A stretch of DNA of 64,000 nucleotides from Takakia lepidozioides. Lineage: Eukaryota > Plantae > Bryophyta. Positions within the stretch are counted from its first letter, which is position 1. Each line of letters begins with the position of its first letter. Below the pieces are notes generated by a model. That model was not told where the DNA came from. It saw only the letters and a list, made by a program, of their open reading frames with translations, and did no database searches. The stretch is from NCBI GenBank assembly GCA_030704615.1, contig CM060734.1, positions 42,284,001 to 42,348,000 of the forward strand. Direction: 5' to 3'. Positions 1-64,000 of this stretch are shown piece by piece. The translations under genes were made by a program, and so were the position numbers.

Positions 1-664
1 GTTGAAGAGAGGAAAGACTCAGACGATTTGGATAAGTGATGATGATTGGAGCACCAGTGGTGTGGGTCCGGGGACGGTCATCTCTCCCACTGCCGGATCT
101 GAGTGGGTTGAAGAAGACACTAGCAAGCGGATTTGGTTCCAAAATGGTCGAGAGGTAAGTCCGCTCCCATAGAGGAGAGAAAAATTAGTACGTCCCAAAA
201 GGTCAGAGGTTTAGGGGAAGGAAGAATCATTGCATCCTGAAGGACCCATGAGACACAGTATAACAAGACATTAGAACCACATAAACAGAGAAGTCAGAAG
301 AATAAAACTCCCGGGAGGAAAAGGAACAACAACAGGAACTTTATAACGTCAAAGGGCGACCCCAGGGCCTGTGGGACAAAGTAGACGTACAAAAGAACGA
401 ATTTTTATATCGCTAGGTCCAGAGCATGAGGGGGGGCCTATGTGACACGAAAGAGAAGAGAGGGAGAGTGAAAGACACAATTTTCTTGTTAAGGCTAAAA
501 CTCCAAGATGTTCTTGCTTGTTTCTGTATACTGGGAAAAGCAGGATCCATGGATCACTCGGTTCTATGTGATAAAAGCTCGTTTAAAGTTGACTAGTTAA
601 TTCCCACATTGCGCGGAATCCTCGAGTATCTCAGGACCACTCTCTTGCACTCTCTTTCTCAACA

Positions 665-1150
665 GTCTTGAGGCTGAGCCAAAAGCCCAGGCCCTCCTGA
701 GGCCTAGTTTTTGGGCAAATCACACACAGCAGATTGATGCTTGAGTGCAATTGCCCGTTGTGTGGGCAACCTGACGACAATATTCATTTTTTGATTCACT
801 GTCCGGGGTTCTCTCACCAGAGAGACGGTCTCCTCAAATCTATCAATGAAATTGTGCCTGTACCTCTGTACCAACTTTGAAAGTCTCGAGGCTGAGCCAA
901 AAGCCCAGGCCCTTCTGGGGCCTAGTTATTGGGCACACCACACACAGCAGATTGATGCTTGTGTGAAGGGATTTCTAGAGGATATCTGGAAAACCTGGAT
1001 CAATGTTTTGTTTCAAGGTAAGTCTTACTACCGACGTCAGCCCCTGACAGAGGTAGGTTCTGTCCCTTTGTGTGCCGCTCAAACTGGGCGCGGGGTCAAT
1101 GGCCACAAGGCTATGGCAAACAAGGTCTTATGAGTACATTCTCTTTCTCA
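665..1150 (+). mobile_element. RTE/RTEX-like LINE 3' fragment (family A)
   Basis: Encodes CPLCGQPDDNIHFLIHC and LEAEPKAQALLG..IDACVKGFLEDIWK, matching the C-terminus of the LINE at 27150-28795. Ends in ggccacaaggctatggcaaacaa..gagtacattctctttctc. Confidence 0.85.
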
Positions 1151-1264
1151 ACAGTACTCCAACAAAGTTAGGCATAAAAAGTTGGAGTTATGCAGAATTA
1201 ATCATGCAAAATAATTCCGACTTGAGTGGCTCTCTTGCTGAACTTGTTTGCAGTTTGTGACATT

Positions 1265-1885
1265 GGTGATGACCTTAAGGATGATCTGAAGGGCCTTCCT
1301 ACCTATTGTCTGCACCAGACTAAAGTTGGAACTCAGGACGGGGAGTCTACCTTTGAACGATGTAACAGATGCAGAAAGGAAAGGGAGATTGTCAATACCT
1401 GATGTGCAAGCGGCCTGGAGAAAACATCATTTACAGATAAAATGTTGGGGGGTATTCTCATCAACAGTGACCCTCTTCAGCACCATCAAGAACATAGTCC
1501 CTGCACCTCTGTTCACAAACTTTCAAAATCTCGAGGGGCTTCTTGCAGCAATTTTCACATGGAATCAACTTTTTGTACTTCAGATGGATGTCAGATTGAC
1601 CGCAGTGAGAACATTGTACGGGAGATGCAGGTCTTTGAAGAGAGGGCATATTTGGTAGGCAGTGAGCGCAAAAGGGCAGGAGAGCGAGCTTTTTTTGGGA
1701 TCACTGAGTCACTAGAGGAACTCTCACAATTGCTGATACTGTAGGACTCTCTGTCGTTGGTTCTACTTACCAAAAGTACATCTCTCTCTCTTTCTCTTTT
1801 TCTCTCTTGTTCTGCCCAAACTGGGTGTGGGGTCTATGGCCACAAGGCTACAGCAAACAATGTTCCATGAGTACATTCTCTCTTG
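1265..1885 (+). mobile_element. Family A LINE fragments flanking HflX exon 1631-1775 (about 1265-1560 and 1810-1885)
   Basis: LRTGSLPLN..TIKNIVPAPLFTNFQNLE, plus the same 3'-end signature at 1820-1885. Confidence 0.75.
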
Positions 1886-2749
1886 GTCTAAGTCCTACAA
1901 GGCCGCAGTAAAAACACCCTCTAATGTGTACATCTTTGGGCTTTTTGTGGACATTTTAAAGCTCCAGTACAGCCTGGAGTTGCAATGGACTGTGAGAGGG
2001 TATGGCATTTAGGAGAGCATATGTCCTGTAGGTGAATGGCTCTCTCTCTCTGCGTCTGTTGGATATTCTAGTATTGCTGGTTTGAATAGTGCAGCAGTAG
2101 GGACCTTTGCTTAGCTTTACATTAGCGTGCAGGGGAGGTCAAATTACAGTTTCTAACATTGCTAAGTTTCTGATATTGGCAAGCTAGAGCATCCAAGTCC
2201 CAAAAAGTACATAGGGGCTGGCAAAGTGTTGGAGGTTCAAGGAGCAATTCGCGCTCTCAAAGTTGAAACTGTTATCTTTGATGATGAGCTCTCACCAGCG
2301 TAATTAGTTTTAAGGCCTTGCCCATTTTGGTTGTTTGGCATTACGTGGAAAACAGACTGACCATGACCTTGGACACCAGACCTGTTCCAGCGAAGATTAA
2401 TCAACCCTGAGACCAGCTTGGAACAATTAACCATGGGAGGCTTTATCTAATTATGGATGTTGCTAAGGGAGTAACCGAACCTGATGTATGTGGCTCCACC
2501 AGACTCATATGGGGTGAGGTACCAAAGGCAGGATCTAGCAAAGACCATCAACAAGACATTCGCTCCTTCTAAGATGTGGTTTCTGTTTGGGCAATGCCAG
2601 GCAGCTTCGGAGTTTGGGGAAAGCCTTTGGTGAGGATGTGCGTGAACCGCCTTGATACTTGATATTTTTAACCAGCGTTCTTATAACTCGGGAAGCCACC
2701 CTGCAGGTTCACCTCTCCCTCTCTCTCTAAAATCCATTCAGCTTTTGTT

Positions 2750-3495
2750 GCTCCAAGAGAGCATGCTAGTATGCTCTAGAACAACTAATGTGGCTGTTTG
2801 GGGTGAGTTTGGCGAGTTTGAGCTCCCAATGTGTTGAGTTGAAGGTCAGATGGCGGGGTCAGTTGAATCGCATGCCTAATACCAGGATACGCTAAGATGA
2901 TCGACTCTAGAGTAGAGGAGATTTTCATGTACCTGAATATTAGGCAGGAAGAACTGACCCTGCTCAATGAAGCTGACTCGGAGGTTGAAGTGCCATGTCA
3001 GTAGCACAAAGAATGTCTGAACAAAACAAAGTTAGGCATAAAACTTCCCTGAACTTCCAGTTTGTGATGTGGGTGGGGACCTTAAGGATGATCTTAAGGG
3101 TGTACCTACCCTTGGCACTCCACTGAAATTTAAACTCAGGGCGGGGAGTCTATCTTTGAAGAATAAACAGATGCATGAGAGGAGAGGGAATGTCAATGCC
3201 TGATGTGCGGGTAGCCTGAAGACAACATCCATTTTTTGATGCAATGTCTGGAGTATTCTCGTCAGAGAGCGACCCTCCTCAGGACCATCAAGAACATAGT
3301 CCCTGCACCTCTGTTCACCAACTTTCAAAATCACAAGGCTGAACGTAAAGCCCTGGACATGTTGTTAGGCAGCTCAGACCTGGCAGATTGATGCTTGTGT
3401 GAAGGGATTTCTGGAGGAAATCTGGAAAGCCTGAACATAAGTCCCACTACTGGAGTGAGCCCTTCACAAAGGTAGTGTTATGTTCCCTCTTGTTC
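2750..3495 (+). mobile_element. Degenerate family A LINE fragment
   Basis: ACSRTTNVAVWGEFG-like segment, then aaatttaaactcagggcggggagt and gattgatgcttgtgtgaagggatttctggag, shared with the 27-28.8 kb copy. Confidence 0.8.
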
Positions 3496-4401
3496 TGTGC
3501 AGATGAATACGAACAAGCAACAAACCACCCTAGGCTTCCTCCTCCAGTAGCCTATATCTTGTGGTGGCATCAACTAAACCTGGGTTAGTAGTGGGTGGAA
3601 CCACAGTTAGTTCATTTGTAGTTTATTTGACTCCTGGTTCTATCTGTGTAGGTAGAGTTGGCCCAAACAGAGTACCGGTTACCACGGTTGACACGCATGT
3701 GGACACATCTGGAGAGACAGGCAGGAGGATTGGTCAAGGGTATGGGAGAAAAGCAAATTGAAGTTGACAAGCGAATTCTCCGTACTCAGGTAGGGCTTCA
3801 CCCTTTAGTGTTCCAGTATGGTTGGGATGATTTTATATTCATGAACCTCGTCGTTTACCCATTTCAGGACCTGTTCATTCCTCAAGTCATAATGGCAGGA
3901 CCTGGCGATTCTGGGAATATCTTTTTGGTGGATTTCTGTAGATATGCAGTTGACATCATGAAAATATTATTTAGTTGGAACAATAGAAACCTATTTGCCA
4001 CTTGTTTGTTTCTACTGAAATGAAGGTAATAATTACAAAATGAAATGTATCACAAAGATAGATTATCTCATGCGTGGTTGGTGTTCAGATTGCAGGACTG
4101 AAGAGGGAGCTCGAGTCAGTTCGTGGACATCGCCAACAGTATCGTGACCGCCGCGCATCAGTCCCCATTCCTGTTATCTCCCTGGTGCGCTCTATTCTTA
4201 TGTCTCTCCCGTTCTCTGTCTGCGTTCTTGTCCCATGAGTGCTTGGGTTTTTCAGGGACATTATGACAAGTATTTTATGACCAGTATTTTTTTTCTCAAC
4301 AGCCAAAGCTCAGCCTAGGCTTCCTTTGCTGCATAGCAAGCAGAGTTCAGAGGGAGTATGAACCCCGGGCATGCATTGCATGGTGCTATATAATACTAGA
4401 A

Positions 4402-4800
4402 ATGGTGGCCCAGTGGTTAGGGCACAAGGCTACATTACAAGTGGTCATGGGTTCAAAGCCACATAGGTGTATGTTGGATGTCACCTATGATAGCCAACCC
4501 AGTTATAAAAGGGGGGTTGGTGGGTCAACCAAACACCTAATGTGTGGGTACCTGGGACTGTTGAGTCCTTGGGGGCAACCTTGTTGCCCCAGTTACAGCC
4601 ATGGGAAGGTGTCCACCTTCCAACCGGAATGTAATAGCCCATTGGGGTGAAGTGACACCAGAAGTTACGTGTGCTTCAGCAAGAGTCAACCTCCTTCTTG
4701 CTAGAAATGATCAAAGCACTGCTACTACAGCCTCTAGATGTGGCAAGGTGGCTATGTTTTTACTCTACTATAAGAAGAGGGCGAGGTTTGATTGAAGCTT
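4402..4800 (+). mobile_element. tRNA-derived SINE-like insertion in an HflX intron
   Basis: A-box TGGCCCAGTGG (~4406) and B-box GGTTCAAAGCC (~4451) at tRNA-like spacing, without a complete cloverleaf. The 3' boundary is approximate. Confidence 0.5.
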
Positions 4801-5094
4801 TAAATAACTCATGGGTTTGGCAGGTCGGTCATACAAATGCAGGGAAGAGTACACTCTTAAATAGACTAAGTGGGGCAGGAGTTCTGGCAGAGGACCGGCT
4901 TTTTGCAACTCTAGATCCGACTACCCGTCGAGTAGAGGTAAAACGTTTCTTCCTTTCTCTCTCCCTGCCATCCCACCTGAAGTCTATTGCCACCAGGCTT
5001 TGTCCGTGGCAGAGGTCTTAAACTGAGGACCCAAAGTGGTTAGGAGCTTACTGACTTGGGCAGTCTTCACCAAGCGACGTTTGGGTTTTTTTCA

Positions 5095-6090
5095 CATGGT
5101 CTTTGGATGTCTCTCATAGTTCTATTGTCTCTATGAGCTTTCCGCGGGCGTTATAAAGCACCATTTCATTTCATTTCATTCTCCAAGACATCACCAGGAG
5201 CTTTGAGTTGTTTCTACAGGCTCTTGACTGGGTTTGTGTGTGGCACTCGGTGGCCAAGTAGCTTGGGAGGCTTATCTGTCTTGCAGGCCAAGCCAGCTGC
5301 GGCCGCGTGGATGCCACCAAGGACCATACACCAACCGAACTTTAGAACCTGTGGAAACTACTCAGAGCTCTTGATGATGTCTCTGCTCCTGATCATGACA
5401 TGGCACAATGAAAAGGGATATTGCTGCAAAGCTATATCCCTTCACATTGGCATTCTCCAGCTTAAGGTGGACTCCTTTGATTGGGAATTCCAACCCCAGA
5501 CAAAGTCTAGCTGACCTCCACCGCCAAGTCACAACATTTCTCAGAACCACGGCCCATGGTTACATAACTTCGCAACCTAGATGGTGACCTGAACTATATT
5601 GCGTCTCAACTGGAAAGCATAGTACCTTCAAATGCGGCAAGCCAGAGCAGAGGGAAAATGGGGATGTCCCTCCACATCAGATACTTATTCCCAATCAACA
5701 AACCCTGGGCCTCACTACCCCTAAGAATACCAGTTCCAATGAGGCTGAGGCCCCTACATGCTCTCGTCTCACGCAACTGCAATGACACTTGGTCTGTTGG
5801 ACATCTTACAGAGTTGTGATATTTTTGCGTGGAGACATGAAAGTGAGACATGGCCACTTCCTACAGCCCTCTTCCTCATGACCAACCAAAATTCGACCAT
5901 TGGAGGAGTAGCTACTGCAAAGAAATCCATTAACCACCTTACTCTCCTGTCCATGGCAAGAACCAGAGATATATGTGGGTGTCGACTCAGACTTCAAGAC
6001 ACACATGTTGATTCTCACTGTTCTTTTTTGTCCCATGGCCCTTGGAGGCCCCTTCGGATGTTATGAAGTTCCTCTCTTTTTCTCTGTCCT
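5095..6090 (+). mobile_element. Non-LTR retrotransposon 3' ends (family B): (CATTT)n-tailed end at ~5100-5180, then a degenerate LINE ending ~6085
   Basis: Motif ttgtc(c)..gttataaag followed by a tandem tail. The same motif recurs, reverse-complemented, at ~340-380, ~17750, ~25820, ~26440, ~28910 and ~44265. Confidence 0.6.
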
Positions 6091-6094
6091 GTGT

Positions 6095-6258
6095 TCTAGA
6101 GGATATCTGGAAAACCCGGATCAATGTTCTATATCAGGGTAAGTCGCAATACCAACATCAGCCCCTGACAGAGGTAGGTTCTGTCCCTTTGTGTTCCGCG
6201 CGGGGTCAATGGCCACAAGGCTACGGCAAACAACGTCTTATGAGTACATTCTCTGTCC
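6095..6258 (+). mobile_element. Family A LINE 3' end
   Basis: Near-identical to 975-1145 (ctagaggatatctggaaaacc..gagtacattctct). Confidence 0.85.
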
Positions 6259-6502
6259 TGTGGACACAAAAAGATGATTTCTTCTCTGCCCCAACAGACT
6301 GTAGTCAACAATGTACAAGGAGCAGACCTCTTGTTAGTAACATATAGTCTGACGAGGAAAGTAGTCTGCCTTTGGTCTTGTCTGTGTCTTGTCTTCCCTC
6401 TGTGTGGCAGTGTCATGGCAATAGTCTTGAATTGAGCTTGTTTGCTGTCAATCACAGGTGGCAGCATTTAGGGCTACACTGGAGGAGATCAGCGATTCCT
6501 CA

Positions 6503-6646
6503 TTACTTGTGCATGTGATGGATGCATGGTGCCTGACTCTTTCTCGCTCTGTGAACTTGCAAACGGGACTTCCCTTACTTGTGCATGTGATGGATGCAAG
6601 ATGCCTGACTCTTTCTTGCTCTGTGAGCTTGCAAACGGGACTTCCC
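6503..6646 (+). repeat. 72-bp tandem duplication covering the 3' end and splice donor of the last HflX exon
   Basis: ttacttgtgcatgtgatggatgca..gcaaacgggacttccc occurs twice in tandem (6503-6574, 6575-6646). Confidence 0.9.
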
Positions 6647-6814
6647 CGATAGCTATGGCGATGTCCCTACTGCATTTTCCAAGCAACTGGGGAAGGTCTA
6701 TGGGGTGTAGGCTTTAACACGTGACAAAACAATATTGGTACCAGCACTCATGTGCACAGACGACCTCTCTCTCTCTCTCTCTCGCACCCAGGGGCCTACC
6801 TACCCTCAGCACTA

Positions 6815-7508
6815 TTGAAATGTAAACTCAGGGCGGGAAGCGTACCTTTGAACAATAAACAGATGCAGAGAGGAAGAGGAGATTGTAATTGCCCGATGTG
6901 CAGGCAGCCTGAAGACAATATCCATTTTCTGATACATTGTCCAGGATATTCTGACCAGAGAGTGACCCTCTTCAGGAACATCAAGAACATTGTCCCTGTA
7001 CCTCACTTCACCAACATTGACAATCTTGAGGTTGCGCCTAAAGCCCTGGCCCTGTCGGGCTCAAATTGCTGGGCAGCTCACGCACATCAAGTTAATGCTT
7101 GTGTGAATGGCTTTCTAGAGGATATCTGGAAAATCCGAACTAATTGTCTTTGTCAGGGCAAGTCACATTACGGTTGTGAGCCCCTCCTGTCCTCCCTTCC
7201 TACACATACCTCGGCGTTGAGTTTGCCTCTAATTGGGATGCACATATTCAGAAAGTTGTTCAAACTGGCAAGTGCAAAGTGCTGGGTCTCACTAAATTCT
7301 TCCACTGCAGAGGGATCAACTCTGAGGTCAAGAAAATCATGCTTTGTCGCGTTATTAAACTTGCCTTGGAGTATGTATCTGCAATATGGGTTGGTAACTC
7401 GAACCAGGCTAAGTCTGTAGAATCTATTCAAGTGGAGGGGTGCTTAAGGAGTGCATGTCAGCATGCTCCAAAACAGCCATGTTGCTGTTTGGGGTGAGTT
7501 TGGCATCC
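6815..7508 (+). mobile_element. Two rearranged family A LINE fragments
   Basis: KLRAGSVPLNN..CPMCRQPEDNIHFLIHC..EDIWK (C-terminal region) is followed by an upstream RT-thumb segment (FFHCRGINSEVKK..ECMSACSKTA), so the order is permuted relative to the 27-28.8 kb copy. Confidence 0.8.
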
Positions 7509-7949
7509 CTAGATGCGCGTATACCCGGCGGGTATACCTGTGTATATGATATACCCACCCAACATTGGACGCAACTTATTGTGTGGAAGGTATGCCCCTT
7601 TTACCGGCCGTACTCAAAGCACTGTAATTGTTGCACCATCCCCCCCAAAAACTCCAAAGTTTTATAAACATGTGGTTGTAAACAAATTTAGGATTTTCAC
7701 ATGCAAAATATTTTATTGCTGAAGAGGATCCCTCATATGGTTATTGTGGGTTAGGGCACAACACAAGCTTGTCAGGGTCTAAAACACTTTTTTATGCTCA
7801 CCAAATTTTGTTCGCATATTTACTAATGAGCTAGTATATAATTGTTTAAAATAAATAAAACTAGAGTAGCCTGTGTCATCTAAGCCCAAGTGCAATCTCC
7901 TATGTATAATCTTTTAGGTATGTGGAGGCCCAAATGCGACCTCTAGGGT

Positions 7950-8395
7950 AGCTTATGCCGTGTTATTTAAGTCCAAATGCATTTTTTTTCCACGACCAGA
8001 TTTGAACCGGAGACCTCTCCCTTGATATCTCTCCTCTCGAGGCTCCAACCATTGTCCCATGAATTCCCACTTTGCTATCTTTCCGGAATTTCCAGCGACC
8101 CAAAGTACTTGAAATTCCACATCTCCCACACCGTAGGTCCAAAAATCATAGACCAAGCCCGCCCCTCCTCGTCGAGGGCTTTCCAACAGTACCAAGCACC
8201 ACAGCTGGGGCCTCGCGGTTGGGGACATCTCAAATCTACAAAACAAACAAAATAAAACAAAACAAAACAAACGTCTTGCTTCAAATATTGATAAAAGGAA
8301 ACCTGGGAGCGACAGCCAACAATTCAGGCCCTTGAGGAGGGGGAAAAATTAACCCCCTTTCAGATAAGCCATGGGGCATTAGTATATAATTTTAT
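7950..8395. repeat. Dispersed non-autonomous repeat with a tRNA-like head on the minus strand
   Basis: Minus-strand A/B-box-like motifs (tgggacaatgg; ggttcaaatc) at ~7990-8060. The segment 8290-8350 (cctgggagcgacagc..aggcccttga) recurs inverted at ~41420-41490. Confidence 0.4.
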
Positions 8396-11300
8396 TTATA
8401 GTAGTATTAAAGTAGTAAGTTGGCGTATGTTTGATGGTCCCCTCCTTATATTTGGTATTGAATCCATGCGGACCTCTTATAGTTCTGCGCTTCTGCACTG
8501 CTTTGTTTGGTGAAGCTCAGGCAATGGGCCACCCCTCTGAAGGCGAGCCAGCCGCCCTGCCAGTCTGCATCTGTGCAGAGGTTTTAGATATGCGGGAGGA
8601 GATTGTTATGGAAGTGGGAAGGTTGGAAGTTGGAAGGTGTTTCCCAAAGTCATGACCAGATGTAGTTCACCTAAACACCCGTGTCACTGCGCACTAACGG
8701 TGTTAAGGTGTCTGGAGATCACGTCAAACGTTAGACCAAGGTGAGCTCGGGCAGTGTGTCCGTTACGTACTGCACCTCCATCCCATACTTACTTACCATT
8801 GGCGTCGCAAGTCGGAGATTAGGTACTTCCACATCAGTTTTGGAAATTGTGTCGTTTTCCAGGCGAATGGGAGCTCAATTATCTTGAGGGAGGACGTGAG
8901 GGTCATTAACCTTACAAGACCGAGCTGGTGATCTTTCTGAGTCTGAGTACAATCAAGAAAACTGAGGATCGTATGAAGATTGGAACCTGACGTGCCTCGG
9001 TATTGATCACTTCAGAGTTGGCTTTCGCCGCCTGGCTGGGCTGTTTAGTGTTCCCAGTTTAGAGCAGAAATAATAAGTCTGTGCTCTAGGAAACTTTAGA
9101 AAGCAGATTTCTGCGCACAGGATAATTTATGTACAGAGGTATGACGCTGGCAAACACTGGGATTGGCCATCAGGAGTAGGAGGTCCGAGGAAGTGAAGTA
9201 TTTTATATAGTGGGCGCTAACACAAGTTTGAAATTAGCCCGTCCTCCCAGGCAACCGTGCGTAGCCACCATTGTGTGGTCTCCGGCTGCTTTAGTCGTTC
9301 CAATTCATGGCTAGCAGTTTGTCTAAGTACGTTGAGGCCACCCAAGTTGTCCCATCAAATTTTGAGGATTACATAATGGCGCTTAGATTGGGTGTAAAAC
9401 GATAGGCTGAGGTCAAAGGATTCTTGCGTGCCTTGTTGAGCAAAGGAAGCTCCACGTTTACATGCAGCTGACTACTTTCCGTAGTTGCTGTCACCATATG
9501 CATAATAAGTGTGAATATTGTATTTCGTAGGGAAGTACCTAGTGGGTTTACTTATCTGAGCTCAAATCCTCTCACTGACCCTTATTACATGCGGGAGACG
9601 AATGACCCCTTTGCATACTTTCCCACTAAACTACCAAGTACATCTAGTCACAATCATACTCCTTTCAACTTTGGAATCCGCCTAGGAAAGGACTAGTTCA
9701 AATTCTTTGCTCTTATTACTTCAATCAAAATAGAACAGTCTCCATCGCTCCGAATGCGGACTGGTGAGCTAGAAACAAAAGAGATCACAAGAAACTTGCT
9801 ACGATATCGAGTACACAGCCAGGTCAGTACAGAATATATAAATTCGTAGTTTGACTGAGCAATCCTCGATGCACGTCGTGTTATTGCATCTGTTCTCACG
9901 TTACTGAAGGTTGTTGACTTGCAACTAATCATTTTGTCATGCCATTACTTCAATCTCCTCTTTAATAGCACTGCCCCAAAGAGTTTTAGTTATTACAAGT
10001 CAGACGCTGGCACGCAAATTGTCGACCTCCCTGCATGGCCTGCACCAAACAACACCATCAATCCAAACACGAACTCCTCCGACAAATCGCGAGGCGAGAG
10101 CGAGACGGCCACGAGACCTTCGTGCTCCACTGTCGCTCACCGTTCACGTATTCCACAAACTTCATACGAGTATTCTGATCACCACCTTAATACACAATAT
10201 AAATACACAATAAATATAAATATGCAATCATGACCGCCAGCTGTCCGTACTAGTCCACCATGGTTAAGAACTTAAGCAGATGGGTCGCCTTGGTGACGTG
10301 GATTGGAATTAGGGTTAGGCGTGATGGGTTTTGAGTAAGTTAGTGTACAAACGGGTACAAGTGGGGCGGCATTAGCAAATATGATGGGCATTAGGTAACG
10401 CTCCCGATTATGGCTCCACACGGATCGAACTCATGACCTGCACCGAGAAAATCCCGCACGTACTATAAAAGGCCCTAGATCCTACGGTGATGAGCGGGTG
10501 GGGCCGGCCCGGGACTTCTTGATCGTCCGACGTCCGACCTGCGCGGCCGAAGATCGCTGTCGGGCGAGCGGGAGAATGTCGGCCTGATTCCGTTCACATT
10601 CCACGTTGTTTGTCCGAGCCAGGTGGCGCAGCGGCACCGGACGCCGGACCCATTCTTGTAGTGTGAGAAAAGAGAGTGTGCTGCTGACGTGGAATCCGGA
10701 CGAATGTACTCTGCTCGGATGGATGTCCGTGTGGATGAAAACGTAAATACGCCACTGCAGTAATAGTAAACCATGTGATTAGGAGGATGTCTGAAACGAC
10801 TGACGGTCTGATGATGGCAGTGCAGTAAGTAAGTTTCACACATGGCCTGCCGCACGCGTGGCCTGGACGACTCAATCTCTGCCTGGATTCACCCTCGTCG
10901 TCCTCTTCTTTGTCTCTTCCTCTTCCTCCTTAGCTTTGTTCTGACTGAACTGAAGCTTGTTCCTTACTGTGAGAGAGTAAGAGGAGTGGCGAGTACATCA
11001 ATCATCACTTTGAGACTGAGTACTTACAAGCCCAGAGTGTGTTTTGTAACTGATTAGGTGCAAAGTACTTGGGGTTATGGAGTGCTAATTATCAGCAATC
11101 AGTGGGGTATGTGAAGGCAAACTTCAAAGCCAGTTGTGTTTATGGAGCCTGTTGCCGCCTTGTACTAACTTGGTTTTCTTCTTTGGTTTGAGAGGGAAAG
11201 GACAGCTCACAAACTCATCAGGCCCCTTAATGGGTTTTTGGAACTTGGGTGAGTCACAAGTAGAGTCATAATGCGCAGGATGTGAGACTACAGTCGACCC

Positions 11301-14300
11301 TGGATAAGTGGTACCTGCTTTTTTGTTATGTCACCCTTAATGTCCAATTTTCCTTTAATGTTTTGAAATCTTTGCTCTGTAAAAATTTACACTTGAAAAT
11401 GGCATAAGAGCGTTATTTGATTATGTGTTATGAAAATATGGCTCTCCTCTTTGTTAGCACACCTCCATAGTTGTTAGATCTTATGCCGAGCCTTAATATA
11501 ATTGGTTTGATAAAACATTCATCCACGTGTATTTTCAAACCCTCTAATGAATAAATATTGTATTCTGTTTGATTGAAGAAATACAATATGCAGTGAAGGC
11601 TGTATGTACTAAACCCTAAACCTTTCCAACTGTTATTTTTGATGGTTTTGACCTGTTGTATTGCTTATGTTCTAGATTTTGACCTCTATTTCTGTTATCT
11701 GAATAAATGTTATACTTTTTGTGCTCTACATGGTCGACTATAGTGACTATCTTCTCTTGGGTTGCAGTATAAGAGGACTGGAGTTGCTGGTCCAACCTGT
11801 TGCTTGTTTTATGTGTAGGAATAAGTATGGGAACTCCCATTCCCAACTAGTGACAGGCTGTTGATAAGAGCATGTAGAGGTACCCCACATTTGGTCCCTA
11901 CAAAGGATCAATCAGTCAAATATAGAGACATGTTGTCCCAGCTTGTCAGGCTTCATGGTGGCGCAGTTTGCATGAGTCCAAATATGAGGATGTGGGTTGG
12001 GGGCATTGTTTACGTTCAACAATGGAACTGCACAGCGGGATTGTTTGTCAGGTTGCAGATTAAATAGAGGGATGGTTTCTTTGTACTCAACAAACATGGC
12101 AGGAGGGTGCTGGGCCCTGCCTGCACGTTTAGCTTGCGAGTAAGTTATCCAAATGTAGGGGGGGTGGATCCTTGTTTCATACTCAAAAGGTGGTAAGCGA
12201 CCGCCATCGCCCGCCGCCCTGGCCCCATGATCAGGCAAATGTTGGCAGAAGTAGTCAGCACCGCCCTTTGATCGGACCTTGTGCGGGCCTTGTCTTTGTA
12301 AACAGTATTTTTTGGGGCGAGCATCTTGAGAGAGAGGCGCCACACATCTAAGGCGAAAATCCCCAACATTTGGACGATGATCAGTTCAAAGTTGAAACAT
12401 ATGTGTAGGAGAGTGAGTCCCATTACCGTGTAACTACTAATTGAAGCCTTTTCCACAAAGCGTGCCTCGGTTCTCTGGCCTGCATGGTAGCCCATGAGCA
12501 GAAAGGACAGCCGGCTCAATATCCGATGTTTGCATGGATACTGTTGCAACGACACATTGAACAACGGATGTGGGCCATTGCAACGCAGAGTGTTGTGAAG
12601 AAGGAGTCAAAAAAGATTTGGTGCTTGTCCTCTTTCGCTCCTTCTCCCAATCTAAGTAGAGCACGTCTTTTACACATTACAAATTGGGAGAGAAATTTGA
12701 AAGGTATTGATCGATTACATAATATATGTGTTTATGGGTGCTATAGTAAAGAGAATGAAGTAGCAGTGTGCGTTTTTGGGATCCCGGCTTTGTCTTAACG
12801 GTCATAAGTGGAGGCATTCAATTGGTGTTGACCTTAATTTAGTGCTCTGGGCCTTTGACATCACAGGCAGGCACAGTTCTCCACAGGCTTTTGCATCGCA
12901 CCGTCGCCACGCCTCTCTTATCATGATCATCACCATTCATTGTGGCCGCACACACTTCAGTGCAGGCCTTACTTGGAACAGCAACATTTGCATCACTCCT
13001 CACTAAGTGCCTGCCAGGAGATTACAGAGTTCAGTTGTAGAGAACTGTCCAATATACCTACCGTCAAGCTCTCGATTACGCCTGTAGGTACAGTACCTGT
13101 ACATCGGTCAGCGTATCCCTTTTCTCTGATCTGCAAGCTGCGAAATTCTAGTTCGGGAAAAAAAATGCTGCAGGTTGCACCTGTGTTGCTGCCCTCCCAC
13201 AATAATGATTGGTTTCATTCTTTGAGTGGGCCCAACTGAACAGTGCATAGATGGCTTCAAAGCTAACAAACTAAACTGTAGCACTTGGCAGTGGAATCAT
13301 ATCAATCTCCATGAGGAGATAACGAAATAACTGGTGTGCCAAATGTAGTGGGCCCTGGGAAAATTCTTCCATTGTTCAATTGCAATGCCCCTATGAGTTT
13401 TTCGCAGTCAGGCAGCCCGAGATTCCATCTGGAGATCGACACGCCGCATGTGAGGGTTCTGGAAGTGTCGATCCAACCCTCCAAGACCCATCTAAGTAGC
13501 TATACTTGTGGAACTTGTTACTTTACTGTTCTCATAAACTCTTGTTTACATATTATACTCCTCAAACTTGGGATGTACTGCAGAGGCTCCTCTCTTGGGC
13601 GGATCCCCATGTTGTCAGTACGTGAACGTCAGTGTCTATGCCTTACATTTCATAAGCGCATGATGCTGAGGAGTTGGGAAATTTTTGTCCTTTGAGTTGT
13701 AAATACTAAATACTTCTTCGTCAATTCGAAAATCCCTTGATCAAGTACACAAACGGTTGTGAACTAAAGTGTAGGGATTCGGAAACAAATTCGTGCACCG
13801 AATTACTAAATTAGTTGGAATCATAAAAGATTGAGGGAACCATTCAGAGTTCTATCAAAGGGCATGCTGATGCTAAACCGACTGACACCCAACTCATATT
13901 ATACTAATCCGTAATTAGTAGAATCAGTTAGCACATGCCTGGCATGTGACACAAGCATGCAGCTTACAGCACATGTGTGAGCAAGCACGGCCGTCATGCC
14001 GGATGCATGCCTCACCTTTCCCATCCCTTAAGCCATCATCCACCCCTTTTATGACTGTCCTGAACAGCAAGTATATGAGTTACATTAGAGCCCAATGACA
14101 ATCTTTGAGGCTTAGTTAGTAATGGGTGTGGCTAATTCAATCCCGCACTTGATGTTAGTCAGTAATCACCCACATTACAGACACCAGCCATCACATTTGC
14201 ATTGAAGAAGAGTGAATACTAAATACCCCAGATCAGAGTAGGTTTGGTGTAGTTTTAGTGCTGTGTTCAGTGGGTTTTGTAGAAAGGGATAAATTAGAGG

Positions 14301-15761
14301 AAAACCCAGTTTCATAATAAGGCTGCATAATACTGCGGAGTTGGTACAAGGGGTGTGTCACATGCTGCAGTGAAGTGTCAGCAATCGACTTTTCAAGTCA
14401 GAGAGAAATTTGGTGCAGAAGGGAATCTGGCAAGGCTTAGATATTCCTTGCAGGGAACTTAGGGTATGATTAGGCTTACCTTAGCAGCAGTCTGCAACCA
14501 GAGTGGCGGCACCTCGGAATATCGAAGTTGTGAAAAGTGGTCTGATAACACATGTGTCGGTTAACGTAATCCCTCAGCCTGCTGTGTGGGTGCTGGCCAT
14601 TATATATTAACATATTAGGTCAGGAAGAGTTTTGTTGATAATGGAAAATCCATGTTGAGTGAAAGGTGACAGTGGCAGGCCTGCCTACGTTACTACTGCA
14701 CTGCAGGTGCAACACTGGCGCGCTAATTTTGGACTATATCCCCTACAGTCTGATACTTTAAAAATTACAGCTTATGTGCTATGTTGAGTGAGAGCTCTAG
14801 GAGAAAGGGAAGAGAGAACCACCCACAGCTTGTTGAAAGAGATTGCAATTCAATTTGGCTACAGCACCCAGAAAAGAGGTTAGAGTTAGAGTAGCTTTGC
14901 AGTAGAGTGGAAATGCAGTAAAGGTGATCTGACTCAGAGAGAAAGCGAAAGAAGAGAGTGAGATTTATTTCGCTAAGCAAGCATTGCAGTGGACCCAGCG
15001 GAAGAGCGAAGCTCTAGACGAGGGACAGAGTCTGGACAAGAGTTGTTCTCACATTGAACTAGAAGGCATATAGTCCTCGTACCTCAGTATCAGGACACAA
15101 GACTGTACATGGAAAACTAGAACGATAAGGGTACATTTACAGCTAGCAGTTAGCGAGGGATAGGGAGAGAGAAGAGGTTGAATATCAACGTTTGGACGCG
15201 CACGATTGGCATCCACTGAGATAGCGAAGGTCCAAAGCTCGGAGAGTGAAAGCTTTTGGCACCCAGCCCCATACGCCCTCCCTCTCCGGAAGGAAACATT
15301 GCAGTAGTTGGTAGGTCGGAAGAGAAAAAAGGGATCCAACTCTTGTTTGTACTTGCGTATTATCACTCCCTGGTGGGTCCGCTCGGATTAGTTGGAGAAG
15401 GGGTGCCGCGTGCTATCTTTACTGGTCCCGCCATGGTCATAGTCTACTAGCTTGCTCCCTCATCGCAACCACTTTAGTCCTTAGTGAACACCCTGGGTTA
15501 TAAGCTGCTCCTGCAGGTAAGGAGGTGAGGTGGTGTCTCTCTCATTGAGATGTAACAGGGACTCGAAAATAAGAGGGAAGAGTGGACCAAGGTAGAGAGG
15601 GGGAGAGACGCGGAAATGAGCTGGATGAATGGGAAGTAGATTCCAACGATCACGAGAGAAGGAGATTGGGGAGGCAGGGACGGTCTGAAGATAGCACAGT
15701 CCCACTGACTTAAAATCTGTTTGTGTATATGTGCGCGCGTGTGTGCGTCAAGAGGAGAGAG

Positions 15762-18700
15762 ATGGGCTGTTCAAAAGTCATTGAAAGTCTTCTGCTGTTT
15801 TGTATCTCGATTCTCTCTCACCTCCAAGCAGGCGCAGCTGCGTCTCTCTCACTCGAGGGGCTGGCGCTTATCTCATTGAAGGCCTCCATAACCGACCCAC
15901 AAGGTCACCTGGATGATTGGAAGGAAACTGGCGATGCTACTCCGTGCATGTGGAATGGCATCAAGTGCGAGTCAAATTCCAGTCAGATCGTTGCCCTCGA
16001 ACTCTCGAACATGAACCTGACCGGCACCCTTTCCAGTGATCTGGGCCTCCTACAAAATTTGGTCAACATGTCCGTGGATTGTAACAATTTTACGGGTAGC
16101 CTCCCAGCGGAGATTGCCAATCTTCTCAACCTCCAGCATCTCAACGTATCCAACAACAACTTTAGCAATGCCTTTCCTGCGAATTTCTCCAAACTACAGA
16201 AATTAGAGGTACGTATTGTGCGTCAACTCATCGATGGTCTCTCACAGTCTGTCACCACCAGGGACATGTGCACTTGCATATACTGATTGTCGATTACGGA
16301 GACTTCCATGTCTAGAGCTAATGTCGAGAATTGTTGCTCGAAAGGAGAGGCTGCATTTTGGGCGAGGAATGAGAGAAATCTTGACGATAACTTGGTCGGA
16401 AAGGATCAAACGAGGTTGACCCAATGTCAATTGATCTCGTTCCCAATTTTGTGACTGCTATTCAGGCGCTGGATTGTTTCAACAACAACTTTACCGGGCC
16501 ACTGCCGGTAGACCTGTGGGAGATAGACACACTGCAGCATTTGAGCCTGGGAGGGAACTACTTTTCAGGAAGCATTCCTCTCCAATACGGTAGCTTCCAT
16601 AGCCTTACCTATATGGGTCTCAGTGGCAATTCTCTTACTGGAGCCATCCCCGACGAACTTGGAAATCTGACAGGTATTCTTACGACACCTGCATATGAAA
16701 TCATAGGTAACTTGAACGGACCGTTTTCGGTTGAACAGAATTTGAACTCCTGGGACCTGTACATAGGCCTGTGGTGATGGACTCAGTAGTTTACAAAAGC
16801 ATCTGAGATGTGCAGTGAAAATGTAAAGTATCTCCTGGGGTTTGAATGTCGTGCACGTCTCTCGAGCGGTATTAAGCTAGGTAGTCTCGTGCTGGAATAG
16901 ACCAAAGGACTCAGTACCCGCAAGGGCAAGATGCCTTTTTTATTCTGGGTTGGGCCGTCTTCATCTGGTCTGTCTTTGTGCTGTCTCTGGCTCGAGTCAC
17001 TAGCAATTTGTGGAGCTGTCTTGCAGTCTATTTACATGGCGCTGTCTTGCATCTCTATCTTGAAGTTCACACATGGGATCTTCTCATCTCTTCAAGACTG
17101 TTAAGAAGAATGTGTGTCAGCAGCGTCCTCAAGTTCTGCAGTCCGAATGCTGTATGCATACGCATTGACTCACACTGTATCCGTACTCATTTCTTCTCCC
17201 AGGGCTGCGAGAGCTGTACATGGGCTACTACAACAATTACTCATCGGGTATTCCCGCTGCATTCGGAAAGTTGATCAATCTAGTTCGCCTTGATCTAGCA
17301 TCCTGCGAGTTGACTGGGCCCATCCCCAAAGAGATCGGCAACCTGGTTAACCTGGACACACTATTTTTAATGCTTAACGAACTGACGGGAGTCATTCCAT
17401 CCGAGTTGGGCAACCTTCTGAACCTCAAGTCACTGGACCTCTCTTACAACATGCTGAGTGGCGAGATTCCGAACACCCTCCAAGGGCTCCAGAAGCTAGA
17501 GTTGCTCAGTTTGATGAACAATCAGATTGGCGGCATCATTCCACCTTATATGGGGAAGCTCCCCAACTTACAGGTGGGCGTGACATGTTGATGTAAGAGA
17601 ATGTTTTCGATGGATCTGATTGCAAAAGAATGCGTCATCATAGTGGGTAACTGCTTACGAGGGGAAGGGGAAGCACTAGATGGGAGCCTTTTTTTGGCGG
17701 GTGAGAGTGGGTGCTGAGTTGAGCATAGGCCCTCTGACCAGTCTGGAAAAAATTGAAATGATCTACTTTACAACGATCGTGGAATGCTAAAAGAGTTCAT
17801 GGGACAAGAGAAAGAGAGAGGTCTTTGCACAGCACCGTTTTGCTGACTTCAGAGTATGCTTCAGGACTGCCTCTTTGCGTGTCACATTGGAGCAGCATAT
17901 CTCTATAGTTTTCCTGGTAGAGTATCGATAAAAACATTAGAAAAACTTCATCTGGAAGTCACTCTGGCACTCGTCCTTCCATGTGTCCGATGTCCAAGAT
18001 TCGAAAGTTGTTCCTACCCGTTGCATCTAAAGTCCCGTTACTCTGTAGCACCTTTCCTTGAATACTAAACGAACGATCTGTGCTGCAGGTGCTTTATCTG
18101 TGGGAAAACAACCTTGTGGGCAATATTCCAGAGACGTTGGGCCAAAATGGAAATCTCATTCTGGTTGACCTCTCTTCCAATTCGCTGAATGGAACCATAC
18201 CCCCGGATCTGTGCATTGGCAGGACACTCACATGGCTCATTCTTCAAAGGAATCAGCTAACCGGGCCCATACCAGATGGCCTTGGCAACTGCACGAGCCT
18301 CTCAAGATTGCTTCTCAGTGACAACTTTCTTGATGGGTCCATTCCACAGGGATTGGTTACTCTTCCAAACATCACGGTGGTGCAGGTGAAAGGAAATCGG
18401 CTGGCTGGACGAATTCCACAAGTGATCGACGCGCCCCAATTGGGCATTCTGGATGTCTCACATAATCAGCTTTCCGGCACTCTGCCAGAAAGCTTTGGCA
18501 CCCTATCAAGCCTGCAGCAGTTTACCATCTCTGGAAACCTTATCAGTGGGAGCATTCCCTCAGAAATTTGTGATATAGCGGATCTATATCACTTAGACCT
18601 CAGTTCCAACAACTTTTCTGGGTCCATACCGATTGGATTTGGCAACTGCAAGAAGCTTGGGTTGCTGGACTTAAGCAGCAATGACTTGTCAGGCGAAATA

Positions 18701-21096
18701 CCCCCGCAGCTGGAAAATATGTCGGATCTCTTTCTTCTGAATGTCTCTCGAAATCATTTCTCTGGACAAATTCCGAACCAACTCCAGCTCCTGCAAACCT
18801 TGAGCACGTTTGATTTCTCATACAACAACCTGTCGGGCCCCATTCCACAGTTTGCCTCCTTCAATATCACTGCGTTTGTGGGCAACCCTGGGTTGTGCGG
18901 AGATGGTCTAGCGCCCTGCCCCGTGAGAGCTCCTGCCCCTGCACCCTCCCATGGGTCTAAAGGCGATCCTGTGCTCTTGGCATGGTTGGTTGGAGCCCTG
19001 TTCTCAGCAGCTTTAATAATCCTCCTGGTGGGCATGTGCTGTTTCTTCAGAAAATACCATGCGTACATCTGCAGTTATTTCCAGGCAGAATCATCTGCAC
19101 GTCCATGGAAACTTACTGCATTTCAGCGACTGGATTTCTCCGCATCCCATGTAAGTCCAGGAGACTGAGTGGGAGATGCACACCTCCAATAACTGATTGA
19201 GAGAGCAAGGAGAGGGATTTTTCACTGAATAGCCAGGGAAGGAAAGTGCCGTGCATAAAGATGTATAGGGGGAAGTCAAAAGGAGATCATGTGCATGATA
19301 TCAGGTAGTGGGAAGGGTCGAATAGGTTTGTACCGAGCTACCTTCCCATCTTGTCTTTCATCTTTACCCTTCCCTTCGGATTGTGCTGTTGAAGATGATC
19401 ATAAGTTTGTGTAGTGCAACAATGAAAACAGGTGTTGGATTGCTTAAATGAGGACAACATCATTGGACGAGGTGGGGCGGGTACAGTATACAAAGGGGTC
19501 ATGCCAGGTGGAGACATGGTAGCTGTAAAGCGGCTTTCAGGGGAGGGTAAGGGTGCATCCCATGACCATGGATTCTCAGCTGAGATTCAAACACTAGGGA
19601 AGATTCGCCATCGCAACATTGTGAGACTCTTGGGTTGCTGCTCCAACCATGAGACAAACTTGCTGGTTTATGAGTATATGCCTAATGGAAGCCTGGGAGA
19701 GCTTCTTCACAGCAAAGAAAAAAATCATCTCGACTGGGACACGAGGTCAGAGCCTGCTTATTTCCTAATTTAAATGGCCTATCTGTTGTGCGGAAATTTT
19801 TAGTTGGGTCCTAACCTGGCAACTGCTATGACGAGGTTGAATTTTAGATAAAAGGTGGTGGATCGAGCCTTTCGTCACTGCAGTCTTTGCGTTTGCAAAT
19901 GGGAAAGATCTTATTCCTGATTTGTGGCTAGAGAGAGTCCAAGGGATCAACTTCTGATGGGAGCTCTATTTGTGGCCAGGTATAACATCGCTGTACAAGC
20001 GGCCCATGGCTTGTGCTACTTGCATCACGATTGTTCCCCGCTCATTGTTCACCGTGACGTGAAGTCCAACAACATTTTGCTGGACTCAAATTTTCAGGCG
20101 CATGTAGCAGATTTTGGACTGGCCAAGCTGTTCCAAGACTCAGGAAAGTCAGAGTCAATGTCTTCAATTGCCGGCTCTTATGGTTACATAGCCCCTGGTA
20201 AACCCGGCCCACCAAACCTTGGTTCTGTAGAGGAGTTTCCAATTTCTTGTTTTCCTTCCATTGGGTGTTTTAGGAGATTGCTCTGGGCACTATTCCATGG
20301 CATTCTTCACCGGGGTCGTGAGATAATCTGGGAGCGAGATTACCCTCTGCTAGATTCCTAAGCTCTATTGATTCACAGTCACTGCGTTGGATATTCAGTA
20401 TTTTACGAAACTAACGGCACGGAGTCCTCATTGACATGGTATAGTTTCTTGTTTTTTAACTCTGCAGAGTACGCTTACACACTTAAAGTCAATGAGAAGA
20501 GCGACATCTACAGTTTCGGAGTGGTGCTGATGGAGCTGCTGACAGGGAAGCGACCGATTGAGCCAGAATTTGGAGACGGTGTCGATATAGTACAGTGGGT
20601 GCGACAGAAAATCCAGACTAAGGACGGATTGCTCGATTTACTGGACCCCAAAATGGGAGCTGTTACTGTGCCCCTGCAGGTAAGGCGTCTTGGAGAAGTG
20701 CACCATTAACCCTCCTAATACTATATTTACTCCATGCGACTCTAGTCTCAGTAAAGGTGGCACACTGCTCTGAGAGAGCCCCAATCTTGTGACTTGGCAA
20801 AGATGTTTATATATTGCGAAGACCTTGCGTTTGGATAGGACTGATGCTCAGGATTACATTACAACTTCGCAGCATTTATTATAACAAACCCGGTGCTTGA
20901 CTCTTGCTGAGTGCAGGAGGTGATGTTGGTCCTAAGAGTGGCACTCCTTTGTTCGAGTGACTTGCCAGTGGATCGTCCAACCATGCGAGACGTGGTTCAA
21001 ATGCTGTCAGAGGTGAAGCCTAAGAGCAAAGGCAGTAGCCTCGCAGACTCTCGCGAGTTGCTACCTCCTGAACTGATCAAGTCTGATGACCTTTAG
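15762..21096 (+). CDS. CLV1: CLAVATA1/BARELY ANY MERISTEM-like LRR receptor kinase (subclass XI), 8 exons, ~1003 aa
   Basis: Exons 15762-16208, 16466-16673, 17203-17573, 18089-19150, 19432-19745, 19980-20197, 20468-20679 and 20917-21096 join in frame (3012 nt). Signal peptide, plant LRRs (LxGxIPxxxGxL), MGYYN, GNPGLCG, TM helix, [65 protein letters not shown]. Confidence 0.93.
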
Positions 21097-22257
21097 GAGA
21101 TGATCATGATACGACGGCACTCGTCTATAAATCACAAAGTTGAAGTGCTAGACAGATAGATGCAGTAGACAACGGAGCAAATTGACTCTCTCCAGAAGTA
21201 TGCAGCACAGAGGATCTTAACGTAGCTTCCTGCACAAGGCTGGATTATTGCCCATCAAAGTATTGAAACCTCCAGGGATGATAGAAAACCCAACAGAAAT
21301 GGATTACAGCCTGGTGAGATATCTAGGTTTGGGGGAGAGATTCACCCTTGACATCCCGCACTGATCAAGAAGTTGATTTTCAAGCCTGTCGGCTCTTGTA
21401 CTATACTAAAAGATGGTTCTGAAGGAAAATTTAAACTCTCCATTCAGAAGTTGGGAATCTAGGGTACTGAACAAAGATCTAGATTAGTCTTCCAGAGTAG
21501 TGAGTCTAACTAGATGTTAACTCAGATATGAGAATGGGATTATGGCTGACAAGCTTCCTGTGTATAGTAGTAACTCACATCATAGTTGTAAGCTAAGAGT
21601 TCCCAAAAACAGACGATTGCATGTTGACTTGTTTGTTTTCTTGTAATAATGCCCCGGTCTATGTCTACCTGCAATGTAAAATTGGATTTATCATCCAAAG
21701 GAAAGGGTAGTGCCACCTTCCCACACTTCACTATGAAAAAAGTGGGAAACCTGCACCAGTTGCACAATCTTTATGTGTACATGTGGCTCAATTGGGGTTG
21801 GGCAGTCTTGGCCAAAGCTCAATGAACCAACAATCTTCATGTTGCACCTTCATTCTACCTTACATTCTTCCATTATCAAAAGGCTGGAGGCTGATCCTGG
21901 TTAATCCTTGATAAAGCTTTCATACTGGAACTTCCCCACACTTCCCCTTACCCATGAACATAGCTTCTGCATGCTAAAAATGTGACGGATGTCAAGGAAA
22001 TACAACTGAAGAACTGATGAAGAGGCTGTCATATGAAACAAATCATGAGTACGGAATCTGTGGAAATTCTGAAGTCAATAAGTTTTACTCTGGAGACATT
22101 GAAGTTGACTGAGAATCAGATGATGGGTCAGTTCTAAACACTGGACCCTTGCTAATCTTACTGCAATTCAGGCACTGTAATTAGTCTAACATTCATCGAA
22201 ACTCAGCATACATGCACTTCTCGGCTTGTATCTGATGTCATTATCAATGAACCTATA

Positions 22258-25200
22258 CTACAAATAATCCTCTGCTTGTTCGGAAACTACTGTTGGGTCT
22301 CCCTGTGCTAGGGCCATCATAAGCAATGTTCTTTCAAGAATGAGGCGAAGTTTCTCACGAAGTTCTGCATCCTGAGCCTTCTTTTCTGACCGAACATGGC
22401 CCTGCCAAAACAGCCAGACACAGCGGGTGTCTTGTTATGCAGTTCATGTTCTCCACATTCTGCAATAAGAAGCATGATAATATGCTAAAATTCAAGATAT
22501 CAGTAAAACTCAATCGAACAAAAAGGATTATCATTTGGTGGCAGTGCAGCAACATATACCAGGCTCTGCCAAACACCACTTCCAAAGCGTGCGCCGATAG
22601 AGAGGACCACTGTTGCTAGCACCATCTTCTCCTTTCTCGTGGCAGGGATCTGAAACGAACGTGTGTTTCCAGAGCCAAATCCTGCACTAGAAATCAGATG
22701 GTGATGGTTGTGCCCAAAGAGGGTAGTATTTATGGCAAACCTGAGGACGCGTAGTGAGCATATTCAAACGAGCTCTCTTTTTGTCAAAATCCACAGGTAA
22801 GATATCATATCTAAATGCTCGTAAGAACCCAGAACCATGTATGCCATGGTGAAATCAACAATATGGAGTAGTACTTCACTTTGTCCTTGTTCCTCTGTCT
22901 CAAATACTTTCTCCCTTGCTCTCTCCTATGACTTACTCTGGTTGAGGCCTTGTGACTCACCCAAAACTCGTCTGAGAGCATTAAGTACAATCTGGTAACT
23001 GAATGCACCCGACACCAAGCTCACTGAAATAATGAAGTCTTTGATGAAATGCTGCCATGGATACTCGACTGTCTTGTTCACCCAGATTGTTTGGAACCCC
23101 TGCTCCATTTGACACTCAAGAATAAACAATGTCAATCAGAGGAACACAAAAGCTTACCACAGGCAGCCTGTGGTGAAGGTTATACAAGATCAGGTTTACA
23201 TCCTAGAACTTCCTCTGTAGCATCTTACACTAGCTGCCATTTTCTTACGGGGAAAAGTTCATCACCTGAACCTCTGAGTGAAGAGAGTCTACATGGTGGC
23301 GCATGACAGAGGCTGCATAGCGCAGAGCTTTGGCATCATGGGCATGGAGCTCAGCAAGCTTGAATGCCAGTGCAGATGCATCCTCCCGAGCACGACGGAC
23401 AGCTTGTACAGTGTCCCCTATCATTGAAGCGGCACACGCAACTGCTGCCGCCGGGGACTGTCTCCTTTTCTTCAGCCACCCCCTCTTTCTCCTCTGGAAA
23501 TCTCGAAGCGAAGTCCCACCTGGTTCATCTAACAACCATAAGGAAATTAAGTTCATCTGGTAACAGTGGGGAAGAACAAAGAACGGAAATTAAGAGATTA
23601 CATTATGGACAGAAGATCAGTGTTCAGGGGCTAACTATACTGGGATATGAATGGACTATCTACTCCACCTGTCCCATAGTTTATTTGCCATTCCAAACTA
23701 CATACGTCTACCGTCAACTGCGTAGTGGATCCAAGCATCTAATGCAAAGTTGTAAGACAACATTACCTTTCTCGCAGTCACTGGTAGTTGAGCCCATGCT
23801 TGTCAAACTTGCATTGGAGCATCTTCCCACATCTCTCTTCGTTTCTGCAATCTTTTGCTGTATATTATTAGCTGATCCATCTGTTTCACCTCCTTGATTG
23901 CTGTCATGTATGCCTAACAAAGAGGCTTCCTTCGGTGACTGTCCTCCTATCCTGCATGCCCACACAGTACACACTCACATGAGGCTGTCAATATTGTGAT
24001 CAGACTCCAATTGGATGGGTCATCTTTCACTTCCCAAATTGGCTACTGATGGACACTACCAGTGCCATTGCTCAGCAATGTTTACCCAATCAGCCCTGTA
24101 TGCCTCCTGTGACGTTCACATCCAATGAGAGAGACTATGCAGTCTCTATTTTATCCCCTGCCTTTAGCTATACTATAATTGTTTTACACCACGACAAAAT
24201 CATGCGGTCAGCCCACAGACGTGATATGACTTAAAACTTCCAGGCCGTTACCTGCAATGGAGCTTATTGCCAATGGATGCCAGTTCATCAAGTAGTGCCT
24301 GCCGGCGGCTTGCGTCTCTAGCAATAAAAGAAGGAAGACTTTGCCCACCTCTGCCCCAACTATCAAACCCAACAGTGCTCCCATCGTCTGACTGGTCAAC
24401 TGGATCCTCGTCTGTAATCCCCTTTGTGTCTTTTGCTTCTTCTAGTCTGTTTTCTTCTGTCACTTGTAAGGCTTGCTGTGTCACATAACTGTTTTGAAAC
24501 ATTTTTCCCTCCAGAGGCAATTTTGCTACCATCAGCCCACCAAAGCCCTGCCTAGAATCTGAAAGCAATGGACCCTCTTTCAAGTCCGGAAAGCTCAAGT
24601 CCACTGATTCATCAAACAGGACCCCATCTTCCTCAAAGCCTTGCACCGTCCAACTTGTCTCCTTCCCATTTCCAGTGATATAACTATCTACGATACACCA
24701 GTTTGTGCAATTTTGGATGATTCCGTCCCTGTCGTCATCCTTTCCATTGCATACAGCCCCCTCACTGCCAAGTCCTCTCTCCCAGGGCTGAACGCACACC
24801 AAAGTTGAATCAGAGTCCTTGAAGACTTAGTTTTGTGGTGAGAGGGAGTAGGAAGAAGCTGTGGACAAGACCAAATTGGAATGGAGTAGATGAACACACC
24901 ATACTAAGAGTAAGAGTAAGTCAAGATAAAAGATAAAGGAACATGCACTATATACCTTGGCAGGTATTTTACGGCTCAAAGGAGGTTCATCCTTTGCAAT
25001 CTGCCCATGCGCGATGCCTCCACTTCCTCCACTGCAAACACTCCCGTCCCTCCCGCTGCTGCTGCAATCCTCAGAACCCTTGGTTCCTTGCGTACTCACA
25101 GAGTTCTTTTGAGACCTGCCAACCCTCTGTCTCCTTGACTTTCCAACCCTGCAGCCTTCCCCATTTTCTCTCATGACAGAAGAGACAGCCACATAACCAG

Positions 25201-28200
25201 GTTGCTGAGTAGGTTTCAAGAAATTCTGCTCCTTCCTCAGAACAGTGATACCCACATCACCATTCTTGTCAATGGACTTAAAGACTCTTTCCTGATGTCC
25301 AGCAAGAGACAGATCATTTGCATCACCAATCCATTTGCTGGAAACAATCATGTCCATCTCAACAGGACTTTTCCAATCCCTTAATCTTCCTCGACCAATT
25401 CCCTGCCTCTCATGTGCAAGCAATCTGCCAATGTTAGCTGACCTTTCCATATTTGTGCCTGAGTTGTCTGGGGACTTTGACCTCCGGTCATGGCCAGTAC
25501 TACTCCCATTGTCATTTTCAACACGGCCACAACTGAGGAGGGTCTCTCTCCCATGCACTGCTGTCACAGGAGAATCAACCAATTGCTGCCAATGTTCACT
25601 TCTGATGTCTGCATATCTCGTCTTTGGTGTTTGCCATGGATGTAATTCTTTGTCCCCAGAGCTTGTGGTTTCAGAATCCCCACCATTGGAACCAAACTAT
25701 CATCCCACAAGACGATTAGTACCCATGTTGTTGGGTAAACCATATCTTATGTTCTGGCAAGCTTTGATAAGCTTTGCCGGACATGGGTGATGATTAAGAC
25801 GAAATGAAAGAAAGAAGAGACGAAATGATACTTTATAACATCCGTGGAAAGCTCAAACAGCTTATGGGACAAGAGAAAGCACGAAAGAAGAAAGAGCCTC
25901 CACAAGCAGCCCAAAAACAACTATTGAACATTGTCTGAGAGCCAATGCCTCATGCAGATATGCTGCTAAGCATTTCTGATCCTCGTAATGGAATACCTCT
26001 ATGAGGGATTGACTATCTTGGAATAGACAGTAGATCTCCCATGGATCTCATAGTAGAAAGGTATCTGAAAGAAGAAATGTTCTTCACTTTCGATTTCCCT
26101 CCTGTTGTCCCCGGTGCAAGCCATGGTCCCATCTACTAGTCTCTATTGACAGACTGTGGTAACCCACCCTAAACCTCACCAATGCCCATATAAGAGAGGG
26201 AGATAGAGCTGCAGACAGCTCGAAGGCAGCTCAAAGAGCTTATGTGACAAGAGAAAGAAATAAACAAATCCTCATAATGGAAGACTTCTGTGAGGGATTG
26301 GGTTTCACAGAATAAACAGTTGAGTCTCCCACGGATCTCATAGTAGACAGGGCAGTAAAAGAAGAAGTGTTCTTCAGTTTCGATAGCCCGGTTGCGCTCA
26401 GTGCATGCTGGGCATAAGCGGTCTTCCAGAAATCAAATGAAATGAAATGGTGCTTTATAATGTCGGCAGAAATCTCAAAGAGCTTATGGGACAAAATGGC
26501 AAAACACATGACAGAGGAAACAAAACCGGAGCCAAAAAAACTAGAGAAAGTGAAGCCCTCAACAAGGAGCCGGAAACACCAATTCAATGCCAAGAGATTC
26601 TGTAAGGTGGAGAGCCTTGTGTAGAAAGGAACTGGAATTCCCACGAACAACAGAGATGACGAGCTGAAACCAGAGACAAATCAAATGCTGCACAAAGATG
26701 GAGTGCCTCATGCAGGTATGGAAGCTGAGATATGAAGGAGCTAGGTTAGTTCTCTGTTAGAATTTAGTAAGCCACATTGTTGAGAGAATGTTAGCATAAG
26801 ATATTGTTTGCCATAGCCTTGTGGCCATAGACCCTGCCCCCAGTTCGGGCAGAACAAAAGGGAACGGAACAGACACTACCTTTGTGGGGGGCTCACTCCA
26901 GTAGTGTGACGACTATGATACAGACAATTACTTTGGGTTTTCCAGATATCCTCTAGAAAGCTCTTCACACAAGCATCAACCTGCTGCTCAGCCTCAAGAT
27001 TTTCAAAAGTTGGTGAATAGAGGTGTGGGAACAATGTTCTTGATGTTCCTGAAGAGGGTCACTCTCTGGTGAGAGTATCCCAGACTATGAATCGGAAAAT
27101 GGATGTTGTCTTCAGGCTGCCCGCACATCAGGCAACTACAATCTCCTGCATTTGCTTTGTCAGGGGCTGACGCCGGTAGTATGATTTACCTTGGAATAAA
27201 CAGTTGATCCGAGATTTCCAGATATCCACCAGAAATCCCTTCACACAAGCATCAATCTGATGTGTGTGATTTGCCCAATAGCTAGACCCCAAAAGGGCCT
27301 GGGCTTTTGGCTCAGCCTCAAGATTTTCAAAGTTGTTAAACAGAGGTACAGGCACAATTTCCTTGATGGAATGGAAGAGGGTGTCCCGTTGGTGAGAGTA
27401 CCCAGGACAATGAATCAGGAAGTGAATATTGTCTTCAGGTTGCCCACACAACGGGCACTTACAATCCCCCTTTCCTCTCTGCGACTGTTTGTTGTTCAAA
27501 GGCAGGCTACCCGCCCTGAGTTTGAATTTCAGTCTAGTGCCGAGGATGGGTAGACCCTTGAGGTTATCCACGATGGCCTCACCCATGTCACAGACTGGAA
27601 ACAGGTTCAGGGAAGTTTTCTGCCTAACTTCATTTTCTTCAGGCAATAGACATGGCTTCGGAAACTTCAGCTTCTAAGCCAGATTAATCCAGCAGGGTCA
27701 TGGCTAGTGGACTAAGATTCAGATCCTTGAAAATCTCTTCTACCCTTTTCCGCCAGGATTTAGCCTGTTTGACAGGGCGGTCCTGCTTCCAAGATATAGA
27801 GTCGATTAACTTAGGATATCTGGTATTAGCCATACGTTGCAGCTGACCCCACCATCTGATTTTGAATTCATCGCGTCGGGAGCTTAAGGGAGGAATGCCA
27901 AACCCACCCCGAACAGCCACATTAGCTGTTTTGGAGCATGCTGACATGCACTCCTTGAGCACCCCGACTTGGATGGATTCAAGAGACTTAGCCTGGTTGG
28001 AGTTATCAACCCATACAGCAGATGCATGCTCCAAGGCCGGCCTGATAACGCGGCAAAGCATGGTTTTTTTTACTTCAGAGTTGATCCCTCTGCAGTGGAA
28101 AAATTTAGCGAGACCCGGCGCTTTGCGTTTGCCAGATTGAACCACTCTTTGAATATGTGCTTCCCAATTACAGTTGGAGGAAAACTCAACACCAAGATAG

Positions 28201-30138
28201 GTGTAGGAGGGGAGAACAGGGATCTCTTGGCTTCCCCACTGCCACTTGAGATTGCCTCCTCCTTCCCCTGGTCGTTGAATGCCACCACTGCGCATTTACT
28301 GACATTGGCCTCTAGCCCCCAAAGATCAAAGTATCTCTTCGTGCAATCTATCAGCCCCTGGAGGTTGGAAGGAGTCTCCCCTATGCCTGCGAAGTCATCC
28401 GCAAACATAAGGGCTGGTATGGTGGCATCACCCACCCTTAACCCAAATCCCTCACTTTCCACATCCTCCAGTAGTTGATTGATGAAAATATTGAAGAGCA
28501 GAGGGGAGAGGGTACATCCTTGAGCTACACCTTGGTCTATGTCAAAGAAATTAGACTTCTGTCCATTTACAGTGACACAGCTTTTAGTGTGAGCATACAA
28601 GTTATGGACCACTCTCCACATCTTTCCCTTGATCCCGGAAGACCAGAGTCGGAGCCATAGACCGTCTCTCCACACAGTGTCATAGGCCTTTTAGACAGGA
28701 AAAAGACAAAAGTAGGTTTCCCATCTTTTTTCCTTCCCTGGATAATCTGAGTGTGAAGATATGATCCACGCAGCCCCTGTTTCGCCGAAAGCCACAGCTT
28801 GGCCTTCGACCTCTGGACTCCAGATCAACCTCGAGACGAGTACTTATAACTCTGCAGAATATCTTGCCAACTGCATTAAGAATTGAGAGAGAGAGAGAGA
28901 GAACGAAATGAAATGGTACTTTATAACATCAAAGAAAGAAAGAAGAAACTTTGTAACATTGACCAGGGGCACCAAGGGCAAAGAATATAACAACACCAAG
29001 GAACCAGAGAGTGGGAGAGAGAGGGGACAGAGAGAGTAATGCCCTACAATCAGACATTGGTAAATCATGCATTTCCCGACGCTTTACATCCAAAAAGGAA
29101 GATTTTTCCACTATAGTCAGGAGGACATGACAAATGAATACCTTGAACTCCTCAGAAGGTTGCAGATATTTTCTGGCAATATGGTTGACGCAGGCAACCT
29201 TTTGTTGCTCTGCAATTTTCCATTCTGGTTGGCTAGCACCGTCTGAGTGACTGGATGTCAAAACATTTAACCCATTCTGGTTGCAGTAGCTCATGTCTTT
29301 GCAAGGGCTGGATGGTGCTACAAGCTCATCAATCTTGCTGTCTGATGTAACCTTCCCACGGCTACCATTCATGTCAGGGAAAAGCAGGTGGTGAGAGAGT
29401 GGGGTGGAAGGGAAGATATGGCGGTTTGCATGCCTCCAGGTAGCTGTGCAGTGTTGCAGGGGTGAAGTATCCTGCAGTCACCTAAGAGCAAGAGCTAGTT
29501 ATTAGCTGGCAGGAAGTGTCGTCAGTGAAGTATGATTCATGCTATCTCTAAATGTAAACTTGTCCATTCAGAGGAAAAATATCATCTAGTGCAAACATTG
29601 AAATGTCAAGTACTGCTGTATTGCCTTATATCCCTCACTTCTAGTCACCAACCGTGGTATGCATACTCATTTCTCTTTCTCTCTCTCAAAATCTAATCAG
29701 TTCAAGCAAACTTCTAACACATATACATCTAATTTGCGAGACACACATCTCCATGCAACAACCTGTGACTACATCTCTCTTCAATTTCATGTTGCTCCTC
29801 CCTCTCTCTCCTGCGGCAAACAACGTCTTATAAGTACATTCTATTTGTTTGATCGTGAGTATGTGGAGGGAGAGAATGAGGAATTTTGCAGTCACTCATT
29901 GACCCACTGAGCCTCTTCGTGGATGCCCTTCGGTATGAGTAAAAAGAGAGAAATTAAAATGCACTTTATAATGTGAGCGAGAGAGAGTTCTCCTACCAGT
30001 AATCTTTCGACATATGGACAGAGAAAGAGAGAGACCGACCCAAGAAGAGGTGTCATACGGGTCATGATTGGGGGCCAACGAGGAAACAGCCGCCAGGGCG
30101 CCCAATTGGCAATAGCGAGCTATCCACCCGTTCCACAT
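22258..30138 (-). CDS. Multi-exon protein-coding gene of unknown function
   Basis: Phase-consistent exons: 30138-30040 (MWNGWIARYC..), ~29471-29142, ~25760-24956, ~24820-24251, ~24090-23713, ~23538-23266 (helical ..AVRRAREDASALAFKLAEL..), ~23000-22936, ~22682-22561, and last exon ~22400-22258 (GHVRSEKK..AEDYL*). Internal boundaries are approximate. No family recognised. Confidence 0.65.
26795..27150 (-). mobile_element. Family A LINE 3' fragment in tandem with the longer copy
   Basis: Reverse complement of the cttcaggaacatcaagaacattg..ggccacaaggctatggcaaacaa signature. Confidence 0.8.
27150..28795 (-). mobile_element. 5'-truncated, frameshifted RTE/RTEX-like non-LTR retrotransposon (RT plus C-terminal CCHC)
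   Basis: KAYDTVWR, GVAQGCTLSPLLFNIF, MFADD, YTYLGVEF and CPLCGQPEDNIHFLIHC in ORFs 28070-28675, 27684-28295 and 27128-27646. Confidence 0.93.
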
Positions 30139-32799
30139 TCCCTGCTGCTGGCATCCCTACTCTTGAGCTTCACTCCTCTAAACTCAAATTTCAGGCATCA
30201 CTGACAGAGCCAAGGAGTATGTCAGGAGGATGAACTATGCGTTATAGTCATAGTGCGCGCACACGCAGAGAGGACAAATGGCGAAAAGAGAACACCTGAA
30301 ATGTGAAGAATTTCGAAAAAATGGGAGTCTCAGATAGACAAGAAATTATCCAGGATGAGGATTGTTGATTTTCAGACCAGCGAGGAAATGTAGACATAAA
30401 TAAAGAACGAAGGAATCCACAGATTGCACAGCAACAACCACAAGCAGAAGGGAGTATCGAATGATGCCCGAGAGAAATAGAATTTTAGAGCTAGATGCAG
30501 CTCAATAAACCCATAACCCTCTAAATGCAGCAAGGGGATAGGAGGGGGAGAAGGGAAATGAAACACCACCGAAACCCACACCGAGAGAGTGAAAAAGAGA
30601 GGAACCAGATTTCCCACATATGCTGTGCAATGCGCCGAGAGGGAGAGCGGACGGAATTCGAATGAGAGTGCGTGCGTCTGAGCAGCGAGAAATCGAGAGA
30701 GAAGGAGGAAACGAGGGAGATCGGGGGAGGGAAGAGTACCGGTCTTCCCTGTATTTCCCGGGAGGCGCGCCCGGTTTGGCGCAGTCCATACAGGCGGATT
30801 GCCCTACCCGTGCTCGGGTCCCCGCGCAGAGCACGGGCCCGTGCTGCAGGGAGGGAAGAATTCAAACGGGATGCCAATTTTACTATCGGAAAAACGTTCG
30901 GTTGTAACAGATGGAAAACATGTACAGACATGTAATTAACCGGTGAGAACGTATACAACGAACCATGTTTACTAACGAGGGATTTGCGAAATGAGAGTCT
31001 CTAGCTAGCAATTTGTCTAGGAAAGGCTCCAAAAACTAGAGTCGGCTCCAAATGTTTCTTTAGACTTCAGCACTTCTGCAAAGAGGGCAGCCATTTGTCA
31101 TTGTCCCTATACTATCATCTCTCTTTGTCTACTTACTCTGAAGCGTTGTCAGTGTCGGCCGCACCAGCCTGCACTGCCTTGCTCCAGATATTTTAGTGCT
31201 AATTAATGTTATCTTCCCCTTCCTGGTTTATGGCGAGTTTAACACATGTTAGCACATAATGAGTGTTAGTTGTAAACACTCGTTCCCTGCCCCTGCCCGT
31301 TTTTTCCTCGCCGTTTCTCGTATCTGCCCTCCTTCCTCCACACCATAGCCCGAAGCAGAAGGTCGTGTTTTGGTAGTTCTCCTGTCACAGTACTGCCTCT
31401 TTTTGCCTTGCCTTCCTGTCTAACGGTTGCTGGCGAGATTGCCTTTCGTATGTATATAGTATATTTTATCTCCAGAACTCTTTCGGTCTCTCCACATTGG
31501 TTGTGTATCTATATGTTCGCAAACAGCTAGCTGAGCAGGATTAATATCAGAAACTGGGTGATTCATTGTCCACAAGAAGTATATGAGCCATCTGATGCAT
31601 TAGTTCCCATGTGTACACAAGGAACTTCCAGAATTTTTTTTCATTGGTTCCAATCGACGTGATGGACAAATGTGCGTCCAAGTTTGGATCTATTCATGAC
31701 TGGCTGAAACATATAATGCAGGCAAGACAAGTTGGAACTGGTTTGTGGAAAATGTGGGACGATTCCAGAGAGAGAACTGTGTTAATGGGTGTTTGTTGAA
31801 GAGGCGGCTGCCTACAAGGAAAGCCAAGCACTTCTGACGTTGCTCTGCCAATCAACCATGTACGTAGCACTAAATCCGAGGGATTCGGGTCCAGTGCAAC
31901 AAGTCCATGTTGAGCTGGTGTCTGAGGTGCCAAGTGGAGATGCTCACGATGGGCAAGAATTCAAGAGCGCAAGGCTCAAGAATGCTCGCGTAGTGAAAGA
32001 CGAAGCCAGCGCGAAAACATGCTAATGCGGTGGAAGATGACATGATGGCGAAAGCACATGGCGCGGGGGCAGCTGCCCGAAAATCACACGTTATTTTATG
32101 ATTTAGCATTGGGGGGGGGGGGGCCGGGGCTTTAGCTGGAGTGAGTGTTAGGAAGGTAGACCTGTTGCCTGGTGCGGCCGGGCTTGCAAGCTTTGGGTCA
32201 TACATGCTAACCCCTTCTTTTATCTGTTTGCTGTCCAGGACAACTACTGGTTTAGAGCAGACCTCTCGGTTCCACAGCTTACAAACCCCTTCCAATTCCC
32301 CTCTCTCACATGTCCTCCATAGTTACTCCCAATGATTCTCTTTCCATGTTTTTCTTTCCACAAATCCAGCATACTAATTCTGGCTGGCCCAAATATGTCC
32401 AAATTCTCTTGGCATCATTTCCTGAGGAACCTGAATTACTTGATGAGAGGAAGAAAGAAGAACCTCCAACCCCCTCTAGAAGGTAAGAGTATGGGGAGAG
32501 TATCTTCCATCACTGTGTTGTCTTTGTAAACTACAATCTCAAAAAACAAAATCCAATGGAATCCGACAAGCTAGCACTTAAAAAGTGCAGGAATGAAGCT
32601 ATGAAGGTAGTGTAGTTTGAGAGTCCCACTTGTTTTTTGTTTTTTTCTACAAAATGGATTAACCTGCAAGACAACTAGTGCGGCCTATGTCAGCACATAT
32701 TGCACCGTCATTCATATTCTAGGAAAATCCAATTTACTATTTTTTATGAATTTCCACTGACAAAGAATACTTGAAGTATAATAGCAAGTCACACACGAG

Positions 32800-33900
32800 C
32801 CTCTTATGCTTTGGCAAAGTCAAATTTAGCATCTTTCAGAACTGCCAGTGAAGATACTTGAAGCTCAAAGCGGGCATAAACTGGTATCTTCAAAAGGAAA
32901 AAATGTCTAAATATTTCTTTGTTAAAGCGAGACAGTATGCTATGGCCAGCAATATTTCCCATCTCAATAACCCGGATGACCGTCATCCTATCTCCTCTCC
33001 CAAAGAGATGGCTACAATGGCTGCTAGCCACTTCACCTCTTTTTTCTCTCTCCGCCCTTCTTCTTGGGAAGCCATCTTTGCAAGAGCGGATATATATCCC
33101 TATGTCTCTCTCCCAATCCGACAAGCTCTGCCCCTCTCGCTGGGCTCTTTCATATCAGGGTCATTGACATCAACTCTGGGCTGCCCACCGTTCAAAGCTA
33201 GTATGGTTCCTCAAGTGTCCTCCTCAAGATTTGCAATTCGATCCTGGGGAGTGGATGTGGATGGACCCTGCTAAAACGCCCCTTTTTGGCTACTCGGTCA
33301 AACTTGGCTACAACCTGCTTCGTGGCTCTGCCTCCTTCACCATCAAATGGAATCTCAAATGGAACCACCTGCTATCCCAACGCACAAACTGGAAAGCGGT
33401 CTGGAAAGACATTTAGAGGAAAGACAGGCCCCTGCCAAAACCAGCGCATTCTTATGGAAGGTTGCTAACATGATTCTGCCAGTTTTCAATTCATTCAAAG
33501 GGAAAATGACTACCGCAACATCTGCTCAAATCACCTTTGCGAATCTAATGAACACTGCCTTGCCCAGTGCCCTCTAGCAACATGGTCATTGGTAGCTTCC
33601 TATTATCTGTGGCTCCATCCAATCTTACTTTATAATTTTGCTTAATTTGGATAACGACAAGATTTGGATCACCTGCCCTGTCTGGCCTGCCTTAGAGCAC
33701 ATACTATTTGGAATTTATGGAAAGATAGAGTGCTTTTGTTTACGAGGGCAAAGCCCCCAGCATCAGAAGAGTCATGTCTAGGATCTTATTCGATTTAATG
33801 ACTGAGAGGCGCAAGGTGTGGTCTTCCCTGTGTACATCTATTACTAAATGTGGCAAACGGCGCCGTCAACAGCTCTTGGCAAACTTTGACAACACATCGT
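32800..33900 (+). mobile_element. Degenerate L1-clade LINE remnant
   Basis: WYLQKEKMSKYFF (EN-RT linker) and YSVKLGYNLL..WKAVWK..FLWKVAN.LP (zf-RVT-like region), with many stops and frameshifts. Confidence 0.65.
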
Positions 33901-34063
33901 CTCATCTGTGCCTGCATTTCTGATTCGAGAGTCCAATGGTGTGATGGTATCCCCAGGTCATGGGCCCTCGCCATCTCAGGGGGAAGAGGTAGGTCAATTG
34001 GAGGCACATGAAGCTTTAGATACCAAGGTCCAAGGCTCATCCGGATTTCAGTAGTGCAACTTA

Positions 34064-34482
34064 GGGCCGTACCACACTAGCGGCAAGAGGGGCAGCGGCA
34101 CTCAATTTTGGACCCTCTTGTTGGTTTAAAGGATGGCAGTGTGCCGCTCTGCCTACCACACTAGCGGCTGCTGCCGGCGGAGGGGCTCCGACGTGGCGCC
34201 TACATGTCACATTACCGTGAAATACGGATTTCCAGGCAGTGTCCCCCTAAATCCACAATTTTAGGAAGACATTTTGTCCTAACGCGATTCTCTCGCCATT
34301 GCGAACCTGGTCTCTCCAACCCCGTCGTGCGATGGTCTCTCCTACTGATTTTTTTTGCCGCTGAGTTTATGCTATAGTATGGTAGCCGACTAATTGCCAT
34401 GGACCTTTGTCGTCCCACAATCCATAGCATGCAATGTCCATGTCAGTGGCGCCGTTGGCGTGCCGCTAGTGTGGTAGGGCCC
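34064..34482. mobile_element. PIF/Harbinger (Tourist-like) MITE
   Basis: 22-bp TIRs gggccgtaccacactagcggca / tgccgctagtgtggtagggccc (1 mismatch), flanked by TTA (34061-63 and 34483-85). An internal third copy of the TIR core lies at ~34153. Confidence 0.9.
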
Positions 34483-35685
34483 TTAGTCTACCCCCTTATG
34501 GTGGCCTTTTCCTTCACCGTTGCCCTCTGTCCCTACCCTCTAGTCATCTCCCCCCGCTCCACATCTCCCCCTACTTAGATCTTGGGCCATGCCTCTGATC
34601 ATCCTTCCCACTGTTTCCCACACTCCTTTCAAGATAGGTGATTTCTCGTGCATTCTCCCTCCACAATCCTCTTGTTGTACCCTCTTTCTTCAATAAAATT
34701 CTACCCTACCCACTGAAGGATGCACCCTTACACATGGAGGGCTTTAGCAGGATTAAAAAACCAGGCGGAGGGCAGGCTTGTGATTTGGTTGACCTCAATG
34801 AGACGAACAAAAAACAAAAAAAACAAAAAAAAAACAAAAACAAATCTACAAAAAGAGGGGTTCTGTCCATTGACTCAGCAACAATTTTGACAATCTACCC
34901 CCTGGTTTATACTTAAAAGCTATACTCTTGACGCGGTGTAAGGTCTGTTGACCACATTTTCTCCATTGACTTCATCATGATGCAAAGTCTCTGCCCTGAA
35001 GGGACAGAGCCAACAAACAAATCACTTGTGACAAAAACCATGCGCCTACTCACTACTCAACCAGGGCAAGTGCAGGACTGCAGACTCACCCTATGTCACA
35101 AAGTGCAGGTTGCAAACTTTACAGATTTCACTATTATCTTTGAAAAGAGCCAAATGATTCATATTTACGAAGGAAAACCTCCTGATATACAAGAATGTCA
35201 CTTTGTTCAGTCAAAAATCAACATGGCGGTTACAAAAACTACACCGTGGAAAACCACATCAGCTTGCTGTTGTTGATACAGCACAGCTCTTTTCCTGTGA
35301 ATGTCGAAAGGCAGACAAAGCTCTACCTACAAGTACAAGTATTGTGGATAAGGAAAACAATTGAACTACTTCCTACTCTTCCCTCACTCACCAATCTGCC
35401 GAAGACTTTCTGAGGAAGCCGTATATATATACTTAGGCAGGACAGCCCAGTTATTGGGAGTTTGTGCCTTACCTGTCCATCGTCCAGGGGTAAGCCTGGT
35501 TTAACCCTCAGCATGCTCCTTCAAAATTCCATAGAGCCCTAAGGCCTATGGGTTGAGCAGTAAACTCAGTAAAATTGCTGGACGGTAAACACACTTTCTA
35601 ACTTTATATACCTCCTATGAACTGTACAAACTAATCACATCAACCCCCATTACATGGGTAGACTCGAGTGATCTAGCATTTCAGT

Positions 35686-38154
<2,469 letters not shown>

Positions 38155-38817
38155 GATTCTTTAACTATCTCGTCTGGCAAAGATCACGACCAGTTAACCG
38201 AGTCCACAACCTTCCAGTATCCAGCCCAAGACAGCACCTTTCGCGACGGCTCCACCCCCAGAAGAACACAAGCTTAGAGAACACAAGACACAAGAGACAG
38301 ATCAAGGCAGCGATGGAATGCTTGCACGGATGCGGCAGAGAAACGTTATATAGAAAGCTTGCGAGCGCAGCAGCAGGAGAGAAAATAATGGTGGATAAAG
38401 CGGATGAGCCTACCTCCACACAAACGCCTTTATCTCTCCTCTCCCTCTCCTCTCCACTCGCTGGGACCCAAGCAGCAAGCTTGCGATCCAAGCTTCGTGC
38501 TCTCATCGCGACCGTGCCTTTTTTTTCAGGGCGGCCCGACAGCTGACCGCGAAACCCTTTTCCTTTTCCAGCGTCTGACCCCGAAACCTTTTTTCCTTTT
38601 CCAGCGTCTGCGCTCATCTACCCAAATATACTTCATCCGACGGAGGTAGGTAAAGATCCTGCAGGCATCTCGGGGAATATGACATCCAGACTCCAGGTAT
38701 TTATACGATCATCCGCATCCTAATACGAATACGTATCATAGTTGCCGACGGAGGTACCTGGAACCGTAGCACGGTCCCGACAGGACATGTGATGCATGGC
38801 GCGACTCCCGGTTCGCA

Positions 38818-38928
38818 TACGTGTCGATAAGGGGTATGTGGTCGATGCGCATGGTGCTGGGGCACGTGTGGCAGGCTCGGCTATTCCTGGCCACAAAGTA
38901 TCGCGCCAAATATGCACATCTACGTGTC
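38818..38928. promoter_or_regulatory. Cluster of ABRE/G-box-like elements upstream of the beta-amylase
   Basis: TACGTGTC at 38818 and 38921, CACGTG at 38863. Confidence 0.45.
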
Positions 38929-41900
38929 ACTTTGTCGTCATACGCTTTTAGGCGGATGACCTTTGGACGCCGTCCGGTGTCCAGAGGTACTTCCGCAGAC
39001 GCAGGGAAAGAACGCGGTTACCCGCCAATAGGCGCGGTCTGCCCGCTTTTGCCTTTTATGCCGTGGGCCCGACCGCGCGGTCTGCCAACAGTGCCTACAT
39101 ATCCAGAACATTCGTTGGGGTCCTCCAAATCCCATCCCTATCCGATCCTCTACGTACAACACTTTTTTTTTAAGGAGAAAAAAACTCCTTAATAAAGCTT
39201 CCTCCCCTGTTTTTGGAAAACAAATAAACACTTTCCAGAAATAAGATAATTTTCTTTGTTAATTATTATATTGTATTATATTTAGGGCATTACCTCCTCG
39301 TTGAGGGTGGAACTGTTGGCCTTCCTGCATTTTTTTTTTCCGGAGAGAGGACGTTGCATTCCGTGGTGCAATTTATGCAATTTCCGGACCGGGAGAGTTT
39401 TGGACCTGCCCAAAACTCCAGTATGCGGAAAAGGCCACTACTCCGTTCCATTCCATCCCCCGTGACTCTTTAAGCGCGACGAGATTGACCACCGGCGACT
39501 AGGAAGACAACCACCAACAACTTTTGAAGATGGACGAATATGCGCTCAGAAAAATACTTGTCAACAAAGGTACAAGGCGCGTGGACATGGAAAGCGCGTT
39601 ATTGGTGCAATATAATGACAATTGCTCGGGCACCTTCATATACGACGGACCGAGGATTGGAGAAGAAGTGGGTGACCACCGAAACAAACGCGGAGAATGT
39701 GGATGTGAGAGCATATGCGTAACGATCCATTCCTCATATATACATGTAAATATAATTATCTCAAAAATCCCGCTCCGCCTCCCTCCCATCCCCCATTGGC
39801 TACAACAACGCACGAAATGGGAATGGACGAAATAAAAAATTGTGATTTTTTATTTTATTTTTTAAGAAGAAAAGGCACTAAATTTGATTAACTTGAGAGT
39901 CCACAATTGTTAGTCCTGCATCATGCAGATATTTTAATGCCTGTATATTAGATTTACTGGAGGCATGGCGGGGCCAGTCTACACTGCCACTTGCCGAATT
40001 CCACTCACACTTGTCGTGCAGGTCATATGTAAGTAACAGAAGCCATAACGGTTAACCCCACCGCACTGACTCTGTCCGGCTAGGCTAACGGTGTACCGGT
40101 AACGGAGGCGGCCAATCTGGTCGCCGTTATCCACGTGGACACACGTCGACAGTAGCAGCTGCTTGGAAGATATTTTTCGAATACGTGGTACACAACTCGG
40201 TACTTGTGTCCCGTGTCTTCTGGAGTTCTGTCGTGCTGGCCCTGCGACACGCGGGCGTAGACGGTAGATGCCGGGCCGGGAGGACACAAATATCTCGCAC
40301 GGGTCGCCCGCCCCCGACCGCCCTGACCGCCCCCTTCATTTATCAATTACCTTATCGTTAGGGTTGATTTTTGATAGAGCACTGAGTGAAGTGATTCTGG
40401 GATCAAATCCTGCTACCTTGTCGAGTGAATATAAATAAGAAAGATAAATAAAATGTGAGGAGGCGCAGTTAGGGGCGGGGAGGTAGGTGTGGTAGCGTGT
40501 GGTATGGCGGGCGGCTCGGACATTATCATTATTCAAATGCTTTCTACTTTATGAGAGAACATGCAGATGAAAATCATCCAAAGGCAAAGTGGTTACGCCG
40601 TAAAGGACGAGCGGCCTTTTGGTGGGCCCGCTTCAAGAGGCGCACGATGGTGTAAGTTAACTCTTTATCCCCAATCATCCATACGGATGAACTTTATAGT
40701 TATGTGCAGATGTACTATATCCGCATCCTGTGAAAAGTGCAGGCATTTTGACCGTTGCGTTCAGGAGATTATAATAAAACAAGACTTAATTATGTTCCAA
40801 AACTGCGTGTAAAACTGGTTTGACCATCAAATTCAATTCAAGCTTTGGGGGTCACAAGTCACAACATCTGCTATGTGGTTTTGAACCCACAACTAGTAGT
40901 GAAATGATGTTATGCCCAACCAAACCACTATTATGAAGAGCGGAAGGGCCTCATCAGCTGCCTTTAAATGCCCCTTCATCGCCCCCAAATATAGCCAAGC
41001 GGATTACGCCTGACGTAAGGTAGGTCCTGCTGACGTGGGGGTTGGCATCTTGTGAGCACAGCATGAGCAAATCCACGGTTATAGGGATAAACTTGTTTGC
41101 AAACATAAATACAAATCATAGGTGGACCGCCTGCGGTAATATGATCAGTTACATGGTCCATGAGCAATGTTTTTTTTTTAAAAGAGCATATGAGCATATT
41201 TGAGCTAAAATCCTCAACTATTTAATAGGAAAAACATTTTATTAATATTATAATATTATGATTATATAAGCTGCAGTATTCCAGTAGTGAAAGTACTTCA
41301 ACATCTGTGCTCACGGGAGTAAGTATAATGAGTTTACTGACGAAACCCCACCCCCCTCCCCAAGAAAAGAAAAAAATAACTCGAAAATGCAATATTTCCC
41401 TAACGAAACTACTTCAAAATTTGTTTTCTCCTCTCTCTATCAAGGGGCCTCATTTGTGAGCTGTCGCTCCCAGGTGTTTCCCTTTTCAAAAAAATTAAAA
41501 AACAAATTGTGCTAACGCGAGCACAATGAGTTCAAAAAATAAAATCTAAACTAAAAAAGATAGTTTTGCTGGAGCATAAATTTTGAAGTAGTTTTGCAAT
41601 TTTGTTGCGTGAGCTTATTTTATTTTCTTGGGATATTTCAAGAATCTATAGAACGTTCTTGTCAGGATGAAAACTCCCCGTCTCAGAAGTTTCAACGAAG
41701 GAAATATTTAGGCGGCTTTTACGCTTGCTCCGACAGATCATAATTGGGCAGCATGGCTTGATTCAACATCAATGATCAGCAGCTTATTAGGTATGTTGGC
41801 CTATGACCGTTCAATTAACGATGGTGAAAAATCTAACGGTGAATTTTTGTCATTTTTACCTCAGGTAAATTTCATAAGGTGTCCCACATATGGGGCAACC

Positions 41901-42499
41901 TACAAACCAGGAACTATGGGATTTCATGAATCCTACACAAAGTTGTAGGGTTTCAAAGTCGAACCAATCAGAATGCTTGTATACACCAAGAGCCCTATGA
42001 CCACTCACACTTTTTGGGGGGTTATATCAAATGATTGTTTGCCAAATGACAAAAATGAGCAGTCTTGGGACCAGCACTGCATGGTCATAGGTACAGACAG
42101 AAGCGTTAATGGGGTGTTCGGTCATAGACGCCTGTTCGGTCATAGGTCAACTTACCTAAGTACGTGTACCTTGATGCGGCACTCCCACACCCTAACATGA
42201 CGAATCCTCAGCCAGACTTGAGCTCGAGCGGTGAACTCATCCGGATGAACTTTGCCTATACTACAACTGTCTGTGGCCGAGCACATTCAAACAGGTGTCA
42301 ACTGACTCGAACATGTGTGGGTGATTATATCCCGAAAGCTGCCATCACAAAAGTGGCCTTGTCGACTGGGGGCCCCATAAAGGACATGGAACCGAAAAGA
42401 GATGGATGAACCACCCTGCAGGCTGCGAACAGATTCATCCAACACGCAATCTTCAATCCCTGTCGATCCTGGAAGCATAAACCTGCCGACTTATCAGTT

Positions 42500-43250
42500 T
42501 CACCCTCCAAGATCTATCCGTCTATGTATGTATATGCCCGGCCGAGCTCGCAATTCACAACTCGGACAAGGAAAACACCCGAGAGTCTTCCCACCGCAAG
42601 TGAAGTGAAGAGCGCAGAAACACATGAGCCGACATCGACATCCAAGTACGTAGACTTGAGACGCGTATTGGTAGACTTGCTCGCACATGACGTCGATCTA
42701 GGCTTTTACCTGCAAAGGTGGGTGGATCCACATCGGAAAAGTGCTGCCCTGATTTGAGGGACCGTTGAGACACCGTCCAAGCATGCCGCCCCACGTCATG
42801 CAAGAGAATGTCCTGACCGGTGAGGAGATGAGGAGAGAGGGGTCAGCAGCTGGTTGCCCTTTACCGAGTGGACTGGTTGGTGAGAAGATCTGGGAAGCCG
42901 TAGTGTCAGACAGAAGCAGTGCAGGTTAAGCACCGTGCTGTTTGGTGAGAGAAACCTTCGGGGAGTTATCAACAGCTCACAATTTGGCGGTGTGTTTGGC
43001 ACTAGAAGCCGACTTCACACTGCAGTAGACATCCGGGATTTGAATGGGTTGATGAGTGATCGTAAAAATTGTAAAAGAAGTAGACAGTCCACCGCAATAA
43101 GGTTACTGGAGTCACCTGTCGTGGCAAAACTCATCACACTTTCCCCAGATTTCATAAGACGTGGTTGGGCAGGTTCCCCTGAGCTTTCCACAAAGCTGGA
43201 TCTGCGTGGTCTCATAGGCGTGTCGAGAAAATAAGAGCAGGCAGCTTCCA
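42500..43250 (-). mobile_element. Heavily decayed retrotransposon gag-like remnant
   Basis: MKSGESVMSFA..LLLQFLRSL resembles the Gag Q-x-x-x-E-S-V motif region. There is no other support. Confidence 0.3.
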
Positions 43251-44374
43251 GCGCACTGTAGTAGAGAACCCCGACACCCTCGCATGTGAAAATTTGCGTT
43301 CAAAATAGTATGGAAGATTTTAGTATGCAAAAATCTGCGGTCTCATCTTCAATCGTATCGCTTATCTAGCTAGGGTATCGAATGTAAAGGCGGGGAATCT
43401 CCAAACCTTTTAAGATGCAAGCGTTAGGATTATGCTAGCTAGCTCGTATGCTCTCGCTGTCCTGCTTTTCTTGTCATCGTCGTCGTCGGTTAGGTAGTAG
43501 CATCAGTTTCGGCATGATTTTTTTGGTCTGTAGGATTTCCGCCTGGGATTCTCATGGTACTGAGTTCGCTGCTCTTCTCTATTGCTGCGGGAGACCACAG
43601 TTACACCCGAAGCTTCCCTACATTCCCCCGGTTGCTTCCTTCTCTGCGCAGACAAGGATCGCAGGCTTCCTAGTCTAGGGATCTCTTGTCCGTGGAAGGA
43701 GGATGACCTATGCGTTTTAGTCCTTGTGCGGCGCAACGCCGAGAGAAGGCAGCTGGAACATAGAAAATTCCTGGAAAATACGTAGATTTTCACGTAGAAC
43801 AAACTAATTCACAAGGGGGGCCTCTCAGTTTTTCTTGATCTTAGACCAGCAAGAAAGTCGACACCGTAGTTACATAGTAAAGAAAAAAGGGAATTACATA
43901 CGAGTCCACCGGATCCGATACAGCGAGGAGAAGAAATGAAATGAAATGAAATGAGATGGTACTTTCCAATCTCCCACGTATCTCATAGTATAGGGGGCAA
44001 TAGAAGAAGAAGTGATCTTCAGTTTCAAGTTCCTGGTTGCGCCCTATGCAAGCTGGACAGAGCCGGTCCTCCCGCTGCAGGTCTCTAGAAGAGAGAGAGA
44101 ATTATCGGGAGCCGCGCGAGAGAGAAGAGACAACCACACACAGTGAAAGACAAAACATCGTAACGTCCACAGAGGACACACTGGTCATGCGACAGGGAGA
44201 GACTTGGTACAACTATACGTAGCTCAAGAACCCATTGGCAGTCGGAAGGGGAGAAAAAGAGAAATGAAATGAAATGAAATGAAATGGTGCTTTATAACGT
44301 CCGCGGAAAGAGAGTGAGAGGGAATGGAAACCACTTGCACCGGCACCGACGCAGTGACAATGAAAGGAATCAGA

Positions 44375-44659
44375 TGTTGACAGAGTTTATAAATCTACAC
44401 ACATCTACAACGAGATTCCACAGCCAGAGTCCTACGATCTGTATATTCAGATATGAGAGAAAAAGAAAACAGTAAGTTAGAGACAAGCAAGACAACTGTT
44501 CTTGATTCTTGAAAAACAAGATAACATAATAGTCAGGCTTCACGTCTATCTGTATTCTGTCCAGTAACTAGCAGTCAATATATTTGACCAGCTGTCACTA
44601 ATTTAAAATCAAACTCCTCATGATAAAGGTGTGTGGATGTAAATCGTTGTAATCCTACA
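44375..44659 (-). repeat. 3' LTR of Copia A
   Basis: On the minus strand, purine tract agtgggag is followed by TGTAGG..TCAACA. Confidence 0.7.
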
Positions 44660-47636
44660 CTCCCACTGATACACCTAAGCTTCATGCATGAGCCTTAGGG
44701 TACCGGCACTATGCCTGCCATGCTCTTAAATCTGATAAATTTATCAGCTGGTAGAGCCTTAGTAAACATGTCTGCAATGATCCTCCGTAGGAACGTAAGC
44801 TACGTCTACCTCCCCCTGTGTGTCTCGCACATAGTGATACTGGATATCTATGTGCTTTGTACGCTTGTGAAATTCAGGATTTCTCACCAAACGAATAGCA
44901 CTCTGATTATCTGACAATAAATCAGTTGCTCCCTCATGCTCATACCCTATGTCCTTCAACAACCGTCGAACCCAGACAGCCTCTTTCGTTGCTGTACATG
45001 CAGCCACGTATTCAGACTCTGTTGTAGAGGATGATGTGCATTTCTGGAGTTGGCTGCTCCATGCGAGTGGTCCTTCATTCATCATGAAAATGAATCCTGT
45101 CATGGACCCGAGCTCTTCCTGGACAGTGCGAATATTTTGCTGCACAACTGACAGCATAGGCAATGTCAGGTCGTGTGCCCAACATCGCAAACATAAGTGA
45201 GCCAACCGCTTCCCTGTAGGGTAGGTACTCACTATTCTCTCCTTCGTTATCTTTGTATTTTTCAGCTACATGCAAGCTGCTTAACCTTGCATTAGGGTCA
45301 GCTGGAACAATCACAGGACTTGTGTCATCAAATCCAAAACGTTTGATGATGTGAGCAATATACCTATTCTGATCATTCTTTTGTCCCTATCTCTGGTTAT
45401 TCGCAATCCCACGTAACAGTCGACTTCTCCTGCTTTCACGTCAAAATGCAGATTCAAGTATGCGATGATCTCATCCATTGATTTATCACGGCTGCAAAAC
45501 AATTCCATCATCTACAAAGATTGATGTAATCGTCTCTGATGCACCATCACTGTAATACACACAACAGTCAGCCTGGCTTGGCTTTAGGTCATACTTCACA
45601 AGAAAATGATTGAACTTCTCGTTCCATGCCCGGGATGTTTGTTTAAGCCCATATAAACTCTTTTTCAGAACACAGACTTCGTCTTCATGTCCTCTTTCCA
45701 CGTAACCTTCTGGCTGCACATATACAGCTCTTCATCCAAATCTCCATTCAGGAAAGCTGTCTTCACGTCAAACTGGACTATGTTCATGTCTTTGACTACA
45801 GCTATGCTCAAGATCGTCCTGATCGAATCAAACTTGGCAATTGGGGCGAAAGTCTCATCATAGTTTATGCCCTGTTATTGTGAATATCCTTTAGCAACTA
45901 CTCTTGCCTTGAACCTCTCAATTGTGCCATCCGATTTTTGTTTGACCTTAAACACCCATTTGCACTTTATGGCTGTTCTCCCTGGGGGCAATTTGCCTAG
46001 AACCCATATTTTGTTCTGCAGCAATGATTGATACTCTTTAGACATGGCTTCTTTCCAGCTTTCCGAATGCCCAGACTTAATGGCTTCCTGATAGGTTTTA
46101 GGCTCATCAGGTAAATACTCGGCTTCCGCTAAACATGCATAAGATGATTTTTGCTTCCTTCCTTCATTTGACACGTTTAATACATATTCACTCAGTCTAC
46201 TCGGTGGTCTCCTTTCCCTGTGTGGATTAACTCTTAGTGGTTGGACTGCTTGGTCTCTCCCACTGGTCAATGCTTCTCCCACTCTCGTAGTTAGATCAGC
46301 ACCGGTCAACAAATGCACTGCAGAAATACCACTCTCTATTGACTCATTCAATTGACAGGGTCTTGTATTTTCCTGACCTGTGATTATGTCACCAACAGGT
46401 GTGGCTACCTAGTTGTGACCATTCTGAACTACAGGAGGAACTACTGATGGTAAAGCTTTCTGTCCCTTCTTCCTTCCATCACAGTATTTCCTACTGCATC
46501 AGTCAATTTGCAAATATTCTTGCTATAAGTAGTTGTAAGATTCTTGTCAGCAGCTTGGCCTATGGAAAAGAGATTTTTCCTTAACTCTGGGACATACAGA
46601 ACATTCTTGATCGTCCCACGCTTCCATCCATTGTTAACATGACAACGAATCTCAATATCACCAACACCTGCCACCCATAGTTGTTGATTGTCAACCACGT
46701 ACACTTGCCAACGCCCTCTGGGTATTTTTCTCATGGTCTTGAACCATTTTTGTTTATCAGTTATATGTTTAGTTGCGCCTCCATCAGCGAACCAAAACTC
46801 CTAGTTGAATCAATTGCAGCAAACGCTACACTCTCACATTTGTCAAGAGTTACATTGGCATGACTTCTTGATCCAGATGTGATCCCCGCAGCTTCATCAC
46901 GTATGCGCTTTCGACATTCTTTTATCCGATGTCCTGACATACCACAGTAGTTACATCTGCTGTTCTTCTTTTTCTCAGCCATGATGTCAGTAGATGATCG
47001 GTGGTTGTAACCATGAGGATCCCTTGAACTTGATCGCATCGGCCTCTTTAGTGTTGCATTCTTACTGTTATTCTTGATTTGTTTTCCATCCTTCATAAAG
47101 AATGCGTGACCTCCAACCTGATCTCCTTCTTGCTCTACATCATACATCTTTGCTCTTGCTTCCTCCTTTAACAGCCGCACTGTTAGATTATCGATTGTCT
47201 GACTAGCTTGTGGAACGTTGTCTCACGCTGCCAACACATGTTTGTAGGACTGGGGCAAACTGCAAATGACCTTTGTTATTATTGTTGTCTCTGACGTTAC
47301 TTCACCGAGATCGTTCAATTTAGCAGCTAATGACTCGATCTTGCTAATGTGATGAGCTATTTCGTCACCTGCTTTCATTTTGTATTCAAAAAACTCTTGC
47401 TACAGGACGTGTTTATTCTCTGACACATTTTGTTCATGAGTGGCCAATAACCTCTGCCACATCTGATGTGCAGTAACACAATTAATCAGCCTCTGAAGGT
47501 GTCTCTGATCTACAGATGCACACATGTACATCTTCCATACATTATTTCCTTCGTCCCAAACTGTCTGTGCATCAAGTAATTCGTCGGCAGAAGCACCTGG
47601 GTTTGCTACCGCTGTTGGTCTAACTGCAGATCCATC
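44375..47636 (-). mobile_element. Ty1/Copia element A, degenerate: partial gag, protease region, integrase deleted, RT, RNase H, 3' LTR
   Basis: Gag (QMWQRL..EQ; CNYCGMSGHRIKEC), RT (KCKWVFKVK, FKARVVAKGY, QFDVKTAFL, LKKSLYGLKQ, IFVDD), RNase H (STTESEY, DNQSAI, HKRTKHIDI). The 5' part is cut at 47636 by element X1. Confidence 0.92.
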
Positions 47637-48058
47637 TGTCAAGTTAAATAAACACAGTGTGAAACTAACTAGAATAAATCTAGTTATTTGTATTTAACAC
47701 TTGGATTTAGTTCAAGTGTTAAGTCAGGTGTCAAGTTTAGCTTGACACCTGAACCGTCTTATCTTCACGAGAGCGTTAGTCGTGCGGCTCATCTCTCTCG
47801 AGTTGAGCCTGCACGACCGAGCTCCTTCGCTGCTTAGAATCTGAGTGTGCTTATGAAGGGAGCATAGGATGTTGTGGGGTGGAGTCCCCATAGCTTGGGG
47901 TGCCCCTGGCTCGACTCTTAGTTTAACGAATGATGGTGTTGTATTTCATGTCCTTGTGTCAACAGCGTGATTTTAGTTTTTTATCACTCGAGAGAGATGA
48001 CCTGTCTAGTTTTTGTAGTGCTCAGCTAGATAGAGTTCTTTTATGTTAGCACTATGTC

Positions 48059-48146
48059 GATGGTCGAGGTGAAGAGAGCGGCATGCTTGATGACGACGTA
48101 GTTCTCCAACTCGTCATAAACCACACCAATCTCATCCAAGAAGCGT
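48059..48146 (-). pseudogene. THI1: Captured fragment of thiamine thiazole synthase
   Basis: [29 protein letters not shown] matches the conserved THI1/THI4 segment [28 protein letters not shown]. Confidence 0.88.
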
Positions 48147-48529
48147 TTCCCGTTTTGTTGTTGTTGCACATGAGCGATGTATTTTGGAGGAAGTTGATTC
48201 GGGGGGCAGCAGAAGAAAGTGTTCACCATAACCTATGGCTGTAAGGGGAAGACGGGATTCCACGCTTGCAAGCTACCTGCGGAAGCAAGCTGCAATCTAG
48301 TGCGAGTGCGAGGTTCTGAGGACAGACCTCGATCGCAATGATCTTGTCGAAAGGCTGTGCAGGGTAAATGATCCATAGCTACTTGAACAAAGGTCCTGAA
48401 ACCATTGTCGTATAGCAGCTGTATAGCAGCTGGTAGGGTTTCTCTCGTTGCCAGTTGTAGGAGGGTGGTAAGCGCTGGATCCAGAAATAGCTCCCCGCCT
48501 GAGCCGGAATTCCACCAGAAGAAAACGGG

Positions 48530-48725
48530 TTGAGCTGCATGTCATCCGTGCAGCGGGGGAATACGGTGGCAGACACCTTGGCTTGGTGGGCAGATCACAA
48601 TCGTATGTTCGAAGCGCAAACAGGCAGTAGCGTTGAAGGCCAAGCTTCCGTTGACAGTGTCCGTCATGGCCACAGGAAAAACATCCGGAAAGCTCCTACA
48701 CAGGGTTCTAAGAAGGGTTGTATGA
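48530..48725 (+). pseudogene. DREB2: Captured N-terminal fragment of a DREB2-type AP2/ERF transcription factor (AP2 domain absent)
   Basis: GNTVADTLAWWADHN and RKAPTQGSKKGCM correspond to the DREB2 motifs GxTVAxxLxxWxxxN and RKxPAKGSKKGCM. Confidence 0.8.
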
Positions 48726-48729
48726 GCAA

Positions 48730-49090
48730 TTGATACAGAAAGGGGTGACTCCAGACAGGGTGACATTCACTTGCGTCCTGAACGCATGTGCCAGCCTAGG
48801 AGCTGTTGAAAAAGGGCAAGGAGGTCCATGCTGAGATCATCAAAGTTGGAGTTGGGCCAAATATCCCTCTTGAGACTGTCCTTGCCAACATGTATTCCAA
48901 ATGCGGAAGCATGGAGGACGCATGGTGTTTGACAACATGGCTCGACAAGATGTGGTCTCATGGAGCTAAATCATTGCAGGATATGCTCAGCATGGTTGTG
49001 GTAGGGAGGCTTTTGTATGTACAAATGCAACAGGGAGGGGTGCAGCCCGACAACATAACATTCATTTGCTTCTAGTGCATGTCCCACTCT
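48730..49090 (+). pseudogene. Captured PLS-class pentatricopeptide repeat fragment
   Basis: GVTPDRVTFTCVLNACASLGAVEKGKEVHAEIIK..NMYSKCGSMEDA..DVVSW..IAGYAQHG..MQQGGVQPDNITF, with frameshifts. Confidence 0.9.
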
Positions 49091-49148
49091 CACTTGTACT
49101 CATTCAGATCGATTGCTCCACTCACCGATTGCTCCATCTACACATCTC

Positions 49149-49348
49149 TCATTCCATTTCTTCAACAACATCAACTTCACTGTTGTCGCCGCCCACACGA
49201 TTATGTTTCTTAGCATATCGTTGATTCCTCAAGAACTTAGGGTCCATCCCTTTCTGGAGGTGTACTTCTGCTACTTAGGCTTCTTGATCCCGTTCCTGTG
49301 CATCTTGTACGACTGGTTGTGCGCTGTGTGATTCTTTGACTTCGCCAT
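49149..49348 (-). pseudogene. RPL29: Complete intronless copy of 60S ribosomal protein L29 (eL29), disrupted
   Basis: [53 protein letters not shown], with one internal stop and a 1-nt loss at KG-MD. Confidence 0.93.
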
Positions 49349-49359
49349 CACAACAAGAT

Positions 49360-49545
49360 TAACCCAAACGGTTCAGAGCATGAATCTGACCTTCGTGTTG
49401 GAGACCTCGCAGCAAGCCGCTGGAGAGTGAAAGAGCAGCCCTGACGCCAGAGGCATGGCAGACCCGGGGTGCAGGACGTGCAGCAGTTGTCAAGCGTGTG
49501 CCTGCGAAGGAGGATCCCAGCACAGCAACCTGGGCACTGTTGGTA
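49360..49545 (-). pseudogene. Captured plastid transit-peptide-like fragment, parent unknown
   Basis: AVLGSSFAGTRLTTAARPAPRV..SGVRAA has a typical transit-peptide composition and a VRA cleavage motif. Confidence 0.5.
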
Positions 49546-49926
49546 GAATTTAATTCCACCATTTCGGGCACTCGCAGGGCACTATATTTTGAACTTGATG
49601 GGAACTTGTAGTGAATCGCAAAAAACGTGGGAACAGTTTTTAATGGTGAGAACGTTTAGGTGTTAAAAAAAAAACCCTTTTGATCTAATTTAAATGATTT
49701 AGAGCCTAATTGGTCATATCTTTGTCAAATGGACTTTGTTTGACTCAGTTTTTGGGGGGGTAGCTGCAGAAAGGGGAAATCTACCTATCTTGGTTTTAGT
49801 TTTTTGGACTCCGCTAAAAATCTATGGAATTTTTTGAGTGTGAGTGTGCTATGAAAGATCCACAATTCTGTTTCTAGAACCTGTTGTGGTCTACATGAGA
49901 GACAAATCTGTGGATGCCTTCCTTGC

Positions 49927-50661
49927 ATGGCTGGGGGAAATGAGGACGTAATTGAAGGGCAGGTCTCTTTTCTTAGCATGTGCACACAAGGGGACAAGAT
50001 TTATGTTTCTCAAGGAACTCAGACTGATTTGAGTTGGGAACAGTTGGACGAGTTGATTGCATACTGGGAGTCAAGCATTAGCAATAGACAACAAACTGCT
50101 GTAGTTGGCGTTGAGAGCCTCAATATTGTTTTGGACAGTCAGAACTTTGTTGGAGCAAGCAGTTCTGCAGCTGTAGGTGAAATACCAAAGTGGGTGGAAG
50201 CTAGGCTTGGAACACAGCCAAAGACAGCCCCGGGGACCAAGGTGCTCACCCACAAGGCCGTGGTGTACTGGAGCAGAGGAGCAGGAGCTACACAAGTTTT
50301 TGCAATCAGACATGGTTGCAGCCGGACACGCTCTGCACAAGGCAACCACGAGCGGGGGTTCATTAGCAATGACAAGTTTGTTCTGCTTGAAGGAGATGCA
50401 GTCATTCGCAACGAGGACATCCGCAACCGTCTCAAAGCTTTCGAGTTGAGAGACTGTCAGACCCTACCTTTATTTTCTTTAGTGTTCAGTGAGCGGGAGA
50501 TATGGGAGTATTGTTTTGTCTCTACCTGGCAGAGAGAGGAGGAGGGTTGGTTAGAGCGAGCTACTATAGCTTGGGATAAGGTTAGTAACAGGTTTCTGGA
50601 CATAGATATATCTCCTACACCTTACCATCATGCAGAGCGAGGCACTTTGAGAGAAGTCTAG
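49927..50661 (+). CDS. Orphan 244-aa ORF in the X1 leader (possible accessory ORF)
   Basis: Uninterrupted ATG-initiated ORF on the same strand as gag. No motif recognised. Confidence 0.4.
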   Translation: MAGGNEDVIEGQVSFLSMCTQGDKIYVSQGTQTDLSWEQLDELIAYWESSISNRQQTAVVGVESLNIVLDSQNFVGASSSAAVGEIPKWVEARLGTQPKTAPGTKVLTHKAVVYWSRGAGATQVFAIRHGCSRTRSAQGNHERGFISNDKFVLLEGDAVIRNEDIRNRLKAFELRDCQTLPLFSLVFSEREIWEYCFVSTWQREEEGWLERATIAWDKVSNRFLDIDISPTPYHHAERGTLREV

Positions 50662-51197
50662 CAGTTGATAGCATAGATCAGGATTAGATCTTGCTTGGTC
50701 GGGCCTCTATTCTTCCCCTCCCTCTCTTTACTATTTTCATTACTTTGTACTTGTAGTTGCCAAAGCCTCTCTTGATGGAGGCCAGTCAGTCCGGGGTTTT
50801 TGGGCTGGGATATTCTGCAGGATCAGCACTGCAGATGGATTTTGGTGTGGGGGTGTTGATGTTTTGATTTCTTGTGTTTGGATCCCCCCCAACACCTGCA
50901 TGCTTGACTGTGCGCCATGTTGGTTTTGTGTGGGCGCTTGCTTTCATAGGGATTAGGCCGGATTTGATCACCCGTCCATCCTAGAGTATGTTGTCGGTGG
51001 TGAGGCTAGAGTGATGACCAGCAAGACCACCAATGTTTCTTCTATGGTGAGACTGTGTTGATGACCAGCCAACCATATGAGTTCTGACGGTGGATACAGG
51101 TGCAGGTGCCCTAAGCCACTGGGATATGATCCTTAAATTGCAACAGGTGCCCACCCGTGTCACTATTAGAATTAGTACTAGAGCCTTATAATGTCAC

Positions 51198-54100
51198 GTG
51201 GGGGAGGTACGGGTTGTCAGTGTCATCACGGAGATACCCAAGGGTTCTGAGGGGAGTACGGCTACAAGTAGTAACAGTGAGAGTGGGTTCACAAGGCGAG
51301 GTATTCGGTTCAGACCACCTTCACCTCCACCCTCAACTAGTGCAGAGTCAAACACAGACTCGGAGGCTTCATCAACAGGTGTGCATCATTCGTCATTGTT
51401 GTGGGACGACTTGGAGGAGATGTATGGAGCTACCAAGGGGCCTCGTAGGTACTCTGGAGCTATGGGCACAATCGAGCTGAATGACTTTATCCAGGAGTTC
51501 AACAGCTGGTGTGATTTGCAGCAGATGCGCAATCCACAGCTGTTCACCCCATTCATGGCGTGGAAGGGACTGTTCCAGCATTTGGAAGGCCCGCCTATGG
51601 ACGATTACCACGAGTTCAGGCGAGGACATGAAGCAGAGATTAAGGAGTGGAGGATGTATTGGTCACCTGACTACGTCTCCATTACTCGAGGCACGACGCG
51701 ACCAGTAGCTGCATCAGCACCAATATCTCCCACTGCCAGCACTAGTAGTGGAACAAGTAGTGTCGGTACTTCTGCAGGTGGTACCAGTTCAAAAGGTGCT
51801 ACTACTCCTCCTGCCAGGACTACAACACATGTGCCTAGATTCAACCCGGTGGTGGAGTTCTTCCAAGAGTTGCGGACGAGCTACCAAGGCGTACGGACAG
51901 AGAAGCTGCGAAGTTTGCCAGACTTCCAGTGCAAATCCAGTGAGAGCTTGCGAGAGGCCTACACTCGTATGAGGCGCTTGATAAGTGTGACCCAAGGGGT
52001 TACTGAAGCTCAGGCAGTCCAGTTCTGGTATGGAATTTTGGACAAGGAGCTCAGGAGAAGGGTGCGGGATGCAACCCTGTTACAAGCGGCCCAACCCACA
52101 TTAGCAGATGTGTTTCTGCTGGCTGAGCGGATTGAGCTCAACATGGTGGAGGAGCGAGTTGTTACCATTGGATTTGGCAAAGACATGTCTGCACGGGGCG
52201 CAGCTGCCAGCCCACAGGCACAAGGGACTGCCCAACAGCGTGGTCAGGGGGGCAAGGTTCCCCAACCCAAATTCCATGGAGCTTACAGAGGACCTCAGGT
52301 GCAGAGGCCAATGGCATCTTTTGCAAGCCAACAACAACCAGGGGTGATATGTTGGACATGTGGAGGACCCCATATCAAGAAAGATTGCCCAGAGAGTGGC
52401 AAAAGGCCGGCACAAGCACAGCCTGCACAGTTGCACTATGGGCATTGTGGCAAGTATGGGCATGGAGAAGCCCAGTGTTATGACTTGCACCCTGAGTTGC
52501 GGCAAGGCCAGTTCCAAGGGAACAATGGTGGCCGAGGGCAAGCTGGAGCACCTCAGAGAGGACAAGGTGATCAGGCACGAGGTGCAGGATAAGGGCAAGC
52601 ACAGTATGGCCAAGGACGTGGAGGTCAGGGCGTTGACCAAGGCATGGCCAACCGGCTTCAGCAGCTAGAGCAACGGCTTGCTGCCATGGCCACAACTCAG
52701 GTGGTACCAGCTCCAAGACTTGAGGGTCCACCTCCTGTTCCTCCTCAACAGCGTCATCCTGACGGAGGAGATATGGGAGGCATGGGATTTATGTGCGGGG
52801 CGGCACTTGAATTGCCACTTATACAGGTGGATTCTGCTGCAGCCGTCACACGAGGAGCAGCACGAGTTCCTGAGCCACGAGGTGCAGAGGTGGAGTTGGA
52901 TCCACAGCGTGGGGAGGCAAGCCGTCAGGCTAGGTTGCCTCAATCATTCATCTTGGCGGAGACAGTGTCGACGCCATCCATGGCACCTAGTTTTCGTCCG
53001 ATGGATACCGAGGCGGATGTTATTGTGTCATTGGGGAGAGCTACACGTGCAGCACTGACACCTGCTGCCAAGGCTAGTGCAGCCAGTGTGTTGTTGGGGG
53101 CGGCCACCTCTGTGTGTCAGGCCCCACTGTTCTCGGCAACCATGATTGCAACACCGGGGGTAAGACCAGCTGCAATGTTCAGACTAGCAGCAACACTCTA
53201 CGAGAGTGGGGAGATCACTTCATCTTCTGTGGAATTACTAGAAGGTGTAGTGGCAGAGGGATCCTCGGATTTGAGGGTCAAGACTGCCACGGCTGCGCCA
53301 TGGCAAGCTGCAGCTGCCAGGTTGACGGAGCTGCCAGCTAGGCCAGCCTTTGAGCACGCCATGGTGACACCTGGAGTTGTCTTGTTAGACAACCAGGATG
53401 GCATTTTCTCTTTGAGTGGACCGGCAGGCAAGAGGTACCGGCCACTGCGGGTCTTGTTGGACTCGGGAGCTCAGCCACTGATGTTGGGCAGAGCTGCTAT
53501 TTCAGGTTTGGGCCTCATGGAGGCGGATATGGAGCCTTGTCTTTTCCAGATACAAACATCTCTGGGAGGATCAGAGCAGGCTCGGGGCATGACACGGCGT
53601 GAGTTGGCCATTAGACTACAGCCGGATCATCTTATAGATGGCTCAGTGATGCGTGTCAAGCCCATTGTGACAGACGCGGTCTCTTACGATGTCCTCGTTG
53701 GTGGGGCAGTGTTGTATCCCATGGGCTTCACCCTGGATTTTTGGGAGGAGTGAGCATCCTACAGGCCTAGATGGCAGTCAGGGGATGGTCGTCATGTACA
53801 GTTCCCTGTGACGTTCATTGGGGGTGTTGCTGCTGCCCAACGGGGCAAGATGCCAACACTAGCAGCCTTCACAACTGCAGTTAGTTGGCCTGGAGGGTTG
53901 CTGGAGGGCAATGCCCATGCAGAGGATGTGCCACCTCCAGCAGAGCATGATGACAAGCATGGTACGGCGGAGTTGCCTGCCATGGTTGCTCACACTCCAT
54001 TGTGGGGTACGAGCAAGGATTTGCAGCAGGCTGCTGATAGACGGGTGCAACAAGCCTGGGTAGAGGCCTTCGTACCGTTAGGAGAGGAGGAGAATGCGGT

Positions 54101-55066
54101 GATTGCACCAGGACCACCTCAGTTGTCGCCATTGGACACCACACCTCTTGTGTGGCAGTGCCCACATGAAGGCATATGTCTTCTGGACTTGTTCGGCGGG
54201 ATCAGCACTGGATTGGCTGCAGTGCTGCAGGCAGGTGTACGAGTTCAACGTTACTTGTATGTGGAGAGGGATGAGATTGCACGACGTGTCTCACTGCGCC
54301 ATGTTGCTCAGTTGGTACAACACTACCCTGATTTGTTGCCAATGTCTGCAGTTCATGGATACCAACAAGCATTGCTAGCAGACATCTCTTTGCTGGGGGC
54401 GCATGATTTGGAGCGGGTTGACCCTATTCACTTGGTAGTGGCAGGTTGGCCCTGCCAAGGGCATGGCAATGGGTTACAAGACTCAAGGTCACGCCTGTTT
54501 TGGGAGATGTTGAGGGTCCTACGCTATTTACAGCTTCAGCAGACAGACTCTCCGGCATATATCTTGGAGAATGTGCCATTGATGGGTGATTCTCGGGCCA
54601 AGGTATGGCCAGTGTGCATCAAGTGCGGTCTTGGTTTGGATTAGCAGTGTTGTTGGATGCAGCTGCAGTGGGATCACGGGCTCATCGCCCACGACTATGG
54701 TGGACCAACTTGATGTCACCTGCACTGCTCAAGCGTGCATTTGATGGGGTGCAGCGGCCACCACACCTGACGGTGGATAGCATTTTGAAGAAAGGGAGAC
54801 AGTCTCAGCGTGTGAGACACGATGACCGATCACCTTTGGCAGTGGTCAATAAGGTGGATCACCCACGAGCCGCATTACCTGCACTGCTCAGCTTTCCAGG
54901 ATCTCATGCCTTTCGGGATGGTGAACCTGGCCTCTTGTGGGATAGCCAGTTACAGCAATTAGTGGAGCCCAATGCTGACGAGCGCGAGCGGGCGATGGGT
55001 TTTACCATTAGTACCACGGCGGTGCTATCTCTTTCTGAGGCATCACGTCGTCAAGTGTTGGGGCAA
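51198..55066 (+). pseudogene. Gag - aspartic protease - C5 cytosine methyltransferase polyprotein
   Basis: ORFs 51198-52592, 52644-53753 and 53808-54644 share one frame, separated by single stops, with a frameshift near 54600. Gag (QxKSSESLREAY; CWTCGGPHIKKDC knuckle), protease (VLLDSGAQ at ~53460), DNMT motif I LDLFGG, II YVERD, IV GWPCQG, VI ENV, VIII RPRLWWTN, IX ERERAMGF, X RRQVLG. Confidence 0.9.
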
Positions 55067-56154
55067 ACAAAGCATCTGAGGTCCTCTCTGCCCTTCCCTG
55101 AGCTTCACCTGAGCCCCATTGTTGCCTTGAGCACGTTGAGGTAGTGGTTGGCTAGGAGCACCACTACCCCGTGGTGTCTCCTTAGCAAATCCCACCATGA
55201 CCACTCGTTCCTCCACCATGTTGAGTTCTATCTGCTCTGCCAGCAAAAACACATTGGCTAAGGTGGGTTGGGCCGCTTGTAGGAGATTTGCATCCCGCAC
55301 CCTTCTCCTCAGCTCCTTGTCCAATATCCCATACCAGAATTGGACTGCCTGAGCTTCCGTAACCCCTTGGGTTACATTTATCAAGCGCCTCATGTGAGTG
55401 AAAGCCTCCTCAAGCTCTCGGTCGGCTTCCGTTGGAACTCTTGCAAGCTCCGCAACTTCTCTGTCCTCACCCCTTGGTAGTTCCCTCTCAACTCTTCGAA
55501 GAACTCCACAACAGGGTTGAAGGCAGGCACGGGTGCTAGTGCTGGTGCGGTAGTGGCTTGGGTGGACGTCGTAGCTACTGTACCACCAGTCCCACTAGTC
55601 CCACTGCTACTTGTTGAAGCTGCCGGTGCAGCGGCAGGTGTAGCCACTGCCCTCGTGGCTCTAGTGCCCCTAGTGATGGAGACATAGTCGGGTGACCAGT
55701 ACATCCTCCACTCCTCGATCTCAACCTCATGCCCCCGCCTGAACTCATGGTAATCATCCATAGGCGGCCCCTCAAGGTGCTGAAACAGCCCTTTCCATGC
55801 CATGAACGGCGTAAATAGTTGTGGATTGCGCATTTGCTGCAAATCACACCAACTATCAAACTCTTGGATAAAATCATCCAACTCGATGGTGGCCACCGCC
55901 CCAGAGTACCTTCGTGGCCCCTTGGTAGCTCCATACATCTCCTCCATTGTGTCCCACAACAATGGCAAAGAAACAACTTGCACCGCCAGTATGAGTCCTC
56001 CTGATTCACAATCCGAATCAGAACCTTCCGTAGAAGACACAGGAGGTGAAGGTGGCCTAAACCGTACGCCTCGTCTCGTGTACCCACTAGTATCGCTAGT
56101 GCTCGAACCGGCACTGTCCCCAGCAACTAGTGGCACCTTCGTGTTGACACTCAA
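55067..56154 (-). pseudogene. X2 gag, frameshifted near 55400 and truncated
   Basis: EEMYGATKGPRRYSG..WCDLQQMRNPQLFTPFMAWKGLFQHLEGPPMDDYHEF..TEAQAVQFWYGILDKELRRRVRDA is nearly identical to the X1 gag. Confidence 0.92.
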
Positions 56155-56379
56155 CCGGTCATGAACATGTCCCTAACCCCCTCTCCACAAGGTAACCGGG
56201 TAGCGAACCTGTTGCGGCTTATGGTTTGGAATACTAAGTTCCTAACATAGCCTACACCTGTACTTGCATGACCATGGGAATATCATGAAGATACTCCTCA
56301 AACCGCCCTCCACGAGCTTCAAAATTCGGCCTTCAAGACCACATGCCAGTCCTTAGGCAGTCCACCAGTGCCTCCACGA

Positions 56380-58680
56380 GTCAGCACAAGCCGTCCACAG
56401 GTCAACACGGGCCACCACAGACCAGCACAGGCCCACACAACTCACTGGTCACAGCCATCACAGTCCCACAGGCCACTGGGCACAGCCTGTCACAGCCCCG
56501 CACAGCCCGTCACAGCTCGCCACAGCCCGTCACATCCCGTCACAGCCCCACAGGCCACTGGGCACAGCCTGTCACAGCCCCGCACAGCCCGTCACAGCCC
56601 CACAGGCCATTGGGCACAGCTTGTCACAGCCCCTCACAGCCCCTCACAGCCCCCAGGCACGGCCTGACATAGCCCCTCACAGCCCGTCACAGCCCCAAAG
56701 GCCTCAGGCACGGTCTGTCACAGCCCCTCACAGCCCGTCACAGCCCCAAAGGCCTCAGGCACGGCCTGTCACAGCCCCTCACAGCCCATCACAGCCCCAA
56801 AGGCCACGGGCACAGCCTGTCATAGCCCCAAAAGGCCACCTGCACAGCCCCTCACAGCCCATCACAGCCCCCAAGGCCACCGGCGCAGCCCGTCATAGGC
56901 CCTCACAGCCCGTCACAACCCCCAAGGCCACCGGCACAGGCCCTCACAGCCCCTCACAGCCCCTTACAGCCCCTCACAGCCCCAAAGGCCTCAGGCACGG
57001 CCTGTCACAGCCCCTCACAGCCCATCACAGCCCTAAAGGCCACCGGCACAGCCTATCACAACCCCAAAAGGCCACCGGCACAGCCCCTCACAACCCATCA
57101 CAGCCCCCAAGGCCACCGGCACAGCCCGTCATAGGCCCTCACAGCCTGTCACAACCCCCAAGGCCACCGGCGCAGGCCCTCACAGGCCCTCACAGCCCGT
57201 CACAGCCCCGAAGGCCACCGGCGCAGCCCGGCATAGCCCCTCACAGCCCCTCACAGCCCCACAGGCCACTGGGCACAGCCTGTCACAGCCCCTCACAGCC
57301 CGTCACAGCTCGCCACAGCCTCTCACAGCCCCCAAGGCCTCAAGCACGGCCCTCACAGCCCCTCATAGCCCCAAAGGCCTCAGGCACGGCCTGTCACAGC
57401 CCCTCACAGCCCATCACAGCCCAAAAGGCCACGGGCACAGCCTGTCACAGCCCCAAAAGGCCACCGGCACATCCCCTCACAGCCCATCACAGCCCCCAAG
57501 GCCACCGGCGCAGCCCGTCACAGGCCCTCACAGCCCGTCACAACCCCGAAGGCCACCAGCACAGGCCCTCACAGGCCCTCACAGCCCGTCACAGCCCCGA
57601 TGGCCACTAGCGCAGCCCGTCACAGCCCGTCACAGCCCCACAAGCCACTGGGCACAGCCTGTCACAGCCCCTCACAGCCCGTCACAGCTCGCCACAGCCC
57701 CTCACATCCCCCAAGGCCTCAGGCACGGCCTGTCACAGCCCCTCACAACCCGTCACAACCCCAAAGGCCTCAGGCACGGCATGTCACAGCCCCTCACAGC
57801 CCATCACAGCCCTAAAGGCCACGGGCACAGCCTGTCACAGCCCCAAAAGGCCACCGGCACATCCCCTCACAGCCCATCACAGCCCCCAAGGCCACCGGCG
57901 CAGCCCGTCACAGGCCCTCACAGCCCGTCACAACCCCGAAGGCCACCAGCACAGGCCCTCACAGGCCCTCACAGCCCGTCACAACCCCGAAGGCCACCAG
58001 CACAGGCCCTCACAGGCCCTCACAGCCCCGATGGCCACCAGCGCAGCCCGGCACAGCCTGTCACAGCCCCACAAGCCACTGGGCACAGCCTGTCACAGCC
58101 CCTCACAGCCCGTCACAGCCCCACAAGCCACTGGGCACAGCCTGTCACAGCCCCTCACAGCCCGTCACAGCTCGCCACAGCCCCTCACATCCCCCAAGGC
58201 CTCAGGCACGGCCTGTCACAGCCCCTCACAACCCGTCACAACCCCAAAGGCCTCAGGCATGGCATGTCACAGCCCCTCACAGCCCATCACAGCCCTAAAG
58301 GCCACGGGCACAGCCTGTCACAGCCCCAAAAGGCCACCGGCACATCCCCTCACAGCCCATCACAGCCCCCAAGGCCACCGGCGCAGCCCGTCACAGGCCC
58401 TCACAGCCCGTCACAACCCCGAAGGCCACCAGCACAGGCCCTCACAGGCCCTCACAGCCCCGATGGCCACCAGCGCAGCCCGGCACAGCCCCTCACAGCC
58501 CCTCACATCCCCCAAGGCCTCAGGCACGGCCTGTCACAGCCCCTCACAACCCATCACAACCCCAAAGGCCTCAGGCACGGCCTGTCACAGCCCCTCACAG
58601 CCCATCACAGCCCTAAAGGCCACGGGCACAGCCTGTCACAGCCCCAAAAGGCCACCGGCACAGCCCGTCACAGCCCCATC
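56380..58680. repeat. Complex tandem array built on a 10-bp unit CACAGCCC(C/G)T with spacer modules and higher-order repeats
   Basis: Many copies of cacagcccct/cacagcccgt/cacagcctgt interspersed with aaggccaccgg and aaggcctcaggcacgg. Long blocks recur (e.g. starting ~57375, ~57765, ~58245). Confidence 0.97.
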
Positions 58681-58899
58681 CATGGCCGCTCTGGCAGTTT
58701 AGCCATTTCTCCAAGGGGTTTAGCCACGCCAAGCTAGGGTTTGTGTCTCTTGGACTCTAGGCTTCTTTCCACTGAGCTATGGCGGCTGTGAGGAAATCAG
58801 CAAGGTATTCTTGCTCTTTCGGCTCCCACACACCACCATAGTAGCCCTAAGCCATGAGGTGGTTGCCACAAACCAAGCCTTCTTTCTCACTTAGCCTCC

Positions 58900-59560
58900 C
58901 CAAACACGCCACTAAACTCAATGGCAAACAACCAAGCCCTGCTGGTTCCCAGCCCTTGTGAGCACTCATTCAAGCACTCTCATTGGCCATAGCATCTGTC
59001 TTAGAGCCTAATCCAGCCCCCTACATCTGCTGCTTCAAGAGTTGCGCTCCTTTCAAGCTTGAAGTTGAAACCCCAACTCACATACGCCATACAAGTGTTT
59101 TTCTTTCGCTCCAAGTGGAAACCAGCCCTAGACCTTCCGTTCTAGCTCTCTAAAGCTTGAAAACAAGAGCCTCAATGGCTCCACACATGCCCCACTCTCA
59201 CCATAAGAGAATCAGCTCCTTTGCTTCATTTCTTGCACCCACAAACCTGAAAATACAAGCTTCAGCAGGCTGAAAGCATGCTCCACATGCCCTACAGGGA
59301 AACCAGCCCCTTCCTTCCTTTCTTGCACTCCCACACCTAAAAGTGCAAGCCTTCACCAGGCTGATAGCATGCTCCACACATGCATTGCCCTCACATAAGG
59401 GAAGTCAGCCCTTCCCTCTTCCTTGCTTGCCCTCCAAGCTTGAAGATGGAAGCTTCAATGAGCTGAATACATGCTCCACACATGCAACCTCTTCACACAA
59501 GAGATATCAGCCCCCTATCTTGGCTCCTTGGCTCCTTGATGCTCTCTAAGACAAGACTAA
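58900..59560. repeat. Degenerate ~90-100-bp tandem repeat in the X2 leader
   Basis: gctccaca(ca)tgc recurs at ~59178, 59280, 59371 and 59473, each with a preceding aagc(c)ttca-like motif and a following cagccc-like motif. Confidence 0.65.
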
Positions 59561-60515
59561 GCACTCCACAGCCTTTGCCAAGCTCCTGAAACCCTAAGGC
59601 TTACATTTCCAGCCACAAGACACTTCGTTTGTGGTGCAAGAGCTCTTCTTCCAAGCTCTGAAACCCTAGGTGTACATTCCATGGCCTTGCCGCACCTCTT
59701 AGCTCCTGTTCCAGCCCTCTCTTGCCATGACAAGAGCCCTCTCAATGCTGAAGCTCGAGATTGAAACCCAATCTCACCATACTCCACAAAGTGCACTGAT
59801 TTGCCCCAAGCCAAATCAGCCCTTTCGCTTGGTCTTGCAATCCTTCACACAATGAAAGCTCGCATTCCCAAGTCCAGTTCTCAGCTTTGCCACCAAAGCC
59901 ACTATAACCTGCTCTTGACTGGTCATCTTCCCAATCGTGCTTGCTCATGCATGTACACAATCTGAAACCATCAAGGTGCTCTGGAATTACCTGCAGCATG
60001 GTGCTTTCATCTCTGAAGCTGAAGATCGAATGCCAAGGTCTACCACCTCGTAACCCACATCGCCTCCGCTTCTAACAACCAAGAGCTCCACGGTGCTCCT
60101 TGCATAACAACTTGGTTCTCTCATTCTCAAGCAAAAACCACAAGTGCTACAACTAACTCGTATCTGGCACTCACAGATACGAGCTCATCTTTCTCGAGTG
60201 ATAAAGAAGAAGAATACAAGCACGAGCTCACAAATCTGAAGCATAAACTCATGCATATATAACCTCATCACTCAAATACAAGTCAAGCCAAGTGCACCCC
60301 ATGCCATGGGGAATCCACACTACGGCGCCATAGCTAGGCGCGGTGAGGCTCAACTCGAGAAAGATGAGCCTCCCGCGCTTGCCGTGAAGATAACCACTAC
60401 AGGGCCTAAATCTGCCTTGACCTCTGGATTGACACTTGGGCCAATCCCAAATGTCAATATGTAAAAGCTAGCTATTTCCTAGCTAGTTTCACACTAGTGG
60501 TAAGATAACTTGACA

Positions 60516-63500
60516 AAGTGAAGCCCTACATAGACTTCATGATCATTCTTGGTGATAGTGAAAGCTTCACCCATGTAATCAAGAACATTTGTCACCTTCT
60601 GTGTTTTGACACTGCAGGCAAGACCATCATCGACAAAGATAGTGAGGATCAAATGTGTGCCTTTGCTGCTAAAATAAACACAAGGATCAGCGTCACTTGC
60701 TGTGAGATCGTATTTAGTCAAGAAAGAGTCGAATTTCTTGTTCCACGCTCGAGAGGCCTGTCGAAGGACATAGATAGACTTTTTGAGTCGACACACTTGC
60801 TTAGGGGCTGTCGGATCTGTGAAGCCTAAAGGCTGATCCATGAAGATTTCCTCTGCTAAATCTCCATGGAGAAAAGCAGTTTTAACATCAAATTGGGTGA
60901 TGTCCATGTCTTGTACGGCTGCAATTGACAAAACAGTCTGTATGGAATCATATCTCACTACAGGTGAGAAAGTCTCTGAGAAGTCAATACCAGCCCTCTG
61001 CGTAAATCCTTTAGCAACAAGTCTTGCTTTGTATCGTGAGATGGATCCATCAGCGGTTAATTTTAGCTTGAAAACCCATTTGCACTTTATTGTGTTCCGA
61101 TCTGCAGAAAGATCACAAAGCTGCCACGTCTGATTTTGGATTAGAGAATGAAATTCTTCCTCCATAGCTTTGATCCATTCAGCATGATGAGGGGAATTGA
61201 TGGCTGTCCAGTAATCAGCAGACTCTGGTGGTAATGGGAGTGCAAGCATAACTACTCCGATTAGTTGGATATATCCAGTCGCCCAATCTGGTGGGAGGCA
61301 CTCTGGAACGAGGAGGAATCGCCGTTGGTACTGATGTTGTGTGATCAAATGTGTCAGCATCATCAGATGTCACAATTGGTGTTGCAGGAACTTGCAATAT
61401 ATGGGCAGGACTTGCTGGAGGAGTATGTACCATCACTTGGACGGACTCTGGAATCTGTAATATATGGGCAGGAGCAGTATGCGTAGGACTTGCAGGAGGA
61501 GTATGTACTCTCACTTGGACCAATTTTTGTTGTACATGGGTACTAGGAGGAAAATCCTGAAACAAACGAGAATATGTAACCTCGTCATGATATGCTTCCT
61601 CAGAGTCATCGTAAGTATGTTCGTCAAATAGAACGTCACGGCTCTCTATGACTTTCTTGTCTGTTATATCCCAAAGACGGTAGGCTTTGCAGTGATCACT
61701 ATATCCAACCAACAAACACTTCTTGCTCTCAGCATCCAACTTGTGTCTTCGTTCTTCAGGGATATGTGCAAATGCTATACAGCCAAACACTCGAATATGA
61801 GCAACTGATGCTTTGATGCCAAACCGAGCCTGATAAGGCGTTTTTCCTGGGAGTGTTCTAGTACCTGTTCTGTTGAGTACATGCACTGCACAAGCGATTG
61901 CTTCGGCCCAGAAATGAATTGGAAGTGAGGTTGAGTGAAGCATGCTCCGAGCAGCTTCAACAATTGTGCGATTATCCCTTTCAGAGACAGCATTTTGCTC
62001 TGGGCTGTACGCTGTAGTGTTTTCGTGGATGATGCCTTCTTGTTCACAAAAGCGCGCAAAATCATGAATCATATATTCACCTCCTTGGTCAGTCCGTATG
62101 GTAAGGACTTTGTTTCCTGTATCTCTGAAGGTGTGGCGTACTACTCTCTTAAAACAAGAAAGAACCTCTGATTTGTGTTGAGCAAAGAAGATCAAGCGGT
62201 AACTGGAATGATCATCCTTGAAAAGGATATAATATTGAGATTTGCCAAGAGAAGGAACGGGCATCGGTCCACAAATGTCACTATGAAAAAGCATGCCAGG
62301 CTTGGCTACTTTAGTACGAGAATTATGAAAGGAAACGACGTCCTATGCTGTTTGCCGTAGACACAACCATGACAAACCTCTATGATGGAACTTGGATCTG
62401 TAATCTTAATCCCTTCTACTAAGTGCTCATTGACCATTTGTTTTATCATGCCATGACTAAGATGTCCTAGGCAATGATGCCAAAGCTTTAGACTCTGTAC
62501 AGTGGCAGAATTGGGAATGACTCCTACTTTTGTAACAAGATGGCTCATCGTTGCAATAATGGTAACAAAGTTGAGTGTCCATAGACCTCCATGCAAATAA
62601 CCACTAAGAACGATCTGACTGTGCTGATGAAAATAGACATATGTGCTTGTATAGGTAACTGAAATACCTGGTTTAGAGACAGCTCGGAGTATAGAGAAGA
62701 GATTTCTCTTGAGTCCCGGACAATAAAGAACATCCACTAAGACAGCTCGTTCTTTTGTGCCATTGTTGTTGACTATGATATCAATATCACCGCGTCCTGT
62801 GACATAGCCATCTGCAAAAGCAGCCTCAACGGGCCATTGTCCTTCGGCTATAGGAGTAAACTTGGTAAACCACTCTCTACGGCAGGTCATGAAATGAGTT
62901 GCACCGCTGTCTGTAAACCAGTCAGTGAGATGACTCTCACCAGAACAAGTTATGGTCCATGCTCTGGGATTGGTAGTACTCTGTGAAGACTGACCAATGT
63001 TCTGAAATTGTTTGGGCGGGTTAGGGCATTCTCTGGCCCAGTGACCTTCCTTACCACAATTGTTCCAAAAGGTAATCTTCTTGCGCTCTGCAATCATAAT
63101 AGATCTTTCTTGACGTTGCTCGTAGGTGAGCGGTGGCCGCCAAGCAGTATGGGTTGGAGGTGGCCCTCTCCATGCAACGTTCGGTTGTCAATTACTCCCA
63201 CTGTTTGAAACAGTTGCAGATTTCCACTGATTTGAATAAGATCCAGATGGTTGTCGTTGCCATTGAATAGAAAAACTCCCACTGCTTCCAACTGGTTGCT
63301 GATGCGATTGCTGCTGCGTTTGTGACTTGACAGTTGTGGTCACAGTTGGCTTGGTATAGAATGCTTGGGTGTCTGTAGAAGTTTGTTGCTCCCTTCGTCT
63401 CTTTAACTTGGTTTCTTCTTTTAGCAACCTCAAAGTAAGATTATCAAGATTGCGTTGCTCCCCCGTAACGTTATCCCAAGCTGTGAGGAGATTGTCATAT

Positions 63501-64000
63501 TCTGGTGGTAGATTGCAGATAAGTTTAGTCATGGCTGCGCTGTCATCAAAAGCAGTATCTAGATCTTTAAGTTGACAAACTATGGTGTCTACTTCACCAA
63601 GGAAAGAAGCCATATCTTGTCCTGGAGACATCTTGCATTCATAAAATTGTTGTTGTAAATGATAAATGTCCTCAGTGGACTTTTGCTCATGGATAAGAAT
63701 CAAGCGTGACCAAATCTGAGCTGAGGTTATGCAATTCAATAATTGGACGAGAAGCTTATCATCAATTGTCTGCATCAAAACACTTCTAGCCTGCATATCT
63801 TTGCGGTGCCAAGCAATTGCGTCAGCTGCTTCTGCTAACCGTTCAAGGCCTGTGACAATATCCATGAAGTCTCGACCTGGAGAGGACTGATTCCATTTGA
63901 TACTTCCATATCTGAAAGTTGTGGCCATTACTTTTTAACGTTACAAAAATCTTTGCTATCCATGTCTGGTACTGCAAAACAAAAACAAAGAAAAACATAC
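60516..64000 (-). mobile_element. Ty1/Copia element B: gag, protease, integrase, partial RT (interrupted by X2)
   Basis: Gag (QIWSRL..EQ; LPPEY), knuckle CGKEGHWAREC, WFTDSGATH, LWHHCLGH..CHGC, integrase (HSDICGP, RTDQGGEY, PEQNAVSER), RT (KCKWVFKLK, YKARLVAKGF, QFDVKTAFLHG, IFVDD). Several frameshifts. Confidence 0.95.

Follow-up and report, generated by a model that had tools for sequence, protein, structure and literature searches.

In the window analyzed here, a 64-kb stretch of DNA from a land plant, likely a moss, lies the 5′ half of a Ty3/Gypsy retrotransposon that is now dead (element 1); its first frame encodes Gag, a protease, and a DNMT3-like cytosine methyltransferase (DNMT). Element 1 is almost certainly a dead copy of the Gypsy-DNMT3 kind. 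To that known kind, the window copy and its relatives likely add three features: a stop between DNMT and RT, self-priming, and A-coding-B-A-B ends whose 4-bp duplications fit a circular intermediate. What is said below about the stop, the RT, the integrase, and the right end rests on relatives, because these parts are gone from the window copy.

Results

Element 1 Encodes Gag, Protease, and DNMT in One Decayed Frame.

Element 1 and its parts are laid out as follows.

47637..47986, + strand: repeat A, likely the left terminal repeat of element 1; first bases TGTCA, last bases CA
47789-47803, + strand: predicted self-primer, inside repeat A
47987..48000, + strand: predicted self-priming primer-binding site
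48001..51197, + strand: leader; its last 90 nt match the X2 leader at 65%
~48700-49060, + strand: decayed PPR-gene fragment in the leader; PPR matches below cut-off
49855-50661, + strand: 268-codon open frame in the leader
51198..52600, + strand: Gag; conserved capsid-like part 51411-52160; stop at 52590
52350-52388, + strand: Gag CCHC knuckle; degenerate second knuckle at 52437-52478
53367..53834, + strand: aspartic protease with its DSG at 53460-53468, interrupted by a stop at 53751; Asp_protease_2 in relatives
54168..55066, + strand: DNMT3-like C5 cytosine methyltransferase; motifs ordered I to X; cut inside motif X

A single frame (51192-54605) carries Gag, two zinc-knuckle-like motifs, LDSG, and DNMT motifs I-VI. 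It is broken by exactly two stops, TAA at 52590 and TGA at 53751, and a 1-base frameshift near 54605 places the remainder of the DNMT (DAA..AHRPRLWWTN, ERERAMGF) in the neighboring frame. The sequence-only reading of this DNA had described just this arrangement, with Gag, protease, and C5-methyltransferase in one frame interrupted by two stops and a late shift. It had also reported no introns, and the stretch aligns with Marchantia protein P0004 (52% over 1103 columns, 68% over the last 160) without any intron-size gap. PF00145 matches at 53754-54641 (E 3.2e-5), scoring 24 bits where 22 is the cut-off, and 20.7 bits, below cut-off, on the longer X-read protein; the methyltransferase call is thus supported. 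A Pfam scan of the window returned no match for Gag or protease, and both were identified via relatives (Retrotrans_gag in P0013, below cut-off; Asp_protease_2 above cut-off in P0270).

Element 1 likely begins far upstream of 51198, at 47637. Strand and the similar layout of X2 make it likely that repeat A at 47637-47986 belongs with the open reading frame 3.2 kb away. The 268-codon frame in the leader had no match in Pfam, the Atlas, or the fetched relative loci. CpG observed/expected is 0.47 in element 1 and 0.37-0.73 in adjacent genes and other elements, i.e., the element is not lower. No RT, RNase H, or integrase of its family was found within the 64-kb window.

A Sister-Family Fragment Abuts Element 1 Tail to Tail.

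Downstream, element 1 meets a second element, X2, and both lie among Copia relics.

44762..47636, − strand: Copia relic; its Gag is cut exactly at the element 1 left end
55067..55070, no strand: joint, element 1 and X2 tail to tail; 3′ parts of both lost
55069..56172, − strand: X2, a sister family represented by a Gag fragment that is frameshifted once, near 55410
56370..58678, − strand: C-rich tandem array in the likely leader of X2
60182..60515, − strand: left end of X2, with terminal repeat A at 60515-60199 and a predicted self-priming site starting at 60198
60516..63934, − strand: second Copia relic; its RT is cut at the X2 left end

X2 had been proposed as a second member of the same family. 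Its Gag is indeed close: 918 nt align to element 1 with 75% of bases identical, and the N-terminal part is 92% identical in protein (dN 0.037, dS 1.79). Even so, X2 represents a sister family and retains Gag only. It carries no DNMT because it is truncated at the same joint as element 1. The joint at 55067-55070 is likely a deletion product. We rejected the idea that 55069-60515 had simply been inverted, since turning it back would make neither of the two elements and neither Copia whole.

The Methyltransferase Is DNMT3-Like and Conserved Between Families.

By profile and fold, the domain is DNMT3-like and not DRM. Against PDB, the DNMT profile matched DNMT3A at 6e-22, DRM at 6e-10, and DNMT2 and M.HhaI at ~1e-8. 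The predicted model of the DNMT domain of relative L002 (pLDDT 97 from a 70-row alignment; single-sequence prediction gave only pLDDT 32) superposed on DNMT3B with Z 29.5 and rmsd 2.6 over 273 aligned, compared with Z 25.7 for M.MpeI and Z 19.6 for DNMT1. Of the resemblance to DNMT3/DRM noted earlier, the DNMT3 part therefore stands, and the DRM part gives way to a weaker profile match. Motifs I, IV, VI, VIII, IX, and X occur in order rather than in the circular permutation of DRM type, in line with the earlier view that this is no simple DRM capture. The unpermuted I-X series first read from the sequence is right in its order but not in its completeness: motif X, whole in relatives, is truncated in element 1 after QVLGQ (~55068), and five residues are lost directly after PCQGH, in the catalytic loop.

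Motif IV of element DNMTs reads GWPC or GWEC, as against GSPC in animals. Across full-length domains, a pattern count found the catalytic Cys in 228/234 and EN in 227/234, and the catalytic Cys, Glu, and Arg are near-invariant among element DNMTs. A check of selection among copies had been suggested from the sequence; between families, the DNMT domain is under purifying selection. Comparison of the window DNMT with L002, L007, and L014 gave pN 0.18-0.23 and pS 0.68-0.79, with identities of 64-69% in the DNMT and 36-42% in the adjacent linker. One pair inside the large family, compared over the first DNMT half, showed no purifying selection (pN 0.070, pS 0.037), as expected of decay after insertion.

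Relatives Link Protease, DNMT, and RT Across Green Plants.

Related elements are present in Marchantia, Calypogeia, Sphagnum, Closterium, and Haematococcus. Among the first 40 matches, 25 are named: 18 from Marchantia, 4 from Calypogeia, and 1 each from Sphagnum, Haematococcus, and Scenedesmus. Cluster membership of 20 proteins supplied a single organism name, Closterium. A profile search with the DNMT domain alone returned 500 representatives at E<1e-30. The matches listed name no vascular plant, which is weak evidence of absence, since annotation often masks element proteins; they likewise include no named Klebsormidium sequence and no host DNMT3, and the DNMT trees comprise element domains only. 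Three pattern matches fell in viral contigs, none of them confirmed.

Land-plant relatives share the domain order Gag-PR-DNMT-RT-RH-INT-PHD. The protease precedes the DNMT in 61/62 fetched loci with enough upstream sequence, RT follows it in 44/52 with enough downstream sequence, and all seven domains are present in 10/80; these 80 loci were selected by their DNMT, so the counts measure linkage and not the frequency of DNMT loss, and they come mostly from one family, some being repeats of the same insertion. Other copies thus keep the enzyme, as the sequence-only reading had supposed in treating it as part of the element. Distant relative L076 has rve and H2C2 integrase domains; its two ORFs gave no match to a tyrosine recombinase and no Pfam match to DAM or a chromodomain.

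DNMT and RT identities are correlated (Spearman 0.81 across 12 elements of the same architecture and 0.52 across 41; 0/999 permutations). In the RT tree, elements with the Gag-PR-DNMT-RT order do not form one resolved clade. The root of this tree is weak because the two RTs chosen as DNMT-less outgroups were placed inside the land-plant clade, and L059, one of the two, retains part of a DNMT. The wide spread of the elements and their two domain orders point to an old green-plant lineage.

A Conserved In-Frame Stop Separates DNMT from RT.

In the nearest relatives of the window copy, DNMT and RT lie in the same frame with a conserved stop between them. TAG or TAA occupies this position in 50/51 aligned loci of one family, followed by CAACCC in 48, and two further families have TAG-CAACCA and TAG-CAGTTA. 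The stop is missing in Closterium P0211 and several other relatives. Where it is conserved, in land-plant relatives, the DNMT therefore belongs to the Gag-side product, a position that suggests the enzyme is needed in bulk. Read-through of this stop is likely.

Terminal Repeats Predict Self-Priming and Suggest a Circular Intermediate.

Left ends in the window were located by a self-priming scan together with a self-match of the window. A TGTCA start is common to these and to the relatives' left ends, and repeat A of element 1 matches the left end of X2 at 71%. Element 1 has a 15-nt primer perfectly complementary to the site after A, and X2 a perfect 17-nt complement (0/10000 shuffles in each case); the two elements differ by one base pair, changed on both sides. 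The pairing extends over 16 nt in L076 and reaches at least 9/11 at 18/25 left ends of the large family. It is thus kept in four distinct primer/site sequence pairs, those of element 1, X2, L076, and the large family. Priming is very probably of the Tf1 self-priming type, including at both window left ends found (47637, 60515). A BLAST search of the window with the large family's A and B repeats gave no match.

The relatives end as A-coding-PPT-B-A-B with TG...CA termini, a layout complete in L025, L059, L063, and L066 and partial in L014 and L022. Target duplications are an exact 4 bp in 5/6 independent insertions and agree at 3/4 bases in the sixth. From the sequence, gag-PR-DNMT-RT-RH-INT had been expected between direct LTRs with a target duplication; the order and the 4-bp duplication were found, whereas the two full direct LTRs were replaced by a split layout, A...B-A-B or A...B. 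A single B occurs at 7/13 right ends, which may reflect one-LTR circles, B-B recombination, or assembly collapse.

Circles are usually regarded as dead ends for LTR elements. The end structure nonetheless suggests integration from them: judged from sequence, the A-coding-B-A-B ends and 4-bp duplications are what a two-LTR circle would leave if cut open at an internal palindrome, a reading we favor by a small margin. Insertion ends derive from the B|A joint, also in distant L076, and each of the A2|B2 joints (5/5) fuses the end bordering the priming site to the end bordering the purine tract. Less probable, though still to be weighed, is a linear route in which extra strand transfers via internal B and A copies rebuild the ends, no closed circle forms, and the integrase works on linear ends as usual. 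A linear substrate would equally give TG...CA termini and 4-bp duplications, and this route would explain why only A...B-A-B and A...B forms occur: a two-LTR circle has two B|A joints, yet none of 25 left ends is A-B-A, a bias that the circle model leaves unexplained. The A2|B2 joints argue the other way, since all five fuse exactly the two ends that ordinary priming defines, as do the true insertion ends, which lie at an internal palindrome kept across families and not at priming boundaries.

Discussion

A Proposed Life Cycle and Its Alternatives.

We propose that element 1 is the dead 5′ half of an element whose relatives package their DNMT at capsid levels, methylate their own cDNA, and integrate via a circle, an account that we consider probable as a whole. 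Most ribosomes would terminate after the DNMT, and a few would read through into RT and integrase. The RNA 5′ end would pair with the site just after A and prime reverse transcription without a tRNA, and each end of the resulting linear cDNA would carry B-A; the two ends would then be joined. The circle so formed would be opened by the DDE integrase at the CA-nn-TG palindrome of the B|A joint and inserted. Inside the particle, the protease would free the DNMT, which would methylate the new cDNA, and the new copy would arrive marked like host repeat DNA.

As the target of the enzyme, the element's own cDNA is slightly favored. The DNMT might instead be kept for another job, an option to which we assign a minor share: DNA or RNA binding in the particle, methylation of host chromatin or insertion sites in trans, or shielding of one B|A joint from the integrase. 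In favor of such a job, the B|A palindrome contains CG and CHG sites, CpG depletion specific to the element is lacking, motif IV departs from the animal form, and the Klebsormidium enzyme was silent in yeast (PMC5890265, as far as its text was available). The near-invariant catalytic residues, however, argue against a binding-only role, fusion to Gag puts the enzyme at the site of cDNA synthesis, and a DIRS-borne DNMT3 methylates CG de novo according to the same source.

A single capture event, in which element 1 alone took up a host DNMT3 or DRM transcript, is highly improbable. Host DNMT3 genes do exist in mosses (PMC6453930, consulted in part), and the PPR fragment in the leader indicates that host pieces enter element 1; yet the DNMT recurs at the same position and with the same sequence in liverwort, moss, and algal elements, host streptophyte DNMT3s have a C-terminal DUF3444 (PMC6453930) for which the intact ORF1 of L076 gave no Pfam match, and the unpermuted motifs speak against DRM. 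A domesticated, working host gene, to which the long open stretches might point, is next to impossible given the two stops, the frameshift, the catalytic-loop deletion, the lost end of motif X, and the nested-repeat setting.

A broader scenario is offered tentatively. The elements would form an ancient Ty3 lineage extending from chlorophytes to mosses and liverworts, with a single DNMT3-like enzyme placed either ahead of RT or between RNase H and integrase, and a self-primed two-LTR circle opened at an internal palindrome by a DDE integrase, a route undescribed for LTR elements. In land plants, a read-through stop would load the enzyme at capsid levels, the cDNA would be methylated, and the enzyme might choose which palindrome is cut.

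Marchantia polymorpha is a genetic model for which methylation mutants exist, and the relatives it carries make the enzyme's role testable in a land plant. Annotation is affected as well: a tool that demands a pair of full LTRs will probably overlook these elements, whose DNMT domains can make host methyltransferase genes look more numerous than they are.

Comparison with Known Systems.

A literature search found no report of such DNMT-bearing elements in land plants. The closest known element is KnitGypsy-Dnmt3 of Klebsormidium nitens (de Mendoza et al. 2018), whose host, unlike the present one, is not a land plant; the likeness is one of described features. In the text available from that study (PMC5890265), KnitGypsy-Dnmt3 shares Ty3/Gypsy domains, a polyprotein that includes a DNMT3-like domain with unpermuted motifs and no introns, purifying selection on it, and DIRS-like A-coding-B-A-B repeats. 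Its authors place DNMT, RT, and RNase H within a single ORF, whereas an in-frame stop separates DNMT from RT in land-plant relatives, and the same text does not say how the element is primed or integrates and describes neither a target duplication nor a PHD finger. There, the Klebsormidium case is treated as an acquisition in that lineage and the use of a silencing enzyme is left open; the isolated domain produced no methylation in yeast, a result its authors call inconclusive, and SymbioDIRS-Dnmt3 showed de novo CG methylation in yeast. SymbioDIRS-Dnmt3 also resembles the present elements in its DNMT3 in the Pol region, split repeats, and two domain orders (PMC5890265). DIRS elements, however, use a tyrosine recombinase, and those described here have a DDE integrase, a PHD finger, and 4-bp duplications.

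EpiLTRs likewise combine a C5 DNMT and a chromatin-reader domain in an LTR element, but their DNMTs are DNMT4 sisters accompanied by DAM and a chromodomain, in contrast to the DNMT3-like enzyme here (bioRxiv 10.64898/2026.05.21.726589). Fernandez-Moreno et al. 2026 hold them distinct from streptophyte Gypsy-DNMT3, and the portion of that text at hand mentions neither Marchantia, moss, bryophyte, nor land plant. Tf1/Sushi elements and moss Tcn1 chromoviruses share predicted self-priming without a tRNA primer and occurrence in mosses, and differ in bearing a chromodomain rather than a PHD finger (PMC6317226); methyltransferase, PHD, and Marchantia go unmentioned in the part of Neumann et al. 2019 consulted (PMC6317226). 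The green-alga Chlamydomonas element Gypsy-7a_cRei has a Gypsy polyprotein with a PHD finger, and a methyltransferase is absent from the domains listed for such elements in the excerpt consulted (PMC9940879). Host plant DNMT3, in the sections seen of PMC6453930, is an intron-bearing gene with a C-terminal DUF3444, whereas the element DNMT is intronless. The relatives show the Gag-PR-RT-RH-INT order, DDE integrase, and purine tract of Ty3/Gypsy elements, of which the window copy keeps Gag and protease.

Coding Frame and Lesions of the Window Copy

Element 1, the dead Gag–protease–DNMT (C5 DNA methyltransferase) copy, is a relic of a DNMT-bearing Gypsy lineage. Its frame at 51192-54605 encodes Gag with one CCHC knuckle and another, degenerate one, followed by LDSG and methyltransferase motifs I–VI. 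Two stops interrupt this frame (52590 and 53751), and the rest of the methyltransferase, its second half, lies in the neighboring frame, past a 1-base shift near 54605. This agrees with the sequence-only reading of Gag, a DSG protease, and a C5-MTase in one frame broken by two stops and one late frameshift. PF00145 scores above cut-off on 53754-54641 (24 bits vs. a cut-off of 22), supporting the methyltransferase call, and alignment to Marchantia protein P0004 (52% identity over 1103 columns; 68% across the final 160) contains no gap as large as an intron, as expected of the intronless coding described earlier. The proposed motif order I–X survives only in part: The motifs present are ordered, but the domain is cut within motif X and has lost five residues directly 3' of PCQGH, both unnoticed earlier.

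At 55068/55069 element 1 joins X2, which lies on the opposite strand; because the two meet there, the 3' parts of both are gone at a single joint. X2 had been called a second family member, and its Gag does match, but it is a Gag-only fragment. Within the window we found no reverse transcriptase (RT) or integrase (INT) of the DNMT-element family. Element 1 cannot work.

Besides these two elements, the window carries a beta-amylase gene, an LRR kinase gene, remains of Copia elements, and one relic of the LINE type.

Features of the window
15714-20709, + strand, LRR receptor-like kinase gene spread across several short frames
27130-28690, − strand, decayed LINE-type RT (several same-family fragments, dispersed over 660-7510)
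35689-38160, − strand, beta-amylase gene (homology)
47637, + strand, probable left end of element 1, TGTCA with a 15-nt complement (0/10000 shuffles)
49855-50661, + strand, 268-codon open frame in the probable leader of element 1
56370-58678, C-rich tandem array of 2.3 kb in the probable X2 leader
60515, − strand, X2 left end, TGTCA with a 17-nt complement (0/10000 shuffles)

The best named beta-amylase matches are Physcomitrium (76%) and Sphagnum (75%), with Marchantia (72%) and seed plants (≤65%) behind them, and a 24-row single-gene tree places the gene sister to the moss rows, Sphagnum plus Physcomitrium (support 97/97). On the strength of this single gene, the host is likely a moss and may belong to an early-branching lineage. 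The 268-codon frame has no match in Pfam, the Atlas, or the relatives' loci. The repeat unit of the C-rich array is 10 nt long, and higher-order periodicity appears at 31-73 and at 483 nt.

Relatives and Domain Architecture

A first search returned 40 related proteins (18 Marchantia, 4 Calypogeia, 1 Sphagnum, 1 Haematococcus, 1 Scenedesmus, and 15 unnamed). A DNMT-domain profile search gave 140 matches, with Closterium new among the 120 matches listed; in a 50%-clustered library, the DNMT profile recovered 500 representatives with E < 1e-30. We confirmed 129 metagenome loci and retained 80 for domain-order counts, most of them one decayed family (nearly identical to Sphagnum P0011, as judged by eye) and some the same insertion counted twice. 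In these loci, selected by their DNMT, the domain is linked to its neighbors as the sequence-only reading anticipated: Protease precedes it in 61 of 62 loci with enough upstream sequence, and RT follows it in 44 of 52 with enough downstream sequence. The predicted order is complete in 10/80 loci, with a PHD finger added (Gag-PR-DNMT-RT-RH-INT-PHD; RH, RNase H). Two additional families stand beside the decayed majority—L002 and L076, the latter with two clean ORFs: ORF1 (1369 codons) carries protease and DNMT, and ORF2 (1047 codons) carries RT, RNase H, integrase, and PHD. At L059:2210-4438 (− strand) lies a second family with a DNMT, decayed and in the same host (DNMT identity 37%).

Among 304 proteins examined, the DNMT adjoins protease or precedes RT in 70 (the first architecture) and lies between RNase H and integrase in 145; 89 were not assignable. 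The second architecture, RT-RH-DNMT-INT-PHD (P0039, P0180-P0258, and others), has Haematococcus as its only named host, and we found no description of it in the portions of the literature covered.

Both trees comprise element sequences, without host DNMT3 or named Klebsormidium sequences. The DNMT tree (66 rows: 34 first architecture and 32 second, 28 of the latter random draws) parts the two architectures by a 99-supported branch and places the window domain within a 100-supported group of 10 that includes Marchantia, Calypogeia, L001, L002, and L014. The RT tree does not recover the first architecture as a single resolved clade. DNMT and RT identities correlate at 0.81 in 12 first-architecture elements and 0.52 across all 41.

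Enzyme Type and Selection

The suggested DNMT3-like affinity is upheld by profile and fold. Profile scores favor DNMT3A (6e-22) and DNMT3B (1e-19) over DRM (6e-10) and DNMT2 and M.HhaI (~1e-8). The intact L002 domain, modeled from a 70-row alignment (pLDDT 97), retrieved DNMT3 structures only among the 30 Foldseek matches listed; a wide structure search placed DNMT3B on top (Z 29.5, rmsd 2.6, 273 aligned), followed by DNMT3A (28.1), M.MpeI (25.7), M.HhaI (23.2), and DNMT1 (19.6). Across the 70 DNMT rows, only two columns never vary, those of the catalytic Cys and of the Glu in motif VI. DUF3444, present in host streptophyte DNMT3s according to the available text of PMC6453930, has no match in L076 ORF1.

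Comparison of copies indicates constraint between families, with differences of 0.18-0.23 at replacement sites vs. 0.68-0.79 at silent sites (the latter near saturation) and identity of 64-69% in the DNMT domain vs. 36-42% in the preceding linker. One pair inside the decayed family shows none in the first half of the DNMT (replacement 0.070 vs. silent 0.037). The CpG observed/expected ratio of the element (0.47) is not distinct from that of its neighbors (0.37-0.73).

An In-Frame Stop between DNMT and RT

In the relatives, RT is in frame with the DNMT, but a stop intervenes ~75-110 codons downstream of the DNMT. Among 51 loci aligned across the site with the L014 probe, the codon is TAG in 29, TAA in 21, and GAG in 1, and CAACCC comes next in 48. 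The contexts in L002 (TAG-CAACCA) and L076 (TAG-CAGTTA) match the CARYYA read-through signal. Stop plus CAR is retained in three families despite their different surrounding sequence, which argues for a programmed signal. Under such a signal, DNMT would be produced together with Gag, and the yield of RT and integrase would be a fraction of that level. Closterium P0211 and several unnamed proteins read continuously into RT, so the stop is a feature of a subgroup. The site is missing from the window copy.

Element Ends and Predicted Self-Priming

Four loci (L025, L059, L063, and L066) carry a complete A-coding-B-A-B layout, A (340 nt) and B (115 nt) being terminal repeat units. Left termini read TGTCA and right termini CA, mostly GACA. 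Direct LTRs with a target duplication had been expected; duplications are present (exact 4 bp in 5/6 independent two-ended insertions, 3/4 bases in the sixth), but the repeats are split. This count treats L063 as a repeat of L025 and L015 as internally rearranged, and excludes L059 and L072 for damaged ends. Upstream of B copies lies a purine tract in 13/22 and A's end in 5/22. We take TTTAGGGTTAG, a telomere-like box upstream of the TATA box in L025 repeat A (L025:5965-5980), to be a telo-box.

The predicted self-primer is a stretch of A ~30 nt past the TATA box, complementary to the bases immediately 3' of A, with complementarity of at least 9/11 in 18/25 left ends; L076 has 16 nt of a different sequence. 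This arrangement of primer and site is the Tf1-type self-priming layout, as described in the available text of PMC5006619 and PMC6317226. A search for such complementarity also located both left ends in the window (47637 and 60515). Element 1 and X2 differ in their primer and site by one base pair altered on both sides. The 47637 repeat is probably that of element 1, whose ORF starts 3.2 kb downstream. Each window left end interrupts a Copia reading frame, the insertion point at 47636 lying in Gag and that at 60516 in RT; a pair of cases does not suffice to claim a target preference for Copia coding sequence.

A Proposed Replication Route

If cDNA synthesis primes itself just past A and the plus strand is primed ahead of B, the product would be a linear cDNA with B-A at both ends. 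The joint between the right-end copies, A2|B2, is an exact fusion of the two predicted priming-defined ends in 5/5 cases and so resembles a two-LTR circle. Insertion ends derive from another site, CA-nn-TG, where B meets A. In L014 and L022 this joint forms a 10-bp palindrome, and in L076 it is close to one; a circle opened there would give A-coding-B-A-B. The 4-bp target duplication points to the DDE integrase as the putative opener and inserter. Such joints are cleavable by retroviral integrases, and IS3 elements insert from circles.

A linear route with additional strand transfers remains a rival. A circle would hold two B|A joints, yet A-B-A left ends number 0/25, for which the circle model gives no explanation. 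Right ends carry a single B in 7/13, which may reflect one-LTR circles, recombination, or assembly collapse. Rearranged right ends (L011:5531-5820 and L015:13174-13463) fuse part of A and the priming site directly to B.

New cDNA inside the particle is the most likely DNMT substrate, in view of where the DNMT sits and, by analogy, of the CG methylation activity of a dinoflagellate DIRS enzyme; the Klebsormidium enzyme gave no methylation in yeast (both from the available text of PMC5890265).

Comparison with Known Elements

The window copy itself is a relic; what matters is its lineage, the occurrence of that lineage in Marchantia, and the mode of replication to which the ends point. Our search, which left most subscription papers and Repbase reports outside its reach, found no report of land-plant elements of the DNMT-Gypsy type, nor of their stop, their priming mode, or a route through circles. 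The main text of PMC5890265 makes no mention of Marchantia, liverworts, or Physcomitrella, and, in the text available, a 2025 paper and a 2026 preprint (bioRxiv 10.64898/2026.05.21.726589) still name streptophytes and dinoflagellates, citing it. Compared by description, the family resembles the streptophyte Gypsy-DNMT3 elements except that it lacks their single uninterrupted ORF. KnitGypsy-Dnmt3 of Klebsormidium nitens shares Gypsy domains, an intronless DNMT3-like domain, and DIRS-like repeats with the window's relatives; its authors describe a single ORF for DNMT and RT, whereas in the relatives a stop separates the two (PMC5890265, available text).
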